From assembly GCA_007375595.1 (NCBI GenBank), contig VMEP01000001.1:557089-621088 (forward strand): a stretch of 64,000 nucleotides of DNA. The letters run 5' to 3'. The translations under genes and the position numbers were made by a program. The DNA is from Parcubacteria group bacterium LiPW_30 (GTDB lineage Bacteria > Patescibacteriota > Minisyncoccia > Phycocordibacterales > VMEP01). Under the pieces are notes generated by a model that was not told where the DNA came from, did not search any database, and worked only from the letters and a program-made list of their open reading frames with translations. Of the stretch, positions 1-64,000 are shown one piece after another (the first letter of the stretch is position 1; every line of letters starts with the position of its first letter).

Positions 1-2
1 TG

Positions 3-206
3 TCTTATGATTTAGAAAAAATCCGACCACAATTAGAAGCGCACGGGCATTGGCAAAAACTACTAACCCCCGATGCAAAAAAACTTGAAGAAATTGTAAA
101 CGAACTTACCGAAGAAGAAATATCTGCAATGAAAGAAGCTAAAATTACAAAAAAATTCGCAACACTAAAATCAACCAAGAAAAAAGGAGAGTTAGAAGAA
201 GAGTAA
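3..206 (+). CDS. 3' end of an unidentified protein-coding gene whose 5' part lies outside the window
   Basis: Open frame 3 runs from the window edge to TAA at 204-206. Charged, helical-looking C-terminus (…KLEEIVNELTEEEISAMKEAK…). Confidence 0.3.
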   Translation, partial: SYDLEKIRPQLEAHGHWQKLLTPDAKKLEEIVNELTEEEISAMKEAKITKKFATLKSTKKKGELEEE

Positions 207-222
207 GTTGAAATAAGATTTC

Positions 223-627
223 TTAAGGTGTAAGCCCTGGGCAATTGGCGGCCGGCGTATAACCAGCATTTTTTGCTTCTTCTTCAGAAGAGAATGTAAT
301 TTTATTTTGAGGACTAATCGTCTTTGCTCCAGAACACCATTCTAGAAAATATTTCTTACCGTTTCTGGAAGCAACAAAACGTTTCTCCCCCGCTGTGATG
401 TTATTAAAATTAGAAATTTCCCCGATCTCGCCATTCCCCGTTATTGTCACAGGAGTTTTAGTTTCTTCTATTTTTGAAAGCCTTCCCAACCCAAAAGAAG
501 CAAAAGCCACCAGAATTATTGTAAGAATAGTGAAAATATCCTTATTTTGTAATATTTTAACTAAAGGATGAAAAACTATCCTCACCCTGTTGATTTTTTC
601 CCTAATATGTTCTAGAATCTCCTGCAT
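223..627 (-). CDS. Membrane-anchored protein with a degenerate Ada-like metal-binding domain
   Basis: 134 aa with an N-terminal TM helix. The C-terminal segment GKKYFLEWCSGAKTISPQNKITFSSEEEAKNAGYTPAANC resembles the Ada N-terminal Zn-binding domain consensus (…VKTTGIYCRPSC…FFDSAEEAEAAGFRPCKRC) but keeps only 2 of its 4 Cys. Confidence 0.5.
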   Translation of the reverse strand: MQEILEHIREKINRVRIVFHPLVKILQNKDIFTILTIILVAFASFGLGRLSKIEETKTPVTITGNGEIGEISNFNNITAGEKRFVASRNGKKYFLEWCSGAKTISPQNKITFSSEEEAKNAGYTPAANCPGLTP

Positions 628-695
628 TGTTGGTATTATAGTGCATTTTGCAATTTAACTAAAAACTAACAGCTAAAAACTAATAAGCTAATTTT

Positions 696-968
696 ATGGC
701 AACACGAAAAGCTGGAGGTACAGCTAAAAACCTTAGAGATTCCAATGCAAAGTACTTAGGTACTAAGCTTCATGACGGCGAAACCGCAAAGTCCGGTTCT
801 ATTATCGTGCGTCAGCGTGGGACAAAAATCATGTCAGGAAAGAACACTGGTCTTGGTACAGATCACACTATTTTTGCCCTAAAAGCTGGAAAGGTGAAAT
901 TTACTACAGCAAGAAAAGTTGGTTTCAATGGCAAAACAACAGTAAAGAAGGTTGTAAACATTATCTAA
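696..968 (+). CDS. rpmA: 50S ribosomal protein L27
   Basis: 90 aa with [16 protein letters not shown]…VRQRGTK…[11 protein letters not shown], the canonical L27 motifs. Confidence 0.9.
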
Positions 969-1043
969 TAGATCTTAAATAGAGTTAATAAAAAAAGAGC
1001 GGTTTGTTACCGCTCTTTTTTTATTACTATTTTCAGAACAGCA

Positions 1044-1487
1044 CTAAATACCTTCTACCTTCAATGTAATTTTTGCTTTTTTGTCCTTAACCACGATGTT
1101 AATAGAAAATTCACCAAGCTCTCTTATTGGTTCTTCAAGCATAATCATCTCTGGTTTAACAGAAAGTCTGCTTGCTTCTGCAAGGGCTTTAGAAATCTCC
1201 TCTTTGTGAATACCAGCAAATAAATGACCTTGTTCGTTTGCTTTTTCTTTCATGGTCAAGGTGACTCCATTAATGTCATGGAAATTCTTCTCTAAAAGGT
1301 CATCCTGGATTTCTTTCTCAGCCACAAGAGATTTCTTTGTTAACTCAAGGCGAGCTAAAGCTTTATCTGTTGCAACTTCAACCAACTTTCTAGGAAAAAG
1401 GAAATTCTTAACAAATCCGTCAGAAACCTCCTTTACCTCGTATTTTTTCCCTTGTCTTGGCACGTCGTGTAAAAATATGACTTTCAT
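1044..1487 (-). CDS. rplI: 50S ribosomal protein L9
   Basis: 147 aa. MKVIFLHDVPRQGKKYEVKEVSDGFVKNFLFPRKLVEVAT matches the L9 N-terminal domain. Confidence 0.85.
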   Translation of the reverse strand: MKVIFLHDVPRQGKKYEVKEVSDGFVKNFLFPRKLVEVATDKALARLELTKKSLVAEKEIQDDLLEKNFHDINGVTLTMKEKANEQGHLFAGIHKEEISKALAEASRLSVKPEMIMLEEPIRELGEFSINIVVKDKKAKITLKVEGI

Positions 1488-1514
1488 GTGTTTTGATTTA
1501 GTTAGAGCGCTAGT

Positions 1515-2735
1515 CTAGCTTTTTTTCAGAAGAATTTCAACTGCCTTCTCTAGTTGCACATCCCTACCGTCTTTTAAGTCTTTTTCAGATGATGTTGCCA
1601 CGTAGGTAGGAGTAATACCTTCTTCGGAAATAGACTTACCGTTTGGAGTAAGCCATCTTGCAATAGTTATCTTCAAAGAAGTGTCATTTGTTATATTAAC
1701 TAATTCTTGGACTGACCCTTTACCAAAACTACGCTCTCCAACAACGGTAGCTTTACCGTGTTCCGAAAGTGCCCCCGTCAAAATCTCTGAGGCTGAAGCT
1801 GAGCCACGGTTTATCAAAATAACCATTTTTAATTTATCGCTAAAAATATCGTAGCCCTTACTTCGGTAAACTTCTTCTTTTTGTTTTTTACCAAAATCTT
1901 CACGCACAATAACCTTTCCGGTCGGCAAAAACCAACTAGCCATATCAACAGACGCTTCAAGATATCCCCCAGGATTACCTCTTAGATCTAAAATCAACTT
2001 GTCGCTACCAGAAATTACAAACTCGCGTAATGCTTTAGTAAAAAGACTTGGTGAATTCTCTGAAAAACTATAAAGACTAATAATAAAGATTCCGTCACTC
2101 CTTAATTTAGTATCGATTGTGGGAATGTTTATTGTATCTCTTACAACAGAAATTTCTATTGGTTTAACATCGCCGTTACGAACAATCAACAACTTAACAG
2201 AAGTCCCCTTTTCTCCGCGAATAAGTTTAACGGCAGCATCAACCGCCATGTCTGTGGTTGTTTTGTCGTCTATTTTGAAAATTTTATCTCCCGCCTTAAT
2301 ACCAGCACGTTCAGCTGGGGAATCTTTCAGTGGCGAAACAACCGTTAAAACTTCGTCGCGTAGTCCTATTTCCATCCCAACGCCACCAAACTCCCCTTTT
2401 ATATCTTCAGCAAACGCTTTAGCTTCAACTGGCGGGAAAAATACCGTGTATGGATCACCAAAAGATTTTGTGAGCCCCGCGATTGCTCCATAAACTTTCT
2501 CCTGGTCGGTTGGCATCTCTTTTTTAGAAACAAATTTTTCGTCTAAAACAGACCATGCTTTCCAAAAAGCCCCAAAGTCTGTTTCGACACCAGCGGGTAA
2601 TTCTTTATTTAAGAGAGAAATTTCCTTACTCTCTAAAACTGATTGTTTACCAAAATAAAAACCAGAGCTAAAAATAACGGCGAACACTACGCCAAACAAA
2701 ACGGCGTAAAAAGATTTTCGATAGTGTAAGAACAT
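1515..2735 (-). CDS. ctpA: S41 family carboxy-terminal processing peptidase
   Basis: 406 aa with an N-terminal TM helix, a PDZ-like segment (GIKAGDKIFKIDDKTT) and the S41 catalytic region (LDLRGNPGGYL…ASASEILTGAL). Confidence 0.85.
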   Translation of the reverse strand: MFLHYRKSFYAVLFGVVFAVIFSSGFYFGKQSVLESKEISLLNKELPAGVETDFGAFWKAWSVLDEKFVSKKEMPTDQEKVYGAIAGLTKSFGDPYTVFFPPVEAKAFAEDIKGEFGGVGMEIGLRDEVLTVVSPLKDSPAERAGIKAGDKIFKIDDKTTTDMAVDAAVKLIRGEKGTSVKLLIVRNGDVKPIEISVVRDTINIPTIDTKLRSDGIFIISLYSFSENSPSLFTKALREFVISGSDKLILDLRGNPGGYLEASVDMASWFLPTGKVIVREDFGKKQKEEVYRSKGYDIFSDKLKMVILINRGSASASEILTGALSEHGKATVVGERSFGKGSVQELVNITNDTSLKITIARWLTPNGKSISEEGITPTYVATSSEKDLKDGRDVQLEKAVEILLKKS

Positions 2736-2873
2736 TTGTGGATTATCTCACATGAAGAGATGTCGGGTCAATTAGAAATTGACTTTTATTATCTATATGT
2801 GAGGATATGTAGGTCGGTAAAGTTTTGCCGATAGTACACAACAACACGTCAACAGCAAAAAGGAGAACACGCC

Positions 2874-2975
2874 ATGAAAAAACTGAAACCCGGCATCATC
2901 ACCGCCAAGGTCGCTGACGAAGACGAAGACCATCCGATTGGTGTCCTGGCCATCGGCGCCGGATGTGACGACTGA
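2874..2975 (+). CDS. Small GC-rich ORF (33 aa, MKKLKPGIITAKVADEDEDHPIGVLAIGAGCDD)
   Basis: Strong SD (AAAGGAGAACACGCC-ATG). GC about 60% versus about 37% background. Followed by a hairpin terminator. Below the ORF-track length cutoff. Confidence 0.4.
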   Translation: MKKLKPGIITAKVADEDEDHPIGVLAIGAGCDD

Positions 2976-2989
2976 TTCGCGAGTCGCGC

Positions 2990-3030
2990 ACCCCCCCCAC
3001 CAATCTAACGAAAGGTGGGGGTAACTTTTT
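2990..3030 (+). terminator. Rho-independent terminator (CCCCCACC…GGTGGGGG + T-run)
   Basis: GC stem followed by TAACTTTTT. Confidence 0.5.
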
Positions 3031-3040
3031 CCCAAATTTT

Positions 3041-3077
3041 AAACTATTGGTTTTTCCTAAAAAAACCAATAGTTTTT
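3041..3077. terminator. Perfect 15-bp-stem hairpin (AAACTATTGGTTTTT-CCTAA-AAAAACCAATAGTTT), possible bidirectional terminator
   Basis: Perfect inverted repeat visible in the sequence. Confidence 0.45.
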
Positions 3078-3087
3078 GTCTTAAGAG

Positions 3088-3153
3088 ACTAGTGAGCGTG
3101 GCGACGCGAGCTCGAGGAAATTTTCAGCAGAAAATTATCCGTGCTCTTAAGAC
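3088..3153. repeat. Copy of the dispersed MITE-like repeat family (core …GAGCTCGAGGAAATTTTCAGCAGAAAATTATCCGTG…), flanked by a direct CTTAAGA duplication
   Basis: Shares the AATTTTC-AGCA-GAAAATT hairpin and GCTCGCG/CACG flanks with the other copies listed below. CTTAAGA is present at both ends (3081-3087 and 3146-3152), which looks like a target-site duplication. Confidence 0.55.
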
Positions 3154-3220
3154 GAAAAGTGAAAAAATATAAATAAAGCCCTTGGATTAAGTTTGTAAGT
3201 CGTTATATAATATCTAGAAC

Positions 3221-4135
3221 ATGCAAAACGTATACAAGCATAAAAATGTAACTTGGATTGATTTAGAGTCGCCAACAAAAGAGGAGATAAGAAACGTAAT
3301 TAACGATTACAGGGTACACCCACTAATTGCCGAGGAATTACTTGTCCCGACACTTAGACCTAAAGTTGATTTATATAACGACTGTATCTATCTTATCCTT
3401 CACTTCCCTTGCGTTACTCACTCACACTCGAAAAGCCACTCAAATGAAATAGATTTTGTTATTGGTAAAGATTATATTATTACCGCCCACTATGAATCAC
3501 TTGATCCAATTCATCAATTTTCAAAAATTTTTGAAGTAAATTCAATTTTAGATAAAAGTGACATGGGTGAACACGGTGGCTACATGTTGTTTTACCTACT
3601 CCGCGAACTTTACAAAAACTCGATGGAACAACTCTTCGACATAGACAAGAATTTAAAAAATATTGAGGACCGAATTTTCCGCGGTGAAGAACATGCAATG
3701 GTTCGAACGATTTCCCACATAAACAGAAAACTTCTCACTTTTAAACAAGCGATTCAATACCACAAGGGGGTACTCGAGTCATTTGAAACTGCTGGACGCC
3801 ATTTCTTTGGAGAAGATTTTAATTACCATTTAAGGTCGATGCTTTCGGAATATCACAAAGTTGCGAGTACCCTTGAGGGGCATCGCGATACAGTGAGCGA
3901 ACTTCGTGACACAAACGATTCCCTTCTTTCCAGTAAAACAAACGCTGTAATGAAAACACTAACTGTCATGGCTTTTATTATTTTGCCTATGACTTTTATC
4001 GGGCAGGTTTTTGGTGTGAGTATTAAAGAAATACCTCTTCAAGATTCTCCTAATGGATTTTGGGTTATTATCTCAATAATGGCCTTTGTTGGAATTTCAG
4101 GTTTTGCTATTTTTAAATACAAAAAATGGCTATAA
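3221..4135 (+). CDS. corA: CorA-family magnesium/cobalt transporter
   Basis: 304 aa with a cytoplasmic N-terminal domain and two C-terminal TM helices. The conserved TM1 motif appears as MTFIGQVFGV, a variant of YGMNF. The -10 TATAAT at 3207 sits immediately upstream, so the transcript is leaderless or has a very short leader. Confidence 0.65.
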   Translation: MQNVYKHKNVTWIDLESPTKEEIRNVINDYRVHPLIAEELLVPTLRPKVDLYNDCIYLILHFPCVTHSHSKSHSNEIDFVIGKDYIITAHYESLDPIHQFSKIFEVNSILDKSDMGEHGGYMLFYLLRELYKNSMEQLFDIDKNLKNIEDRIFRGEEHAMVRTISHINRKLLTFKQAIQYHKGVLESFETAGRHFFGEDFNYHLRSMLSEYHKVASTLEGHRDTVSELRDTNDSLLSSKTNAVMKTLTVMAFIILPMTFIGQVFGVSIKEIPLQDSPNGFWVIISIMAFVGISGFAIFKYKKWL

Positions 4136-5526
4136 GAATCTATAACACGTTAACGAGAGATAAAACCTTTTTTGAGCCCATCAACCCGGGGGAGGTTTCA
4201 ATGTACCACTGTGGTCCAACGGTATATGACTATGCACACATCGGAAATATGCGGGCATATGTTTTTGCTGATATTTTAAGGAGGACCTTTGCGTGGAATG
4301 GATTTAAAGTAAAACAAATCATAAATATTACCGACGTTGGACACCCGTCTTCAGACGAAGACGATGGTGAAGACAAAATTGAAACTGCTTCAACAAGAGA
4401 GCACAAAACAGCAGAGGAAGTCGCAAAATTTTATACCGACGTTTTCTTTGGCGATTTAAAAAAATTAAACATAATAACGGAGAATACAATTTTTCCAAGG
4501 GCTTCAGAACATATTCCAGAACAAATAGAGCTCGTGCGCATTCTTGAAGAAAAAGGTTTTGCTTACAAAACAAGTAAGGGAATGTATTTTGATACCGCAA
4601 AATTCCCAAATTACGGGAAATTAGCGCTTCTTGATATAAAAAATTTACGCGAAGGAGCAAGAGTTGAAATTAATCCAGAAAAAAGAAACCCAACGGATTT
4701 TTCTCTTTGGAAATTATCCCCCGTCCCAGGAGTTCGCCAGCAAGAATGGGAATCACCTTGGGGTATTGGTTTCCCTGGTTGGCACATTGAATGTTCCGCG
4801 ATGTCGATGAAATATCTCGGGAATCATTTTGATATACATACTGGCGGGGTTGATCATATTTCAGTGCACCACACAAACGAAATTGCGCAATCTGAAGCCG
4901 CAACCGGCGAACCGCTCGCTAACTACTGGGTTCACTCAGCATTCTTAACTGTCGATGGACAGAAGATGGCGAAATCTTTAGGAAACTTTACGACCGTTAG
5001 TGATATTGAAAACAGTGAAATCTCTCCGCTCGCCTTTCGTTATTTCCTCTTGGGGGCAAGTTATCGCATGCCACTAAACTTTACATGGTCAGCACTTTCC
5101 GGCTCAGAAAAAACTCTTCAAGGAATTTATCGTGAAGCATCTCTCCTTAAAGAAGGTGGTGTGGCAGACGAAGAATATCGTTCAAAATTTCGTGATGTTA
5201 TAAACAACGACTTCAACACTCCTCAAGCCCTCGCCCTTGTTTTTGATCTTCTTCGTTCCCCTCTTTCTTCTGAAACAAAGCTCGCGACATTGTTTGATTT
5301 TGATAAAGTGCTCGGTATTGATATAGAAAAAGGGCGAAGCGCTTTCATGGCTAAAGACGCAAAAGAAGAAGATATTCCAATCCCTGTCAAAAACTTAGTA
5401 GATGAGCGTGAAATAGCAAGAACAAAACAAGACTTCGAAAGAGCCGACTTAATACGCGCAGAAATCGCTAAAATGGGCTATTTGGTGGACGATTCCCCAG
5501 AAGGACCGAAGGTGACCAAACGCTAA
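4126..5526 (+). CDS. cysS: Cysteinyl-tRNA synthetase
   Basis: CGPTVYDYAHIGN (HIGH motif) and KMAKSLGN (KMSKS motif). 466 aa. Confidence 0.9.
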   Translation: MAIRIYNTLTRDKTFFEPINPGEVSMYHCGPTVYDYAHIGNMRAYVFADILRRTFAWNGFKVKQIINITDVGHPSSDEDDGEDKIETASTREHKTAEEVAKFYTDVFFGDLKKLNIITENTIFPRASEHIPEQIELVRILEEKGFAYKTSKGMYFDTAKFPNYGKLALLDIKNLREGARVEINPEKRNPTDFSLWKLSPVPGVRQQEWESPWGIGFPGWHIECSAMSMKYLGNHFDIHTGGVDHISVHHTNEIAQSEAATGEPLANYWVHSAFLTVDGQKMAKSLGNFTTVSDIENSEISPLAFRYFLLGASYRMPLNFTWSALSGSEKTLQGIYREASLLKEGGVADEEYRSKFRDVINNDFNTPQALALVFDLLRSPLSSETKLATLFDFDKVLGIDIEKGRSAFMAKDAKEEDIPIPVKNLVDEREIARTKQDFERADLIRAEIAKMGYLVDDSPEGPKVTKR

Positions 5527-5629
5527 TTTTTCTCAAATTTAAGGGATTTTCTTGTCCCATCTTACACACAGCTTAACCCCAAGCTCGATTTGCTGGTGCA
5601 TTACGACAATATGTTAAGATAAGACAACT

Positions 5630-7000
5630 ATGGCACAATCAAAAGGAAGTTCAGTTCGTGTTCCACCGCAAAATATTGATTCTGAAAAGGCTCTTCTTGG
5701 GGCACTTATGGTGCGCGCGGATGCAATCAATGAAATCGTTGACTCAATTGAACCAGATTCTTTTTATGCAGAAAAGCATCGCATAATCTATAACGCAATT
5801 CGTGAACTCTTTGCTAAAAACGAACCAATAGATGTCATCACTGTTTCATCCCGCCTAAATGATAAAAACGACCTTGAACGCATCGGTGGTCGCGCGTATC
5901 TTGTTGAATTAATCAACACCGTTCCTTCAACATCAAACGTGCTCCATTATGCAAATCTCGTAGATAAGACGAGTATCTTGCGAAGGCTTATTGACGCCGC
6001 CGACCACATCTCTGATTTGGGTTTTACGGAATCAAAAGAGTTAGATCAAGTTTTAGACGAAGCCGAAAAAAAAATATTCGGTATTACAAATTCTCCAAAA
6101 GTTCACAAATTCGTAAATCTAAAAGATACATTAACCGAAGCATGGGAAAGACTCGATCATCTACATAAATCGGGCGATGAAATTCGTGGTGTTCCAACCG
6201 GATTTCCTGACCTTGATTTAAAGACTGCTGGTTTCCAAAAATCAGATTTAATTATTCTCGCTGCTCGCCCATCAATGGGTAAAACCGCTCTTGCTCTTGA
6301 TATCGCGCGAATGGCTGCAACTAAACACAATGTTCCGATTGGAATCTTTTCTCTTGAAATGAGCGCGCACCAATTAACCGACCGTATGCTTGCCGCAGAG
6401 TCGCGCGTTGATTCTTGGAAATTACGTACTGGTAAAATTACTGCTGACGAAGATTTTTCAAGACTACGTGATGCAATGAGCGTTCTGTCCAAAGCCCCGA
6501 TTTATATCGACGACCAAGCCGGTAACTCGATTCTTAAAATGCGTTCTGTTGCGCGAAGACTAAAAAGCGAACACGGTCTCGGCATGATTATTGTTGATTA
6601 CCTCCAGCTCATGACCACATCAAAGAATTACGACTCTATGGTGAATCAAGTGACAGAAATTTCCCGTTCCCTAAAGAGCCTTGCTCGCGAGCTTGATATC
6701 CCAGTTTTGGCCCTCTCACAGCTATCTCGTGCCGTGGAATCACGCGGTGGACGCCCTCGACTATCCGACCTACGTGATTCAGGTTCTATTGAACAAGACG
6801 CGGATTTGGTCATGTTTATTCATCGTGAAGATAAGTATAAAGACGATTCTGAACGACCAAACATCGCCGAAATTCTTATTGAAAAGCATAGAAATGGACC
6901 AACGGGTAAAATTGAATTGTATTTCGACGACAAAAAAACTACCTTCCTTCCGGTTGATAAAGGAGACTATGCAACACTTGATAAAGATAATGATTTTTAA
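5630..7000 (+). CDS. dnaB: Replicative DNA helicase DnaB
   Basis: 456 aa. Has the N-terminal DnaB domain (EKALLGALM…), Walker A (ARPSMGKT) and Walker B (IIVDYLQLM) of the RecA-like fold. Confidence 0.9.
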   Translation: MAQSKGSSVRVPPQNIDSEKALLGALMVRADAINEIVDSIEPDSFYAEKHRIIYNAIRELFAKNEPIDVITVSSRLNDKNDLERIGGRAYLVELINTVPSTSNVLHYANLVDKTSILRRLIDAADHISDLGFTESKELDQVLDEAEKKIFGITNSPKVHKFVNLKDTLTEAWERLDHLHKSGDEIRGVPTGFPDLDLKTAGFQKSDLIILAARPSMGKTALALDIARMAATKHNVPIGIFSLEMSAHQLTDRMLAAESRVDSWKLRTGKITADEDFSRLRDAMSVLSKAPIYIDDQAGNSILKMRSVARRLKSEHGLGMIIVDYLQLMTTSKNYDSMVNQVTEISRSLKSLARELDIPVLALSQLSRAVESRGGRPRLSDLRDSGSIEQDADLVMFIHREDKYKDDSERPNIAEILIEKHRNGPTGKIELYFDDKKTTFLPVDKGDYATLDKDNDF

Positions 7001-7006
7001 ATATCT

Positions 7007-7621
7007 ATGGACTCGCGAGATAAATTAGAACGCCTTTTCGCAATGTTTCCAGGAATCGGGCCACGCCAAGCTAAACGCTTTGTTTATTTTTTATTAACCA
7101 GAAATTCAGGTTTTACTTCCGAGCTTGCCCTCGCCCTCTCAGACCTTAAGAAAAATATTTCTCAATGTAATTCTTGTTATCGATTTTTTCCAAACGATGG
7201 TAATACCGCCTGCCAAGTTTGCCGAAGCGTAAACACTGACCAGAAAACAATTCTTATTGTCGAGAAAGATGTTGATTTTGAAAATGTTCACAAAAGCGGA
7301 TTTTATAATGGTCGCTTTTTTGTTCTTGGCGGATTATTGCCAATACTTGAAGAAGAGCCGGCAAAAAAAATACGCGCTCGTGAATTAGTCGCCGAAGTTC
7401 TCCGCCAAGCAGAAACTGGAAATCTAAAAGAAATAATTATTGCGCTTTCTTTAAACGGAGAAGGTGAAAATACTTACCAATATATTAAGGGAATTCTCCA
7501 GCCATTAACTCAAAAATACTCTATTAATTTAAGTACTCTCGGTCGTGGCCTCTCAACTGGTTCCGAAATTGAATATTCCGACGGCGAAACCCTCAAATAC
7601 GCAATTGAAAACAGAAAATAA
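7007..7621 (+). CDS. recR: Recombination protein RecR
   Basis: 204 aa with the HhH N-terminus (LFAMFPGIGPRQAKRFV), a C4 zinc finger (CNSCYRF…CQVCRS) and a Toprim domain. Confidence 0.9.
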   Translation: MDSRDKLERLFAMFPGIGPRQAKRFVYFLLTRNSGFTSELALALSDLKKNISQCNSCYRFFPNDGNTACQVCRSVNTDQKTILIVEKDVDFENVHKSGFYNGRFFVLGGLLPILEEEPAKKIRARELVAEVLRQAETGNLKEIIIALSLNGEGENTYQYIKGILQPLTQKYSINLSTLGRGLSTGSEIEYSDGETLKYAIENRK

Positions 7622-7704
7622 ATAAATACTTGGCGGTGAAACCGTCAAGTAAAATTTTTCTCCATATTTGGAGGTGAAACCTCCAAATACTGGATTTCAG
7701 TAAA

Positions 7705-7730
7705 AAATCCGCAGTAAGCGGATTTTTTCA
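7705..7730. terminator. Bidirectional rho-independent terminator (AATCCGC-AGTA-GCGGATT with T-runs on both strands)
   Basis: Lies between convergent recR and rplU. Confidence 0.6.
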
Positions 7731-7736
7731 TTTTAA

Positions 7737-8102
7737 TTACTTTATCTTTTCAATAGTAACCTTGAAGTATGGTTGTCTGTGTCCTCTAATCTTTAGGTAT
7801 CGGCTCTTTGCCTTATATTTCATTACCTCAACCTTCTTTGCTTTACCAATCTTAGTCAAAGCCCCTGTAACTTTTGCCCCGTCGATATAAGGAGTCCCAA
7901 TAGTGGTGTTCTTTCCATCATCAACCAGTAAAACCTTGTCGAAAACGACAGCATCGCCTTCCTTGTGTTCCCCGAGAATCTTCTCAATAGTAACAACATC
8001 GCCAACTGCAACGCGATATTGCTTTCCACCGGTCTTTATAACGGCAAATTCTGTTGATTCTGCCTTCTTTGCTGGGGTTTTTTTGCTAACTACCATAGAC
8101 AC
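7737..8102 (-). CDS. rplU: 50S ribosomal protein L21 with a lysine-rich 18-aa N-terminal extension
   Basis: FAVIKTGGKQYRVAVGDVV is canonical L21, preceded by MSMVVSKKTPAKKAESTE. Confidence 0.85.
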   Translation of the reverse strand: MSMVVSKKTPAKKAESTEFAVIKTGGKQYRVAVGDVVTIEKILGEHKEGDAVVFDKVLLVDDGKNTTIGTPYIDGAKVTGALTKIGKAKKVEVMKYKAKSRYLKIRGHRQPYFKVTIEKIK

Positions 8103-8262
8103 ACTATTTTACATAAAGGGCGCCGAAACGCAAGCTAGAAACAAAATCTAACCCCCGTTGACGTCACCACTAAAGCATGCTTAAATATTTCTCAGGCAGA
8201 GGAGGAATTATTTCCTACTCAAAATATTCAACAGTACACCAAACAACAACAAGGAGGACAAA

Positions 8263-8757
8263 ATGGAAAAACCAGCCTGGAAAGCGTGGGATGAATTTCT
8301 GATTGAGGCGTGGGAGGCAGATATGCACATGTTTGTCGCCGTGTTTAGATTCTTGGAGCCTTATGGTTTTCAATACGACCAAATAATCAACGGTGGTTTC
8401 ATCTCCATCTTCTCGGGAATTGGAGTTAATGGGAGATCTCCCAAAAACTTCTGCCATTTAGGTTTTCCAGTAAGAGCATTTTTCTACCATTTCTTCCCGG
8501 AGACAAACGAATTACTTTGGGAAGGAAAGAAGGATCAGGCCCTGAGGAAAATGCGCTCCCACAAAATTAGCGCCGAGACCAGGTTGCGAGACGACCGTGA
8601 GTTCGCAAGCCTGAAACGCGACAACAGGAGAAAAACATCGCAAGTCCTTCCATTAATCCAAGGGACAAACGCCATCGGCGTCCGGCAAGCGAGAAGATCT
8701 CTTTCCGACTGGGGCACCACAAAACCTCCGGGTCGTATGAGAAACAGGCGTATATAG
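8263..8757 (+). CDS. Hypothetical protein encoded by a GC-rich orphan ORF
   Basis: 164 aa. SD AAGGAGGA 7 nt upstream. GC about 48-50%. Terminator 14 nt downstream. The C-terminal half is Arg-rich and of low complexity, so coding status is uncertain. Confidence 0.4.
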   Translation: MEKPAWKAWDEFLIEAWEADMHMFVAVFRFLEPYGFQYDQIINGGFISIFSGIGVNGRSPKNFCHLGFPVRAFFYHFFPETNELLWEGKKDQALRKMRSHKISAETRLRDDREFASLKRDNRRKTSQVLPLIQGTNAIGVRQARRSLSDWGTTKPPGRMRNRRI

Positions 8758-8770
8758 TTCCAGTTACCAA

Positions 8771-8800
8771 AAACCCCGCTACTCTGGCGGGGTTTATTTT
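8771..8800 (+). terminator. Rho-independent terminator (CCCCGC-TACTCTG-GCGGGG + TTTATTTT)
   Basis: Seen in the sequence. Confidence 0.6.
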
Positions 8801-8834
8801 CTATAAAAACAAAAAAATAAACCTTCTCCTGTTT

Positions 8835-8863
8835 TTGACAGGATAATTTTTACGTGCTATTTT
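8835..8863 (+). promoter_or_regulatory. Sigma70-like promoter (TTGACA-17 nt-TATTTT)
   Basis: Consensus -35, 17-nt spacer and a TAnnnT -10. Drives the short GC-rich RNA candidate. Confidence 0.4.
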
Positions 8864-8869
8864 TGGTTG

Positions 8870-8969
8870 ATATCAGCTCCTTCGGAAGCAGAGAACCGAA
8901 GGCCTTCACCTCCCAATGCTGGTACACTTTGCCCCCGCCCTCCTCCCCTTTGGGCGCGGGGCTTTTTTT
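8870..8969 (+). ncRNA. ffs?: Putative ~100-nt small RNA, possibly a small SRP RNA (4.5S-like)
   Basis: Delimited by its own promoter and a terminator (GCCCCCGCCC…GGGCGCGGGGC + T7). Not coding. The segment CAGCUCC-UUCG-GAAGCAG resembles SRP RNA helix 8 (E. coli CAGGUCC-GGAA-GGAAGCAG). 5' AUCAGC can pair with the downstream GCUGGU. Confidence 0.35.
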
Positions 8970-8979
8970 ATTATTCTGC

Positions 8980-10038
8980 CTACTCGTCGTCCTTTTCTGG
9001 TCCCTCAAGTAAAGAAACTTCAAACCCTGGGCTCGTGCCGGCAATTCTTAAAACATCCTTATCAACTTTCTTCAACTCCTTACTTGAAGTATTGTAGTGA
9101 TTTACCGCAGTCTGAAGCGTATTCCCCAAACTTCCATGAGATTTTTCATATGCTTTTAAATGCTTCCCAAGTTCCTCTACACGCTTAACAATATCTTTTG
9201 CTGTTTCTTCAATCTGCATCGCCTTAAGACCCTGAAGAACTGTTTGTAGATATGCGAGGAATGATGTCGGCGAAACAATAATAACGCGATACTTACCCGC
9301 CGCGCGTTGTATCAAATTCTCTTCATTTTCTTTAATCGAACCAACCTTGTTCACAAGCAAATCATAATAAATCGCTTCATGTGGGATAAACATAAAAGCA
9401 AAGTCCATCGTGCCTTCGTTCGGACGAATATATTTTGCTGTTTCCGTAATACGTAATTTTAAATCATTTTCAAAAACCTTAGCGAGACGTTCGCGTTCTG
9501 CCGGATTTCTTTCCTCAACAATACGGTTGTAGTTCTCAAGTGAAAATTTAGAATCAACAGGAATTATTTTATCTTTCACAAAAACCGCCGCATCAACAAT
9601 CTCCCCATCAGAAAAAGCGTACTGCATTTGATAACTCCCTGGTGGCATGACGTTCTTAAGTAGTGTCTCAAGATAATATTCACCCAAAATTCCACGTTGT
9701 TTTGGATTCTTTAAAATGTCCTGCAAAGATTGAAGTTGATCAGTAACAGAAATAACCTGCTTATTTGTCTCATCAAGACGGGTCAGCTTCTCTGTAATAT
9801 CACGAATTAAACTTTGTGATTCGCCAAATTGATGCCGAACGGCAGCCTGCATTTCTTTATTCGACTCCCCTAGTTTGTCATCCATTGTTCTTGCAAGAGT
9901 CGCAAGTTGATTCTGAATTAAAAGAAGACTATCTGTTTCAACGGAAGGTTTTTGAGACTGACCACGTAAAATAATCCAAACAATAAAAGCCCCGACAACA
10001 ATTCCAATTACTAAAAATATAATAGTGCCTAATTCCAT
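8980..10038 (-). CDS. rmuC: DNA recombination protein RmuC
   Basis: 352 aa with an N-terminal TM helix, a long coiled coil and the C-terminal RmuC-type nuclease-like region (FAFMFIPHEAIYYDLL). Confidence 0.7.
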   Translation of the reverse strand: MELGTIIFLVIGIVVGAFIVWIILRGQSQKPSVETDSLLLIQNQLATLARTMDDKLGESNKEMQAAVRHQFGESQSLIRDITEKLTRLDETNKQVISVTDQLQSLQDILKNPKQRGILGEYYLETLLKNVMPPGSYQMQYAFSDGEIVDAAVFVKDKIIPVDSKFSLENYNRIVEERNPAERERLAKVFENDLKLRITETAKYIRPNEGTMDFAFMFIPHEAIYYDLLVNKVGSIKENEENLIQRAAGKYRVIIVSPTSFLAYLQTVLQGLKAMQIEETAKDIVKRVEELGKHLKAYEKSHGSLGNTLQTAVNHYNTSSKELKKVDKDVLRIAGTSPGFEVSLLEGPEKDDE

Positions 10039-10070
10039 CCCGTTGATTGTAACAAATTATTTAGACAAAA

Positions 10071-10093
10071 GAAAAAACCCGCCGAAGCGGGTT
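10071..10093 (-). terminator. Rho-independent terminator (ACCCGC-CGAA-GCGGGT)
   Basis: Hairpin with a T-run on the minus strand, downstream of the 10188-10869 operon. Confidence 0.5.
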
Positions 10094-10187
10094 CTCTGCA
10101 CAGGTTTGGTGAAGTCGTTGCTATCAGATTCCCACGAGAACCTCGGCTTGCAACGGCAGGCATTCCGGGTGGAACATGGCAACGGCT

Positions 10188-10502
10188 CTAGAAGTAGGCC
10201 ACTATGCACGTACGGGCTACGCGCTCGTCCGTGTAAACTTCCAGACTGTGCCAACAAGATACGTAATTGAAACCGTTCCAGCCGATGGGCCCCATTATCG
10301 CGCCCAAAACCCTGCTCGGCAACGAAGCGTCGCTTTTCTTGGTCGAGATGTAGGCTTCGGTGTGCATCATTGCCACTTCCACGACCGCAGGAGCCAGTAT
10401 CTTCGCCACCAACGCGTAAAAGTACGCGAGAAAAAGCAATGCAAAAATGAATGCCTTTTTCCCGTTCACTGACTTTTCCAAACGTAATTTCGGATACCTC
10501 AT
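10188..10502 (-). CDS. Small membrane protein from the GC-rich two-gene cassette
   Basis: 104 aa from MRYPKL… with SD AGGGAGAG. One or two TM helices. GC about 52%. Confidence 0.4.
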   Translation of the reverse strand: MRYPKLRLEKSVNGKKAFIFALLFLAYFYALVAKILAPAVVEVAMMHTEAYISTKKSDASLPSRVLGAIMGPIGWNGFNYVSCWHSLEVYTDERVARTCIVAYF

Positions 10503-10530
10503 GGAACTCTCCCTTGTTGATGGGGTTGGT

Positions 10531-10869
10531 TTAGCGGACGATGGTTGCAGCAAAAACCGCAGTCATCATCAACACCCAGACGACCATTATGATGCGCATA
10601 CGCCAATCACCGTTGTGAACAACCGCCAGCGAAGCGCTCATGTTGACCAAAATCATCAACGGCCAGGTTAATGTCCGCAGTGAATCAATGTTTTCGGCCG
10701 TCCACGCCATGTGCAAGGTCGGAATGAATGTCAACGGGCCCACGAGAACGAAACCCAAAAACACTTTCCCGATTTTTGTTTGCACAAACGGTAAGGTTGC
10801 CCTTGCGACTTTCTCGTTGATTGCATCCACCTTTCCCGGAATTGCCTTCACTATCTTTGGAACGTACAT
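10531..10869 (-). CDS. Membrane protein from the GC-rich two-gene cassette
   Basis: 112 aa with three predicted TM helices. Strong SD AGGGAGGATGG. GC about 52%. Confidence 0.5.
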   Translation of the reverse strand: MYVPKIVKAIPGKVDAINEKVARATLPFVQTKIGKVFLGFVLVGPLTFIPTLHMAWTAENIDSLRTLTWPLMILVNMSASLAVVHNGDWRMRIIMVVWVLMMTAVFAATIVR

Positions 10870-10943
10870 GCCATCCTCCCTTTGAGAATTGTTAAACTAC
10901 CAGAAACATTACAACTTAATATCAAAAAGTCAATAGTTAAAAA

Positions 10944-11729
10944 TTACCACAATGACGCTGTCCCCACGCTTTTTTTCTTCGGCATAACTTCTGTCACCGC
11001 CTCACGATATAAGCAGTAGTCACAGCTCTCACTTTCTTTTGGTGGCTCATCCAGCAATAAACATTTTTTAGCCCCAATAAGCGCTTCTTCTATCCAATCA
11101 TCTGAACCTTTATATGGAATAACCTTCACATCAAACTCAAGCTTGGCATCAAAAGCCTCCTTATCTGAAATACCATTGCAGTAAACGAAGTATCCCGTAT
11201 TTGAGACGATATGGTCGTTCTGACGAAGAAGCCATTGATACACTTCCATTTGACGCTTATATCCATCTTGCCACTCTGCATCTAAAGACACTTCCCCTTC
11301 TTTACTTGTCGCCTTATAATCAACAACCATAATTTCGCCAGATGGCGCTTCCCAAATATCATCCACCGCGCCAGTCACGATGAAGTTTGTTTTCTTATGT
11401 AAAAAACGCACCCCAACAAAATTGTTTCGCCAATCTTCAAGATTGTCATGCTTAAACGGCACAGCATCGATTTTATACTTCGCCATCAAAGGATGAGCCG
11501 AAGCCTTCGCTCGATAAATATCAAATTCTTTTTTGAGAAGTTTGTCGACAGCTGAGTTAAGAGAAAAAGGAAACCCTGGTGGCCTCCCTACACCCAATCT
11601 TCGATCCAAATAAAAACATCTAGGGCATTCCAAGAACAAATCTATCTTTGAACGGGAAAGGGCAAATGGTTCTGTGCTCTCTGGGCTAAATTTATTTTTT
11701 GTTCGGCGGGGATTGTAATACTGTGACAT
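10944..11729 (-). CDS. PD-(D/E)XK nuclease of the Cas4/RecB family with an Fe-S cluster
   Basis: 261 aa. N-terminal CPRC. MVVDYK matches the (D/E)xK motif. QMEVYQWLL matches the QhxxY motif. C-terminal CDYC. This is the Cas4/AddB-type nuclease domain. No CRISPR array is nearby. Confidence 0.6.
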   Translation of the reverse strand: MSQYYNPRRTKNKFSPESTEPFALSRSKIDLFLECPRCFYLDRRLGVGRPPGFPFSLNSAVDKLLKKEFDIYRAKASAHPLMAKYKIDAVPFKHDNLEDWRNNFVGVRFLHKKTNFIVTGAVDDIWEAPSGEIMVVDYKATSKEGEVSLDAEWQDGYKRQMEVYQWLLRQNDHIVSNTGYFVYCNGISDKEAFDAKLEFDVKVIPYKGSDDWIEEALIGAKKCLLLDEPPKESESCDYCLYREAVTEVMPKKKSVGTASLW

Positions 11730-11782
11730 TTTTGTGGTTTTATAATTTCCACTATTGTATACTTAATTTCACATATATAAAA

Positions 11783-12241
11783 ATGACACTTTACGAACAA
11801 CTCAAAGAAGAACTAAAGACCGCCATGAAGGCGCACGACGAAACCGCGCTAAACACCGTTCGTGGAATACTTTCCGCCTGCACAAACGAGCTCGTCGCAA
11901 CAAAACGCTCACCTCAAGAAATCTTGTGTGATGAAGATATTATTACTGTTATAAAGCGCGCCGTTAAACAAAGAAAAGATTCAGTTGAACAATACATGAA
12001 AGGAAACCGTTCTGATCTTGCACAAGTTGAAATGGCAGAGATTTCCCTTCTTGAAAAATACCTCCCGCCTACAATGGGTCGTGATGATATAGCTCGTGTT
12101 GTTAAATCAAAAATTGAAGACCTTGGCGGAATTGTTGATAAATCTAAAAAAGGGATGCTTATGGGTATAGTCATGAATGAACTAAAAGGTGTAGCAGATG
12201 GCAACGATGTTAAAGACGTTATAGATGAACTTTTGGTTTAA
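11783..12241 (+). CDS. yqeY: GatB/YqeY domain protein
   Basis: 152 aa. MTLYEQLKEELKTAMKAHDETALNTVRGILSA… fits the YqeY family. Confidence 0.75.
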   Translation: MTLYEQLKEELKTAMKAHDETALNTVRGILSACTNELVATKRSPQEILCDEDIITVIKRAVKQRKDSVEQYMKGNRSDLAQVEMAEISLLEKYLPPTMGRDDIARVVKSKIEDLGGIVDKSKKGMLMGIVMNELKGVADGNDVKDVIDELLV

Positions 12242-12337
12242 ACTTTAGTTTTTTCAGCATTTTCCCTGGTACCCGTGTATATCCTTAAATACATACATTG
12301 CGCGATGTTGTGTTTTTCTTTCTTTAGACACTAAGTT

Positions 12338-12606
12338 TTTATCTTTAAAAACATTGCGCAGACCGACGCTCAATTGCGATAAGTGAAGTAATTGAGAGAC
12401 GGAGGCTGTCGAGCCGAGTCGGGTGAGAAAGCGAAGAATGAAGCTTTCGCAAGGTCGGACTGAGCGAAGGCGAAGGAGACGGGGTCGCGAGTTTTGCTAG
12501 CAAGCAAAAACCTGTGACCACGCAAATTTCTAGCAAGAAATTATGCGTGGCGCGAGCATAGTAAAAACTTAGCAAAGTTTTATGCGTGTTTTTAAAGGTA
12601 AAAACA
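12338..12606. repeat. Composite, longest copy of the MITE-like repeat family, bounded by CTTTAAAAACA…TGTTTTTAAAG inverted repeats
   Basis: Contains three hairpin modules (TTTTGCTAGCAAGCAAAA, AAATTTCTAGCAAGAAATT, AAAACTTAGCAAAGTTTT) plus the GC-rich module (GGAGGCTGTCGAGCCGAG…GGGGTCGCGAG) that is shared with copies at 42943 and 43388. Confidence 0.6.
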
Positions 12607-12620
12607 AAAAAAGATACATT

Positions 12621-12649
12621 GACAAATCTCTGTTTTCTGTTATACTCCA
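12621..12649 (+). promoter_or_regulatory. Sigma70-like promoter (TTGACA-16 nt-TATACT)
   Basis: Consensus hexamers. The -35 region forms a 10-bp inverted repeat with the start-codon region (GACAAATCTC / GAGATTTGTC). Confidence 0.4.
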
Positions 12650-12675
12650 AAAAGATCAACTAGTGGAGATTTGTC

Positions 12676-12930
12676 ATGGCTACCACCGATTTCCAAAAAG
12701 AAATTGCTGGAAAAGTTTTTGATCAAATGGCGAAAGAGCATCTGACTTCCTTCGACGAAAAGAGGTACAGTCAAATCCTCTATCCCCTCCTCACTGCGAA
12801 CGGTGCGGTATCAGAAAGTCGCCCGTATCACTGGAGAGCAATCAAACCACTGGTGGAAAAGAAATTCAAAAACCACCAGAGCCTTGTGAAGCAACACAAA
12901 CTTCGATTCGCCGAATCTTGGGCGAAGTAA
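12676..12930 (+). CDS. Hypothetical protein encoded by a GC-rich orphan ORF
   Basis: 84 aa. SD GGAG. Terminator at 12962-12993. Confidence 0.4.
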   Translation: MATTDFQKEIAGKVFDQMAKEHLTSFDEKRYSQILYPLLTANGAVSESRPYHWRAIKPLVEKKFKNHQSLVKQHKLRFAESWAK

Positions 12931-13068
12931 AGAGACTCATGATGTGCGTAATTGTGCAAACAGCGCCCAAATTATCAGGGCGCTTATTTTTTTGCCTAAT
13001 TTTTATATACACAAAAACAAGGCCACCCAATAAGGGTGGCGAATGGAACGGTGCTGTTCATGTAGGTT

Positions 13069-13221
13069 TTACCAGCTCTCGAAGGAGTCGGTTTCGACCA
13101 TGGTGGCGAGCTCTTGCGAATTGATTTCGAGTTGGTCCACCTCATCTTCTCCGAGAAGGCCGGCGATGAATTCATCGGCCGCCAGGGTAAACTTGCCCCA
13201 CAGGTTGCTCAAAAATTTCAT
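13069..13221 (-). CDS. Small acidic ORF (50 aa, MKFLSNLWGKFTLAADEFIAGLLGEDEVDQLEINSQELATMVETDSFESW)
   Basis: SD GGAGGA 9 nt upstream. GC about 55%. Terminator hairpin GCCACCC-TTATT-GGGTGGC + T-run at 13011-13040. Confidence 0.35.
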   Translation of the reverse strand: MKFLSNLWGKFTLAADEFIAGLLGEDEVDQLEINSQELATMVETDSFESW

Positions 13222-13337
13222 GGCTATTTTCCTCCGTTTTTGTTGTACAGGATTGCTTTATTCACAGTACCACAGGAATTGAGTGATGGGAAGGGGGGAT
13301 ACTAAGTGTGTCTGTTTTTTGTGGGGGAGGTGTTTTT

Positions 13338-13979
13338 TTATTCTTTTTTTAATAACTTAATAATTTCAACAATCTCTTTATATCTACTATCTTCATCACT
13401 CCAATTTAAAAAATGGCCGCACCTCTTTGCTTTTTCTATTTCCCTTTCAACATTTTCTTTTTTAAAATCATCAGTAAAATCAACAGCCTGACCATCTTTA
13501 GAAATTCTCACATAAAACGAATTCTGTTTTATTTTATCCTCTTTCCCGTTTAATACTGACTTAGCCTCTTCGTCATATTCTGGAGTTTCAACCCAATCCC
13601 AATTTGATGATTCCCATCTACGTAAAACTTCATGAACATATATGTTAATTGCATCAGAAACCACCCTCGGTCTACTAAGTAGCGTTTTACTTTTAATCAT
13701 TTCCAAAAATTCATCCGTACTTGGGTTAAGGAACTCAAGAATAATAACCATTAATTGTTTAGAAACATGATGATTAAGAGAACTTCTTACCTCATTTGTC
13801 CATTTTAATGCACCATTTTTTACTAATTTTAATATAAATCCTTTCGCAAATTCTTCTTGTGCCAATTTTGCTAATCCATATGCTGAGGCATATCTGTCTA
13901 GGTCAAATAAATACTCAGAATCTTCTAAAAGCCTGTTTCCATTCTTTTCACAAACTTTTATTGACTGAGATAATTTCAT
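13338..13979 (-). CDS. HEPN-like protein, a putative RNase effector partner of the upstream ATPase
   Basis: 213 aa. Contains EVRSSLNHH, an Rx4H(H) motif, within a predicted helical N-terminal domain of ~100 aa. Lies 18 nt downstream of the ATPase gene on the same strand. Confidence 0.45.
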   Translation of the reverse strand: MKLSQSIKVCEKNGNRLLEDSEYLFDLDRYASAYGLAKLAQEEFAKGFILKLVKNGALKWTNEVRSSLNHHVSKQLMVIILEFLNPSTDEFLEMIKSKTLLSRPRVVSDAINIYVHEVLRRWESSNWDWVETPEYDEEAKSVLNGKEDKIKQNSFYVRISKDGQAVDFTDDFKKENVEREIEKAKRCGHFLNWSDEDSRYKEIVEIIKLLKKE

Positions 13980-13997
13980 AATAATAACAAAATCAGA

Positions 13998-16307
13998 TTA
14001 ATCAGTCGCCTTATTGATTATTTTAAAATGAGCTGGGGAAATTGCTTCCATCATCTCAAATAATTCTCTAACTACTTTTTTTGTTTCCGGCACAAGTGCT
14101 GGGTCAAACCCAGAACCAGTAATATGTGATTGATTGTTAGTGAACTTATATATTGCATCCAATTTTTGCTCATCAAACTTATCTTTTTTTAATTCTTCTA
14201 TCTTCTGATACGGTGCTCTGCCGTTCGGCACAGCAAACATTAAAAAGGTGTCCCAAACCTTTCTTGCAATATTTGGTATAAAATACGCCTTTTCTATTGA
14301 ATCGTCCTGTTCATCCCTCATTTGTTTTAATATTTTAAACAAATAGTGGTATTCGCTTTCGTAATCACATAGCTCTTTATCCATTTTCGTAATATACGCA
14401 GACCGTATATTATTCACAAAATTATTTTTAATCATATAGTACTCAGTATTTTTCTTGTTTTCACTGCTACCCTTTCTCCAGTTCATTAGCAATTTTAGGA
14501 AATCAAAACTATGGGTGAGTATAAATACTTGACCACCATCCTTTGCAGCATTTTTTAAAAAACTAAATGCTTGATATAGAGAGTTGGAATCAAGGCTTGA
14601 GATTGGATCATCCACAACAATAATTCCGTCGCTTCCCCTAAAATCCTGATCGCCAAGATGCACGACAAAATAAATAAAAGCTATGGCAGTTTTTTCCCCT
14701 TCACTCAAAAAAGAAGCCGGCTTATCCCCACGCATAATATGATACCCGGTAACAATTTCTTTTTCTTCTCCATTACCATCAGGTTCTTTTTCTATCTGGG
14801 GAACAAAAATTAACTCCTGATGTCCTAGAAATGTCGAGAGTTTCTTATTTATGTCCTCACATGCCTTATGTTTAGATGAAATCTGTGCCATATTCTCAGC
14901 AATACTCTTCCGAATGTCGGAAATTTCTGTTTCCAATAATTTAATATCTTCGTCAAGTTTTAAAATATCGGTATCAAGTTTCCTTACTTCATCAAAAATT
15001 GTACTTAAATAATGCAATTTTAGTCTCTGGATTGCTTCTTTCTTTACGTCCTCAAAATCGGAAGTTGTTTTATTATGAACCGCAATAATCTGATTTAATT
15101 CGTTTATACGCACAAAGAAGTCTTCAATATCAGGTTTTGCTTTCAAAACAAGTGTTTCTGTTGTCTTGTTTTTTTTAGACTTCAATTCTGCAATAAGTTT
15201 TGTAATGTTCGCGAGAATTTGTTGTTTCGCGGATTCAAAATTTGAACCTTTGGTATCAAAAGAATCTTGTAGGTCAGTATAAAACCTCGCCCTATCTGGA
15301 GCCTGCAGAGATTGAATGACTGGATAAATCTTTTCCAGATTATCTACCAATACATCTATGTCATCTTTCAACTTCTTATCCGCTTCATTAAAGTGTCGGG
15401 CTAACTGTTCAATACGGGCAACGGGAATTTTCTGTAGACAATATTCGCAATTATCAGATATATGTTTTTTGTGTAAATGGAATCCTTGCTCTACCCATTC
15501 CGATATATCCTCATTCAAAGCAAATCTAGAAACGATTTCCGACTCAACAGTTTTAAATAGAAGTGTCTTTGCCCTATCGTCTATTAATTTCAAAAGGTTT
15601 AAAATTTCAAATTCTTCGCCAACATCTTCATTTTTTATTTTTTTGACGGTAAGCAGGTCAATTATAGTTAAGGAATCTTGCTTTGCGGAAAGTGAGTATC
15701 TCTCAAGGTCATCAACCGACAATTCCGCTTTTGTCGTTAGAGTACTGAAGCCCATTTCTGCTTGCGGTTTTCTATAATCACGCAACGCATTTCCACCAAT
15801 CGCCGCACCAATTGTCTTTGCAATTTCAGTAAATTTTCCATCACGCTCTGTTAATTTTCGCCTCTTATCTCTTGAGTATCCCATATGCAAGAAAATCTTT
15901 CCCTTGTTTACGACATCAATCTGGTCGCCATCAAGTAATTTCTTATCATTTTCAATTTTTTCTATCAAATCCTTATTTTCCTCACCAAGTAAGACAGAGA
16001 TTGAATTTGCCCGGCTTTCAAGAATTTTTACATTATTCTGTATATAATCTTGATTGAATACACGAATTTTTTTTGGAAATACTTCGCCTTGTTTGTATTT
16101 AACCCCTTTCTCATCTTCAATCTCATATTCCAAATCTTCAACAGAAACTCCCGCTATTCCATCAAACAAACGTGATAAAGTTGTTTTTCCGCTTCCGTTC
16201 CAACCATAAACAAGATTAAACTGCTTAAAAACTGGGAGGGTAGAGTCCCGCGTGTAGTTATAAAAGACTAGCCCGAGATTTTTTATTCTGTTAATTTTAG
16301 AAATCAT
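13998..16307 (-). CDS. AAA_13/RloC-like ABC-type ATPase with a coiled-coil zinc hook
   Basis: 769 aa. The N-terminus ISKINRIKNLGLVF…FNLVYGWNGSGKTT contains Walker A. A long coiled coil carries CEYC (a CxxC zinc hook) near residue 285. LSEGEK is the ABC signature. IIVVDDPISSLD is Walker B/D-loop. ILTHS is the H-loop. The ~190-aa C-terminal domain has no known function. Confidence 0.8.
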   Translation of the reverse strand: MISKINRIKNLGLVFYNYTRDSTLPVFKQFNLVYGWNGSGKTTLSRLFDGIAGVSVEDLEYEIEDEKGVKYKQGEVFPKKIRVFNQDYIQNNVKILESRANSISVLLGEENKDLIEKIENDKKLLDGDQIDVVNKGKIFLHMGYSRDKRRKLTERDGKFTEIAKTIGAAIGGNALRDYRKPQAEMGFSTLTTKAELSVDDLERYSLSAKQDSLTIIDLLTVKKIKNEDVGEEFEILNLLKLIDDRAKTLLFKTVESEIVSRFALNEDISEWVEQGFHLHKKHISDNCEYCLQKIPVARIEQLARHFNEADKKLKDDIDVLVDNLEKIYPVIQSLQAPDRARFYTDLQDSFDTKGSNFESAKQQILANITKLIAELKSKKNKTTETLVLKAKPDIEDFFVRINELNQIIAVHNKTTSDFEDVKKEAIQRLKLHYLSTIFDEVRKLDTDILKLDEDIKLLETEISDIRKSIAENMAQISSKHKACEDINKKLSTFLGHQELIFVPQIEKEPDGNGEEKEIVTGYHIMRGDKPASFLSEGEKTAIAFIYFVVHLGDQDFRGSDGIIVVDDPISSLDSNSLYQAFSFLKNAAKDGGQVFILTHSFDFLKLLMNWRKGSSENKKNTEYYMIKNNFVNNIRSAYITKMDKELCDYESEYHYLFKILKQMRDEQDDSIEKAYFIPNIARKVWDTFLMFAVPNGRAPYQKIEELKKDKFDEQKLDAIYKFTNNQSHITGSGFDPALVPETKKVVRELFEMMEAISPAHFKIINKATD

Positions 16308-16410
16308 AAGTTTATTCTATCAGGAGCAAAAGCATAATTTTTTTCTTCAAATCATATTTCCAAACCATAAAAATTTTCCAGACCCGGACTCATTTCTACT
16401 CCGCAAATTT

Positions 16411-16579
16411 ACATGGTCACAAGTCACTAAGTTTAATCCCTACAGAGACCGCGAGTACGCTTCGGTCACGAGTTACTAAGCATTTTGGCACCATTAGCAC
16501 CAAAATACAAAATACTCGCAGTTACGCCATATTGAAGGCTACGCCTACGTAATCTGTATGGTCACAAGTCACTAAGTTT
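16411..16579. repeat. Two 22-bp direct repeats (ATGGTCACAAGTCACTAAGTTT) 147 bp apart, inside the 400-bp non-coding spacer
   Basis: Exact copies at 16411-16432 and 16558-16579. Confidence 0.6.
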
Positions 16580-16598
16580 TTTGTTCGCACTTCGTACT

Positions 16599-16656
16599 CC
16601 AAAAAACGTAAGTGCTCGCGACCCCGCCTCGCGGTTTTGTCTGCTGACAAAACATC
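16599..16656. repeat. Copy of the MITE-like repeat family (GCTCGCGACCCCGCCTCGCGG-TTTTGTCTGCTGACAAAAC)
   Basis: Has both the hairpin module and the GC module. Confidence 0.45.
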
Positions 16657-16712
16657 GCTGTGGCTTCATTCGTCTAAAAAAGTGAAGTAGTTCACTTTTC
16701 CTTAACGCCGAA

Positions 16713-16784
16713 TGACCCTACAGAGAATCGAACTCTGATTCCCGCCTTGAGAAGGCGGTGTCCTAACCGTTAGACGATAGGGCC
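16713..16784 (-). tRNA. tRNA-Glu (anticodon CTC)
   Basis: Full cloverleaf on the minus strand: acceptor GGCCCTA/TAGGGTC, D-arm GTCT/AACGGTTA/GGAC, anticodon stem CCGCC/GGCGG with loop TTCTCAA, T-arm CAGAG/TTCGATT/CTCTG, discriminator A. A terminator hairpin follows at 16676-16699. Confidence 0.85.
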
Positions 16785-16946
16785 ACTAAATCATTTTGTA
16801 CTCAAAATGATCGGGCGAACAATTTCTACTGAAATTGTTTTAGCCAAAAACACCATAAACACACATAGCTTATATTTTTTCCCCGTTTCTATCAAGTTTA
16901 AATTAACAAAGCCCGCGGTGACGCGGGCTTTCGTTCGGGTTAGCAA

Positions 16947-17138
16947 TCAACGGGGAAAAATGATTTCCCAGATGTCGCTGTAGGTTGAGAAAATCTTGTC
17001 GATGATTCCCGATCCATCCCCGTAAATACCGAGAATTGCTAAAACCGCAACAGTGACGAGAAGGATAAACAGAATCTCAATACTTCTGGTTTCCTTGCGA
17101 ATATCGGTTTCCTCACCGGGATACATGTCTGTTTCCAT
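16947..17138 (-). CDS. Small single-TM membrane protein
   Basis: 63 aa. Strong SD GGAGGAAAG-ATG. Bidirectional terminator at 16910-16940. Confidence 0.45.
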   Translation of the reverse strand: METDMYPGEETDIRKETRSIEILFILLVTVAVLAILGIYGDGSGIIDKIFSTYSDIWEIIFPR

Positions 17139-17237
17139 CTTTCCTCCAAGTTGTCTACGCCACTTGAGCCAATCTCAAATAGCTGGAACTGTTTATACTT
17201 CCATTACTTTAGAACACTAAATATTACACGTCAACTT

Positions 17238-18554
17238 CTACCTAGACTTCCATTCCTCTTCTTGCCTAACAAGAAGTTCTTTAGCTTTTTCTGGGTTTGC
17301 CATTACCTCAAGAACTGCGCGTTCCATTCTCATTCCTTGTGAACCCTTAACGAGAGCTATGTCCCCTTCTTTTATTTTTTGTTCCAAAAACTTACCAGCT
17401 TCTTTAGAGTCTTCAAATTGAAAAATTTTCTTTTCTGATAATCCAGCTATAAGTGCGCCTTCGGCGATATGTCTTGCGCGAATTCCAACAGTAATGACCA
17501 TGTCGCAAATCTTGCCCGCAATTTCACCCATTCGACGATGCTCCGTACTTGCGTGTTTACCGAGCTCAAGCATGTCTCCCAAAACTGCAATCTTTTTTGC
17601 TTTTCCTTCTAGCTTAGAAAGTGTTTCGAGCGCCGACTCCATCGCAACTGGCGATGCATTATACGTATCATCAATAATAATACTTCCCTTCACTCCTTTA
17701 ATTAATCTCAAACGTCCCGGTGCCATTTCATATGTGTGAAGCGCTTCCGCTGCGCGAACCATATTCAATTCACGAACATCAGCAACAGCAAGAGCGGAGA
17801 GCGCCGAGTAAACATGATTCATCCCGAAACCGCCGGAAAGATGCACTGGAATACTTGATCCCTTTGAATCAACGCGGAACGTTATTCCAAGTGGATATCC
17901 ATCATTTTCATCTTTTTTGTATTCAATATTTTCATATGAAGCTACAAGTGTCGCATCTTTACTAAAACCATAACTCTCCGTTCGGTTTTTTATTTTTTCC
18001 TTAAGAGACATCACGTCCTCATCGTCTGCGTTTAAAATAATCGTCCCGTTTTTTGATACAGCGTGCGCAAGCTCCCCTTTTTCGGCTTTAACAGCTTCAG
18101 GCGACTCAAAAAACTCCACGTGTGCTGGAACCTTACTCAAACGAGTAATTATTGCTATGTCTGGTTTAATCCAAGAAGCTGTTTTTTTAATATCTCCTGG
18201 GCGGTCGGCACCAACCTCAAGGACAAGCCATTCTGGATATGGTTTTTTTTGAATCAAAAGCGAGATTCCGTCTAAAAAATTCTTAATCCACATAAGTGGA
18301 TTATTCCAAGCATTAGGACAACCAATCACGGTAAGGGGGATTCCAATTTCACTATTAAAACTTTTTTCACTTTTCCTGGTTTTATAAAAATGAGACAAAA
18401 CTGCATAAACAGCATCTTTAGACGAAGTCTTTCCAACGGTACCAGTAATCGCCACAATTTTAGGTTTGTATTTTTTTAAAATAAGACGCGCTTCTAGTGT
18501 TAGAACCGCAACTGTTATCTTTTTTAAAAGTGTCTTTAAAAACTTCATATTCAA
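17238..18554 (-). CDS. murF: UDP-N-acetylmuramoyl-tripeptide--D-alanyl-D-alanine ligase
   Basis: Mur ligase P-loop (VAITGTVGKTSSKDA) and DDTYNASP (MurF-type YNANP motif). Sits in the dcw cluster after ftsI. Confidence 0.75.
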   Translation of the reverse strand: MNMKFLKTLLKKITVAVLTLEARLILKKYKPKIVAITGTVGKTSSKDAVYAVLSHFYKTRKSEKSFNSEIGIPLTVIGCPNAWNNPLMWIKNFLDGISLLIQKKPYPEWLVLEVGADRPGDIKKTASWIKPDIAIITRLSKVPAHVEFFESPEAVKAEKGELAHAVSKNGTIILNADDEDVMSLKEKIKNRTESYGFSKDATLVASYENIEYKKDENDGYPLGITFRVDSKGSSIPVHLSGGFGMNHVYSALSALAVADVRELNMVRAAEALHTYEMAPGRLRLIKGVKGSIIIDDTYNASPVAMESALETLSKLEGKAKKIAVLGDMLELGKHASTEHRRMGEIAGKICDMVITVGIRARHIAEGALIAGLSEKKIFQFEDSKEAGKFLEQKIKEGDIALVKGSQGMRMERAVLEVMANPEKAKELLVRQEEEWKSR

Positions 18555-18563
18555 TTTATTTTA

Positions 18564-20285
18564 CTATCTGTCGGGCGGAACCTCATAATAACTTAAGAGG
18601 AATTTTGCCATATCCATAAATGGATAGGTTAACGTGTGAGATGCATACTTCTCTCCTTTTGGATTCTTGGTATAAATGAAAATCAAAAACTTCGGATTGT
18701 ATGCCGGAAAATAACCAAAAAACGAATGGAGGTACCTATCGTCATAGTAACCTTTGCCATTTGGAAGTGCAATTTGAGCTGTTCCAGTTTTCGCCGCGAT
18801 ACTATAGTGTGGCATTTTTACCGTCCCACCCAAAAGTGCTTTATCGACAACCTGCACCAACATTCTTGTTATTTCCTCCGATGTTTCTTTTTTTATAACT
18901 TGAGCGCCGAGTGGGGTTTCAATTTTTTTATTAATTCCACCTTTATATTCTATCTCCGAAACAAGGTGTGGAGTAACTATGTATCCGCCGTTTCCTAAAA
19001 TCGCAAGTGCTCGAATCGTGCTGATTGGAGTCATGGCAATTCCTTGTCCGAAAGAGGCATTAGCAAATTCAATATCGCGATTGGTGTTTAAGTTTGAAAT
19101 AAGATTTCTCCCTTCGTTTGGTAAATCAATACCGGTTTTCTCCCCAAAACCAAAAGATAAGAAATATTTCTTAAATTCATCTTTACCCATTTTTTGCATT
19201 GCAAAAGCAACGCCAGTATTCAAAGATTCGTCTAATACGTGTTGCATGGTTGTAACCCCACGTCCCTTCTTGTCGTAGTTGTAGATTGTGTACCCATTGA
19301 AAGTGAGTGACCCCGTGTCGTTATACGTTGTATTTGCTTTAACTGCCCCCTTATCAAGAGCGGCCGCCATTGTGAGCGCTTTAACAGTCGAGCCCATTTC
19401 GTAAACATTTTCAACCAATGGATTAGAAAAAAGCGCCACATTTTCTACTTCTTGGAATTTGTTCAAATCAAAACCAGGTGTCACTTCAATGGCGTAAATA
19501 CTTCCATCCATCGGATTAATAATTATTGCTCCAGTTTCTTCCGAAGAATATTTTTCATTTATACCTTTAACAGTTTTCTGAAGATAACTTTGAACGGATG
19601 GTTCTATCGTTAATACCAAATCTCCTTCTTTGTTTATCGCATCGCTCGATAAAGTGCTTCTCAAGCTAGAAAATACTTCAGCAAAAAAATTAACGTAAAG
19701 ACCATTCTTCCCTCTTTCAAGAACATTATTATATTGTCTTTCTATTCCATATCGTCCAGCAATAATATCGCCCTTATATGCCGTAAAACCAATTACTTGG
19801 GCCGACATCGTACCCGCTGGATAAAATCTCCACTTTTCTTTATAAACTGAAACACCAGGAATTTCTAACGCGCTTATTGCATCAACGTTCTCGCGAGAAA
19901 CCCTATGCGCAATTTCTTCATATGGATCTTTTTCTTTTGAAACTTTTTTTATAAAAACATCGTGGTCAAGATCTTTGATGTGTTTTTCTAGTTTTAAATA
20001 AGCGCCTTCTTTGTCGGTAATTTTTTGAGGATTTATCGCAATAATATAACCGGATTTTAAACCAGCAGCAGAAATAAGATTTCCACTTCGTTCTTTAAAA
20101 AAAATAGAGCCACGGTCAAAAATTGAACCACGTGGAGTTGCATACTGACGATCAGCTATCTCACTATAGTAAGAACCATTAACAATCTGCACAAAAAAAA
20201 GCTTAATAATTATTAAGCAGACACAAGCCGCTAAAAATAGCGAAATTACCCTGATTCTACCTATTGGATTAACGTGCTGAACCAT
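18564..20285 (-). CDS. ftsI: Penicillin-binding protein, FtsI-like transpeptidase
   Basis: 573 aa. N-terminal TM helix. Has STVK (SxxK), SN and KTGTA motifs. Confidence 0.85.
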   Translation of the reverse strand: MVQHVNPIGRIRVISLFLAACVCLIIIKLFFVQIVNGSYYSEIADRQYATPRGSIFDRGSIFFKERSGNLISAAGLKSGYIIAINPQKITDKEGAYLKLEKHIKDLDHDVFIKKVSKEKDPYEEIAHRVSRENVDAISALEIPGVSVYKEKWRFYPAGTMSAQVIGFTAYKGDIIAGRYGIERQYNNVLERGKNGLYVNFFAEVFSSLRSTLSSDAINKEGDLVLTIEPSVQSYLQKTVKGINEKYSSEETGAIIINPMDGSIYAIEVTPGFDLNKFQEVENVALFSNPLVENVYEMGSTVKALTMAAALDKGAVKANTTYNDTGSLTFNGYTIYNYDKKGRGVTTMQHVLDESLNTGVAFAMQKMGKDEFKKYFLSFGFGEKTGIDLPNEGRNLISNLNTNRDIEFANASFGQGIAMTPISTIRALAILGNGGYIVTPHLVSEIEYKGGINKKIETPLGAQVIKKETSEEITRMLVQVVDKALLGGTVKMPHYSIAAKTGTAQIALPNGKGYYDDRYLHSFFGYFPAYNPKFLIFIYTKNPKGEKYASHTLTYPFMDMAKFLLSYYEVPPDR

Positions 20286-20622
20286 TTCCCAATGTTAGGC
20301 CTTTTGCAGAAGTGTTTTTTGAGACAAAAACAGCCTTATTAGCCTCCTCATAGCCCATAGAACGAGCCAAATCAAGGGAAATGGAGTTCCCTGTGGCCAA
20401 ATACTCAATTTCAAGCTCGCTTAGATTTGATTTAACAACTCTGAGTTCGTTTTCTACGTTTGCCCTCCCAGCAACATTAAAAACTGTGCTAGCCACAAAA
20501 TAGAAGTATAAAACCATGGATAGAGCCAAAGCGCCCAACACCAAATGCATATAAAAAGGATCAACGTCACCCCAGATTAGAGTGGCGCTTTTTGTATTTA
20601 ATTTTGAAATATTTTTTTTCAT
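20269..20622 (-). CDS. ftsL: FtsL-like cell division protein
   Basis: 117 aa with a single TM helix and a coiled coil, positioned between rsmH and ftsI. Confidence 0.4.
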   Translation of the reverse strand: MKKNISKLNTKSATLIWGDVDPFYMHLVLGALALSMVLYFYFVASTVFNVAGRANVENELRVVKSNLSELEIEYLATGNSISLDLARSMGYEEANKAVFVSKNTSAKGLTLGNGSAR

Positions 20623-20628
20623 AAAGAA

Positions 20629-21573
20629 CTAAATTTTTTCTATGATTCTCAACTTGGCACTGCGGGATTTAGGGTTTTCGTGTGTTTCTTCTTCGCTTGC
20701 AATCAAAGGTCTTTTTGTAATAATTTTTGCAGTACCCTCCTTCCCTTTTTCTTGAAAATATCTTTTTACAATTCTGTCTTCGATACTATGAAATGAAATG
20801 ATTGCCATTCGTCCATGAGAATTAAGTGCGCCAAATGCTTTTGGTAAAGCTTCAGTGAGCGCCCCTACTTCATCGTTTACCGCCATCCTAATTCCCTGAA
20901 AAGTACGTGTTGCCGGATGAATCTTTTGCTTTTTTCTCGCAACATAAGGTATCGCCTCTTCAATAATCTTTGATAATTGAGAAGTGGTTGTGATTGGTCC
21001 CAATTCCCTACTCTCAACAATTGCTTTGGCTATTCTTTTCGCAAATCTTTCTTCGCCGTAGGAAGAGATGATGAGGGTGAGTGTTTCTTCGCTCCAAGTG
21101 TTTACCACTTCAAGCGCTGTCACCTCGTCTTCTTTTGGTTCTTCAGCGAAGGTCATTACCAACGGTTCTTCTTGTTTGAAAGTAAACCCTCTTCCTGAAA
21201 CTTCTATTTGCGGAGAACTCAATCCAAGATCAAATAATGCTGCGTCGATTTTTTCTACACCTGCTTCTTTTAGTACGGAGTCGAGATTCCGAAAGTTTGT
21301 ATTAAAAAATTTTATCTCGCCCTTAAAACCAAAATTAGAAAGTGTATCTTTTGCTCTCGTGATGGCTACACTATCAGCGTCAATGCCGATAATTGTGCCC
21401 TTATGTCCAATACGAGTGGCAATCTCTTTGGTGTGACCACCGACACCAAGTGTGGCATCAAGTGCGACCGCACCTTCTTTTAGATTGAGACCTTCTATTG
21501 CTTCTTGTAAAAGAACTGGTACGTGCTTAGCTTCATTAGGTGAAATGCTTTTTGTATTTATTTTTTTTTGCAT
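20629..21573 (-). CDS. rsmH: 16S rRNA (cytosine1402-N4)-methyltransferase
   Basis: DATLGVGGHT SAM-binding motif. 314 aa. Confidence 0.9.
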   Translation of the reverse strand: MQKKINTKSISPNEAKHVPVLLQEAIEGLNLKEGAVALDATLGVGGHTKEIATRIGHKGTIIGIDADSVAITRAKDTLSNFGFKGEIKFFNTNFRNLDSVLKEAGVEKIDAALFDLGLSSPQIEVSGRGFTFKQEEPLVMTFAEEPKEDEVTALEVVNTWSEETLTLIISSYGEERFAKRIAKAIVESRELGPITTTSQLSKIIEEAIPYVARKKQKIHPATRTFQGIRMAVNDEVGALTEALPKAFGALNSHGRMAIISFHSIEDRIVKRYFQEKGKEGTAKIITKRPLIASEEETHENPKSRSAKLRIIEKI

Positions 21574-21592
21574 TTTTACCTAATCGCCTAAT

Positions 21593-22027
21593 TTATATCG
21601 CCCCTACCTCACCTAACTTCTCTGCTAACAAATCTGCCTGCTTACCGATATTTGCCTTATACTCGCCCCAAAGTTTTTCGTTCCAAATCTCGATGCGTCC
21701 GTAAACGCCCGCGATGACGATTTTGCTCTTGAGCTCGGCAAAATCTTTCAATGAGTCTGGTATCAAAACACGACCCAATGAATCAACTTCTGCTTCATAT
21801 GCACCTGAGAGCATAAAACGAGAAAAGCCACGCATATCGCCTCGACCTAGAGGAAGCTCGGAAAGTTTCTCCGCGAGTTTTTCCCACTGAGGCATGGTGT
21901 AAACGAAAAGACATTTATCAAGCCCGTTCGTTATTACCACTTTCTTTCCCACTTCTCTTCTGAACTTAGCGGGTAAAGAAACTCTTTTTTTATCGTCCAA
22001 CGTGTGGACATATTCTCCTATAAGCAT
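21593..22027 (-). CDS. mraZ: Transcriptional regulator MraZ
   Basis: MLIGEYVHTLDDKKRVSLPAKFR… is the canonical MraZ N-terminus. The ORF-track start at 22126 is probably too long. Confidence 0.8.
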   Translation of the reverse strand: MLIGEYVHTLDDKKRVSLPAKFRREVGKKVVITNGLDKCLFVYTMPQWEKLAEKLSELPLGRGDMRGFSRFMLSGAYEAEVDSLGRVLIPDSLKDFAELKSKIVIAGVYGRIEIWNEKLWGEYKANIGKQADLLAEKLGEVGAI

Positions 22028-22165
22028 GACATTTAATTTCGTACCCATCGCTTCTGTTAAATGGCTAAAACTTTCTCTTGAAAGTTCGCCCGACCACCAG
22101 CAAAAGTGGTTTAGGGCTAAAAACAAAAGCGATGTATGGAATAAAACAGATTATCTAAAGATTTT

Positions 22166-22200
22166 CCACTTCATCCCACTGCATACCATTATACCCCACT
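22166..22200 (-). promoter_or_regulatory. Pmra promoter with MraZ-box direct repeats (GTGGGG-TATAAT-…GTGGG-…GTGG on the minus strand)
   Basis: GTGGG-type repeats at 10 and 20 bp phasing bracket a perfect TATAAT. Confidence 0.5.
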
Positions 22201-22354
22201 AGACACCATTTCATAGCAAAGTTATCCACAAAATCTTGTGTTTACCGCACCAGAAAACAACACTAAATAAAAGGCAATAGTGGTTTGTTTTTAGCCTTAT
22301 ATATAAACAAAAAACCACTCTGGTTGAGCGGTTTTTTGTTTATATAACAAACGT

Positions 22355-23014
22355 TTATTTGTTGATTATTAAGTAATCTCCTTTCCCGACAACCTCAATA
22401 ACAGAGCCGTCTATTTTAATTGCCGTCTCATCATCGGCAACATAGACTGACGTACTAAATCTTTCTTTCTCTATATTGTTTATAAATTCTCTCCTTAAGT
22501 GTTTAAACCACCCAGAGTTAAGATGTGGAATAAAAGCAAAATCATACAATTCCATTGGTAAGCCGTGTTCACTCCCGTAATCTTCTTCTGGAAATAGTTC
22601 ACTATTTAAATCTTCGGTTAAAAAGTGTCCAGCAACCATACTACCAGCACTTATTCCCATATATACTTTTGTATTAAGTAGTGGCACTAGAAATTCTTTT
22701 ATTTTATTTTCCTCAATTATTCTCGCTAAGTATTTTTCGTTCCCTCCACCAAAACAAATTATATCCGCCGCCAAAAAATGTGGTTTCCACACCTCATCAG
22801 GTAATGCAACATCTATGATATCAATTGACTTAAAACCACATCTTTGAAAATCTTTTAAATTTTCTATAACCCAACTCTTATCATCGGTCCCAGGGTTTGC
22901 TGCTGTAGGTACAAAGACAATTGAGGTTTCGGCCAATGATTTCTCAACAAGCTTTTGTAGTGCTTCTACTATGTATTCATTTTTTAGACCACTAGAGGTA
23001 AGTAACAACTTCAT
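22355..23014 (-). CDS. pepE: Peptidase S51 (dipeptidase E-like)
   Basis: 219 aa. N-terminal LLTSSG and the nucleophile motif GISAGS. Confidence 0.65.
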   Translation of the reverse strand: MKLLLTSSGLKNEYIVEALQKLVEKSLAETSIVFVPTAANPGTDDKSWVIENLKDFQRCGFKSIDIIDVALPDEVWKPHFLAADIICFGGGNEKYLARIIEENKIKEFLVPLLNTKVYMGISAGSMVAGHFLTEDLNSELFPEEDYGSEHGLPMELYDFAFIPHLNSGWFKHLRREFINNIEKERFSTSVYVADDETAIKIDGSVIEVVGKGDYLIINK

Positions 23015-23026
23015 TTATTTTAATTT

Positions 23027-24496
23027 TTACTCTCTTGGCCTCATTGTTGGGAACAAAATAACCTCTTTAATATTTTTAGTATTAGTCAAAATCATTACCA
23101 ATCTATCAATCCCAATACCAACACCGGCAGCTGGTGGCATTCCGTATTCCATTGATTCAAGATAACCCTCGTCTGAAGGAGAAACTTCCCCTTCTCCAGC
23201 GCGTTTCTTCTTGTCTTGCTCGACATATCTTTCGCGCTGATCGCTTGGGTCATTGAGTTCTGAAAAAGCGTTAACAACCTCAAAACCACCAACAACAAGT
23301 TGGAATCTATCAATAAAATTCTGATCATCTTCTTTTCTTTTTGCAAAAGGAGAAAATTCTACAGGATAATCAACAATAAAAGTTGGTTGGATAAGTTTTG
23401 GTCGGCAGGTTTTCTTATAGATATTATCTATAATTTTTTCTTTCGCATCATGTGGCGTAACGTCGATACCAAGTTGCTTTGCTTTTACAACAAGCTCTTC
23501 TTTGGTTACCTTTATTAAGTCTGGGATGAGCGCATATCTTTTTAATAAGTCGGCATAAGAAATAACGCTAAATGGTTTTCCAAAATCAATTACCTCTTCC
23601 CCGTGCGGGACCTGACCTTTCTTGGCCACCTTTTTAGCCACACGCCTCACAAGCGCTTCCACAAACTTCATAGCCTTTTTTGCATCGCTGTATGCTTCAT
23701 AAAATTCGAGCATCGTAAACTCTGGGTTGTGGGTGACGTCTATTCCTTCGTTTCTAAAGTTTCGTCCAAGTTCAAAGACTTTTCTGAATCCTCCAACCAA
23801 AAGTTGTTTCAAATATAACTCTGGTGCGATACGCAAAAACAAGTCCATATCAAGAGCATTGTGGTGAGTTGAAAATGGTAATGCTGTCGCCCCACCTGCT
23901 AGTGGTTGTAAAAGCGGAGTTTCAACTTCCAAGAAACCGTTTTCGGTGAGAGCGACGCGTATTTCATTTATTACGGCAGAGCGGACCAAAAATCTATCGC
24001 GAACCTCTGTCGACATTAACGTGTCGAGATATCGTCTACGAAATCTTTCTTCCACATCTTGTAGTCCGTGCCATTTATCTGGTAACGGTCGTAAACTCTT
24101 TGAAAGCATCCTCCAGTTTGTAACGAGGATTGTCTTTTCTTTTCGTTTAGTGACAAACAATTTTCCAGAAACTTCAATGAAATCTCCAATATCAATAGTG
24201 TCTTTAAAAAGTTCGAATGCGGCGTCCTCGATATCTCCTTTTTTAAGAAGTCCTTGGAATAACCCTGTGCTATCGTTCAAATCAAAAAAAACGAGAGCGC
24301 CTTGCCCACGCAAAGACATAACTCGCCCAACAAGAGAAAGCGGCTTTTTGCGCTTAGATAGTTTTGTAAACTGAGCTACTGCCTCAAGTAGTGTCGCGTC
24401 AAAATTTGAAGTAATCGGATAAGGTGTAACCCCCATCGTTTTTAGGATAGAAAGCTTACGGAGACGCTCATTTCTGATTTCTTCAAGTGAAGCCAT
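23027..24496 (-). CDS. lysS: Lysyl-tRNA synthetase (class II)
   Basis: 489 aa with an OB-fold N-terminus and class II motifs (FRNEG…; GIGIDRLVM). Confidence 0.9.
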   Translation of the reverse strand: MASLEEIRNERLRKLSILKTMGVTPYPITSNFDATLLEAVAQFTKLSKRKKPLSLVGRVMSLRGQGALVFFDLNDSTGLFQGLLKKGDIEDAAFELFKDTIDIGDFIEVSGKLFVTKRKEKTILVTNWRMLSKSLRPLPDKWHGLQDVEERFRRRYLDTLMSTEVRDRFLVRSAVINEIRVALTENGFLEVETPLLQPLAGGATALPFSTHHNALDMDLFLRIAPELYLKQLLVGGFRKVFELGRNFRNEGIDVTHNPEFTMLEFYEAYSDAKKAMKFVEALVRRVAKKVAKKGQVPHGEEVIDFGKPFSVISYADLLKRYALIPDLIKVTKEELVVKAKQLGIDVTPHDAKEKIIDNIYKKTCRPKLIQPTFIVDYPVEFSPFAKRKEDDQNFIDRFQLVVGGFEVVNAFSELNDPSDQRERYVEQDKKKRAGEGEVSPSDEGYLESMEYGMPPAAGVGIGIDRLVMILTNTKNIKEVILFPTMRPRE

Positions 24497-24570
24497 AATT
24501 GGCCAATTATACCGTTTTTATAAAAAAAGTGAAAATCATAATGATTTTTTATTGTATTCTTTACTTTTTC

Positions 24571-24640
24571 TTTTAAAAAACACGATAAAATTCTGCTGAA
24601 TTTTTCTCTACTCGCCTCGTCAGGCTCCGTAAGGTTTTTC
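24571..24640. repeat. Copy of the MITE-like repeat family (TTTTAAAAAACACGATAAAATTCTGCTGAATTTTT…GCTCCGTAAGG)
   Basis: Near-identical over ~40 bp to the copy at 50270. Confidence 0.55.
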
Positions 24641-24740
24641 AAAAGAAAAAGTCTTGGTTTTTTTAGAAAACACAAAAATAAGAAGAACAAATAAAAACCT
24701 TTAGTAAAGGAGTAAAAATTACCGAAACTAAAGTAAAACT

Positions 24741-25199
24741 TTACTCGATGTCTATAATCTCGTATTGAGTTATGCCAGCTGGGGTTTTAAATTTAACAAC
24801 TTCTCCTTTTTTCTTTCCAAAAAGAGCAACGCCAAGCGGTGACATGTTTGAAATTTTTCCCTGTGACATGTCTGCTTCTTCAGAGCCGACAATCTCGTAC
24901 TTTTGAGTAGTAGAGCTTCCGGATTTTTTAACAACAACAGTAGAACCAACTTCAACCATATTACTGTGATGCTTTTCAATAACAACGGCTGATTTTAGTA
25001 TCTCTTCAATCTGAGCTATTCTCTCTTCTGTTTTTGCCTGGTCTTCTCGTGCCTGAAGATATTCAGCGTTTTCTGAAAGGTCACCTAAGGACTTGGCATA
25101 CTCCAACTGTTCCGCAATTTCCTTACGTTTTGTGCCTTTTAAAAAGAGGACCTCCTCATTTAGTTCGTCGATTTTTTGTTTACTTAATTGGTATTCCAT
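24741..25199 (-). CDS. greA: Transcription elongation factor GreA
   Basis: 152 aa. LGDLSENAEY motif in the coiled coil plus an FKBP-like C-terminal domain. Confidence 0.9.
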   Translation of the reverse strand: MEYQLSKQKIDELNEEVLFLKGTKRKEIAEQLEYAKSLGDLSENAEYLQAREDQAKTEERIAQIEEILKSAVVIEKHHSNMVEVGSTVVVKKSGSSTTQKYEIVGSEEADMSQGKISNMSPLGVALFGKKKGEVVKFKTPAGITQYEIIDIE

Positions 25200-25307
25200 A
25201 ATTTAGTGTCGCGGTATTGTAGCTAAATAAGGCCCCAAAAGCAACAGCGCCTCTATGTTTTCCCGTTTTTGCTTTTCCCCCCCCTTCCACTCTCCATTTT
25301 CTACCTT

Positions 25308-26993
25308 CTACTTAAGATATTCCGGCGTATTTACTACCATCCACTCAAGAACTTGGCGCATTACATAAAGCCCCCCAACAGTATTTTCATGCGGACCTTT
25401 TTCCATAACCACCACAAAAGCGTACCTTGGTTTTTCGTATGGGAAAAATCCCATAATCCAGGCATTAACAAATTCTTTTTTTGCTCCAAGTTCAGCCGTC
25501 CCGGTCTTTGCTCCAATTGAAACACCACTAATCTGGAGCCCTTTTGCGGTCCCTTCATCAACTGCCATTTTCATCCCCTCTCGAATAATTTTAAAATTCT
25601 CAGGTGAAATTGGAATAACTGTTGATGGTAAATTCTCTTCACCCATTTTTATATGAGGAATATAAAGTGTTCCTCCGTTTGCAATCGCCGCCGTCGCGCG
25701 AGCAAGCTGAAGCGGAGAAACTTGAGTTCCATATTGTCCAATTGAAGTGTGATATGTATCTCCCAAAAGCCATTTGCCCTCCGCAAAGTTTTTTATCTTC
25801 CATTCTGGACTCGGTATCGTGCCGGCAACTTCTGTCGCAAAATCAATACCAATTTTTTCACCAAACCCAAACATTCTCATTATTCTTTCAATCTCTTTAA
25901 TTCCTAAACCTTTCTGGTCGGCATAACCACCACCAATAGCGTAAAAATAAACGTCACTAGAAACAGCGAGCGCACGTCTAACGTCGGTCCATCCATTTGC
26001 TCTCCAGTCTTTAAAAATAGATGGCTGGTCTGGAAAATATCGATTAGGAATAGAAATATATCCAGGAGAATATATCTGTTTATTTGGATCTATTATTTTG
26101 TTTTGAAGTGCGCCAGCAGCAAGAAAAGGTTTTACTGTTGATCCCGGTGTATATAAACCAGATGTCACCCGATTTAGAAATGGTTTATTTTTATTTAAAA
26201 GAAGCGAATTTATAATTTTTGATTGATCTCCATTTGAAAGAACCTGTGAACTATATTCTGGGTAACTTGAGAGCGCGAGTATTTCTCCGTTATTAACATC
26301 AATGATGACCCCAGCGCCACCAGTAAATCCAACTTGTTTTGAAAGAGCTTCCATTGTTTCATAAAGCTTCGTAGAAACGCGCGAGTCAATCGAAAGCACA
26401 ACGTTGTCACCATCAATTGGTAATCTCTGGGAAACTTCTGATTTCAATTCCCCCATTACATCAGACTCAACTAAACGCACACCGTTTTCACCACGCAATA
26501 CTTCATCAAACTCTTTTTCGGCGCCCTCTTTCCCTGTTACTTCTGTTTGCCAAAAATTACCCTTTGAATCAACTTTCGGATGGCTAACATAACCAAGAAG
26601 ATGCGCTATCCCAGGTGCATCCCCATAACTTCTTTTTGGGAAAATATCTTTTTCACTAACCGTGTTCCAAGCTAATTCTTTTTTGTTCCTGTCATAAATG
26701 ACTCCGCGCACAGAAAAAATAGGAATGTGTTTAAGGTGATTACGCTCACTTATCTTCACGTACTCCTCGCCCATCGCAACCTGAAACCAGTAAACACGAC
26801 CAATAAAAATTATGGCAATAAGCGCAAAAAAACCTCCTATCATAAAGATACTTGTTCGTGAAATTGGTTTCTCTATGCGCCCCTCCATGTGGTTAGTATC
26901 AAAACCAGGCATATTAGCCGAATCAAGAAAAACCTCGTCCAGGTCGAAATCTTTTGAAGACATTGGTTTTATTTTATGTCGCCTGTATATCAT
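25308..26993 (-). CDS. mrdA: Penicillin-binding protein 2 (elongasome transpeptidase)
   Basis: 561 aa. STVKPF (SxxK), SSN-like and KTGTAE motifs. Downstream of mreBCD. Confidence 0.8.
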   Translation of the reverse strand: MIYRRHKIKPMSSKDFDLDEVFLDSANMPGFDTNHMEGRIEKPISRTSIFMIGGFFALIAIIFIGRVYWFQVAMGEEYVKISERNHLKHIPIFSVRGVIYDRNKKELAWNTVSEKDIFPKRSYGDAPGIAHLLGYVSHPKVDSKGNFWQTEVTGKEGAEKEFDEVLRGENGVRLVESDVMGELKSEVSQRLPIDGDNVVLSIDSRVSTKLYETMEALSKQVGFTGGAGVIIDVNNGEILALSSYPEYSSQVLSNGDQSKIINSLLLNKNKPFLNRVTSGLYTPGSTVKPFLAAGALQNKIIDPNKQIYSPGYISIPNRYFPDQPSIFKDWRANGWTDVRRALAVSSDVYFYAIGGGYADQKGLGIKEIERIMRMFGFGEKIGIDFATEVAGTIPSPEWKIKNFAEGKWLLGDTYHTSIGQYGTQVSPLQLARATAAIANGGTLYIPHIKMGEENLPSTVIPISPENFKIIREGMKMAVDEGTAKGLQISGVSIGAKTGTAELGAKKEFVNAWIMGFFPYEKPRYAFVVVMEKGPHENTVGGLYVMRQVLEWMVVNTPEYLK

Positions 26994-27002
26994 TTGTATA
27001 AA

Positions 27003-27293
27003 TTAATAGAAAGATAAATAACGTTTAAGCCAAGAAACAAAATAATAAAAAATCACCGCAAAGAGTGTCGAGACTAACGGAAAACCGTAAAACTTGGCCT
27101 CGGGAATACCATATAATAAGTCTATCAATAAAAGCGCGAAAATTCCTTCGTAAAAATTCTCAAACAAAAAAAGCATAGAAACATAAAGGATAAAACTAAA
27201 CCACCATGGAGCAAAAAACACCGATGAAATAAGAACAACAAAAGAAAGTATTCTTACTCCAACAGCAAACGGTAAAGATTTTTCACTTTTCAT
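27003..27293 (-). CDS. mreD: Small polytopic membrane protein, probably MreD
   Basis: 96 aa with 3 TM helices, positioned between mreC and PBP2. Confidence 0.4.
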   Translation of the reverse strand: MKSEKSLPFAVGVRILSFVVLISSVFFAPWWFSFILYVSMLFLFENFYEGIFALLLIDLLYGIPEAKFYGFPLVSTLFAVIFYYFVSWLKRYLSFY

Positions 27294-27297
27294 GTTG

Positions 27298-28089
27298 TTA
27301 ACTATTTAAAACCTCAACAAGTTTTAAGTCCTGCATATTAAACGGCGTTGTAAGAAGAATCGTTTCAAACGGATCGCGCGGGTCATTCACAACAGCACCA
27401 ACGATGGCAATTAAAAACGGATTAAGCCCTAAAGAGACAACCTGTGCTCCGATAGGCACTTCAACATCTCGAGGAAGCTTAGCTTCAAAATTACCGTTAC
27501 CCAACCCGCGCAAAGAAACACTTATATTACCTCCCATAATTATTCCATCAGTTGTTTTCCCTGGAGAAGAAAATAATTCAACTTTTGAAGTCACATCTCC
27601 CGTATACATAACTTCGCCCACAACAGTCCCGCCATATGTTAAAACACGGTCTCCATTTTCAATACCACTATCAACCCCCACATCAAGCACGATAGTATCG
27701 TAAGGAGAACGATTCGGTTTTGCTATTATCGCCGCAAGTACTGATTTTTTTTCTGTTTTTCTACCCAAAACTTCTTTAAGCTCCATGTTTTCTTGTACCA
27801 ATCTATCTCTTTCTAAGGCGAGGGCCTCAAAACTAACGTGTTCTGCCTTTAGCCGTCCATTTTCTTCTGAAAGTGATCGTTTAAAATGTATCGCCGACCA
27901 AAATGAGGCAAAAAAACCACTAACGTTATCTTTGCTTTCAGAGACAAGCGCTAAAGAATTCTGTGTACTATTTCCAAGTCGAGCAACAGAGTCTTTACTA
28001 TAAATTCCAACCACGATGACAAGCACCAATACAAGTAGCGAAATTATGTTTCTAGAAAAATTTTTATTTTTATCTCGGTGGTAAATCAT
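27298..28089 (-). CDS. mreC: Rod shape-determining protein MreC
   Basis: TM helix, coiled coil, then beta-domains (…GDVTSKVELFSSPG…). Start is uncertain: the ORF track extends to 28152 with a GTG start. Confidence 0.65.
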   Translation of the reverse strand: MIYHRDKNKNFSRNIISLLVLVLVIVVGIYSKDSVARLGNSTQNSLALVSESKDNVSGFFASFWSAIHFKRSLSEENGRLKAEHVSFEALALERDRLVQENMELKEVLGRKTEKKSVLAAIIAKPNRSPYDTIVLDVGVDSGIENGDRVLTYGGTVVGEVMYTGDVTSKVELFSSPGKTTDGIIMGGNISVSLRGLGNGNFEAKLPRDVEVPIGAQVVSLGLNPFLIAIVGAVVNDPRDPFETILLTTPFNMQDLKLVEVLNS

Positions 28090-29125
28090 CTTGGTTTTCA
28101 ATAAGAATGTCGCGATGAATATCAAGGTCTTCCAAAATAATACCTGCTCCACGAGCCACAGCCGAAAGAGGGTCTTCTGCGATATAAACTGGAATTTTCA
28201 AAACGTTATTGAGGTATGGGGCAAGTCCTTGAATAAGCGCTCCACCTCCAACCAAAACAATACCGCGGTTCATTATATCGGAAGTTATTTCCGGTGGTGT
28301 TCGTTCAAGCACCTCTTTAACTGAATCCAAAAGGTTCCCGATAGATGATGATATTGCTTCTCTGATATCTGCGTCGGTAACAATAACTTCGCGTGGTAAT
28401 CCTGTTATCAGGTCGCGTCCTTTTATCGATGTTTCAATTGTGCTTCCAACATCAAAAACAGAACCAATGGCAATCTTTACGCCTTCGGCAGTCTTCTCCC
28501 CTATTAAAATTTTAAATTCATCACGAAGGTAAGAAATAATATCGTCATTTAATTTATCCCCGGCGATTTTTAGATTTTTTGAAGCAACAATACCACCAAG
28601 AGAAATGACTGCGATGTCGGTTGTGCCACCACCAATGTCTATAATCATAGAACCAACTGGTTCTTTTATCGGCATGCGAATTCCAATCGCAGCCGCCATC
28701 GGTTCCTCGACAATATGCACCTCACGAGCGCCGGCGTTCTTGGTGGCGTCATAAACCGCGCGAATCTCAACGTTCGTAATTCCAGAAGGCACTCCAACAA
28801 CAACACGGGGGCGAATTGGTTTTTGGGCAATACGATCAGCCTTATTTATAAGATAAGCAATCATTTCTTCTGTTACCTCAAAATCAGAAATAACACCATC
28901 AACAAGTGGCCTTATTGCCTTAATGTGTCCCGGGGTACGTCCAAGCATTTGTTTTGCTTCAGCGCCAACGGCTACCACCTGCCCTGTTTTTTGATTAACA
29001 GCAACAACCGATGGCTCATTGATAACAATCCCGTGCCCCTTTAAATAAACAAGGGTGTTAGCGGTACCAAGATCGATACCGATATCGTTTGAGAAAACTG
29101 CATACATTTTATCGAATAATTTCAT
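28070..29125 (-). CDS. mreB: Rod shape-determining protein MreB
   Basis: MYAVFSNDIGIDLGTANTLVY… and actin-fold motifs. 351 aa. Confidence 0.9.
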   Translation of the reverse strand: MKLFDKMYAVFSNDIGIDLGTANTLVYLKGHGIVINEPSVVAVNQKTGQVVAVGAEAKQMLGRTPGHIKAIRPLVDGVISDFEVTEEMIAYLINKADRIAQKPIRPRVVVGVPSGITNVEIRAVYDATKNAGAREVHIVEEPMAAAIGIRMPIKEPVGSMIIDIGGGTTDIAVISLGGIVASKNLKIAGDKLNDDIISYLRDEFKILIGEKTAEGVKIAIGSVFDVGSTIETSIKGRDLITGLPREVIVTDADIREAISSSIGNLLDSVKEVLERTPPEITSDIMNRGIVLVGGGALIQGLAPYLNNVLKIPVYIAEDPLSAVARGAGIILEDLDIHRDILIENQDDLPPR

Positions 29126-30379
29126 TTATTTATTTTGAGGAAATTCTGTCATTAGTTCATCGATAGAAACAATTCTTGAGTCTTTTTCTGTACGTTTCTT
29201 TATTTCAACCCCACCTGCTTTCAAACTTTTATCCGACACGAGCACGCGATATGGGATACCGATTAAATCTGAATCAGCAAATTTTTCTCCAGCAGTTTTA
29301 TCAGTGCGGTCATCATGTAGCGTTTCAACCCCCGCTTTGTTTAGCATTTCATAAACTTCGCTCGCCTTCTTTGAGACCTCTATATCATCGCTACTAAGCT
29401 CCAAGAGATGCACTTTAAACGGCGCTATTTCTTCTGGCCAAACCATTCCCTTTTCATCAGATAAAATTTCAACAACTGTCCCCATAAGTCTTCCGAGACC
29501 AATACCATAACAACCCATAATCACATCTTTATCATTCCCCGCCTCATCTTTGTATGTGAGATTAAATGGCTTAGAGTATTTTGTTTTCAATTCAAAAATA
29601 TTTCCAACCTCAATTGCTTTTTCTTTTCTTAAATCATCAGCGCCACACTCCGGGCATGTGCTTTGGTCGGAAATAATCTCTTCATTCACCGCTATGCGAC
29701 ATTTATCACAAATGTGAATTGTATCTTCCCCTGCCTCTGAAACAGCCTGAAATTCGTGGGAATATTTAGAGAAACTACCGCCCGAAGCAAAAGTTAGATA
29801 TGTATTTATCCCAATACCTGCGCGCTTAAAAACGTTCTCGTAAGCGGTTTTCATTACCTCATAATACTTTTTCAAATCCTCCTCGTTTGTATGAAAAGAA
29901 TACAAATCTTTCATAATAAATTCCCTTCCGCGCAAAACTCCAGACTTCGCGCGAAGCTCCATTCTAAATTTATTTTGAATTTGATAAATATAAACAGGAA
30001 GATCTCGATACGAAGAAACAAATTTCTTTGCGAGTGGAACAACAACTTCCTCGTGTGTAGGACCGAGCGCATTTTCGCGACCAGAAGTATCAGACACTTT
30101 ATAAAGATCGTCCATTGTTTCCCAGCGACCAGTTGTTTCCCAATTTTCTTTTGGATGAAGTGACGGCATCAAAATCTCAACACCTTCCGCCCTATTCATT
30201 TCCTCGCGGATTATATTTTCAATCTTTTTTAAGACACGTAAACCAAGTGGTAAATATGTGTAAACACCCGCTTGTAATTTATCAACGAAACCGGCCCTAA
30301 TAAGAAATTCTGCATTTTTAGACACCTCGTCAGCGGGTGCCTCTTTGCGTGTTTTTGTAAAGAGTTTTGATTGCAACAT
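29126..30379 (-). CDS. proS: Prolyl-tRNA synthetase (short form without the INS editing domain, with an internal CxxC…CxxC zinc ribbon)
   Basis: MLQSKLFTKTRKEAPADEVSKNAEFLIRAGF… with class II motifs. Contains CDKC…CPEC. Confidence 0.85.
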   Translation of the reverse strand: MLQSKLFTKTRKEAPADEVSKNAEFLIRAGFVDKLQAGVYTYLPLGLRVLKKIENIIREEMNRAEGVEILMPSLHPKENWETTGRWETMDDLYKVSDTSGRENALGPTHEEVVVPLAKKFVSSYRDLPVYIYQIQNKFRMELRAKSGVLRGREFIMKDLYSFHTNEEDLKKYYEVMKTAYENVFKRAGIGINTYLTFASGGSFSKYSHEFQAVSEAGEDTIHICDKCRIAVNEEIISDQSTCPECGADDLRKEKAIEVGNIFELKTKYSKPFNLTYKDEAGNDKDVIMGCYGIGLGRLMGTVVEILSDEKGMVWPEEIAPFKVHLLELSSDDIEVSKKASEVYEMLNKAGVETLHDDRTDKTAGEKFADSDLIGIPYRVLVSDKSLKAGGVEIKKRTEKDSRIVSIDELMTEFPQNK

Positions 30380-30418
30380 AGTGCTATCTTACACTACTTT
30401 TTTAAGAAAAAGAAAAAA

Positions 30419-30459
30419 TTGACAAAACATGATAAATGCTGTAGTATTGCTACAGCATT
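30419..30459 (+). promoter_or_regulatory. Sigma70-like promoter (TTGACA-17 nt-TAGTAT) with a perfect 10-bp-arm palindrome (AATGCTGTAG-TATTG-CTACAGCATT) overlapping the -10
   Basis: Palindrome spans 30435-30459. Drives the GC-rich ORF at 30504. Confidence 0.5.
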
Positions 30460-30503
30460 GTAATCTTGAGTAACCTAACAAAAACTCGCACAGGAGTCTA
30501 ATC

Positions 30504-30998
30504 ATGAGCATGAGTCCCGTTTTAATTGCTGGCAATCACCGTAGCAGTGTAGTGCCAGCAACATTTCTTTTGCTGATTTTTGCGCTCGGCTTGGCGACCA
30601 TGCACGAAAATCGCACGTTGATTCAATTGGCGCTTGTCCTAATTTTTGGGGCATCATGGAGTAGCGCGCTGTGGGGACGAGTTGGAGGAATCCGCTCCGC
30701 GCAAGAAGAACTCAGCCATCCGATACCCCTCATTGGAAATTATGACAATCTTCACCCGTTCATGAAAGTCGGGGGACGGTACGAGGTTCTCGCCAAAATC
30801 GACAACGTTGAGGGATACGATGGTCCATTTTTCATGCTTCGTTCCTATAGCCCAAGCGTAGTCCTGAGGAAAAGGCCGATTTTCTACGCTTGGGCAACAA
30901 AAAACGAATGTCTCCCCCACTCCTTTCGGGTGATCAAAGGATCGTTCGACGACGGGGAAAAAATCGAAACGTCCTTCCTCTTCAAGGAAACCACGTAG
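30504..30998 (+). CDS. Hypothetical membrane protein encoded by a GC-rich orphan ORF
   Basis: 164 aa. Two N-terminal TM helices plus a soluble domain. SD GGAG. GC about 52%. Terminator at 31019-31052. Confidence 0.5.
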   Translation: MSMSPVLIAGNHRSSVVPATFLLLIFALGLATMHENRTLIQLALVLIFGASWSSALWGRVGGIRSAQEELSHPIPLIGNYDNLHPFMKVGGRYEVLAKIDNVEGYDGPFFMLRSYSPSVVLRKRPIFYAWATKNECLPHSFRVIKGSFDDGEKIETSFLFKETT

Positions 30999-31071
30999 AG
31001 GCATCAAGCCCCAGTACAAAAGCCGACCACTCTCTCGTGGCCGGCTTTTTTCATTTCCCTATTTATTCATT

Positions 31072-32175
31072 TTATCCAAACAGACGCGCAATGTCGTGAT
31101 AAGTCACGACGAGCATCAAAATAATCAAAATCGCAAAACCAATTAAATTAAAAGTATTTGCAACAACTGGTTTTATTGGCGAACCTTTTATACTTTCAAT
31201 AATTACAAAAAGAAATCTTCCACCATCAAGCGCAGGGAATGGTAGTAAGTTTAAAACTGCAAGATTAACAGAAATCAAAGCGGTAAAAGAAAGCAAATAA
31301 GCAAAACCAAACTTACTTGCCTCCCCAACCATTCCGACAATCCCAACAGGACCAGTGAGTGAAGATATTTCAGATTTTCCGTTAAACATTCCGGAAAGTA
31401 AATCAGCCAAAGAACTTATGGTGAGGTAAGAAAGTGAGCCGGTGGTTTTAAGGCCTTGCCAAATTGCCTCAAAAGGAGAAAGTTTTATAACTCCAATTTC
31501 GTCAATAACAACGCCAACGGCATATCCAGCCCCCGGAACTGAAGCTGGGGTTATTAAAACATTCCTTGTCTCTCCATTTCGAACATAACCTATATCAATA
31601 GCATCTCCCTTGTGATCTTGAACAAAACTTCGGAAAAATTCTGGCTTTAATCCTTTTATATTTTCCAATTGCGAAGAAACAGACACGATTTGATCCCCCG
31701 CTTCAATTCCCGCAATACTAGCAGGTGAGCCGTTTGAAACATCAAGGATAACCAATTTTGTATCGCGTAAACCTTCTGCAAACACAGACTGCGAAGAAGT
31801 TGGGAGTCCAATCATGTAGCTTGTTGAAAATAAAGCCCATGCCAAAAGCGCATTAAATAATATTCCAGCAAGCAAAACGCCAGCCTGAATCCATTTCGGC
31901 TGTGCTCCAAAACTACGAGAAAGGTCTCCGTTTTCTGCTTTTTTTTCTTCTTCTGTTTCCGCAGGATTTTCCCCAAAAATTTTAACAAAACCACCAAATG
32001 GTAATAAATTTAAACTATACTGCGTTTCGCCACGCTTCCACGAAAAAACTTTTGGTGGAAAACCGATAGCAAATTCATCAACACGAATTTTTGCCCATTT
32101 TGCCGTTATAAAATGACCGAACTCGTGAACTAAAACGAGGACGAATAAAATTACTAAGAATAGGATAATAGACAT
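31072..32175 (-). CDS. rseP: RIP zinc metalloprotease RseP (M50 site-2 protease)
   Basis: HEFGHF (HExxH), PDZ domain, LDGG motif. Confidence 0.85.
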   Translation of the reverse strand: MSIILFLVILFVLVLVHEFGHFITAKWAKIRVDEFAIGFPPKVFSWKRGETQYSLNLLPFGGFVKIFGENPAETEEEKKAENGDLSRSFGAQPKWIQAGVLLAGILFNALLAWALFSTSYMIGLPTSSQSVFAEGLRDTKLVILDVSNGSPASIAGIEAGDQIVSVSSQLENIKGLKPEFFRSFVQDHKGDAIDIGYVRNGETRNVLITPASVPGAGYAVGVVIDEIGVIKLSPFEAIWQGLKTTGSLSYLTISSLADLLSGMFNGKSEISSLTGPVGIVGMVGEASKFGFAYLLSFTALISVNLAVLNLLPFPALDGGRFLFVIIESIKGSPIKPVVANTFNLIGFAILIILMLVVTYHDIARLFG

Positions 32176-32178
32176 GTA

Positions 32179-32730
32179 TTAATTAAAAATATCCTTTTCT
32201 TTTCTTTCCGTGAATTCCAGAAGACGGGAATTTGCTTCATCAACTAATTTCTGAAGTTCATCTTTATATCTAAACCTTTCGTCTTCTGTGATTAAGCCGT
32301 CCTTTTCCTGTGACTGAATATCACTCCAAACTTTTTCTCTTTCTGTTCTCACCGAAATACGAGCTTCTTCTAGTTTGCTTTTTGATAATTTAACAAGCAT
32401 TTCTCGGCGCTCTGAAGAAAGCTGTGGAAAAGACACACGAAGACCTTCGTCGTCTGTTGAAACAGAAAGACCTAAATTTGCAGCCGAAATAGCGCGCTCA
32501 ACTTCTTTAACGTGAGTTTTATCCCAGGGAGAAATACGAAGAGTGCGAGGATCTTCAACAGAGACAGTCGCCACATGTTCAATCGGAGTTCTTGCTCCAT
32601 ATGCTTCAACTAAAACACCGTCCAAAATTGCGGGGTTGGCGCGTCCAGTATGAAGAGATGCAAACTCGTGAAGTAACCACTCATCTACTTTTTTTAATTC
32701 ATCTTTAAATTGTTGAAAACTGTATGCCAT
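32179..32730 (-). CDS. frr: Ribosome recycling factor
   Basis: 183 aa, canonical RRF sequence. Confidence 0.9.
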   Translation of the reverse strand: MAYSFQQFKDELKKVDEWLLHEFASLHTGRANPAILDGVLVEAYGARTPIEHVATVSVEDPRTLRISPWDKTHVKEVERAISAANLGLSVSTDDEGLRVSFPQLSSERREMLVKLSKSKLEEARISVRTEREKVWSDIQSQEKDGLITEDERFRYKDELQKLVDEANSRLLEFTERKEKDIFN

Positions 32731-32786
32731 GTTGAGCTGTAGTATAAGGTATTTTTTAAGGAATTTAAAGTTTTTTTACATTTATC

Positions 32787-32858
32787 TTTAAAAACGCGCA
32801 TAAAACTTTGCTAAGTTTTTGCTATGCTCGTGCCGTCGCACTACGCAATGTTTTTAAA
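32787..32858. repeat. Copy of the MITE-like repeat family (CTTTAAAAACGCGCATAAAACTTTGCTAAGTTTTTGCTATGCTCG…GCAATGTTTTTAAA)
   Basis: TIR TTTAAAAAC. Near-identical to the 12545-12606 segment in reverse complement. Confidence 0.6.
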
Positions 32859-32893
32859 TATAAATGTCGCGTTTTTAAAAAAGAAAAACAGCC

Positions 32894-33442
32894 CTACTTT
32901 TGGGCTGTTTTGGAGCGTATCGTCACTTTAAGATCAGATACTAGTTTGCCTTTGGAAGTAACAAGCTCTTCAATTTTTCTTATTTCAGCCTGGGCCACTT
33001 GTATTCGCTTTTCTTGTAGTTTTTTTCTTAACTCAAGGCGTGAAATTTGCCCATCAAGTAAAGCTAGCCTTCTCTCGTCTTCTATCCCTCCAGTACGTTC
33101 CCATGTTTCCTTCGCTTGCTCATTTATTTTTTTGGACAAAGATTTTAGAGCTTCGCGAAACTCAAATACAGATAGGTTGCAATTATTCATAACGACCGAA
33201 ACACTTAATACTCGGCGGTTGGTAAGTCTATACCTCAAATATGTTTTCTCGTCACCCCCCTCGACAAGTAAATCTTTCGTATTGGCCATCTTGTCATAAT
33301 TTACCAAAACAACACTAAAATTACCTTCCTTTATTCCACATTTTTGGAAAAGGATAGAAATTGCCTTAATTATGACCTCCGGGGGGAAATATTCTCGCTT
33401 CCAAGAATATTTTTCATAATCAACGCTTATCTTGATATCCAT
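32894..33442 (-). CDS. Hypothetical protein (N-terminal alpha/beta domain plus C-terminal coiled coil)
   Basis: 182 aa, no diagnostic motif. Terminator hairpin overlaps the stop at 32882-32908. Confidence 0.45.
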   Translation of the reverse strand: MDIKISVDYEKYSWKREYFPPEVIIKAISILFQKCGIKEGNFSVVLVNYDKMANTKDLLVEGGDEKTYLRYRLTNRRVLSVSVVMNNCNLSVFEFREALKSLSKKINEQAKETWERTGGIEDERRLALLDGQISRLELRKKLQEKRIQVAQAEIRKIEELVTSKGKLVSDLKVTIRSKTAQK

Positions 33443-33512
33443 TTCACCTCCCTAAAATGCAAAGAATCTCGTAAATTTTTACATCATTTTTTTCAAAAAG
33501 TCAACTATTTTA

Positions 33513-34211
33513 TTAAACCGTAATCGCTAAATATTCCACAATCATTTTTATTGAAGGTGAACGATCGTTTAAATAGCCACGTAATTTTATTACTGTTTCA
33601 AGAGTAGCCACCTCTTCTTTTGATATCACTCTTTCGTTTATTTTTCTACCAAGGGCAACTTGGAGATTATCTATAAAAACAATTGTCTTCTCGCGATCTT
33701 TGTCAGTGATAAGTTTTTTTATAAATGGCATTTGTAAACGCGAAGTTGGTTCGCTTTTCAAAAACTTTTCGACAATCTCCCCCATCTCGGTATCTTCATA
33801 AAAATCATTTTTATTTTTTGAAACAATAACCATTCTTGAACGTAAAGTTGGAAGAATAGTTCTCGCATCCTTAATAACAACAAAAAAATGAGTCATTTCT
33901 GTTGGTTCTTCAAAAACCTTAAGCAATGAATTCTGCGCCTCTCTTGTAAAAGCCCCCGCTGAAACCACGAATATTTTACGCTCACTTCCAAAGGTCTTTT
34001 CTGATTGCTTACGCTTCAATTCCCTGCTTTCATCAATGCCAAGCGTCTCGTAATGAGCAACGAAAAAATCTGGATTACCCAAACTAACAATTCCAAAACC
34101 ATTTTCTATTTCCAAAACAAGTTCAGCTAAGGCGCTTTCTTCTTCGCCTTCAATCAAATAAGCATGATGTATGTTCCCTGTTTTCTTAAATTCTTGAAAT
34201 ATAGATTTCAT
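33513..34211 (-). CDS. holB: DNA polymerase III delta'-like clamp-loader subunit (short form)
   Basis: HAYLIEG without a P-loop, LLKVFEEP, TLRSR (SRC-like) motifs. 232 aa. Confidence 0.6.
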   Translation of the reverse strand: MKSIFQEFKKTGNIHHAYLIEGEEESALAELVLEIENGFGIVSLGNPDFFVAHYETLGIDESRELKRKQSEKTFGSERKIFVVSAGAFTREAQNSLLKVFEEPTEMTHFFVVIKDARTILPTLRSRMVIVSKNKNDFYEDTEMGEIVEKFLKSEPTSRLQMPFIKKLITDKDREKTIVFIDNLQVALGRKINERVISKEEVATLETVIKLRGYLNDRSPSIKMIVEYLAITV

Positions 34212-34251
34212 ATTTACCTAAAAATTTTATATATCTTTTTTTAAAATACCC

Positions 34252-34324
34252 TTAAAAAACACGTATAATTTTCTGCTGAAAATTTACTATGCTCGCGCCG
34301 GTCGCGCTCCGCAATGTTTTTTAA
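34252..34324. repeat. Copy of the MITE-like repeat family with a perfect 10-bp TIR (TTAAAAAACA…TGTTTTTTAA)
   Basis: Core CACGTATAATTTTCTGCTGAAAATTTACTATGCTCGCGCC. Confidence 0.6.
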
Positions 34325-34387
34325 TGGTATTTTGTGATATTTAAATTCAAAAAAAGTGTTTTTAAAAAGGAAAAGTAAAAAATAAAG

Positions 34388-35401
34388 CTATCTCTTGGCA
34401 ATTATTGATTTTTTGTAAACATCCAGGTGCTCAAGGGCGATTCCTGTTCCTTTTGCCACACAATACAAAGGGTCTTCGGCCATCATCGCCTTAACTCCAG
34501 TGCGACGAAAAACAAGTTCTGGAAAATTACGGAGCATAGAAGTTCCTCCAGTCATGATAATCCCGTTGTCTATAATATCTGCCGAAAGTTCTGGTGGGGT
34601 ATCTTGGAGAACATCTTTAATCGCCTTCACCATCTGTCTTAATTCTTTATCAATTGCCTTAACAATTTCGTTAGTAGAAATTTGAGCAGTGCGAGGTAAC
34701 CCCGCAATAAAATCTCGACCCTTTATTGTCATAGTGAGTTCTTCATCCATTGGCGTTGCCGAACCAATTTGAATTTTTATATCTTCCGCGGTTTTATCTC
34801 CAATTGCCAAATTAAATGTCTTTTTAATGTAGTCCGTAATGGCGGCATCGATGCGATTGCCCGCGCACTTAACCGAGTTTGAGGCAACGATTCCACCAAG
34901 AGAGATAACTGCAACGTCTGTCGTCCCTCCACCAATGTCCACTACCATATGCCCTCTTGGTTCATGGATAGGAATTCCCGCGCCAATAGCCGCAAGAATT
35001 GGCTCTTTAACAACATAAGCATTCTTTGCTCCAGCTTTAATTGCGGCCTCAACGACCGCACGGCGTTCTGTAGAACTTACTCCTGCTGGTACCGAAACCA
35101 TCACCTCTGGTTTAAAAATACTAAAACGTCCCATCGCTTTACCTATGTAATAACGAAGCATCGCTTCGGTCACGCGATAATCAGCGATAACACCATCTCG
35201 CATCGGACGATACGCAATAATACTGTCTGGTGTTTTTCCAATCATTTCTTTAGCTTCAATACCAACCGCTAAAATTTTATTTTCTTGTTCCGAAACAGCA
35301 ACAACCGATGGCTCATTCAAAACAATCCCTTTGCCAGGCAAGTACACGAGTGTGTTTGCGGTACCCAAATCTATTCCTAATTTTTTTGTAAAAAATGACA
35401 T
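34388..35401 (-). CDS. mbl: MreB/Mbl-like actin homolog (second paralog)
   Basis: LGIDLGTANTLVYLPGKGIVLNEPSVVAV… 337 aa. Confidence 0.85.
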   Translation of the reverse strand: MSFFTKKLGIDLGTANTLVYLPGKGIVLNEPSVVAVSEQENKILAVGIEAKEMIGKTPDSIIAYRPMRDGVIADYRVTEAMLRYYIGKAMGRFSIFKPEVMVSVPAGVSSTERRAVVEAAIKAGAKNAYVVKEPILAAIGAGIPIHEPRGHMVVDIGGGTTDVAVISLGGIVASNSVKCAGNRIDAAITDYIKKTFNLAIGDKTAEDIKIQIGSATPMDEELTMTIKGRDFIAGLPRTAQISTNEIVKAIDKELRQMVKAIKDVLQDTPPELSADIIDNGIIMTGGTSMLRNFPELVFRRTGVKAMMAEDPLYCVAKGTGIALEHLDVYKKSIIAKR

Positions 35402-35410
35402 TTTATATAT

Positions 35411-36736
35411 TTAAACAATATCCGAATCAGCCATATATGCCCGCTTTATCGAAACTCCGATTGCTTGTAGGCGTTCTTCAACCTTTTCATACCCTCTATC
35501 AATGTTATAGACATTATGGATAACAGACTCCCCTTTAGCAACAATTCCCGCAATAACGAAAGCAAGACCAGCACGAAGGTCTGGACTCTCAAGTTCTTTA
35601 GAATTAAGTTTTGTTGGTCCAGAAATTTTTACACGGTGAGGATCAAACATTGTGATTTCCGCGCCCATGCGATTTAACCATTCAACATAATTAAGTCGTC
35701 CTTCGAAAATTGTTTCAAAAACCAAACTATCGCCTTTTGCTTGCGTGAGATAAACAACCATTGGCGCTTGTATGTCTGTTGGGAAACCAGGATATTCATG
35801 TGTTTTTACATCAACAGCATTAAGTGAAATTTTTTTCTTACTATCAATCTTTACCGTTATGGTATTTTTACCAACCTTAATTGGCACTCCAGAATATCGA
35901 AGCAGTTCAATTAATGATTCGAGATGTTTCGGTTCACATTTTGTGATGGTGACATCTTTTCCCAAAAGTGCGGCGATAACGAGAAAGCTTCCGGCCTCAA
36001 TTCTGTCTGGTGTCGTGACATAAGCCTTACCCTTGCTTTTCAGTTTTTGCGTACCGGTGATAGTGATTGTTGGTGTGCCAGCCCCATGAATCTTTGCACC
36101 ACAGCCATTTAAAAAGTCCGCCAAAGCTTCAATTTCTGGCTCAAGCGCGGCGTTTTTTATTACTGTTTCCCCTTCTGCCAAAACTCCCGCCATCATAAAA
36201 GTTTCTGTCCCCGTAACGCTTTGATTTCTAAAAAACAATTCAGCACCACGAAGTTTTCCGCCTTTTGCCGAAATAACATAATGAGCTTTTCCTTTTTCTC
36301 CAGAGATAGCTACAGTGGCCCCCATTTTTTTAAACCCCTCCAAAAATAAATCAATTGGACGAGCGCCGATAACACATCCACCGGGATGAGGAAAATGTAC
36401 CGTACCAAATCTAGAAAGTAGTGGACCGGTCAAAACAATTGAAGCACGTAGCCGTTTTGCAATTTCGTCAGACATTTTTCCGTCATACATTTCTTCTGTA
36501 GAAATTTCCAAAACACCGTTACCCTTATGTTCTATTGTTGCTCCCAAATCTACCAACAAATCCCCCATCCTGTTGACGTCTTCAATCTCTGGAACATTTT
36601 TCATCACAAGCTTATCGCTGAAAAGAATAGCCGAAGCCATTGCTTTTAAGGCAGCATTCTTTGCCCCCTTAACAGGAATTTCGCCAACCAATTTTCGCGC
36701 TCCAGCCAAACCTTTAATTAGAAAAACTTCTTTCAT
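35411..36736 (-). CDS. murA: UDP-N-acetylglucosamine 1-carboxyvinyltransferase
   Basis: 441 aa, EPT family (…KGAKNAALK…; catalytic Cys region GGCVIGARPID). Confidence 0.9.
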   Translation of the reverse strand: MKEVFLIKGLAGARKLVGEIPVKGAKNAALKAMASAILFSDKLVMKNVPEIEDVNRMGDLLVDLGATIEHKGNGVLEISTEEMYDGKMSDEIAKRLRASIVLTGPLLSRFGTVHFPHPGGCVIGARPIDLFLEGFKKMGATVAISGEKGKAHYVISAKGGKLRGAELFFRNQSVTGTETFMMAGVLAEGETVIKNAALEPEIEALADFLNGCGAKIHGAGTPTITITGTQKLKSKGKAYVTTPDRIEAGSFLVIAALLGKDVTITKCEPKHLESLIELLRYSGVPIKVGKNTITVKIDSKKKISLNAVDVKTHEYPGFPTDIQAPMVVYLTQAKGDSLVFETIFEGRLNYVEWLNRMGAEITMFDPHRVKISGPTKLNSKELESPDLRAGLAFVIAGIVAKGESVIHNVYNIDRGYEKVEERLQAIGVSIKRAYMADSDIV

Positions 36737-36821
36737 GGCACCATATTACTTGGTTTTTGGTACGTTAACAAATTAAGTCTAAAAAAACAGTTTTTAGGCT
36801 GTTTTTGCTATACTAGACCAC

Positions 36822-45342: not shown

Positions 45343-46074
45343 CTAGGACCACTCCCCAGCCATTGTTCTCTTAATTGAATATGCCAAAGCCGGTATTCCT
45401 AGTTTTTCTCCCAAATCATTGGCAAATTGCCTGACATAAAAACCGGACGATACTTGTAATTCCACCTCAAATAAGTCAAATTCAATATTTTTGTTTTTTA
45501 ACAATAACTCCCATTTATTCCTGATTTCCTCTTGTCTAAAATCACCAGAGACCAAATCAATTGAAAATAACGCGTTTTGAAGAACATCTTCCGCTGTAAT
45601 TTTTCTCTGAGAAATTACAGTCATTTTATTCAAAGAAACTTCGTGTTCTGGAATATCTACAACCTTCCCGTTTCTACTTAGTTCGTGAAGTTGCACCCCT
45701 CCAACTGTTTTTGAAGAAAACGCTGGATATTTTTGAGAAAACTTTCCGATAAAAGTACTAGCCGCCTCGTTGAATTTTTTCTCATCAACCAACACTTCTT
45801 TAATTTCATTTACCAACCCAAGCAGATCGTGTGTATCAGTCGAAACACCAAATAATATTTCTGCAACATACGTTTTGTCCAATCCCAAATATTTTTCTCT
45901 CTCCTTATTCGCATCTCCAATAAGCACTAGCATTAATCCTTCCGCAAGCGGATCAAGTCGCCCAGCATAAGACAATATTTCTTTTTCTAATTCTGGCTTT
46001 TCTTTTCTTAAACGAGAAAGCACCTGAAGAGGTGTCTCCCCTTTCTTCTTATAGATAGTTAAAACTGAACCCAT
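45343..46074 (-). CDS. truB: tRNA pseudouridine55 synthase
   Basis: YAGRLDPLAEGLM (catalytic Asp motif). 243 aa. Confidence 0.85.
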   Translation of the reverse strand: MGSVLTIYKKKGETPLQVLSRLRKEKPELEKEILSYAGRLDPLAEGLMLVLIGDANKEREKYLGLDKTYVAEILFGVSTDTHDLLGLVNEIKEVLVDEKKFNEAASTFIGKFSQKYPAFSSKTVGGVQLHELSRNGKVVDIPEHEVSLNKMTVISQRKITAEDVLQNALFSIDLVSGDFRQEEIRNKWELLLKNKNIEFDLFEVELQVSSGFYVRQFANDLGEKLGIPALAYSIKRTMAGEWS

Positions 46075-46076
46075 TT

Positions 46077-46487
46077 TTATTTATGACACTTTATACACCT
46101 GCAACCGTGTTTTTTTATGTAAGCATCAAAGTACTCTTTATCGTAATCATAGTTTAATTCTTCCCCTGCTTTAATATTTTTCTTAGCCATAATAAATACA
46201 CGAGCTTTCCATATTTCAGCCTCACAATTTGGCAAACAAGAATGATTTATATATCTAGCTTTATTGGTTTTTGCACTACCATCAATCGTTTTCTTAGAAT
46301 TTATTTCAAACAAATATTTTCCTCTACTGCTAATTTGTTCTTCTTTAGAAATCTCCCGACCAACATATTCAATAATACAAGCCCCTTTCTTTATAGGATT
46401 AAGGGTAAAGAGACCAAGCCCTGTTTTCGAGCGCTTAACCACTAAATCATATTCACCTGGTTCAAATTTTCTTTTTCTCACAAGCAC
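46077..46487 (-). CDS. SET-domain protein (putative protein-lysine methyltransferase)
   Basis: 136 aa. NHSCLPN and ELNYDY motifs plus a post-SET Cys cluster (CRCIKCHK). Confidence 0.75.
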   Translation of the reverse strand: MLVRKRKFEPGEYDLVVKRSKTGLGLFTLNPIKKGACIIEYVGREISKEEQISSRGKYLFEINSKKTIDGSAKTNKARYINHSCLPNCEAEIWKARVFIMAKKNIKAGEELNYDYDKEYFDAYIKKHGCRCIKCHK

Positions 46488-46571
46488 ATATATTACACGT
46501 AGATTTAAAATTTCAAAGTTTATAACCTTAAATTATTACCTTATCAGCCGTGATAGAGTATTATTACTTTC

Positions 46572-47483
46572 ATGAAGGAATTTTTTGAACGCCAAATATC
46601 GTTTAGTTTGTTTAAAATTGTTCTCACAATAGCTATCACCATCGCCGTGTTTTCATACGGGGTTATTAAATACTATTCACTTAACAAAAACCTAACTCAC
46701 ACAAAAGAGCAATTCGAAACAACTTCTCAAAACCTACAAAGCGACATTAAAAAACTAGAAACACATCTCGCTAGCACGACGACTGAAAATATCTTCCTTA
46801 ATGATTTCTTAACGGTACTTAAAACAAGAAATACTGATTACAAAAATGAAATAGAAGACATAAATTTAACTGTATCAAAACTTAAAAAACTTACCTCTAC
46901 CGACCCAGAACTTTTACAAAAATATTCTAAAATATATTTTCTAAATGAAAACTACATACCAGAAGAACTATCACTTATAGATACCTCTTTTTTGTTTCGC
47001 AAAGAAAAACCAGAACAAATTCATAGTAAAGTTAAACCATTCCTCGAAATGCTGATGCTCGCCGCCCGCGCTGATGGAATTGATATCAGTGTTGTTTCGG
47101 GATACAGATCGTTTGGCACACAATCAACATTAAAGTCACAATACTCTGTCCTTTATGGAACAAATGGGGCAAACCGCTTTTCAGCAGACCAAGGATACTC
47201 AGAACACCAACTTGGCACAACTGTAGATTTCACAACAAAAAAGAATGGGGTGATGTTTGTTGGTTTTGATAAATCGCCAGCCTACTCGTGGCTCAATGAA
47301 AACGCGCACCGTTTTGGATTTACCCTCTCCTACCCCGCAAGTAATAAGTATTATATTTTTGAACCCTGGCACTGGCGATTTGTTGGGGTGGAATTCGCAA
47401 CCAAACTACACGATGAAAATAAACACTTTAACGAACAAGCGGAACGAGATATCAACGCCTACTTAATAAAATTATTTGATTAA
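46572..47483 (+). CDS. Peptidase M15B/VanY-family D-Ala-D-Ala carboxypeptidase with an N-terminal TM helix and a coiled coil
   Basis: SGYRSFGTQ, SEHQLGTTVD, EPWHWR motifs. Confidence 0.75.
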   Translation: MKEFFERQISFSLFKIVLTIAITIAVFSYGVIKYYSLNKNLTHTKEQFETTSQNLQSDIKKLETHLASTTTENIFLNDFLTVLKTRNTDYKNEIEDINLTVSKLKKLTSTDPELLQKYSKIYFLNENYIPEELSLIDTSFLFRKEKPEQIHSKVKPFLEMLMLAARADGIDISVVSGYRSFGTQSTLKSQYSVLYGTNGANRFSADQGYSEHQLGTTVDFTTKKNGVMFVGFDKSPAYSWLNENAHRFGFTLSYPASNKYYIFEPWHWRFVGVEFATKLHDENKHFNEQAERDINAYLIKLFD

Positions 47484-47516
47484 ACAAGGCGTGATATAAT
47501 TTACGAGACAAGTATT

Positions 47517-47882
47517 ATGAATAAAAAATTTATAAAAAGTTTTACCTTTGCGCTAAAAGGGTTAAAGCTCGCATGGAAAGAGGAGTTTAATTTTAAGATT
47601 GAAATTTTTCTCGGACTTATCGCAATCCTCCTTGCATTAACATTCCAAGTTAACACTATCCAATTTGCCATAATCTTTCTTACCATCGTTATTGTTTTGG
47701 CGGTAGAAATGTTAAATACAGCACTTGAAGAACTCTGTGATAAGCTCCGCCCAGAAAACGACCCTTATGTGGCAAAAATTAAAGACCTCGCCGCCTCCGC
47801 CGTTCTTATCTCATCAATAGGCGCGATAACTGTTGGAATTTTTATCTTCGGGCCATATTTATTAGAGATTTTCTTAAAATAA
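47517..47882 (+). CDS. dgkA: Diacylglycerol kinase family protein (DgkA / undecaprenol kinase)
   Basis: 121 aa with 3 TM helices and the EMLNTALE motif. Confidence 0.8.
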   Translation: MNKKFIKSFTFALKGLKLAWKEEFNFKIEIFLGLIAILLALTFQVNTIQFAIIFLTIVIVLAVEMLNTALEELCDKLRPENDPYVAKIKDLAASAVLISSIGAITVGIFIFGPYLLEIFLK

Positions 47883-47963
47883 AAACCTTCAATTGATTTT
47901 ACCTTACACATAACGCGCCGGTGGTTAAAACCTTAGTGTTGTGATAGAAATACTTAAATAAAC

Positions 47964-48704
47964 ATGATTACTAAAAAACCACGAAAAAAGGTATTTAAAA
48001 AACAACTTCCAAACAAAGCCGAAAGGGCTGGGCTTGTTCGTCTTAATAAATACCTACGAGATAAAGGCTATGCTTCCCGCAAAGAAGCCGACGTGCTTAT
48101 AGAAAAAGGTTTTATTTTGGTTAATGGTAAGCGCGCAGAAGTTGGAATGCTTATTGGGGAAAAAGATGTCGTCACGCTCAAAGAAAATAAAACGAAGAAA
48201 AAGACATGTCTTGTCTACAACAAACCACGAGGTCTTGCTACTCAGGCTCCCGACAGCACCCCTTCTGTTATCAGTGAGTGGCAGAAAAAAGGATTGTTTC
48301 CTGTTGGTAGACTCGACAAAGAATCTGAAGGGTTACTTCTTTTAACAGACGACGGAAGAATCACCACGGCAATCCTTGGGGCAGATTCAAAATTAGAAAA
48401 AGAATATACGGTCAAAGTTCGTGAAAAATTACGCCCTGGAATAATTGCTATTTTTGCAAAAGGAATGGACACGGAAACTTTTGGAAAACTAATGCCGGCA
48501 AAAGCTAAAATCTTAAGTGACCATACAATTTCTATTTCAATAAAAGAAGGCAAAAGACATCAAATTAGAATTATGTTAAGTGAATTAAATTACACAGTTA
48601 CTTCCTTAAAAAGAGTTCGTATTGGAAAAATTTCTCTTGGCTCTTTGAAGCCTGGCGCCACGCGCCCACTAAATGATAACGAAATTGCTAGTTTGTTCGG
48701 CTAA
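47964..48704 (+). CDS. Pseudouridine synthase (RsuA/RluB family) with an S4 domain
   Basis: S4 segment (LNKYLRDKGYASRKEADVLIEKGFILVNG) and the catalytic GRLDKESEGLLLLTDDG. Confidence 0.8.
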   Translation: MITKKPRKKVFKKQLPNKAERAGLVRLNKYLRDKGYASRKEADVLIEKGFILVNGKRAEVGMLIGEKDVVTLKENKTKKKTCLVYNKPRGLATQAPDSTPSVISEWQKKGLFPVGRLDKESEGLLLLTDDGRITTAILGADSKLEKEYTVKVREKLRPGIIAIFAKGMDTETFGKLMPAKAKILSDHTISISIKEGKRHQIRIMLSELNYTVTSLKRVRIGKISLGSLKPGATRPLNDNEIASLFG

Positions 48705-48777
48705 GATATTTATCTATATAATAAAAACAAAAACATCCGCGTGGGCGGATGTTTTTGTAACACGGATGGTATTTATT

Positions 48778-48987
48778 TTATGCACCCATACCATCTGAAC
48801 CGCACTCCCTGCAATTACTTTTGTGGGTTACCACTTCATACACAGCTGCCAACCCAACTAAAATATAAACTATCTGCTCAACTGAACTGCCGAGCAAAGC
48901 AACAACGTTATAGCCGAAAGCCACAAGCAACCAATTCAAACCTCCCACAACGAGAAGAATGAAGGAAACTAAGTGAAGCCATTTCAT
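48778..48987 (-). CDS. DUF378 family membrane protein
   Basis: MKWLHLVSFILLVVGGLNWLLVAFG… is characteristic of DUF378. 69 aa. Confidence 0.55.
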   Translation of the reverse strand: MKWLHLVSFILLVVGGLNWLLVAFGYNVVALLGSSVEQIVYILVGLAAVYEVVTHKSNCRECGSDGMGA

Positions 48988-49094
48988 ATGTTTTTTAGTT
49001 AATTACTTAAAATTTGTAATATCGACTCTTGTTAACATTGTAGTACTTACAAGAAAGCACGCCAGCGAGTAATGCACAGGTGGTAAAAGTAGGC

Positions 49095-49128
49095 AAAAAA
49101 CAAGCCCCCACCAGTTTCCTGGCAGGGG
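49095..49128 (-). terminator. Rho-independent terminator on the minus strand (CCCCTGCCAGG-AAA-CTGGTGGGGG + T-run)
   Basis: Seen in the sequence, downstream of the small-ORF pair. Confidence 0.55.
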
Positions 49129-49179
49129 TTTCCTGTAAACAACTTGGTCTGTCTACTAATGTTCTAATGGAAGTTAGCG

Positions 49180-49326
49180 CTAAACCATTGACTCCACCAT
49201 CTTGGCTAGCACGACCGCAACGGGCCTGCTGGCAATCAGAACGAAGTGCTCTGACGGAGTTTCGCCTTTCTTCGCGCGAATTGCGTAAAGCTTAAACGTT
49301 GCAAATCCGACAGCACATAACTTCAT
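49180..49326 (-). CDS. Small GC-rich ORF (48 aa, MKLCAVGFATFKLYAIRAKKGETPSEHFVLIASRPVAVVLAKMVESMV), translationally coupled to the upstream gene
   Basis: Its ATG overlaps the TGA of the upstream gene (ATGA). GC about 52%. Followed by a terminator. Confidence 0.35.
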   Translation of the reverse strand: MKLCAVGFATFKLYAIRAKKGETPSEHFVLIASRPVAVVLAKMVESMV

Positions 49327-49598
49327 GAAAAAAGTTTTGACATTTTCTTTTTTTTATTTAGCTGAAGGTTTGGTATTGCCCGCTGATCTCGAGTTACTTC
49401 ACAAGGGGCTCCGTATTTTCGATAATATTGCCCGCAGCCAAAATCATTTATAGCCTGGCAAACCGTCAGAAAGCCGAAAAAAACCGAAACGGCAAACCAA
49501 ACAAAGGTCAAAAACCTTACCCTCGACCAAGCCACTACAATCGCAACCGCAAACAAAACAACAGTTATCGAACCCAAAAGACCTGTAGTGAAATACAT
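49323..49598 (-). CDS. Small two-TM membrane protein
   Basis: 91 aa from MYFTTGLLGSITVVLFAV… with SD GGGAGGAG. The longer ORF-track N-terminal extension has no RBS. Confidence 0.5.
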   Translation of the reverse strand: MYFTTGLLGSITVVLFAVAIVVAWSRVRFLTFVWFAVSVFFGFLTVCQAINDFGCGQYYRKYGAPCEVTRDQRAIPNLQLNKKKKMSKLFS

Positions 49599-49726
49599 AA
49601 TCTTCTCCTCCCTTTTTCTCAAAGACGACATTAACATTAATGTTGTCGAAAACTTATTGCTATCGCCAAAAATAACATATTTTGATGTTTTGTCAATTTT
49701 GTATCTGTCTCTAATTTCCACTGGGG

Positions 49727-49871
49727 TTGACTTTTAGCCCGCATCCTGCTAGTATATTTTCATTGTAGGTTTTCTCGTGCTGTCTCTCGCAAAAGAACGT
49801 TAGTTCGGAACCGAAGCGACTCGAGATCCAGTCGCCTCACAATTGTTATTAATTAGAGACTGGATAGTTTT
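49727..49871 (+). promoter_or_regulatory. Sigma70 promoter (TTGACT-17 nt-TAGTAT) plus a ~110-nt structured 5' UTR of the RRM-protein gene
   Basis: Near-consensus hexamers. The UTR contains the hairpin GCGACT-CGAGATCC-AGTCGC among others. Confidence 0.5.
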
Positions 49872-50150
49872 ATGGCAAAGAAATTGTATGTCGGAGGTAT
49901 ACCTTATACTTCTACAGCCGATGCTTTGAAGAACTTCTTTCAAGCTGTTGGCCCGGTTGCATCGTCAACCATTATTACTGATAAGATGACCGGCCGCTCA
50001 CGCGGATTCGGATTCGTCGAAATGGAGAACGACGCTGACGCAGATCGCGCAGTCGAACAGTTCCATGGAAAAGAATTCGAAGGACGAACTCTTACAGTTA
50101 ACGAGGCTAAGCCACGTGAGGAAGGAGCCAATCGAGAGCGACGCTTCTAA
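49872..50150 (+). CDS. rbp: RRM-type RNA-binding protein
   Basis: RNP2 LYVGGI, RNP1 RGFGFVEM. 92 aa. Terminator at 50166-50196. Confidence 0.85.
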   Translation: MAKKLYVGGIPYTSTADALKNFFQAVGPVASSTIITDKMTGRSRGFGFVEMENDADADRAVEQFHGKEFEGRTLTVNEAKPREEGANRERRF

Positions 50151-50269
50151 TACTTAAATGTATACAAAAAACTCCGCATAATAGCGGAGTTTTTTGTTGC
50201 CCAAATATCATAAAATGTCTCACTCTAAACTTAAGTGTTTAATTAAAATATTCGTGTTTATTTTTTTGC

Positions 50270-50354
50270 TTTTGCTGATAAAAAACACGATAAAATTCTG
50301 CTGAATTTTTCTATACTCGCGCCAAGCGCTCCGTAATGTTTTTTATCAGCAAAA
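50270..50354. repeat. Copy of the MITE-like repeat family with a perfect 18-bp TIR (TTTTGCTGATAAAAAACA…TGTTTTTTATCAGCAAAA)
   Basis: Core CACGATAAAATTCTGCTGAATTTTTCTATACTCGCGCC. Confidence 0.65.
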
Positions 50355-50426
50355 GCCTAGTAGTTTTAAGAAAACTAAAAAAAATTTATATACCAAAAAT
50401 AAAAGAATATTTGATATAATTCATCA

Positions 50427-51047
50427 ATGGACAAGAAAATACTTACTGGAGCGGAAAAGAAAATTTTTCAAAAACTAAACACTCCTCAAAAAATACAGGA
50501 CTTCATTAATAAAATTCCAAATAATTTTGAAGCCGGTGGCGAGACCTGCCAATCCCCTCGCCGTGTATTAAAGAATAAACGAGCCCACTGTATTGAAGGG
50601 GCATTGCTCGCAGGAGCGATACTTAATTTCCACAAACGCCCTGCGCTTTTAGTTCACCTACACACCACAAAAGAAGATGAGGACCATGTTATCGCCATCT
50701 TTAAAGAAAGCGGTCGCTTTGGCGCCATAAGTAAGTCAAATCACCTTGTTTTACGTTATCGAGACCCTGTTTATTTAAATATAAGGGAGCTTGTAATGTC
50801 TTATTTTCATGAGTATTGGGGCTTAAAAACAAGGAGGAAAAACCTTCGCGCATACACCGAGCCAATTGATATTATAAAAAAATTTGGTGATTCTTGGATA
50901 ACAGAAGAAAAAGACCTCTGGGATATAAACGATTTTATTTTTCATGCCCCACACAAACAAATTGCCCCAAAAAACATCTTAAAGAAACTACGAGATGCCG
51001 ATGAATTTGAGCTTCATGTTAGTAAAATAATAGAGTGGAAAAAATGA
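50427..51047 (+). CDS. Hypothetical protein (possible Cys-His papain/transglutaminase-like fold)
   Basis: 206 aa. Conserved-looking RAHCIEGA and DEDHVIAIF segments. No firm family assignment. Confidence 0.45.
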   Translation: MDKKILTGAEKKIFQKLNTPQKIQDFINKIPNNFEAGGETCQSPRRVLKNKRAHCIEGALLAGAILNFHKRPALLVHLHTTKEDEDHVIAIFKESGRFGAISKSNHLVLRYRDPVYLNIRELVMSYFHEYWGLKTRRKNLRAYTEPIDIIKKFGDSWITEEKDLWDINDFIFHAPHKQIAPKNILKKLRDADEFELHVSKIIEWKK

Positions 51048-51086
51048 TTGTGCTACAATACCCCTTAATAAATTAATTACAAAAAA

Positions 51087-51800
51087 ATGGAACATAAAAA
51101 AGAAAATTTTGAATTATCAACACCAAACGCAATTATTCTAGCCGGAATAATAATCGCGGGAGCAATAATATTTACCAATTCTTTTAAGTCTTCAGGAAAT
51201 AGTGGTGTTCCAGATTTAGCACAAAATCCTAATGCTCAAATAGCCGCAAAGGTAAACCCACCACAACAAGGCGACCATATTAAAGGAGATATTTCAAAAG
51301 CAAAAGTTGTTTTAATTGAATACTCTGATCTTGAATGTCCTTTCTGTAAGCGCTTCCAACCAACAGCAACACAAATAATTTCAGAATACGGGGATAAGGT
51401 TGCGTTAATTTATCGACATTTCCCATTGGATGCCCTACACAAAAAAGCTCGTAAAGAGGCCGAGGCTTCTGAGTGTGCCGGGGAACAAGGTGGCGACGTG
51501 GCATTCTTTAAATATATTGAACGTATATATGAAATAACCCCAGCCAATGACGGCCTCGGGGAAGCAGAGCTTCCAAAGATTGCTGGGGAAATTGGACTTG
51601 ATGTGGCAAAGTTTAACGCATGTTTATCTAGCGGTAAGTTTGCGACAAGAATTGAAGAACAAGTACAGAGCGGTATAAAAGCTGGTGTTACTGGCACTCC
51701 AACAACATTCGTTTTAAATCAAAAAGGGACCCAAGAATCTATCGTTGGCGCTCAACCAATTGAAACTGTTAAACAAGTTATCGACAAGTTGCTTAAATAA
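51087..51800 (+). CDS. dsbA: DsbA-family thiol:disulfide oxidoreductase with an N-terminal TM anchor
   Basis: Thioredoxin-fold CPFC active site. Bidirectional terminator at 51821-51848. Confidence 0.75.
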   Translation: MEHKKENFELSTPNAIILAGIIIAGAIIFTNSFKSSGNSGVPDLAQNPNAQIAAKVNPPQQGDHIKGDISKAKVVLIEYSDLECPFCKRFQPTATQIISEYGDKVALIYRHFPLDALHKKARKEAEASECAGEQGGDVAFFKYIERIYEITPANDGLGEAELPKIAGEIGLDVAKFNACLSSGKFATRIEEQVQSGIKAGVTGTPTTFVLNQKGTQESIVGAQPIETVKQVIDKLLK

Positions 51801-51858
51801 CAGAAATCATATTATTAAAAAACCCAGGGAATATCCCTGGGTTTTTTAATTTTCAAAT

Positions 51859-52155
51859 TTAACTACTTAAACCTAACATTGCTTTTAATTCATCGCTAGG
51901 TTGCCACGCTGGCTCAAAGGTAATCTCCACCCGAGCTTCTCCTTTATTTAAAGAGTTCACCGCTTTCTCAACGGATTCAATAAGTTCGTTAGCAAACGGA
52001 CACAACGGAGATGTTAATGTCATTAAAACTTCAATCCCCTCCTCGTCAATCTTTATTTTATAAATAAGCCCAAGCGTCCAAACATCAATACCAAGCTCTG
52101 GATCTTTAACTGTCTTTAATTTATCTATAACTTCTTTTTCGGTAATTTTTTCCAT
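51859..52155 (-). CDS. sufT: SufT/DUF59 Fe-S assembly protein
   Basis: DPELGIDVWTLGLIY…LTSPLCP motif. Start taken at MEKITEKE. Confidence 0.7.
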   Translation of the reverse strand: MEKITEKEVIDKLKTVKDPELGIDVWTLGLIYKIKIDEEGIEVLMTLTSPLCPFANELIESVEKAVNSLNKGEARVEITFEPAWQPSDELKAMLGLSS

Positions 52156-52156
52156 A

Positions 52157-52885
52157 TTACTCAAATCCTTTCTCTTTAAGGTTTTCGATAATCTCGGCCC
52201 CACCTACTCGTTCAACTTTCCCGTCTTTCATCACATAAACCATATTAGGTTTTATGTATTCCAAAACATTTGGATGGTGTGTCACCAAAATAAAACCTAC
52301 TCCTTCTTCCGCCAATATTTTTATCGCCCCAAAAACTTTTTTCAACGCATCAATATCAACACCAGAATCAATCTCATCAAGTAAAGCAAACTTTGGCTTA
52401 AGAATACTAAGTTGAAGAATTTCGCTTAACTTCTTCTCGCCACCAGAAAGACCTTTATTTACAGAGCGCTTAAGAAATTCTTCAGGAACACCAATTTTTT
52501 GCGCCATATTAGATGCTTCTTTATAGAAATCCATCATGCTTTGATTTTCCCCTGTTAAATCTTTTTTAGCTTGATAAAGGAAACTTGCAAGTGGTACGCC
52601 GGAAATTTCTGGTAAATGTTGCATGGAAAGAAACAAGCCTTCTTTTGCCTTTTTTTCTGGGGTTAAATGCGTAATCTCAGTATCGCCAAGTTTTATACTT
52701 CCACTCGTTACTTCGTATTTAGGATGACCCATAATGGCGTTTAAGAAACTAGACTTACCAGAACCGTTTGGCCCCATGAGAATAACAATCTCGCCCTGTT
52801 TAACAGAGATTGAAACATCTGTTGCGACAACCTTACCCTCTTTTGTCGTAACACTTAAATTATTGATTTCTAGTCTATTTTCCAT
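52157..52885 (-). CDS. sufC: Fe-S cluster assembly ATPase SufC
   Basis: GPNGSGKSS, LSGGEKK motifs. Start taken at MENRLEINNL. Confidence 0.9.
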   Translation of the reverse strand: MENRLEINNLSVTTKEGKVVATDVSISVKQGEIVILMGPNGSGKSSFLNAIMGHPKYEVTSGSIKLGDTEITHLTPEKKAKEGLFLSMQHLPEISGVPLASFLYQAKKDLTGENQSMMDFYKEASNMAQKIGVPEEFLKRSVNKGLSGGEKKLSEILQLSILKPKFALLDEIDSGVDIDALKKVFGAIKILAEEGVGFILVTHHPNVLEYIKPNMVYVMKDGKVERVGGAEIIENLKEKGFE

Positions 52886-53261
52886 ATTTTGTAATACCAT
52901 CTGATAATGCCTCATATGGTAAAAGCGCACAACGGGTGCGAGTGTGGCTTATTGGCACACCTAAAAGAGAATACATAATCCCAGGAGCCATTAACTTCAC
53001 CTCTGATAATTTCATTCCTTTTAATTTATCTGTAAAAAGAGATGCCCCCGCCAAACTTATCGCACAACCATCGCCCTGAAAAGTCACCTCCTCGACAATC
53101 TCTCCGGTCTTGTCTAATCGAACTGAGAAGATAAGGTTATCGCCACAGTTGGCGTTCTTTCCAACACCCTTAAATGTTGCATCAGAAAGAGCACCGCGGT
53201 TATGTGGATGACGATAGTGTTCCATTATGTTTTCTCGATAAAGTTCTTCTTCGAAGCTCAT
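52875..53261 (-). CDS. sufU: SufU/IscU-like Fe-S scaffold
   Basis: NANCGD, GDGCAIS motifs. Confidence 0.85.
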   Translation of the reverse strand: MSFEEELYRENIMEHYRHPHNRGALSDATFKGVGKNANCGDNLIFSVRLDKTGEIVEEVTFQGDGCAISLAGASLFTDKLKGMKLSEVKLMAPGIMYSLLGVPISHTRTRCALLPYEALSDGITKYGK

Positions 53262-53272
53262 GTTGATTTTTA

Positions 53273-54496
53273 TTATTTTTTAAAAAACTCTTGCGCTTTT
53301 TTAACACTTGATACTAAAGCATCAATATCTTCCTTTGTATTATAAAGGTAAATACTTGCTCGCACAGTTGCTGGAACCCCAAGTGTTTTTACGAATGGTA
53401 GCGCACAGTGATGCCCACCACGCACAGCAACATTATCACGTCCCAAAAACTCAATCACATCATGAGGATGTGCTCCTTCAACTGTAAAAGAAACAATTCC
53501 AACATTTTTTTCAACGTCTTGTTCTGCAAAAATCTTAACTCCATCAATTTCCTTAAGTTTCTCTATTGTATAAGAAGTTAATTCTTCGGTATGTTTTTTT
53601 ATATTTTCAAGACCAACTTCAGTTAGGTATTTCACCGCTTCAGCTATCCCAATAGCTCCAGAAATATTCGGCGTTCCTGCTTCAAACTTTTCTGGAGCGG
53701 AAACAAACTCTGCTTTTTCTAAGTCTACGTCAGTGACAATTCCACCACCAAAAAACGACGGATTTAGTTTTTCGCCAAGTTCACCATTTATATAAAGCGC
53801 GCCAATTCCTGTTGGTCCACACATTTTGTGTCCAGAGAAAAACATCGCGTCACAATCTAGCTCTTTTACAGAAACCGGAATATGCCCCATGGCTGCCGTA
53901 GCATCAACAACAACCAATGCCCCCATCTTACGTACAATTTGAGATATGTATGAGACGTCGTTAATCGCTCCTGTTACATTGCTCGCAAGCGTAATCCCAA
54001 CAATCTTCGTTCTCTCGGTTATAAGCGATTCCACAGATTTATAGTCAAGTCTGTAATTTTCGTCCACATTTATATATTTTAAATTAAGTTTTTTTCGTCT
54101 TGCGAGTTCTTGTAATGGCAGAAGCATTGCGTGATGTTCCATTATCGAAACAACGATTTCATCTCCTTCTTTTAAATCTAGTGATTGTTCAAAAGAATAC
54201 GCGAGCATATTGACTGATGCTGTTGCGCCGGCAGTGAAAACAATTTCATTTTGATTAGCACCAACAAACCCAGCAACAGTCGCCCTTGCGCCTTCATATG
54301 ATTCGCTCGCTTTTTCGCTCAAGGCATATGCGCCACGATGAACATTGCTTCTAAAGTTTCTATAATATTCGTCCATTGCAGAAATTACACATTCTGGAGT
54401 TTGAGAAGAAGCCGCCGAATCTAGGTAGTGCAAAGTAGCCTCTTTTGAGGCTTTAAAAATTGGAAAATCTGCCTTTATTTTCTTTATATCAAACAT
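53273..54496 (-). CDS. sufS: Cysteine desulfurase (SufS family)
   Basis: Class V aminotransferase. PLP-lysine region FFSGHKMCGPTGIGALY. 407 aa. Confidence 0.9.
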   Translation of the reverse strand: MFDIKKIKADFPIFKASKEATLHYLDSAASSQTPECVISAMDEYYRNFRSNVHRGAYALSEKASESYEGARATVAGFVGANQNEIVFTAGATASVNMLAYSFEQSLDLKEGDEIVVSIMEHHAMLLPLQELARRKKLNLKYINVDENYRLDYKSVESLITERTKIVGITLASNVTGAINDVSYISQIVRKMGALVVVDATAAMGHIPVSVKELDCDAMFFSGHKMCGPTGIGALYINGELGEKLNPSFFGGGIVTDVDLEKAEFVSAPEKFEAGTPNISGAIGIAEAVKYLTEVGLENIKKHTEELTSYTIEKLKEIDGVKIFAEQDVEKNVGIVSFTVEGAHPHDVIEFLGRDNVAVRGGHHCALPFVKTLGVPATVRASIYLYNTKEDIDALVSSVKKAQEFFKK

Positions 54497-54602
54497 AAAT
54501 ATCGCGCAATTATGACATATTTTAATGTTATTGACAACTTACCTGTATTGCTGTTAAATCAAGGAAGTTACTTAGTCCCGTCAACCAAACAAAGGAATTC
54601 TC

Positions 54603-54821
54603 GTGATCAAACATTTCGTCGCATACGTTATCAGCCGCCAGGACCAAAAGCCGTATCCCGTTAACAGGATAATCTACCGTAAATCGCCAATTGTCATCAA
54701 CTCAATGGCGGATGTCCAAAAGCTGGAAAAGGATCTGTACAAAACCCACTTCAGCGGCCACACGAAATATGCTGGCGACGGGTGCACCCTCGTGTCCATC
54801 CAGAGGCTGCCAATTCAGTAA
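54603..54821 (+). CDS. Hypothetical protein from a GC-rich orphan ORF inserted antisense within the suf operon (GTG start)
   Basis: 72 aa. GC about 50%. Terminator GCCCC-ACCC-GGGGC + T-run at 54845-54867. Confidence 0.4.
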   Translation: MIKHFVAYVISRQDQKPYPVNRIIYRKSPIVINSMADVQKLEKDLYKTHFSGHTKYAGDGCTLVSIQRLPIQ

Positions 54822-54947
54822 AAGCTGTCTCAACGGTCAAACCAAAAGCCCCACCCGGGGCTTTTTATTTCAACGAGAGAGGAGTGCGTTGACGAGTAAT
54901 CTCGTACACAGCATCCGAACGACGTTGAATCAAATGGTAAATACCAT

Positions 54948-55631
54948 TTATATTTCTAAAAATCCGTCTACTAAAAGTTTATAGGAATTTTCCTCATCAA
55001 GTCCGCGCGACATCGGGTAAAACAATTCATCGCGAGAAATATCTTTTATAGAAAGTGAATGAGAACAACGAACATCATTACTTGCAATATCAAGAGATGG
55101 GATTGCGTCAACCCGAGCTTCTTCAGATAAAATTAAAAACGAAGCTGATTCCTCTCCTTTTGCCTCTATCTCTTTACCCATCGCGATATCGCTTCTGTAA
55201 ATTACATGCGCCTTATCCTTAAGCACTCCACGCACATCAATTTTAGAAATAGTGTGTGATGCTTCGTGATAAATCTTGTGATATATATCAACCTCTGATT
55301 CACCTACAAAATCGTAAGAGCTCGTTATTGAAGCTTTGGCGCCACGACCGGCTAAAATAATGTGAATATCATTTTTCCCTACAACCTGACTCTTAGAAGA
55401 TTCAACATATTCAAAGGTCGCTCCTTCACCAACATAAACAATAAGAAGTTTTGATTGAGATAAATTATTTTCTATTTTTTTTGTTTCATTTGGCGCGACT
55501 TCAATTACTTCGCCTCCCTTTGCAATAATACCCAAAAACTCCTCCGAAAAAGAAGATGCTATTTTAAGTCCGTATTTGAAAGCATTCGGCTCAACATAAG
55601 TATTTAAAATTATTTTAGTATTGTTTTTCAT
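54948..55631 (-). CDS. sufD: SufD-like Fe-S assembly protein (short form)
   Basis: 227 aa. SufBD-family beta-helix region (…IHIILAGRGAKASI…). Confidence 0.7.
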   Translation of the reverse strand: MKNNTKIILNTYVEPNAFKYGLKIASSFSEEFLGIIAKGGEVIEVAPNETKKIENNLSQSKLLIVYVGEGATFEYVESSKSQVVGKNDIHIILAGRGAKASITSSYDFVGESEVDIYHKIYHEASHTISKIDVRGVLKDKAHVIYRSDIAMGKEIEAKGEESASFLILSEEARVDAIPSLDIASNDVRCSHSLSIKDISRDELFYPMSRGLDEENSYKLLVDGFLEI

Positions 55632-55636
55632 ATTGC

Positions 55637-56986
55637 TTAACCAACACTTCCCTCCATCTCAAGTTCAATCAACTTATTAAGCTCAATCGCGTATTCAAGT
55701 GGCATAGCCTTAACAATAGGCTCCAAAAACCCTCCAACAATAAGACGTTCTGCTTCTCTTTCGGAAAAACCACGTGAACGTAGGTAAAATACTTCATCGT
55801 CGCCAAGTCGCCCAACTTTTGCTTCATGAGAAATATTAACTCTTTTATTGTCGTTCTTCGTTGATGGGTATGTATTCGAAACTGATTTATCATCCAAAAT
55901 TAATGCATCACAAACAACAGACGACACCGCGCCTGTTGCGCGCTTCCCTATTTGTACAAATCCGCGATAAGTAGAGATACCGCCATCTTTAGAAACTGAT
56001 TTAGAACGAATCGTAGAAACAGTGTCCGGCGCCAAGTGTAGTGCTTTTGCCCCTGTGTCTTGATTCTGCCCCTCGCCGGCAAGTACGATTCCCAAACTAT
56101 CTGCTTTTGCTCTTGCCCCCAAAAGAACAGACGATGGATAAAGCATTGTCACACATGAACCCATGTTTCCATTAACCCACTGCATTTCTCCGTCTTCATA
56201 GACCATCGCTTTTTTGGTGTTTAGGTTATAGGTGTTGCGTGACCAATTTTCAATACTTAAATATTTTACTTTCGCCCCTTTCATAACAAAAACTTCCACA
56301 CAACCAGCATGAAGCGACGATGATGTGTATCGTGGAGCAGAACACCCTTCGATGTATTCAATCTCTGAACCTTCGTCGGCGATAATTAACGTGTGTTCAA
56401 ACTGACCAGCGGATGGACGGTTCATTCTAAAATACGCCTGCAAAGGCAAGCCAACTTTTACTCCTTTAGGAACATAAATAAAAGTGCCACCGCTCCAAAC
56501 AGCACCATGAAGCATCGTAAACTTGTGATCAGAAGATGGAACACAGTCGGTCATAAAATATTTTTCAACAAGCTCTGGATATTTTTGCACCGCCACATCC
56601 ATATTCTCAAAAATTACCCCTTTATCAGCAAGTGACTTTTGGAGATTGTGATAAACAATCCCTGAATCATACTGAGCGCCCACGCCACCTAAATATTCGC
56701 GTTCAGCTTTCGGAATACCGAGCTTTTCAAAAGTATCGGTTATTTCTTTAGGTAGTTCTTTCCAGTCAGTAGTTTCCTCAACAGAAGGATCAATATAATA
56801 AACAAGATCGTCTAAATTGAGCCCTGATAGCGATGGCCCCCAATTTGGGATAAGTGTCTCTTTCCACAGAGAAAAAGCCTCTAGGCGCTTTTTTAGCATC
56901 CAAGAGGGCTCATTTTTACTCTCTGAAATATGACGCACAAGCGTTTCAGAAAGTCCCTTATTGACTAACTTCTCATCTATTGACAT
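55637..56986 (-). CDS. sufB: Fe-S cluster assembly protein SufB
   Basis: 449 aa, canonical SufB sequence. Confidence 0.9.
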   Translation of the reverse strand: MSIDEKLVNKGLSETLVRHISESKNEPSWMLKKRLEAFSLWKETLIPNWGPSLSGLNLDDLVYYIDPSVEETTDWKELPKEITDTFEKLGIPKAEREYLGGVGAQYDSGIVYHNLQKSLADKGVIFENMDVAVQKYPELVEKYFMTDCVPSSDHKFTMLHGAVWSGGTFIYVPKGVKVGLPLQAYFRMNRPSAGQFEHTLIIADEGSEIEYIEGCSAPRYTSSSLHAGCVEVFVMKGAKVKYLSIENWSRNTYNLNTKKAMVYEDGEMQWVNGNMGSCVTMLYPSSVLLGARAKADSLGIVLAGEGQNQDTGAKALHLAPDTVSTIRSKSVSKDGGISTYRGFVQIGKRATGAVSSVVCDALILDDKSVSNTYPSTKNDNKRVNISHEAKVGRLGDDEVFYLRSRGFSEREAERLIVGGFLEPIVKAMPLEYAIELNKLIELEMEGSVG

Positions 56987-57062
56987 TGCGACAAATTATA
57001 TTGTATTATCACGCCAGTTGCAAATTTGATTTAACCCAAACAAAAAGAGGAGGAGAAATATC

Positions 57063-57305
57063 GTGAGTACTGATTGTACTGAAGAAAACGCACTGAAGGG
57101 CAACGAGGAATTCGTCGCCTTTCTCCACGAACACGCGCGCAAGGAAAAAATTCCTGCAACCTGCGACAAGCCATGGCTCGCCAATGTCTGGCGAAACAAC
57201 AGGGGTGTTTTCACAAGCCTCTTCTTTCTGCACACAGGAAAAGCTATTTTTATTCCGCAAGTCTACTCATTCTTTCAACAAGCCGCCGAGTCGTACAAGG
57301 GCTAG
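57063..57305 (+). CDS. Hypothetical protein encoded by a GC-rich orphan ORF (GTG start)
   Basis: 80 aa. SD AGGAGGAG 8 nt before GTG. Terminator GCCCCGC-ATCAC-GCGGGGC at 57325-57347. Confidence 0.4.
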   Translation: MSTDCTEENALKGNEEFVAFLHEHARKEKIPATCDKPWLANVWRNNRGVFTSLFFLHTGKAIFIPQVYSFFQQAAESYKG

Positions 57306-57360
57306 CCTTTCCTTATCGACAAAAGCCCCGCATCACGCGGGGCTTTTCTAATTTTTCAGA

Positions 57361-58638
57361 TTAATAATTCCTAAGTCTGTCTGCCTTCTCGTGCTGGCGA
57401 ATTTTTTCGTGAACCTTAGCTTCAATCTGACGAATACGCTCACGAGTCACCCCGAACTCCTGCCCAACTTCTTCGAGAGTATGCATCACCCCATCAACAA
57501 GACCATGTCTCATTTCAAGAATTTTTCTCTCTTTTGGGGAAAGGTCGTCTAAAATTTCTTTAACCTGATCAGAAAGAATACGACGTGAAGATTCTTGTGC
57601 TGGTGAAAGAATCGTTTCATCAGCGATGAATTCCCCGAGAGTTGATTTGTCTTCATCATCCCCAATTGGCTTTTCAAGCGAAACGGTATCTTGGTTGATA
57701 TTTTCAATCATGTGAATTTTTTCCACATCAATTCCCATTTCTGTTGCGATTTCTTCTGGAAGTGGGTCGCGTCCCAAATCTTGAGACAAACGTCGTGATA
57801 CTTGTTTATATTTTGCAATCGTTTCCACCATGTGCACTGGAATACGAATTGTTCTTGATTGGTCAGCGAGCGCACGCGTAATTGCCTGACGAATCCACCA
57901 AGTTGCGTATGTTGAGAACTTAAATCCTTTGGTCCAATCAAATTTATCAACCGCCTTATGTAAACCAAGATTACCTTCCTGAATAAGGTCAAGAAGTGTT
58001 AGGTCTGAACTACGTCCAACGAATTTTTTAGCAATAGAAACGACAAGTCTTAAGTTTGCTCTCCAGAGCAAATCCCTTGCCTCCTTGTCACCCTTTTCAA
58101 TGCGTCGAGCGTATTCTTTTTCTTCATTTGCAGAAAGAAGTGGGTATTGCCCAATCTCTCTAAGATACATCTGAATTGCATCATAAGAAGATGACTCACG
58201 GCCGTAACCTCTTTTTTCTAAAATTTCTTTGGCATCAACATCAAGCAAGTTTCCCCCTTCAAGAACGTCTATTCCGGCACTGCTAAAACGCTCATAAAGT
58301 TCATCTAAAAACAAAATATTATTCTCAACGTTTGGAAACTCTTTTAAAATTTCATCGTAAGTAATAAAACCTCGCTTCTTTCCTTTAACAATAAGAATGT
58401 CAGCTTTATCAACTAAGAGATCATGCTTTGTTTTCTTAACAGGCTTTGCTGGTTTCTTCTCTTTAATCGGCTTTTTTGCTTTGGCTACCTTTGGCTTCTT
58501 TACTGCGACCTTCTTTTTTGAAGTAGCTTTTTTAACCACCTTTTTCTTAAGTGGTTTCTTAACTTTCTTAACCGCTACTTTTGGTTTTTTCGCCTTTACC
58601 TTTGTTTTGGTTTTTACTTTTGTTTTTGTTTTTGCCAT
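57361..58638 (-). CDS. rpoD: RNA polymerase sigma factor RpoD with a ~70-aa lysine-rich (KxK/PKK-repeat) N-terminal tail
   Basis: Regions 1.2-4.2 are present (…[13 protein letters not shown]…). The N-terminus is [28 protein letters not shown]…. Confidence 0.9.
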
Positions 58639-58653
58639 ATTTTTTAAATTATT

Positions 58654-60381
58654 TTAATGTCGACTGTTTTTTAAATTATTTATACTTTTTGAAATTTCCT
58701 GACATTCTTTGAATAATTCTCCTGTTTTTTCAATCTCCCCTTTCTCTTCCATTTCTTTTAATTTCCTCATCGTGCGCTCAAATTTTTCCTCCAGACAATC
58801 TAACTCCAGATTAATGAAAAGTTCATCCACCTCTCGGCTTAACTTTTTCTCATCATTATAATTATTTTCAAAAACTAAAATCATCTTCTCCTTCTCTTCC
58901 GGAGGAACAAGATCTATTTCCATCAAATCATAGGTGCGGGCAAGGGCATCGTATCTTTCCCTTAATGTTTTAGGGTCGATTAGTGGATTTTTTATTCCCT
59001 CTTGCCACGACGTAATGCCGGCTATAGTAGCACGAATTTTATTACGACGCGATATATTTGGCTTTTCAATTCCTTTTATTGTGTCCTCGATAGCTGGCAT
59101 GTTCGGCAACTTTTTAACTTCTTCCCAAACATGTTCCTCGGCAACTTTAAGTTCGTTCGCGACCTTACCAACGAAATGCGCTTGGTCAATTTTGTTTGAA
59201 ATTTCAGCGATATATGGAATTACCCTCTTTCCTACTTCCCTCCTAAAAGCAGGTTCGTCTAATTTCCGCTCGCGAATAGAACTTAAAACAAAATCAACAA
59301 TATGGTGCGCCTCTTTAATAACTTTATTCCATTCGTCTTTATCTTTCGCGATTAAATCGGCAGGGTCAACATCTTTTGGTAACCGTGCGACCTTCACATC
59401 AATTCCAAGTGAGATTGCAAGACGAAAAGCTCTTTCAGATGCATTTAATCCGGCGTCATCACCATCAAGCGCAACAATTAAACTATCAGAAAAGCGCTTT
59501 ATCATTTGGAGATGATCCGCAGTAAGCGCCGTCCCGGAAAGAGCGACGGTGTTAAATGTCCCAGCTTGGTGAGCCATCAATAAATCTACCTGCCCCTCAA
59601 CTAAAATAGCGGTATTACTTTGAAGCATCGCCCGTTTTGCTTTATCGTATCCATATAAAACACTTGATTTGTGGTAAAGCGGAGTTTCTGGGGTATTAAC
59701 ATATTTTGCCGCCTCTCCCTTACTTGGGGCATCGAAAAGTCTTCCAGAAAACCCAACAACACGACCAATGGTGTTTGAAAGTGGAAACATAATTCTTCCG
59801 CGAAAACGGTCATAGTGTCCACGATTACCCAATACAGAGAGACCGGCTTTTTCAATCTCCTCATCGGTAAAACCTTTTCTTTTTAGAACATCGTATAACG
59901 TTGACCAATTTGTGTCTGCATAACCCAAACGCCAATCAGCGATTGTTCCAACATTAAGTCCGCGCTTAGCAAGATATTCTTTTGCGCTTGGATTAGCGCC
60001 CAAACTATTCTCGAAAAACCTCGTTGCTTCTTCAAGCACGCTGTATAGCCTTTCATATTCACTTTTAAGTTTTGGATCAACTGCGCGCAGTTCCACCCCA
60101 GCCTTATCAGCCAAAGTTTTAAGAGCTGAAGCAAAATCAACTCCTTCAATTTCTTCCACAAAACTGAAGATGTCTCCACCACGATTACAACCAAAACAAT
60201 GATATGTGCCACGAGCTGGCGAAATAAAGAAAGACGGCGTGCGTTCATTATGAAATGGACATCGCGCTTTGTAATTACTGCCTGCTTTCTCGAGTTTTAT
60301 ATATGACAAAGCAACATCAGTAATCGAGAGTCGTTCTTTTATTTGTTCAACTGGTGTTGTGGACATAATATTTAGCTTCAT
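58654..60381 (-). CDS. dnaG: DNA primase
   Basis: CHC2 zinc finger (CPFHNERTPSF…HCFGC), Toprim domain. 575 aa. Confidence 0.9.
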   Translation of the reverse strand: MKLNIMSTTPVEQIKERLSITDVALSYIKLEKAGSNYKARCPFHNERTPSFFISPARGTYHCFGCNRGGDIFSFVEEIEGVDFASALKTLADKAGVELRAVDPKLKSEYERLYSVLEEATRFFENSLGANPSAKEYLAKRGLNVGTIADWRLGYADTNWSTLYDVLKRKGFTDEEIEKAGLSVLGNRGHYDRFRGRIMFPLSNTIGRVVGFSGRLFDAPSKGEAAKYVNTPETPLYHKSSVLYGYDKAKRAMLQSNTAILVEGQVDLLMAHQAGTFNTVALSGTALTADHLQMIKRFSDSLIVALDGDDAGLNASERAFRLAISLGIDVKVARLPKDVDPADLIAKDKDEWNKVIKEAHHIVDFVLSSIRERKLDEPAFRREVGKRVIPYIAEISNKIDQAHFVGKVANELKVAEEHVWEEVKKLPNMPAIEDTIKGIEKPNISRRNKIRATIAGITSWQEGIKNPLIDPKTLRERYDALARTYDLMEIDLVPPEEKEKMILVFENNYNDEKKLSREVDELFINLELDCLEEKFERTMRKLKEMEEKGEIEKTGELFKECQEISKSINNLKNSRH

Positions 60382-60453
60382 TAGCTTTCAGCTTCTTTAG
60401 CTTTGATGTCTCACCTAATTTCCTAAAAGCTAACAGCTAATAACCTGACCAAA

Positions 60454-63400
60454 TTACTCCTCGCTCTCCTCTTCTTCTGTTTCCTTGCTATCTTTTGCCT
60501 TAAAACCAGTTCCAGCTGGAATTAATCGTCCAACAATTACGTTTTCTTTCAAACCACGAAGGTCATCGATCTTTCCGCGAACTGCCGAGTTGATAAGAAC
60601 ACGAGTAACGTTCTGGAATGATGCTGATGAAAGCCAGCTCTTTGTTGAAAGAGCAACCTCTGTAATACCGAGGATAACAGCTTCCCCTTCAGCAACTTCA
60701 CCGCCAGCTTCTTTGGTTCGCGCGTTTTCAAGAGCAAATTCCATGTTTTCAACAAGTTCCCCAACAGTGAATGATGTGTCGGCACTTTCTTTAATTCGCT
60801 TTCGGGAGAACATCTGACGAATAATAATTTCTATGTGCTTACGAGAAATAGATGCTCCTTGTAATTCGTAGATATTATTTATTTCTTTGATGACATATTC
60901 TTCAGCGGCTTCACGCCCACCGTATTTGTAAAGCTCTGCCAAATCAGCGGAACCGTCGGTGATAATGTCTCCTTTCTTTATCTTGCTACCAACTTTTACT
61001 AAAGGACTTCGTCTAAAAGGCGCAACAAATTCAACTTCACCAACTTTACCCTTTTTAACATCCTCCTCATCAAGCAATACTTTAATTACTTTTTCTCGTC
61101 CAACATCATTTATTTCGATTACTTCTCCGTTAACACTTGAAACAATTGCTGGGTTCTTAGGAATTCGACGTTCGAAAATTTCTTCAACGCGAGGAAGACC
61201 CATAGTAATGTCGATACCAGCAACACCTCCGGCGTGGAACGTACGCATTGTTAGCTGTGTACCTGGTTCACCGATAGCTTGAGCGGCGATAATACCAACA
61301 GCTTCACCTTTTTCAACCATTCTGTTTCTCGCAAGGTCTAATCCGTAACACATGCGGCAAATACCATGAAGTGTTTTACAAGTAAGAGGTGTTCTAACAA
61401 AAACTTCTGTTATACCAGCGTTTTCGATTTTCAAAGCATCGCTCTTTAGAATTAAGTGACCTTTCTTGTAAAGGGTCTCTCCTTTTTCGTCCTTGATTTC
61501 AGTTGCTAAGATACGCCCACGAATACTCTTAGAAATTGGAACTTCAATTCCAGAAAGAGTTTCTTTAGTGATTCTCTTTGTTTCCTTTGTGCCACAATCA
61601 TCTTCTGTAATTACAGAATCTTGAGCAACGTCAACAAGCTTTCTTGTTAAGTAACCTGCCTTTGCAGTGTTGAGTGCCGTGTCGGCCAAACCTTTACGGG
61701 CACCGTGAGTAGTCGTGAAGTATTCAATAGGTGAAAGACCTTCTTTGTATGACGGGATAATTGGGAAATCGATTGTTCGTCCAGCGGTGTTGATAATAAG
61801 ACCTTTCATTCCAGACATCTGGCTAAGCTGAGTTAAAGAACCTCGAGCACCTGAAGTCACTAAGTCGTGAGCGGAACCATTTCTATCGAGGGTTTCAGGA
61901 ACAAGCTTGTCGAGCTCACCTTTAACGCCTTGCCAAATTTCAATTGTTTTCCTGTATCTTTCTTCTTCAGCAAGCAAACCTTCGTTGAACTGACTCAAAA
62001 CGTCTTCAACTTTCTTTCTTCCAATATCAACAATTTCTTTCTTTCTTGGGTGAACCTTAACATCGTCCATTCCCCATGTAGTTCCAGAAACTGTGGCGTA
62101 CTTGTATCCGAATGTTTTAATCTTGTCCAAAATTGCTGGTGTTTTCTCTATACCGTATCGGGCAATCAATTCATCAACCAATGCGGCTAATTTTTTAATG
62201 TTTATTTCCTCGTTTATATAAGGAAGGTCTTTAGGCAAGATTGAGTTAAAGAGAAGACGTCCAACCGAAGTCTCGAAAAGCTTACCTTCAAACTGCGCGT
62301 ACTTCGGACTATCTGTTGGTAACACCTTAATCTTCGAACGAAAGGCTACGATATCAAAGTCATATGACATGATTGCGTTGTTTGGAGTTGGGAAAGCCTT
62401 TCCTTCACCTTTCTCCCCCTCAACAACCTTAGTCATCCAGTAACAACCAAGCACAATATCAAGCTTTGGATTAACGATTGGATCCCCGTTTCCTGGTTTT
62501 AGAAGGTTTCTGTTTGCAGCCATTAAATCCCCTGCTTCTTGTTGAGCTTCCTTAGAAAGAGGCACGTGAACAGCCATCTGGTCACCGTCGAAGTCTGCGT
62601 TGAAAGCTGTACAAACAAGTGGGTGCACTTGAATTGCGTTTCCTTCAATAAGCACTGGATGGAAAGCCTGAATACCTAAACGATGAAGTGTTGGTGCGCG
62701 GTTTAGAAGAACGTACTTTCCTTTAATTACTTCTTCAAGAATTGCCCAAACCTCAGGGACACCTTCGTCAATTAAACGACCGGCGCCACGGATGTTATAA
62801 GCAAGTTCTCGTTCAAGAATTTTAGAAATTACGAATGGGCGGAAAAGTTCAAGCGCCATGTGCTTTGGCAAACCACATTGATCAAGTTTCAACTGTGGGC
62901 CGACAACAATAACAGAACGACCTGAATAATCTACACGCTTACCCAAAAGGTTTTGACGGAAAAGACCCTGCTTTCCTTTTAAATTATCTGCGAGCGATTT
63001 GAGTGAACGACGCTGAGACTGATTCATTGCCATAGCTTCTGACTGTCGGCGAATAGAATTATCGATAAGTGAGTCAACAGCTTCCTGTAAAATACGCTTT
63101 TCGTTACGCAAAATAACATCTGGTGCGCCAATCTCGAGAAGCTTTCGTAAACGATTGTTTCGGTTGATAACACGGCGATAAAGATCGTTTACGTCTGATG
63201 TAGCGTGGCGTCCTCCTTCAAGCGCAACCATCGGGCGTAGTGCTGGTGGAATAACTGGAATTACTGTTAAGAACATCCAGTCAGGGCGAACATTTGAATT
63301 AATCATTGCGCGAATAAGAGAGAGTCTCTTTTCGGTTTTTTCTCTTTCAATCGCTGTGGTTTTCTTTGTATTACTTGTGAGTTCGTTTTCAAGCTTCTTT

Positions 63401-64000
63401 AAGTCTAGATTTTTGAAAAGATTAAAGATTGCTTCAGCTCCGATTGTTGCTTCAAAGACGGGACCGTATTTCAAGGCGTAGCGGTGATAAGTAGCCTCAT
63501 CAACAACTTTTCCTACAACAATTTCATTAACTTCTTTCTTTGCAGTAGAAAGCATCTCTTTGATTTTCTCGCGAGAAGCTTCATCTGTCATTGATTTAAC
63601 CTTTGCTTTGTATTCTGATTCTAGGTTTTTAATAACCTTATCTTTTTCTTCATCATTAACTTTAGTGATGATGTAACCAGCAAAGTAGATAACCTTCTCA
63701 AGGTCGGTAACTGGCACATTCATCAAAAGACTCATTCTTGATGGCACGCCACGCAAGAACCAAATATGAGCAACTGGGCTTGCAAGCTCAATGTGTCCCA
63801 TTCTTTCACGCCTGACAATAGAGCGAGTAACCTCAACCCCACATTTCTCACAAACAATATCCTTATATCGAATACGTCGATATTTTCCACAGTAACACTC
63901 GAAGTCTTTTTCTGGTCCGAATATACGTTCATCAAAAAGACCACCGCGCTCGGAACGACCGGTTCTGTAGTTGATTGTTTCCGGCTTCGTTACCTCGCCA
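60454..64000 (-). CDS. rpoC: DNA-directed RNA polymerase beta' subunit (5' end beyond the window edge)
   Basis: [12 protein letters not shown] catalytic motif. The open frame continues past 63801 to the window edge (…CEKCGVEVT…), so the gene is 5'-truncated by the window. Confidence 0.95.

Follow-up and report, generated by a model that had tools for sequence, protein, structure and literature searches.

A widespread structured repeat family of Patescibacteria that appears to occupy hairpin loops

Introduction

Patescibacteria have streamlined genomes of about 1 Mb. A 64,000-nucleotide stretch of one of them, from Parcubacteria group bacterium LiPW_30 (hereafter the window), contains a composite hairpin repeat at 12338-12606 with relatives in other spacers. 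The original prediction described these copies as a MITE-like family and named two possibilities: relics of nonautonomous transposons, or a structured regulatory or RNA element. The question is what is conserved in these repeats, where they sit among genes and genomes, and which identity this leaves for them.

Results

Eight related loci in the window

Two covariance models, R1 and R2, detected eight strong repeat loci with 11-12 hairpin modules in the window (Table 1), a density of approximately one copy per 8 kb. The E-values across these loci were 1e-6 to 6e-21 with nhmmer, the copy at 42943 being the weakest (8e-3), 2e-10 to 4.5e-25 with R1 and 4.5e-5 to 6e-19 with R2. The predicted folds are three-way junctions throughout and are far stronger than those of shuffled sequence (z -2.6 to -12). 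The predicted family, dispersed, non-coding and hairpin-forming, is thus supported at eight loci by nhmmer, R1 and R2; "at least 10 copies" fails as a count, and is replaced by the eight loci with their modules plus one divergent relative (43186-43269).

As predicted, every copy is intergenic, and housekeeping genes lie on either side. The "GC-rich orphan ORFs" noticed beside several copies are spurious frames crossing the GC-rich modules. Four copies lie on each strand, the GC skew is uniform, and only at 50278-50346 does the folding strand run antisense to the neighbouring genes. The string at 16599-16656, originally counted as a copy, is marginal in both models: the order of its two recognizable parts, GCGACCCCGCCTCGCG and a TTTTGTC-TGCT-GACAAAA hairpin, is not that of the family, and the region is probably a decayed or rearranged relative at best.

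Table 1. Members of the repeat family and associated features in the window. T2, palindrome-capping copies; T1, copies beside tRNA, tmRNA or rplL genes; hp1 and hp2, the two hairpins of the core. Strands refer to CACG..TGCT (orientation A), the complement being the inferred folding strand.
Feature	Position	Strand	Structure and site	R1	R2	Fold z
Eight window loci (starts as first predicted)	3088, 12338-12606, 24571, 32787, 34252, 42943, 43388, 50270		Related dispersed family
T2 copy	3079..3151	-	Core hp1 + hp2; arms TTTTCGTCTTAAGAG / CTCTTAAGACAAAAA; divergent spacer, S41 peptidase gene / corA	71.4 bits, E 1.3e-20	E 2.5e-8	-4.6 (three-way junction)
Composite copy	12338..12606	-	Outer element T2; arms TTTAAAAACA / TGTTTTTAAA; hp1 12561-12585	12531-12596, E 4.4e-13	12448-12522, E 3.4e-8; 12391-12439, E 5e-4; also 12523-12545, 12561-12585
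Doubtful relative	16557..16662	+	55 nt downstream of tRNA-Glu	Hairpin alone, E 2.3	16.4 bits, E 0.085
T2 copy	24573..24642	+	greA-lysS spacer; 19-bp arms	72 bits, E 8e-21		-5.6
T2 copy, CGCG variant	32787..32858	+	hp1 stem AAAACTT/AAGTTTT; spacer indel ORF/frr	77.5 bits, E 1.4e-22		-4.6
T2 unit, ~112-118 nt	34237..34354	+	Core 34252-34324; arms AAAATACCCTTAAAAAACA / TGTTTTTTAATGGTATTTT; spacer of mreB / holB-like gene	85.2 bits, E 4.5e-25		-5.9
T1 copy	42903..43026	-	Upstream of tRNA-Asn; core 42936-43009	E 2e-10	79.6 bits, E 2e-16	-5.8
tRNA-Asn (GTT)	43039..43113	+	ARAGORN; Rfam tRNA 73.2 bits
Divergent relative	43167..43287	-	Two hairpins, loops UAGC + GACG; 13-bp closing stem; -77 kcal/mol	E 0.086	43186-43269, 24 bits, E 1.5e-3	-12.2
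T1 copy	43375..43467	-	Downstream of tRNA-Asn; core 43378-43455	E 9e-15	90.5 bits, E 6e-19	-2.6
T2 copy	50278..50346	+	Perfect 20-bp arms GCTTTTGCTGATAAAAAACA / TGTTTTTTATCAGCAAAAGC; spacer RRM-protein gene / unannotated ORF	58.9 bits, E 1.5e-16		-7.5

A two-hairpin core that folds on one strand

The conserved part is a core of 55-65 nt with two hairpins, an AT-rich hp1 and a GC-rich hp2. On the CACG strand, hp1 has an invariant C-TGCT-G loop and a bulged T; the AATTTTC-TGCT-GAAAATT hairpin that drew attention to the family was correctly recognized, its stem covarying and its loop invariant, and the GC-rich module is hp2 with its extensions. On the folding strand, hp1 forms 10-17 bp with a bulged base and an invariant C-AGCA-G loop, to which T1 copies add an invariant G.U pair, and hp2 forms a GC-rich stem with a purine-rich internal loop. 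The core is always at the apex of a longer stem, so that this closing stem of 10-40 bp turns the whole into a Y-shaped three-way junction. The stem may be an intergenic palindrome (T2), a T-arm-like hairpin formed from part of the copied end of an adjoining tRNA, tmRNA or rplL gene (T1) or, as in the composite, the loop of hp2 in a further copy.

The composite at 12338-12606 was predicted as such, and both models place its modules in a nested arrangement. The hp2 loop of the outer T2 element contains an additional hp1-like hairpin (12523-12545), a T1-like unit (12448-12522), which has an expanded hp2 (12391-12439), and, as a separate module, another hairpin. These modules occur singly in L064 and L076.

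Base changes follow the pairing. In the T2 alignment, hp1 pair 13:35 is CG in 31 copies, GC in 11, UA in 5 and AU in 5, and the pairs of hp2 show 5-25 double changes each. In the T1 alignment, 88.6% of cells are paired as opposed to 73.9% after shuffling, with a covariation score of 0.352 against 0.092; none of 500 shuffles scored as high, and slid controls reached at most 0.068. The strand can be read from the wobble pairs. Among non-Watson-Crick pairs in the closing arms, A.C-type pairs outnumber G.T-type pairs by 42 to 14 on the CACG strand, and one hp1 pair is A.C in 42/42 T1 copies, that is, G.U on the complement. The asymmetry identifies a single folding strand, namely the complement of the one with CACG...TGCT.

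The arms vary among the window copies and among 42 loci. Many loci have arms of their own, one subfamily has its arms in common, and the paired arms covary; the orthologue of copy 3079-3151 in L076, for instance, has arms with a compensatory change. What had been taken for "perfect TIRs" is the closing stem of the fold, with copy-to-copy differences and compensatory substitutions. The CTTAAGA strings at 3088, previously read as a target-site duplication, belong to the inverted arms GTCTTAAGAG / CTCTTAAGAC; they are no direct duplication, because CTTAAG is itself palindromic and both strings fall within these arms. Core conservation across lineages, together with covariation and a strand-specific wobble bias, would not be expected of a decaying transposon relic.

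Spread across Patescibacteria

The family is not confined to the window. In species-representative genomes, matches to an exact 20-base core pattern occur in more than 118 genome stretches. Patescibacteria MAGs account for 117 of these, and bar one chance-like match, all matches are in such MAGs. They cover Nomura-, Taylor-, Kaiser-, Zambryski-, Vogel-, Wildermuth- and Uhrbacteria, WWE3, Paceibacterota and others, and the core sequence is nearly identical in distant lineages. R1 made 132 matches over the 99 loci searched, among them approximately 30 copies beyond those with the pattern.

No known riboswitch or leader family accounts for the repeat. At the gathering cut-off, Rfam 15 found two tRNAs and nothing else in the whole window, and at permissive E-values it returned hairpin-type noise far below the cut-offs in 12250-12700, 42850-43550 and 34150-34420; known RNA families were discarded on this basis. 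A search of full-text literature found no description of the family. Viral contigs (IMG/VR) held only two core matches, one of which was inspected and lies in a coding region, so phage carriage was rejected.

Several other identities were also set aside. Pneumococcal BOX/RUP was suggested by GC content and modular build, but the host is a Parcubacteria MAG and the sequences are unrelated. A promoter (TATAAT-like CGTATAAT, TTGCGC) does not fit, as the spacing is inconsistent and changes at the variable base are matched by changes in its pairing partner. The junction sequences are by eye unlike the hammerhead core, and Rfam gave nothing for this or another small ribozyme. An intrinsic terminator was rejected on the random orientation and spacer type of T2 and on the T-run, whose usual place on the CACG strand is before the stem rather than after it. 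Integron attC sites, with R''/R' boxes RYYYAAC...GTTRRRY around cassettes next to intI, do not fit either: some arms end in AAAAAAC...GTTTTTT, most end otherwise (GGAG, GGGC etc.), and the neighbours are housekeeping genes rather than cassettes.

Palindrome-capping copies differ between related genomes

T2 copies sit at the tip of intergenic palindromes, which are often unique to their locus. Their orientation relative to genes is random (28 sense, 31 antisense), and their spacers (59 co-directional, 11 convergent, 13 divergent) are much like the background of 373, 109 and 120. Inverted-orientation pairs of copies lie 100-180 nt apart in L053, L022, L019 and L076.

The copies are gained or lost between related genomes. 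The close relative L084 has other family members in the two spacers that match the window sites at 32787 and 34237. In the more distant L126/L127 both spacers are empty (49 nt for the 32787 site and 30 nt for the 34237 site), with zero copies in 13 kb. Arms ..GGACA / GTCC.. enclose the core in both L068 and L051, and the orthologous site of L099 is a short palindrome only. Arms can also travel with the core: the 112-nt unit of 34237-34354 recurs non-syntenically in L084, L053, L093 and L056 at 79-92% identity, with covarying arms. Clean filled/empty junctions were sought between L076 and L056 and between the window and L126, and none was found; the extent of the insert cannot be delimited, because the entire spacer differs at empty sites.

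No transposase, recombinase or reverse transcriptase could be linked to the copies. The genes around 117 loci (8 kb each) include no recurrent family, be it transposase, integrase or RT, the maximum being 7/117. The flanks of the arms in 42 well-defined copies show no consistent direct repeat and no target-site duplication. A third, T1-like arm copy near T2 is not enriched over controls, and the case in L084 (AAAATACC) is probably due to chance.

Short-read assemblies end within the repeats: a Logan contig of run SRR8863432, which encodes an identical LysS, terminates within the repeat at 24573-24642.

A second class lies beside tRNA, tmRNA and rplL genes

T1 copies adjoin tRNA, tmRNA or rplL genes, always in the sense of the gene. 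Of 56 copies, 27 have a tRNA or tmRNA gene no more than 200 nt away, against a background of 5%, and all 27 are in the sense of that gene. In L004 and L027 the gene is tmRNA, and in three lineages (L048, L064, L109) T1 directly follows the rplL stop codon. A hairpin-plus-T-run terminator often separates the tRNA from T1. This tRNA-linked class and its flanking tRNA-end copies had not figured in the original prediction.

The flanks of T1 are copies of the tRNA end from the T-loop on, one inverted and the other direct, in the order intact gene, spacer, inverted copy, core, direct copy; the core occupies the T-loop position in partial tRNA copies. Direct repeats of 13-29 nt that extend from the T-loop to the 3' end of the tRNA or tmRNA are present in 16/44 T1 versus 4/87 T2 copies. 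The repeat-to-repeat segment is approximately 100-190 bp long, gene-free and without an integrase.

In the window, the host gene is tRNA-Asn, whose ends are copied around the adjoining elements. In the upstream T1 (42903-43026), the core is accompanied by a 5' tRNA-Asn fragment TCCGGAGTAG (42903-42912), by a variable hairpin and by CCGCTGAGATACTCC, which copies the tRNA 5' end in inverted form. Its orthologue in L123 has compensatory changes in hp1, and contig L122 breaks off within it. The downstream T1 (43375-43467) runs from ACAGGATTCGAA, the inverted complement of the 3' part of the T-loop/T-stem, through the core to GAATCCTGTCTCCGAC, which repeats the tRNA 3' end in direct orientation; a 16-nt direct copy of the flank is present upstream, inside the tRNA. 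In the closing stem of the divergent relative between the gene and this copy, TCCGGAGACAGGATTCGAA matches the tRNA-Asn 3' end exactly as its inverted complement, and CGAACCTGTCTCCGGAGC copies this end directly.

Two explanations for the copied ends were rejected. A tRNA intron was modelled by approximately 130,000 in-silico deletions around the 56 T1 copies, which yielded no new tRNA, only the intact neighbours. An origin from mature tRNA via reverse transcription fails on CCA and flank evidence: the copies lack CCA where the gene lacks CCA and sometimes reach into the downstream flank, and therefore the tRNA end was duplicated at the DNA level.

Discussion

We propose, at a probability of about one half, that these copies belong to a family of structured, non-autonomous interspersed repeats found specifically in Patescibacteria, whose core is mobile among hairpin loops. 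On the best reading, the family is new, unusually widespread and an occupant of hairpin loops. The core would be a small mobile module that enters, or is lost from, the apical loops of hairpins. The mobilizing factor would be encoded elsewhere; we infer its existence, its nature and its targeting of hairpin loops. Either this factor or a single-stranded intermediate may need the fold and the loops, and we propose that they stay constant because of this requirement, the closing arms then co-evolving so as to remain complementary.

The hairpin-loop position is supported by the modules nested inside the hp2 loop of the composite and by the T1 cores at the T-loop position. Two observations qualify it. 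First, the short palindrome of L099 could be a deletion product instead of an ancestral empty hairpin, and the arms are not always pre-existing host hairpins, because one T2 subfamily brings its arms to new sites. Second, the T1 arrangement needs more than simple insertion into a loop. A hairpin as landing site has precedents in IS1397/ISKpn1, which enter REP loops, and in class C group II introns, which lie after terminator hairpins; the apical loops taken up by the core here belong to intergenic palindromes, T-arm-like hairpins or further copies. Those elements, however, are 1-2 kb long and have their own enzyme, whereas the module here is 55-65 nt long and non-coding.

A possible but somewhat doubtful alternative is a cis-acting RNA element of the host, in which the three-way junction, transcribed from the folding strand and recognized by a protein conserved in Patescibacteria, would be a signal for 3'-end formation, processing, stability or attenuation, recruited repeatedly after strongly expressed genes (tRNA, tmRNA, rplL) and between operon genes. 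The sense-only enrichment of T1 at tRNA and tmRNA genes and its place after the rplL stop codon speak for it, as do the invariant G.U pair and the purine-rich internal loops of the folding strand and the wobble asymmetry of the arms. The T1 upstream of tRNA-Asn in L123 keeps its fold via compensatory changes, and the core is near-identical between distant lineages; both agree with a host function no less well than with selfish spread. This explanation has difficulty with T2, which shows no preferred orientation with respect to the genes around it, is also found in divergent spacers, where it could not end a transcript (e.g., 3079-3151), and is missing from relatives with the same gene order. 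Moreover, a terminator hairpin and T-run frequently stand between the tRNA and T1 already, the folding strand has no T-run after the stem, and the repeats are not consistently associated with any gene.

T1 might instead be a remnant or component of the attachment sites used by integrative elements whose recombination takes place in the T-loops of tRNA and tmRNA, the tRNA 3'-end direct repeats being attL/attR and the core a part of the element's arm. As in such elements, the tRNA or tmRNA 3' end, from the T-loop on, is directly repeated around T1 (16/44 copies), tmRNA is also a target, and a short inverted T-stem copy adjoins the core as in core-type recombinase sites. We consider this unlikely: the "island" comprises only about 100-190 bp without genes or an integrase, many different tRNAs are involved, and the core interrupts the would-be core site, lying between the inverted and the direct copy where a 7-bp overlap alone is expected. 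No recurrent integrase is found nearby, viral contigs offer only the two matches mentioned above, and approximately 100 sites, the majority of the family, have the core without a tRNA.

The REP/BIME systems of Enterobacteria and Pseudomonas offer another comparison, in which a domesticated, RAYT/IS200-type HUH (Y1) transposase, encoded once in each genome, would recognize the hairpins and multiply them in single-stranded form as DNA. REPs are likewise short, imperfect, intergenic palindromes with a bulge and a foot tetranucleotide, tens to hundreds of copies strong, sometimes in inverted pairs, without target duplications and with a fold that matters on one strand. hp1 alone is REP-like, with its bulge and its conserved CACG/CGTG foot, and the inverted pairs of copies described above fit as well. 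The explanation is nevertheless improbable. A REP is a single hairpin of 20-40 nt and is species-specific; the Patescibacteria repeat is a two-hairpin three-way junction of 70-130 nt on a long stem, its core is common to the superphylum, and one subclass is linked to tRNA ends. No Y1 transposase or RAYT is present among the scanned ORFs of the window, which covers 64 kb of a 680-kb contig, no single gene family recurs in the 117 loci, and four window copies per strand under a uniform GC skew indicate no replication-direction bias.

Other known repeats share single features with the family. Correia elements (CREE/NEMIS, Neisseria) and ERIC/IRU (Enterobacteria) are long hairpins of 70-150 nt in housekeeping spacers with strain-variable presence; Correia elements, however, carry fixed 26-bp inverted repeats plus a TA duplication and do not occur outside one genus, whereas the repeat described here has variable termini, no visible duplication and a conserved apical core. 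BOX elements of Streptococcus pneumoniae (boxA-boxB-boxC) are intergenic, stable in predicted structure and modular with a variable number of internal modules, and the composite at 12338-12606 resembles a multi-module BOX; there is, however, no sequence similarity, and BOX is limited to one species group and has no tRNA linkage. We know of no reports of conserved BOX loops with stem covariation across phyla.

A classical MITE, an internally deleted DDE transposon with fixed TIRs and target-site duplications, agrees with short, dispersed, intergenic copies that have AT-rich ends and inverted repeats as their boundaries and with the one subfamily whose arms recur at different sites, but is largely refuted and very improbable, since no target-site duplication exists (the candidate at 3088 belongs to the palindrome), the arms are variable and covary, the internal core rather than the termini is conserved, and neither a recurrent ORF family in the 117 loci nor an element-like context in viral contigs was found. 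Of the original prediction, the dispersed, hairpin-forming repeat family stands, and its derivation as a TIR/TSD MITE from a transposon is not supported, there being no target-site duplication, variable TIRs and no recurrent transposase nearby.

The family has practical consequences. The repeats interrupt short-read assemblies of Patescibacteria and yield spurious GC-rich ORFs. The repeat is a possible sequence marker for Patescibacteria, and its covariance model could enter RNA-family libraries. The tRNA-end copies may be the trace of a mechanism that directs insertion to hairpins or T-loops, or of one that rearranges DNA at tRNA genes.

Selfish repeats are usually confined to one species. 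Invariant loops and covarying stems between lineages of only 35-60% protein identity are not expected of selfish DNA, and they point to a conserved partner protein or processing pathway in uncultured Patescibacteria. As a tentative possibility, the core may be a tiny mobile module that travels in the form of a folded RNA or DNA single strand into the apical loops of hairpins, including T-loops, via a Patescibacteria-wide factor, or else an undescribed, superphylum-wide signal for RNA processing or 3' ends. If either were true, the repeat would be a lineage-defining structured element with a reach comparable to that of a major RNA family.

Detection of the repeat family in the window

An nhmmer profile was built from six short copies, and the nine sites of the original prediction were read. 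Eight of them were recovered by the profile: seven copies had E-values between 1e-6 and 6e-21, and one, at 42943, had 8e-3. The copy at 16599 was marginal with both covariance models (R1 E 2.3; R2 E 0.085). These models were built from 56 cores of class T2, which sits at the tips of intergenic palindromes (R1), and from 42 cores of class T1, found near tRNA, tmRNA and rplL genes (R2), and the whole window was scanned with filters off. A dispersed family is indeed present, but R1 and R2 agree on eight loci rather than the claimed ten or more in 64 kb, with R1 E-values of 2e-10 to 4.5e-25. R2 adds two nested modules of the composite (12448-12522 and 12391-12439) and, at 43199-43273 with E 1.5e-3, a divergent relative. 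Each of the eight loci forms a Y-shaped three-way junction that greatly exceeds shuffled sequence in stability (z -2.6 to -12).

Family loci in the window on which R1 and R2 agree
Feature	Position	Strand	Models
Family locus	3079-3151	-	R1, R2
Family locus, composite	12338-12606	-	R1, R2
Family locus	24573-24642	+	R1, R2
Family locus	32787-32858	+	R1, R2
Family locus	34252-34324	+	R1, R2
Family locus	42936-43009	-	R1, R2
Family locus	43378-43455	-	R1, R2
Family locus	50278-50346	+	R1, R2

The CTTAAGA strings at 3088, taken earlier for a target-site duplication, belong to the inverted arms GTCTTAAGAG/CTCTTAAGAC, and a regular flanking duplication is absent around 42 well-defined copies; a classical MITE is a less likely reading of the family.

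Core structure and the folding strand

On strand A, which carries CACG...TGCT, the core runs closing arm, CA-CG, an AT-rich hairpin (hp1), CT, a GC-rich hairpin (hp2), closing arm. hp1 reads N-A-[bulged T]-AA-NN-TTC TGCT GAA-NN-TT-T-N', extended in T1 by GGTC...GACC, and hp2 is built of a short lower stem, the internal loop TC / T(C/G)C and a 4-5 bp GC stem capped mostly by CGTC. Across the aligned T2 cores, the base after CACG varies together with its pairing partner (CG31/GC11/UA5/AU5), and each hp2 pair has 5-25 double substitutions. T1 was scored on an explicit structure against 500 shuffles and with partners slid by 1-3 columns: paired cells reach 88.6% versus 73.9% in shuffles, and covariation is 0.352 versus 0.092, a value that 0/500 shuffles reach and that falls to at most 0.068 with slid partners.

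One hp1 position is A.C on strand A in 42/42 T1 copies, corresponding to a constant G.U pair on its complement, strand B, and the closing arms of 61 distinct elements hold, on strand A, 42 A.C-type versus 14 G.T-type non-canonical pairs among 1172 Watson-Crick pairs. Because of this wobble tolerance, strand B is probably the one whose fold is constrained, and the constraint would stand for RNA or single-stranded DNA alike.

Distribution

The exact pattern CACG(N)ATAANNTTCTGCTGAANNTT was searched in one-genome-per-species contigs. Far from being restricted to the window, the core matches more than 118 stretches among the matches listed, which are Patescibacteria MAGs except for one chance-like match; the MAG records bear the labels Nomura-, Taylor-, Kaiser-, Zambryski-, Vogel-, Wildermuth- and Uhrbacteria, WWE3, Spechtbacterales, Paceibacterota and 'Saccharibacteria'. 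Over 99 loci, R1 gives 132 hits, of which about 30 lie outside the pattern matches. IMG/VR yields two matches, and the one inspected falls in a coding region. No Rfam 15 family, riboswitch or leader included, matches the repeat, and no description of it was found in the literature searched.

Genomic context of the two classes

Context statistics were taken from 156 copies (56 T1, 100 T2) found by an nhmmer profile search of the collected loci and the window. T2 copies form the tip of near-perfect palindromes of 10-42 bp between genes; they show no preferred orientation where the flanking genes are co-directional (28 to 31), and their co-directional, convergent and divergent spacers (59/11/13) resemble the background (373/109/120). 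T1 lies no more than 200 nt from a tRNA or tmRNA gene in 27/56 copies versus 5% of the background, and T2 in 1/100 only. All 27 of these T1 copies have strand B in the sense of the gene, 20 downstream and 7 upstream, and in three lineages T1 follows the rplL stop codon. A tmRNA gene is followed by a sense T1 within 70-125 nt in two different MAGs (L004, 5274-5677 with 5746-5818, where T1 is followed by 20 nt copied from the tmRNA 3' end; L027, 4144-4531 with 4608-4687).

The window is a bacterial chromosome segment (rpoC, dnaB, dnaG, priA, lysS, cysS, sufB, two PBP genes), and nothing unusual lies beside the copies, whose neighbours are frr, a holB-like gene, mreB, greA, lysS, yqeY, an RRM protein, corA and a HIT protein. 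Near the elements, no protein family turns up repeatedly, and a REP/RAYT-type system is less likely. Opposite-orientation pairs 100-180 nt apart, with nothing coding between, recall BIME-type pairs (L053 3535-3790, L022 6331-6580, L019 6686-6884, L076 6354-6608).

Several further features were seen in the window. A near-consensus sigma-70 promoter (12611-12640; TTGACA, 17 nt, TATACT) directly follows the composite, with an ATG 35 nt on at 12676; thus the composite is upstream of the promoter and not in a 5' UTR. A 35-nt direct repeat, D15 (32853-32887 and 34340-34374, 77% identical, TTTAAAT..GTGTTTTTAAAAA.GAAAA), directly follows two T2 copies and includes CGCGTTTTTAAA, the reverse complement of a T2 left arm with CGCG, so that D15 is probably what is left of another, inverted copy that was truncated. 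Direct repeat D1 of 104 nt (28997-29100 / 35294-35397) is outside the family, being conserved coding sequence of two mreB paralogues (28070-29125 and 34388-35401) about 6 kb apart.

Copied tRNA ends beside T1

Downstream T1 copies are arranged as follows: intact tRNA, a spacer that is often a terminator hairpin, the 3' part of the T-loop/T-stem as an inverted copy, the core, and a direct copy from the T-loop to the tRNA 3' end. This direct copy (13-29 nt) accompanies 16/44 T1 versus 4/87 T2, and the arrangement occurs twice after the window tRNA-Asn (43167-43287 and 43375-43467). The inverted copy derives from the 3' strand, whose complement it is, and not from the 5' T-stem; ACAGGATTCGAA matches the reverse complement of TTCGAATCCTGT exactly, and at locus L078 a T-stem G.U pair tells the two origins apart. 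Upstream T1 copies sit within partial tRNA copies, as at L050, where 45 nt identical to the 5' part of tRNA-Lys precede T1, CGATCCCC and the intact gene, in this order; removing T1 in silico never restored a tRNA. Since the copies are without CCA where the gene is without it, the ends were duplicated at the DNA level. Remnants of integrative-element attachment sites are a less likely reading of T1.

At 43092-43185, the tRNA-Asn 3' end and 11 nt of trailer, together with an inverted copy further downstream, make up a palindrome of about 29 bp with a small hairpin at its tip; therefore, the mature 3' end could pair with its own trailer. A perfect 17-bp hairpin at 43294-43330 (AAAAACTTTAGACCCCT / AGGGGTCTTTAGTTTTT), flanked by an A-run and, opposite, a T-run, shows that this genome also has long bidirectional terminator-like palindromes that lack the core. 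Downstream of tRNA-Glu, a 29-nt direct repeat, AAT(T/C)T(A/G)(C/T)ATGGTCACAAGTCACTAAGTTT, occurs at 16406-16434 and 16551-16579 (90% identical, 145 nt apart), and CCCTACAGAGA between the two is a tRNA-Glu 3' end copy on the opposite strand; the region looks like a further case of rearranged tRNA ends.

Gain and loss among relatives

Locus L084 is colinear with 28.5-37.3 kb of the window at 86-99% identity. Both spacers are filled there by different family members, with one hp1 stem changed at at least four pairs. Loci L126/L127 hold no family copy in 13 kb, and their mreB-holB and holB-frr spacers measure 30 and 49 nt (MreB 98% identical to the window, DNA 72-80%). In an orthologous trio, L068 and L051 hold the core between ..GGACA and GTCC.., where L099 has a short palindrome only; the long arms of L068 and L051 differ from each other, and each pair is still self-complementary. 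L053, L093 and L056, loci with no neighbour genes in common with the window, hold the unit of about 112 nt from 34237-34354 at 79-92% identity, and the differences in its arms are compensatory. The relatives L122/L123 also have the T1 that lies upstream of tRNA-Asn; its hp1 has changed in a compensatory way, and its G.U pair is kept. Public short-read contigs terminate inside the repeats.

Two segments of about 600 bp are missing from the close relative L084 (30443-31010 and 32859-33495, the latter adjoining the repeat at 32787-32858). Each has one unannotated ORF, 30504-30998 (+) and 32894-33442 (-), with no significant Pfam match and one weak AAA_13 hit far below threshold.

Discussion

We propose, with a probability of about one half, that the family is a non-autonomous structured repeat whose conserved core lies in the apical loop of hairpins. 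The host hairpins would be intergenic palindromes, T-arm-like tRNA-fragment hairpins and, in the composite, the hp2 loop of other copies; the core would be targeted to hairpin loops, and a trans-acting factor may take part. The main rival, a host signal acting as RNA in 3'-end formation or processing, would account for the strictly sense orientation of T1, the fold retained at an orthologous locus and the extremely conserved loops; however, the random orientation of T2, its copies in divergent spacers and the empty orthologous sites speak against it, and we consider it unlikely.

REP/BIME, Correia, ERIC and BOX are structured interspersed repeats, and this family is of that known kind. In contrast to them, its core has two hairpins, it is conserved superphylum-wide, its conserved part is the apex and not the termini, and it has a tRNA-end-linked subclass. 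It is a serious possibility, though less likely than not, that the family reflects a so far undescribed mechanism or function.

Follow-up and report, generated by a model that had tools for sequence, protein, structure and literature searches.

A probable tandem of RloC-type and AbiV-family RNase genes in a Parcubacteria genome

RloC is an anticodon nuclease that excises the wobble nucleotide under the control of its zinc hook and a DNA-dependent ATPase. In members of its family a coiled-coil insert with a CxxC zinc hook at its centre divides the ABC ATPase head, and they carry the C-terminal motif Arg-X3-Glu-X36-52-His, often with a Ser before the His (Davidov & Kaufmann 2008, PMC2610378). 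The C-terminal domain of RloC is an RNase domain of the HEPN type (Anantharaman et al. 2013). PrrC, from the EcoprrI type I restriction-modification (R-M) locus of E. coli, similarly joins an ABC ATPase to an anticodon nuclease of the HEPN type, which forms its C-terminus and has an Arg/Glu/His triad, but it is about half the size (341-416 aa), lacks the coiled-coil and zinc-hook insert and is always linked to R-M genes. AbiV of Lactococcus cremoris MG1363 is a HEPN RNase of about 200 aa (Zhu et al. 2024, bioRxiv 10.1101/2024.05.05.592566; PDB 9bj5-9bj7) that has been described as a dimer, responds to SaV as its phage trigger and depends on an RNA antitoxin encoded upstream, abiV2, in an arrangement like that of type III toxin-antitoxin systems. 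Finally, in PARIS (AriA/AriB), Septu, Gabija, AbiL/RloAB and Lamassu a gene for an ABC/SMC-type ATPase is followed by a small nuclease gene; the ATPase of these two-gene systems lacks a nuclease domain, and a Toprim/OLD, HNH or other DNase serves as its partner.

Here we describe a locus that resembles each of these in part. In a window of 64,000 nucleotides from Parcubacteria group bacterium LiPW_30 (GCA_007375595.1 VMEP01000001.1:557089-621088), a gene for an RloC-type protein is followed on the same strand by a gene for an AbiV-family HEPN protein (Table 1; both reading frames confirmed by translation). We think it likely that two sorts of abortive-infection RNase gene, each known on its own, stand here in tandem, probably on one transcript. 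Both genes are of familiar kinds: RloC/PrrC-type proteins and AbiV are established abortive-infection effectors that annotation tools already name. An earlier note on this DNA had proposed a same-strand operon of two genes with a short gap, and the coordinates and the spacer bear this out. Since the spacer has neither a Shine-Dalgarno sequence nor a terminator, co-transcription is probable. At the same junction in relatives, the genes are 2 nt apart (locus L161) or overlap by 4 nt (locus L166), and stop/start overlaps of this sort in related loci imply co-expression.

Table 1. Features of the locus, with positions counted from the first letter of the window
Feature	Residues	Position	Strand	Remarks
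50-aa ORF		13069-13221	(-)	GGAGG ribosome-binding site, terminator, GC3 0.72
AbiV-family HEPN protein, predicted RNase	213 aa	13338..13979	(-)	Pfam HEPN_AbiV, NCBIfam AbiV_defense
RSSLNHH of the small protein	R65...H71	13767-13787	(-)	translation
Ex3K element of the small protein	E42-K46	within 13842-13859	(-)	
Intergenic spacer		13980..13997	(-)	18 nt, TCTGATTTTGTTATTATT; no Shine-Dalgarno sequence, no terminator
RloC-type protein: Rad50-like ABC ATPase, CxxC zinc hook, C-terminal HEPN domain of anticodon-nuclease type	769 aa	13998..16307	(-)	AAA_13; PADLOC PDC-S06
HEPN-fold nuclease domain at the C-terminus of the ATPase	~645-769	14001..14375	(-)	triad R682/D686/S727-H728
Triad residues of the ATPase	R682; D686; S727-H728	14262-14264; 14250-14252; 14124-14129	(-)	
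ABC signature LSEGEK to H-loop block	534-600	14508..14708	(-)	translation
H-loop ILTHS		14508-14522	(-)	H599 in 80/80 homologues
Walker B/D-loop IIVVDDPISSLD		14589-14624	(-)	D567 in 80/80 homologues
ABC signature LSEGEK	534-539	14691-14708	(-)	translation
CxxC zinc hook CEYC	287-290	15438..15449	(-)	both Cys in 80/80 homologues
Walker A GWNGSGKTT	35-43	16179..16205	(-)	translation; K41 in 79/80 homologues
29-nt direct repeat, two copies, 90% identical		16406-16434 and 16551-16579 (span 16406..16579)	(-)	in the 404-nt leader between tRNA-Glu and ATPase
tRNA-Glu(CTC)		16712-16785	same as ATPase	404 nt upstream of ATPase start

The larger protein matches Pfam AAA_13 over profile positions 8-713 of 713 (E=1.8e-122) and, end to end, the PADLOC model PDC-S06 (PDLC04894; positions 1-737 of 740, E=3e-225). 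Translation recovered every motif that the earlier note had listed for it, from Walker A through the CEYC hook, which lies midway between Walker A and the signature, to LSEGEK, Walker B and the H-loop, and the ABC ATPase motifs are kept in 79-80 of 80 homologues. Residues 430-492 give weak matches to Pfam coiled-coil families. As that note also held, this is an AAA_13/RloC-like protein rather than a housekeeping ATPase of the SMC or RecN kind: SMC_N reaches 29.8 bits, below its cut-off of 40. A PDB sequence search with the ATPase returned Rad50 as its sole match (E about 1e-3) and found no solved structure of RloC or PrrC. Among the PADLOC models, PrrC aligns with residues 555-754, and the locus has weak matches to AriA, LmuB and AbiLi.

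Comparison with the characterised RloC proteins of Geobacillus kaustophilus and Acinetobacter baylyi places the protein in the same size class (769 aa against 658-897 aa; PMC2610378), with the same ABC ATPase motifs and the zinc hook at the same place (C287 here, C291 in GkaRloC). By published residue numbers, C291, R692, E696 and H737 of GkaRloC are collinear with C287, R682, D686 and H728. The likeness extends to the gene itself, which has no strong ribosome-binding site, and to its relatives, which often lie within type I R-M operons. Solo ATPases are found in such operons or next to other partners; the present locus, unlike that of PrrC, is not an R-M locus. There are also differences. The acidic residue of the triad is Glu in characterised RloC and Asp here; no second HEPN gene has been described beside RloC, whereas an AbiV-family gene shares the operon here; and the host belongs to the Parcubacteria, within the candidate phyla radiation, rather than to Geobacillus or Acinetobacter. 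PDC-S06 itself stands in PADLOC as a candidate phage defence system made up of one gene, for an AAA_13 ATPase. The papers that name it treat it as uncharacterised so far, and it differs from the present arrangement in that an AbiV-like gene follows here.

The earlier note had proposed that the nuclease is parted from the ATPase. In such a split model a nuclease-less RloC/PrrC-like protein would sense infection and control a separate HEPN protein as the only effector. The nuclease domain at residues ~645-769 had been overlooked. The C-terminus of the ATPase reads R682-KVW-D686-x41-S727-H728, in keeping with the RloC motif as published save for Asp in place of Glu, and among 80 homologues the Arg is invariant, the Ser-His pair is kept in 73 and the acidic position holds Glu in 67 and Asp in 13. 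The domain has a HEPN fold, as does that of RloC; the ATPase is a full fusion of the RloC type, to which the small protein adds a second HEPN. A HEPN gene that adjoins an AAA_13/PDC-S06 protein of this kind should therefore not be taken for a missing nuclease, as such proteins already include a HEPN nuclease. The Asp at position 686 was considered as a marker of pairing with AbiV and rejected, as Asp also occurs in unpaired ATPases such as P0060/L170 and Glu in the paired L156 and L166. The split model does draw on the tight same-strand junction, with 2-nt gaps or 4-nt overlaps elsewhere, on the repeated presence of AAA_13-type ATPases beside this AbiV subfamily, described below, and on two linked proteins: in L149, a distant lineage, the ATPase ends 92 aa past Walker B without the triad, and in the AAA_13 protein of L163 the canonical C-terminal portion of that Pfam family is missing. 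Against it stand the HEPN-fold domain and conserved R/D/SH triad of the ATPase at this very locus, the same triad in every AbiV-linked ATPase that could be aligned (L081, L083, L085, L156, L161 and L166), the treatment of the ATPase by PADLOC as a single-gene candidate, and the many occurrences of each family without the other that are given below. For the present locus the split model is already largely refuted, and we consider it very improbable.

That the 213-aa protein is HEPN-like, as had been proposed from its RSSLNHH motif, was upheld, and it belongs specifically to the AbiV family. It passes the cut-offs of both Pfam HEPN_AbiV (PF18728; 53.6 bits against 27.1, E=3.8e-14) and NCBIfam AbiV_defense (TIGR04498; 51.3 bits against 27), and its relatives are already labelled AbiV family by NCBI and JGI; the PADLOC AbiV model gives just E=3.4e-4. 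Like the AAA_13 match of the ATPase, the Pfam match is far beyond chance. An AF2 model of the protein has a mean pLDDT of 94.4 and a four-helix HEPN core like that of the solved AbiV. In a Foldseek search of the PDB with it, the top 22 matches were AbiV chains of 9bj5, 9bj6 and 9bj7, followed by the HEPN structures 1ufb, 2hsb and 1wol; the AbiV matches have a probability of 1.00 and target-normalised TM-scores of 0.48-0.60, and the E-values are modest (1e-2 and above, with TM 0.46-0.60). Similarity to the Lactococcus AbiV sequences in the PDB is weak (E about 0.3). The two proteins share family, fold and approximate length, together with C..G..D, EE..K and H..K elements, but only about 13% identity in structural alignments, and the spacing of Arg and His differs. 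The invariant residues of the small protein include E42, E43, K46, H71, K74 and Q75. In 27 relatives H71 is invariant, H70 is variable and the Arg falls at position 65 or 66: the spacing is R65-x5-H71 here and R66-x4-H71 in most relatives, and the Arg column is not fixed. The Rx4HH motif of the earlier note is present, with H71 as its conserved His. H71 aligns with H93 of AbiV, within 91-RNHKSKH-97, and not with H97. Of the Rx4-6H motif, R91/H97 in Lactococcus AbiV, Zhu et al. (2024, bioRxiv 10.1101/2024.05.05.592566) note that the family does not keep it strictly.

How often the two families are linked depends on the side from which one looks. AbiV genes are absent from all 80 genome loci anchored on the ATPase, including one in which the ATPase is 67% identical; a first co-occurrence scan, with zero HEPN matches, was checked against 80 positive-control loci. 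From the side of the AbiV subfamily, we took a census of neighbours by ORF calls and BLAST clustering; it covers about 90 loci from metagenomes, of which many are short. Among 65 upstream neighbours, 14 are AAA_13/SMC_N-type ATPases, from at least four lineages, and such ATPases lie downstream in three further loci and nearby in two. Across the linked loci both gene orders occur and the junctions are tight or overlapping. Linkage of AAA_13 ATPases and AbiV is recurrent but facultative, and the two families stand side by side more often than by chance. The earlier expectation that the pair is conserved together survives in this recurrence and fails as obligate co-inheritance: AbiV-like genes at 67-70% identity occur solo or behind other defence genes, and the partners do not co-diverge (29-47% identity for the ATPases, 55-75% for the HEPN proteins). 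Its description of the module as undescribed holds just for the recurrence of the linkage. Components, the PDC-S06 model and the AbiV labels all exist; in the searchable literature we did not find an AbiV subfamily repeatedly attached to AAA_13-type ATPases of different lineages, and the 2013 HEPN survey gives no genomic association for AbiV.

These counts bear equally on whether the genes have anything to do with one another. The locus could hold two independent single-gene systems, RloC-like and AbiV, made neighbours by the clustering of defence genes and the insertion of small cassettes at operon 3' ends. Each gene is found alone at about 70% identity, and elsewhere a methylase/GmrSD/DpnII array, Mrr, an AbiV paralogue or unknown genes precede the AbiV-like gene. 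Phage collections gave no match, and plasmid collections just two distant AbiV genes, both solo. In addition to the lack of co-divergence, the composition of the genes differs: the AbiV-like gene is an outlier (GC3 z=-3) and the ATPase gene is not. However, AAA_13-type ATPases are by far the commonest neighbours, at about one locus in five, while no other family appears more than 2-3 times; they come from divergent lineages and in both orders, and the stop/start overlaps imply co-expression. We regard mere neighbourhood as unlikely. In the reading we prefer, a tandem of two RNase genes, the ATPase and the AbiV-like protein are not halves of one enzyme, because each family exists alone and the cassette has been attached repeatedly. 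The locus also differs from PARIS and its like: its ATPase comes with a fused nuclease, it has a HEPN RNase for a partner, and the two genes are paired facultatively.

The tRNA-Glu does lie beside the operon, as had been noted; its adjacency was rejected as a functional feature, with no recurrence in 16 related loci scanned. The "repeat scars" once suggested are mostly a genome-wide promoter-like element; the 29-nt direct repeat in the ATPase leader is possibly regulatory. Potential tRNA-derived direct repeats flanking the module amount to just 14-16-nt matches (D10, 12326/16567; inverted I6, 12476/16615), of a sort common by chance in DNA as AT-rich as this, and we therefore claim no att sites. 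Similarly, sigma-70-like sites are no more frequent than in shuffled sequence, so no promoter is claimed. One of the supposed GC-rich orphan ORFs is the 50-aa ORF of Table 1, with its GGAGG and terminator. This ORF and another of 84 aa were discarded as third components, with no counterpart in 173 related loci and no Pfam match. None of the related loci resembles the non-coding DNA that flanks the pair.

An equivalent of abiV2 was also sought. Positions 10500-17500 contain no Rfam match at E<=1 besides the tRNA, no small abiV2-like ORF or RNA was found upstream of the AbiV-like gene, where the 3' end of the ATPase gene lies, and the region downstream is not unusually structured (z=-1.3). The abiV2 type of organisation characterises the Lactococcus system, not the protein family as such, and does not occur at this locus, where an RloC-type gene takes the upstream position. 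HEPN nucleases are dimers with composite active sites, and one could imagine that the AbiV-like protein is a regulatory partner that masks or activates the HEPN domain or the head of the ATPase, by analogy with the masking of PrrC by EcoprrI or with the antitoxins of HEPN toxins, or that the ATPase silences the AbiV-like toxin in place of an RNA antitoxin. The position of the ATPase gene and the recurrence of the linkage across ATPase lineages agree with such a role, as does the suggestion of Zhu et al. (2024, bioRxiv 10.1101/2024.05.05.592566) that further effectors in the cell may act on AbiV by way of the flexible Rx4-6H segment. But solo AbiV-like genes at 70% identity show that a cell can tolerate the protein when the ATPase is missing, and the invariant, putatively catalytic H71, E42/E43 and K46 favour an active enzyme; we judge a regulatory role improbable, more so than mere neighbourhood. 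A bolder proposal is that of an undescribed "RloC-AbiV" module, in which AbiV-like HEPN proteins would be dedicated partners in trans of AAA_13/RloC-type ATPases: on sensing infection, the ATPase would license both its own anticodon nuclease and the AbiV-like enzyme, the tail-less L149 type would license a separate HEPN only, as a true split of sensor and effector, and the ATPase would replace the RNA antitoxin. This we hold to be doubtful.

We envision a scenario for the tandem of two RNase genes that builds on the Geobacillus and Acinetobacter RloC proteins and on Lactococcus AbiV. By analogy with the former, the ATPase and zinc-hook region would restrain the nuclease until damaged DNA or DNA ends of phage origin are detected, whereupon the HEPN domain would cut tRNA anticodon loops and halt translation. 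The AbiV-family HEPN dimer, if it behaves as in Lactococcus, would be an RNase acting on ribosomal RNA. Repeatedly, an AbiV-like cassette has come to lie behind AAA_13 ATPases of different kinds or behind other defence genes, and the pairing would most likely provide a second, differently targeted RNase expressed together with the first. Two RNases could render the shut-off of translation harder for a phage to reverse by tRNA repair or with its own tRNAs. The analysis shows the domain identities, the HEPN fold of both proteins, the conserved triad and a linkage that recurs without being obligate; the RNA targets, the trigger and any coupling of the proteins, physical or regulatory, are inferred, and cooperation of the genes is deduced from their linkage.

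In a small-genome host such as this member of the Parcubacteria, it is notable when any defence gene is kept. Should the two RNases act together, the locus would offer a simple model of layered translation shut-off, directed at both tRNA and rRNA, that withstands the repair of tRNAs by phages or the tRNAs that phages encode, and might explain the control of AbiV-type toxins in hosts other than Lactococcus.

The proposal of an earlier note that the window encodes a split system, in which an ATPase without a nuclease of its own works through a separate HEPN protein as effector, does not hold for this gene pair: the ATPase keeps a conserved triad (R682, D686 and S727-H728) in a C-terminal nuclease domain of HEPN fold (residues ~645-769). 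Pfam AAA_13 spans the whole protein (E=1.8e-122, profile positions 8-713 of 713), and PDC-S06, a single-gene defence candidate of PADLOC, matches it end to end (E=3e-225). The match to SMC_N falls below the Pfam cut-off and the protein is therefore not a housekeeping SMC/RecN ATPase, a grouping that would have counted against the note's reading. The PADLOC model of PrrC covers residues 555-754, and because it extends into PrrC's nuclease region we searched the ATPase for a nuclease of its own. RloC proteins are defined by ABC motifs, a coiled-coil/CxxC zinc-hook insert, a length of 658-897 aa and a C-terminal Arg-X3-Glu-X36-52-His in which the His is often preceded by Ser (Davidov & Kaufmann, PMC2610378). 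In Geobacillus RloC the zinc hook includes C291, and R692, E696 and H737 are each essential for activity (PMC2610378); C287 and the triad of the window ATPase are collinear with these residues within 4-10 positions. All 80 homologues share the Arg and have an acidic residue at position 686 (67 Glu, 13 Asp), and 73 of them have Ser-His. All alignable AbiV-linked ATPases keep the triad as well.

The suggestion that the 213-aa protein is HEPN-like was correct, and the pair contains two HEPN folds. The protein scores above the curated thresholds of two family models, Pfam HEPN_AbiV and NCBIfam AbiV_defense. AF2 predicts its structure with confidence (mean pLDDT 94.4), and crystal chains of Lactococcus AbiV take all of the first 22 places among its Foldseek matches in the PDB, ahead of classical HEPN proteins. 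Residues invariant in an alignment of 27 relatives include H71 and the HEPN Ex3K element (E42, E43 and K46); the Arg lies at position 65 or 66, and H71 aligns to H93 within 91-RNHKSKH-97 of AbiV. Lactococcus AbiV is a HEPN RNase that cleaves rRNA (Zhu et al. 2024, bioRxiv 10.1101/2024.05.05.592566). It is restrained by abiV2, an antitoxin RNA encoded immediately upstream, whereas here that position is occupied by the ATPase gene.

The two proteins are identical to LiPW30_593 and LiPW30_592, annotated as hypothetical proteins and encoded on a 680-kb contig of 'Parcubacteria group bacterium LiPW_30'. The ORF positions, strand, spacing and neighbouring tRNA-Glu first reported were confirmed, and all quoted motifs are present on translation. 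The spacer holds neither a terminator nor a Shine-Dalgarno sequence, and the genes are probably co-transcribed.

Features of the gene pair and its surroundings in the window
Feature	Position	Strand	Remarks
ATPase ORF	13998..16307	-	769 aa
AbiV-like HEPN ORF	13338..13979	-	213 aa
Spacer between the two ORFs	18 nt	-	
tRNA-Glu(CTC)	404 nt upstream of ATPase	-	
50-aa ORF (MKFLSNLWGKFTLAADEFIAGLLGEDEVDQLEINSQELATMVETDSFESW)	13069-13221	-	very acidic; just downstream of AbiV-like gene
Terminator of 50-aa ORF	13022-13040	-	clean hairpin and T-run
Dispersed ~65-75-nt element	12549-12620	+	
Further copies	32771-32834, 34229-34299, 50255-50327, 24543-24615	-	
29-nt repeat, two copies	16406-16434, 16551-16579		90% identical, 145 nt apart
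29-nt repeat, third copy	12326-12340		partial
GC-richer ~200-nt stretch	12345-12560		
19-nt inverted repeat I2	12335-12353 / 12587-12605		flanks GC-richer stretch

The earlier expectation that the two genes are conserved together was borne out only in part. Profiles of both proteins were run over all ORFs of two sets of 80 loci each, one from genomes and centred on the ATPase, the other from metagenomes and centred on the HEPN protein. An AbiV-like ORF was found within 6 kb in 0 of the 80 ATPase loci, that of a 67%-identical Verrucomicrobiota copy included, with a HEPN profile confirmed to work on its 80 positive controls. Solo ATPases often lie within type I R-M operons, as in L016 (HsdS-ATPase-HsdR) and L019 (Abi_C-ATPase-HsdR); L170 has a HARE-HTH/PD-(D/E)XK neighbour instead and L171 has no such neighbours. 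AbiV-like genes without any ATPase exist at 67-70% identity, amid housekeeping genes (L168), after a methylase-GmrSD-DpnII-methylase array (L172, L084) or after an unknown 296-aa gene (L173). Since each gene occurs solo, neither requires the other.

Two of the solo loci have features of their own. The L170 ATPase (71% identical) lies in a conjugative-element setting (TraC/TraG, EcoRI methylase, GmrSD_N/HNH), and a HARE-HTH plus PD-(D/E)XK/Mrr-like protein (7301-8068 of that locus) replaces AbiV 2 nt after it, indicating that the slot 3' of such ATPases takes different small nuclease cassettes. In L016, from Candidatus Omnitrophus magneticus, the HsdR (5771-9364) that adjoins the ATPase on its downstream side bears a C-terminal, LexA-like Peptidase_S24 domain (residues 1071-1192). 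This fusion is unusual and might tie restriction to a self-cleaving switch of the DNA-damage type.

Linkage of AbiV-like genes with AAA_13 ATPases is facultative yet enriched. In a census of the window's AbiV subfamily, AAA_13/SMC_N-type ABC ATPases make up 14 of 65 upstream same-strand neighbours; these form two BLAST clusters and represent four or more divergent lineages. A further 3 lie downstream; every other neighbour family recurs two or three times at most. The genes are adjacent in the window and in L082, L083, L085, L156, L161 (2-nt gap) and L166 (4-nt overlap), while a PIF1-like helicase gene intervenes in L081 and two genes, one with NOV_C, in L163. In a rough NJ tree the ATPase-linked AbiV-like proteins are spread across five or six branches and account for 8 of 14 members of the window's own clade. 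The partners diverge separately rather than in step: relative to the window, ATPase and HEPN identities are 47% and 75% in L081 and 29% and 55% in L166, and in L163 the ATPase is barely alignable whereas the HEPN protein is 62% identical. GC3 in the window's ATPase gene is typical of the genome (z about 0), whereas the AbiV-like gene stands out as AT-rich (z about -3). Taken together, these data fit a mobile AbiV-like cassette that on several occasions arrived, or was kept, behind AAA_13 ATPases, rather than a co-evolving two-subunit enzyme.

Elsewhere, a truly split system may exist. The distant L149 ATPase (682 aa, SMC_N/AAA_13-like, CPLC hook), directly upstream of an AbiV-like gene, has a predicted end 92 residues past Walker B and lacks the R-x3-[ED]...SH tail, making L149 a candidate split ATPase plus HEPN. 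Larger arrangements were also observed. L163 (3551-9538; also L164 and L165) carries a five-gene, same-strand array. Its first gene encodes a divergent AAA_13 ATPase of 803 aa that lacks the canonical C-terminal portion of the Pfam model; then come an unknown protein of 253 aa, a NOV_C protein, the AbiV-like HEPN and an unknown protein of 293 aa. The array adjoins genes for DNA methyltransferases and a phage terminase, and may represent a larger defence operon carried by a prophage. In L117 and L118, AbiV-family paralogues in tandem (the upstream one 167 aa, HEPN_AbiV E=4e-25) suggest possible heterodimeric AbiV pairs.

The window locus is a small insertion-like patch, not a large defence island. 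Surrounding genes are housekeeping or ordinary (Mur ligase, penicillin-binding protein, YqeY, PD-(D/E)XK nuclease), no att-like boundaries were established around the module, and the tRNA adjacency is not repeated in related loci. The 50-aa ORF is preceded, at a distance of 9 nt, by a strong GGAGG ribosome-binding site, and its GC3 is 0.72 against 0.31 for genes of the window (z about +13). No Pfam family matches it, none of 173 related loci has a counterpart, and its region shows no unusual RNA structure (z=-1.3); it looks like a foreign mini-gene. The dispersed element (consensus ...GCGAGCATAG-AAAAAYTYAGCARARTTTTAT-CGYGTTTTTTAAAG...) lies directly 5' of gene starts, for example those of ORFs from 32730 and 34211 and an 84-aa ORF at 12676; an Rfam search of the region gave it no match, and it looks like a promoter or leader typical of this genome. 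The GC-richer stretch, seemingly inserted within one copy of this promoter-like element, likewise matches no Rfam family. The paired 29-nt repeats (- strand, AAACTTAGTGACTTGTGACCAT..., containing a GTGAC-TT-GTGAC direct repeat) sit in the leader, the 404 nt that separate tRNA-Glu from the start of the ATPase gene, and could be an operator or promoter duplication.

How the pair might act can be envisioned from its characterised relatives. In the silencing and activation model for RloC (PMC2610378, PMC3458546, PMC3874168), the Rad50-like ATPase and zinc hook would silence the C-terminal anticodon nuclease, which would cut tRNA only once DNA damage or foreign DNA ends had been sensed. By analogy with AbiV, a dimer of the small protein would cleave rRNA or other RNA. 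The pair fits the theme of 'multi-pronged' defence, in which HEPN genes often stand alongside R-M systems and further RNases, perhaps as a counter to the RNA-repair enzymes of phages (Anantharaman et al. 2013).

Taken singly, each gene adds a member to a family already known, and PDC-S06 is still an uncharacterised single-gene candidate in the literature that mentions it. The 2013 HEPN survey enters AbiV without any association (Anantharaman et al.), and no paper linking RloC and AbiV was found in the literature searched, making the recurrent tandem modestly new. The chief value of these findings is that an attractive 'split system' reading is corrected as wrong; what is left is a testable and moderately interesting linkage between RloC-type ATPases and AbiV.

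Follow-up and report, generated by a model that had tools for sequence, protein, structure and literature searches.

The window analysed here, a stretch of 64,000 nucleotides from Parcubacteria group bacterium LiPW_30, contains a suf locus in which the genes on the minus strand follow the order rpoD, sufB, sufD, sufS, sufU, sufC and sufT, with two small genes on the plus strand placed among them, ORF80 between rpoD and sufB and ORF72 between sufD (54948-55631, minus) and sufS (53273-54496, minus). ORF72 (54603-54821), antisense to the suf genes, starts with GTG, encodes a basic protein of 72 aa and has a GC content at third codon positions (GC3) of 0.67. It is preceded by a Shine-Dalgarno (SD) motif (AAAGGA, 54591-54596) and by a promoter-like site on the plus strand at 54531-54559 (TTGACA-17-TTAAAT, with TTGACA at 54531-54536); the -10 element of this site lacks the consensus A2, and the site was read directly from the sequence and was not listed by the promoter scan. 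Back to back with it, on the minus strand, lies a promoter-like site for sufS (54509-54537, TTGTCA-17-CATAAT, with TG), with 12 nt between the end of its -10 element and the sufS ATG, which implies a very short leader. Downstream of ORF72, an intrinsic terminator hairpin (54844-54870, arms AAAAGCCCC/GGGGCTTTT) is bidirectional by its sequence and would be common to ORF72 on the plus strand and sufBD on the minus strand. Just past the sufD stop is a dispersed element of 82 nt (54862-54943) with an inverted second copy at 42028-42109; the two copies are 82% complementary, and the copy at 42 kb is missing in two of the related sequences introduced below (L086 and L090).

The window is natural sequence: a Logan contig matches it at 100% identity over 9.2 kb, and contigs identical to it occur in the groundwater runs SRR8863432, SRR8856338 and SRR22388088. 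As comparators we used L002 and L090, which belong to one MAG, L086 from a groundwater metagenome, L173, and L178, which is about 93% identical to the window in nucleotide sequence. The ORF72 of L002 has the same length, the same GTG start and the same stop, and the pairing of the terminator stem is retained there by compensatory changes (GCCCC...GGGGC vs GCCTCCC...GGGAGGC); the promoter-like site of sufS is conserved in L002 too. The two ORF72 proteins are 55.6% identical (dN 0.38, dS 1.49, dN/dS 0.26), and the neighbouring SufS is 95% identical to that of the sister MAG. Nucleotide identity with L002 is 92% (97/106) over the 106 nt upstream, 62.6% within ORF72 and 87% downstream, and the dS of 1.49 stands against 0.26-0.41 in the flanks, a pattern that points to hyper-divergence limited to the cassette or to allelic replacement. 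When the substitutions in ORF72 were randomised, none of 20000 trials retained an equal amino acid identity (p < 5e-5).

In a more distant relative, L003 (SufS 59% identical), a spacer of 21 nt separates sufD from sufS, hence the 451-nt ORF72 cassette is an insertion in the lineage of the window and L002. On this comparison of sequences, the cassette evidently entered a sufD-sufS junction that was ancestrally tight and split the operon, and the preliminary description was right in seeing an opposite-strand ORF that interrupts suf. None of the other suf loci that we fetched carries ORF72. L003 does have an antisense ORF of its own, of 83 aa, between sufS and sufU, with a GC3 of 0.60 against 0.44-0.48 in the flanking genes, which indicates that the phenomenon recurs in the clade; within the window, ORF80 upstream of sufB repeats the ORF72 pattern. 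The ORF72 cassette would have brought in a bidirectional terminator for sufBD and a promoter placed back to back with that of sufS, which would be separate and nearly leaderless, and with this terminator and separate promoter suf would run as two units, sufBD and sufSUCT.

ORF72 is one of 12 ORFs that the preliminary description had singled out as GC-rich, and their coordinates, frames and stops hold, as do the two GTG starts at 54603 and 57063. It had put the background at about 37%, close to the 38.6% mean of the core genes and the 39.3% of the window, and the ORFs at 48-60%, where we measure 45.5-55.9%. The separation is clearest at third codon positions: GC3 is 0.51-0.71 in all 12 ORFs and 0.323 +/- 0.043 in the 58 other genes of the window, hereafter the core genes, which reach a maximum of 0.44 [z = 4.3-8.9; Mann-Whitney p = 3e-8]. 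Third positions, where these ORFs, which we call orphans, stand about 30 points above the genome, carry most of the excess, with both C (0.33 vs 0.15 in the core) and G (0.25 vs 0.17) contributing. Spacer DNA away from the orphans has 32% GC, and composition shifts sharply from the flanks at well-defined boundaries. Scans of the 12 ORFs against Pfam, NCBIfam, PHROGs and PADLOC gave no match, and an all-against-all tblastx comparison found no similarity between the islands that bear them, so that the absence of a common sequence family is borne out. An additional GC-rich ORF of the same kind, absent from the original list, is ORF63 (16947-17138, minus), a small membrane protein that is 68% identical to its ortholog in L178 (dN/dS 0.22; GC3 0.50/0.56).

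The second orphan of the suf region, ORF80 (57063-57305, plus; 80 aa, GTG start), lies on the strand opposite to rpoD and sufB, with a promoter match of 11/12 at 56980-57009 (TTGACA-18-TATTAT) and an 11-bp terminator at 57321-57347. It is 77.5% identical to its ortholog in L002 (dN/dS 0.19; randomisation p = 0.004), and L002 carries a tandem paralog at 54% identity. ORF189 (40253-40822, plus; 189 aa) is located downstream of def-fmt, with an SD motif (AGGAGA) and a terminator at 40846-40872. It has five close homologs (74-100% identity), and an exhaustive profile search among 1.84 billion representatives found its family in only three clusters, all with the same synteny. Amino acid identity is 82.5% to L086 and 73.9% to L090, with a dN/dS of about 0.2; GC3 is 0.55-0.62 in all five relatives, and the position def-fmt-X-ppiB together with a GC3 of about 0.55 is retained even by relatives at only 42-44% identity. 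An antisense ORF of 282 aa overlaps ORF189, and we rejected it as a gene since it is broken in the relatives.

ORF164 (30504-30998, plus; promoter 30419-30447, terminator 31018-31049) has as neighbours on the opposite strand a class-II aminoacyl-tRNA synthetase gene (Pfam tRNA-synt_2b and HGTP_anticodon) and an M50 peptidase gene. Its flanks, promoter and terminator included, share 90-92% nucleotide identity with L086, and ORF164 itself has only 34% amino acid identity to a 153-aa gene of L086; in L090 it is cut to 85 aa. The membrane pair that had been placed at 10188-10869 exists, but its first gene, ORF104 (10188-10502, minus), starts at the ATG at 10502, which gives a membrane protein of 104 aa, and not at a TTG at 10553. 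ORF104 is 89% identical to its ortholog in L173 (dN/dS 0.43) and has a dS of 0.11 to it, where the adjacent PD-(D/E)XK nuclease gene has 1.66; ORF104 is missing in L178, which has 68 nt in place of 318 nt. The other member of the pair, ORF112 (10531-10869, minus), a small protein with about three predicted TM segments, is 98% identical to its ortholog in L178 (dN/dS 0.05) and 87% identical to that in L173 (dN/dS 0.13), with a GC3 of 0.63-0.65.

Further orphans have counterparts in L178. ORF164b (8263-8757, plus; SD AAGGAGG, terminator 8771-8795), which has rplU and recA as its opposite-strand neighbours, is 69.5% identical to a 179-aa ortholog (dN/dS 0.20, dS 1.04). ORF84 (12676-12930, plus; SD GGAGA, terminator at about 12958-12997) follows a promoter match of 11/12 at 12619-12646 (TTGACA-16-TATACT, with TG) and is 84% identical to its ortholog (dN/dS 0.30). 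The acidic 50-aa product of ORF50 (13069-13221, minus; SD GGAGGA, terminator 13040-13022), encoded downstream of an AbiV-like gene, is 70% identical to its ortholog (dN/dS 0.24; randomisation p = 0.015). ORF33 (2874-2975, plus; SD AAGGAGA, C-rich terminator) encodes a 33-aa peptide whose version in L178 has 52 aa and retains both the N-terminus MK(K)LKPGIITA and the C-terminal LAIGAG motif. ORF59 (43629-43808, plus; terminator at about 43821-43876) lies beside a tRNA-Asn integration hotspot, next to att-like copies of the tRNA-Asn 3' end, and corresponds to the first 59 residues, a truncated N-terminal part, of a mobile gene of 170 aa. The weakest member of the set is ORF48 (49180-49326, minus; 48 aa, terminator 49128-49105), which has no comparator among the relatives and whose protein is absent from the protein collection; its start codon shares the sequence ATGA with the stop codon of a small membrane-protein ORF (49323-49598), and we treat ORF48 as a candidate gene only, recognised from its sequence.

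Positional orthologs exist in sister genomes, at about 85-93% nucleotide identity, for 10 of the 12 listed ORFs (ORF33, ORF164b, ORF112, ORF104, ORF84, ORF50, ORF164, ORF189, ORF72 and ORF80), and 80 metagenome loci around recA proved too distant to carry orphans. Pairwise dN/dS is 0.05-0.43 for nine orphans. Their dN, at 0.05-0.38, compares with 0.002-0.08 for flanking genes and is typically 5-40 times that of their neighbours, with ORF112 (dN 0.012 vs L178) as a core-like exception. Core genes in the same comparisons have 88-100% protein identity, dN of 0.002-0.08 and dN/dS mostly of 0.01-0.1, the exception being the formyltransferase (76% identity, dN 0.16). The orphans accordingly appear, from their substitution patterns, to be under purifying selection that is relaxed yet real.

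These comparisons also bear on whether the frames are genes at all. Stops are few in GC-rich DNA, and GC-rich non-coding inserts would show long ORFs by chance; indeed several islands contain open frames besides the listed one (the 282-aa frame over ORF189, 2793-3035 and 13043-13282), and the stretches at 12345-12659 and 43084-43434 are GC-rich yet consist of repeat or att-like DNA and are not genes. However, it is the listed frame alone that survives in the relatives (for ORF189, in all five of them), dN/dS values fall well short of 1, random substitution is rejected by the randomisations, and SD motifs, promoters and terminators are properly placed, all of which makes chance ORFs a very improbable explanation. 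We regard it as equally improbable that the islands are structured non-coding RNAs, which GC-rich islands in AT-rich genomes often turn out to be, or dual-function RNAs, with the ORFs being incidental. The islands do have sRNA-like sizes and a promoter and terminator of their own, and the folding z-score is about -2 for ORF84, ORF189 and ORF59; but Rfam searches, at gathering thresholds and at E <= 1, returned only two tRNAs, the mean z-score over the orphans is -0.7 with ORF72 at +0.3, and substitutions have spared frame, length, start, stop and amino acids, with strong SD motifs at the correct spacing from the starts. A genuine sRNA-like island without an ORF, which would fit this reading, is present at 8866-8972 (z = -3.0). 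At the level of comparative sequence analysis, the flagged ORFs are real protein-coding genes, and they are restricted to one narrow lineage of Patescibacteria.

Most orphans share a layout in which a near-consensus sigma70-like promoter is followed by a strong SD motif, the ORF and an intrinsic terminator, and the earlier observation that each ORF has its own SD motif and terminator holds in that expression signals are visible for nearly all. A predicted promoter and a hairpin/T-run terminator enclose a single ORF at ORF72, ORF80, ORF84, ORF164 and ORF164b; for ORF50 we identified the SD motif and the terminator and no promoter. The promoters and terminators are consensus matches only, and the promoters of the orphans are among the best matches of each scanned stretch. 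The downstream hairpins are simple terminators of 5-11 bp with T-runs. Four orphans are antisense, each with a shared terminator on one side and a back-to-back promoter on the other. A search around the cassettes for target-site duplications and terminal repeats found none. Read from these signals, most orphans form self-contained cassettes of one gene (or two) each, and the cassettes are probably transcribed and terminated as units in vivo.

As for origin, the preliminary description proposed that the ORFs are horizontally acquired single-gene cassettes, possibly from a high-GC partner, and much of this stands: they are compositional outliers, autonomous in layout and unrelated to each other, ORF72 sits in an insertion, and codon usage and a database match, discussed below, connect them to mobile DNA. 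What does not stand is that single genes were acquired recently from a partner or host of high GC content. The sharp boundaries, the presence or absence of ORF104 among close relatives and the resemblance of ORF59 to a gene on a GC-rich contig would all fit such an event, but sister genomes have orthologs of 10 of the 12 ORFs at the same loci and equally high in GC3, and ORF189 is syntenic even among its most divergent relatives. Among close relatives, this is the outcome that the preliminary description itself had named as refuting its proposal. Overall, the GC content of the orphans is about 50%, against 60-70% in typical high-GC hosts, and searches of 1.8-5.8 billion proteins found no donor for ORF72 or ORF189, the two ORFs searched. 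Recent acquisition is hence distinctly unlikely in our assessment.

The spacers, at 32% GC, indicate that neutral pressure is directed toward AT, and a simple model of foreign DNA in the course of amelioration predicts that GC3 should decay. Instead, GC3 of the orthologs remains at 0.55-0.70 over dS of 0.3-1.5, and past saturation in ORF189, which counts against this model. Polarised third-position changes in ORF189 number 23 from S to W and 14 from W to S, closer to equilibrium than to amelioration. We rejected the codon bias of highly expressed genes as a cause: ribosomal protein L21 and the RRM protein prefer C modestly at two-fold sites and have very little G at four-fold ones, unlike the orphans, which are rich in both C and G, including G at four-fold sites. 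RNA structure was likewise rejected, as the folding z-scores given above carry no general signal. Either selection or repeated replacement of the cassettes would keep the orphans GC-rich.

This leads to an alternative in which high GC3 is actively maintained, through selection on mRNAs or codons or through repeated conversion, limited to the cassette, from a GC-richer reservoir, and in which the genes themselves may be local, even de novo, having arisen in already transcribed spacers that a symmetric promoter and a bidirectional terminator delimit. Besides the stability of GC3 across saturating divergence and the near balance of changes in ORF189, this alternative is suggested by dS values that disagree with the flanks in both directions (higher in ORF72, lower in ORF104), by the four antisense orphans and by the parallel 83-aa ORF at sufS/sufU in L003. 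However, ordinary translational selection does not fit, given the different codon usage of L21 and the RRM protein, there is no excess of RNA structure, the sharp boundaries make biased gene conversion unlikely, because conversion driven by recombination would spread into the flanks, no reservoir copy was found, and the 451 nt at the suf junction need a source, given that the ancestral spacer measured 21 nt. We consider this alternative possible but rather doubtful, although less so than recent acquisition. Much the same tentative weight attaches to a more general version, in which a class of small, fast-evolving genes in these CPR bacteria would have a compositional equilibrium of its own (GC3 of about 0.6, compared with 0.3 in the core and 32% GC in spacers), set by a process limited to the cassette, either selection on mRNA or DNA or recurrent conversion, with a GC-richer mobile reservoir as its unseen source, while the signals are conserved and the ORFs turn over.

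The account that we favour, with a probability of roughly 0.6, is that the orphans entered the ancestor of the clade from a mobile gene pool, have since been inherited mostly vertically, and evolve rapidly as autonomous cassettes resembling phage morons. The pool would be promiscuous and of intermediate GC content (about 50%). ORF59 illustrates it most directly: its cluster mate P0143 (170 aa) is encoded on a contig of 56% GC (L181), next to a PrlF/YhaV module, and the DNA of ORF59 is 78% identical over 159 nt to this gene. The gene on L181 is AT-richer than its own contig, which marks it as a shared mobile gene and not a host gene and argues further against recent acquisition from a high-GC host, and it is GC-richer than the LiPW_30 genome, an in-between value expected for a promiscuous gene pool of intermediate GC. 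ORF59 is the only orphan for which sequence identity documents direct transfer across lineages, and for the others we infer an origin in the mobile pool. At the same tRNA-Asn, L086 has an integrative element with a serine recombinase, of about 47% GC overall and 52% in its left part, and the called genes of the element have GC contents of 0.40-0.55 and GC3 of 0.45-0.69. Relative synonymous codon usage (RSCU) of the orphans correlates with that of this element (r = 0.58) and not with that of the core genes (r = -0.12).

Searches for further members of such a pool gave negative results within their scope. A tblastn search of the 13 concatenated orphans against plasmids and phages produced no match, comparison of ORF72, ORF84 and ORF164b with viral contigs yielded nothing real, and for the orphans besides ORF59, ORF72 and ORF189 no reservoir or donor copy was found among plasmids, phages and 90%-identity clusters. 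Searches for remote homologs covered ORF72 and ORF189; AlphaFold2 models were poor (pLDDT 50 and 64), Foldseek found no significant match in the PDB, and a sequence search of the PDB gave no match either. For ORF72 in particular, a word-indexed protein search returned no homologs, and its low-confidence model would describe a small basic protein with a beta-beta-alpha-beta arrangement. A literature search found no description of the pattern.

Following entry into the clade ancestor, vertical inheritance would have been accompanied by protein divergence about 5-40 times that of the neighbours, by occasional events such as the loss of ORF104, the truncation of ORF59 and, in L090, of ORF164, and the duplication of ORF80 in L002, and probably by cassette-limited allelic replacement at ORF72 and ORF164. 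Occupying intergenic spacers between housekeeping genes, the cassettes would represent a chromosomal counterpart of the phage moron. Morons are reportedly extra transcription units in lambdoid prophages, a concept attributed to Juhala and Hendrix; a moron is one gene that carries a promoter and a factor-independent terminator of its own, has a deviant composition and is inserted between genes that are adjacent in relatives. At the sequence level the orphans resemble this arrangement in each respect: a lone gene enclosed by its predicted promoter and factor-independent terminator, a position between genes that are adjacent in relatives (sufD and sufS in L003, or the ORF104 site in L178), a composition unlike that of the flanks (GC3 0.51-0.71 vs 0.32 +/- 0.04), and a cargo that looks dispensable. 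They differ in that they reside in a CPR chromosome of 0.68 Mb, beside housekeeping genes (suf, rpoD, recA, def-fmt), and not in a prophage, with no PHROG, phage or viral-contig match to suggest one, and in their retention at the same loci across sister species.

The orphans also resemble bacterial ORFans, lineage-specific genes of the type said to have been described by Daubin and Ochman, in being short, taxonomically restricted and fast-evolving under purifying selection, with no homologs detected beyond the lineage. Classical ORFans, however, are AT-richer than their genomes, whereas the orphans are GC-richer and remain so past saturating synonymous divergence. The orphans are, in these terms, ORFan- or moron-like genes in a CPR chromosome, with a compositional polarity that is inverted and persists. 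ORF59, beside tRNA-Asn with repeated tRNA 3' ends, has the setting of an integrative element at a tRNA gene, and the codon usage of the orphans resembles that of the L086 element, but the other orphans are isolated, with no integrase, att sites or flanking repeats. Integron cassettes, each a promoterless ORF with attC, are unlike the orphans, which have their own promoters and simple terminator hairpins. The possibility raised earlier of a family of small regulators or antitoxins finds a likeness to type II antitoxins in the small size of the proteins, in the very acidic ORF50, which follows the AbiV-like HEPN gene, and in the basic ORF72; yet the orphans have no partner toxin and no fold or family in common, PADLOC, Pfam and NCBIfam gave no match, and this suggestion is not upheld.

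In the minimal genomes of CPR/Patescibacteria, most lineage-specific genes have yet to be characterised. A screen by GC3 picks out small, fast-evolving, cassette-like genes, which are the likeliest mediators of interactions with hosts and phages, and the GC3 that has not decayed is a small evolutionary puzzle that bears on how reduced genomes set their composition. Accessory functions, as surface or membrane proteins or as small basic or acidic binding proteins, are the most plausible roles. By their sequences, ORF164, ORF112, ORF104 and ORF63 are predicted to be membrane or surface proteins. The suf locus offers a concrete case, in which a cassette appears to split an essential operon into two transcription units, and there it is conceivable that ORF72 acts at the putative promoter region that it shares with sufS.

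Insertions have evidently been gained repeatedly in the suf cluster, as judged from the arrangement of the locus in related genomes. The cassette of ORF80, the small orphan gene between rpoD and sufB, occurs as a tandem duplicate in L002 (2767-3502), which belongs to a sister MAG, with the second copy showing 54% protein identity, and because of this duplication the rpoD-sufB spacer extends over 854 nt there as against 374 nt in the window. In the more distant relative L003, an 83-aa ORF with raised GC3 (0.60) is located antisense between sufS and sufU (2899-3150, minus strand) and differs from the window's orphans; this Patescibacterium also has sufU and sufC separated by a gene for a methyltransferase. 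The sufB and sufS units may both be leaderless, or almost so, because their predicted -10 hexamers end only 8 nt (sufB, 56984-57024) and 12 nt (sufS, 54496-54537) before the respective ATG, each without an SD.

The sufD stop codon is adjoined by one of two inverted copies of an 82-nt element (54862-54943), which is kept in L002; the other copy (42028-42109) matches it at 82%. The latter is part of a 103-nt stretch that is absent in both the groundwater relative L086 and the sister MAG (L090), and in this it behaves as a MITE-like insertion, small and mobile, would. At the tRNA-Asn region (43039-43470), partial copies of the tRNA 3' end are found downstream of the gene (~43158-43180, 43277-43290 and 43452-43468), and these are traces of earlier integrations. 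The L086 counterpart (12571-20600) has a GC-richer element inserted at tRNA-Asn (left part 52% GC), with genes for a large serine recombinase, one HATPase and one HNH protein and an Eco57I-like methylase, together with a gene of the HTH excisionase-like kind.

A variable island (13338-16307) consists of an AbiV-like HEPN gene (GC3 0.21) and a gene for a 769-aa product, in place of which L178, a sister genome, has unrelated genes between the orphan ORF50 and tRNA-Glu. The PD-(D/E)XK nuclease gene has a dS of 1.66 against a second sister genome, L173, versus 0.11 for the neighbouring orphan ORF104, and this disparity at adjacent genes indicates a mosaic history of the locus and hence recombination among close lineages. 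The region of the nuclease gene (10944-11729) was compared with both L173 and L178.

Members of a GC-rich repeat family (12380-12520, 42929-43004 and 43375-43450; GGAGGCTGxCGAGCCGAGxCGGG ... CTGTGACC) explain why "ORFs" of high GC content are seen at 12345-12659 and 43084-43434; neither is likely to be a gene. A dispersed repeat, 60-70 nt long and intergenic, has a core resembling AAATTTTCAGCAGAAAATTATCCGTG and is present in at least six copies within the 64 kb, in both orientations (3115-3177, 12549-12619, 24557-24615, 32771-32834, 34229-34299 and 50262-50320). A perfect 11-nt inverted repeat (12620-12630, TGACAAATCTC; 12666-12676, GAGATTTGTCA), the arms of which flank the promoter and start codon of the orphan ORF84, could be an operator.

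A candidate small RNA lies at 8835-8972, where a promoter (TTGACA-17-TATTTT, with TG) precedes a predicted transcript of ~107 nt with two hairpins and a terminator (fold z = -3.0) and C-rich CCUCC/CCUCCUCCCC stretches, anti-SD-like in appearance. In L178, its promoter and terminator are kept, and the body is shorter and diverged.
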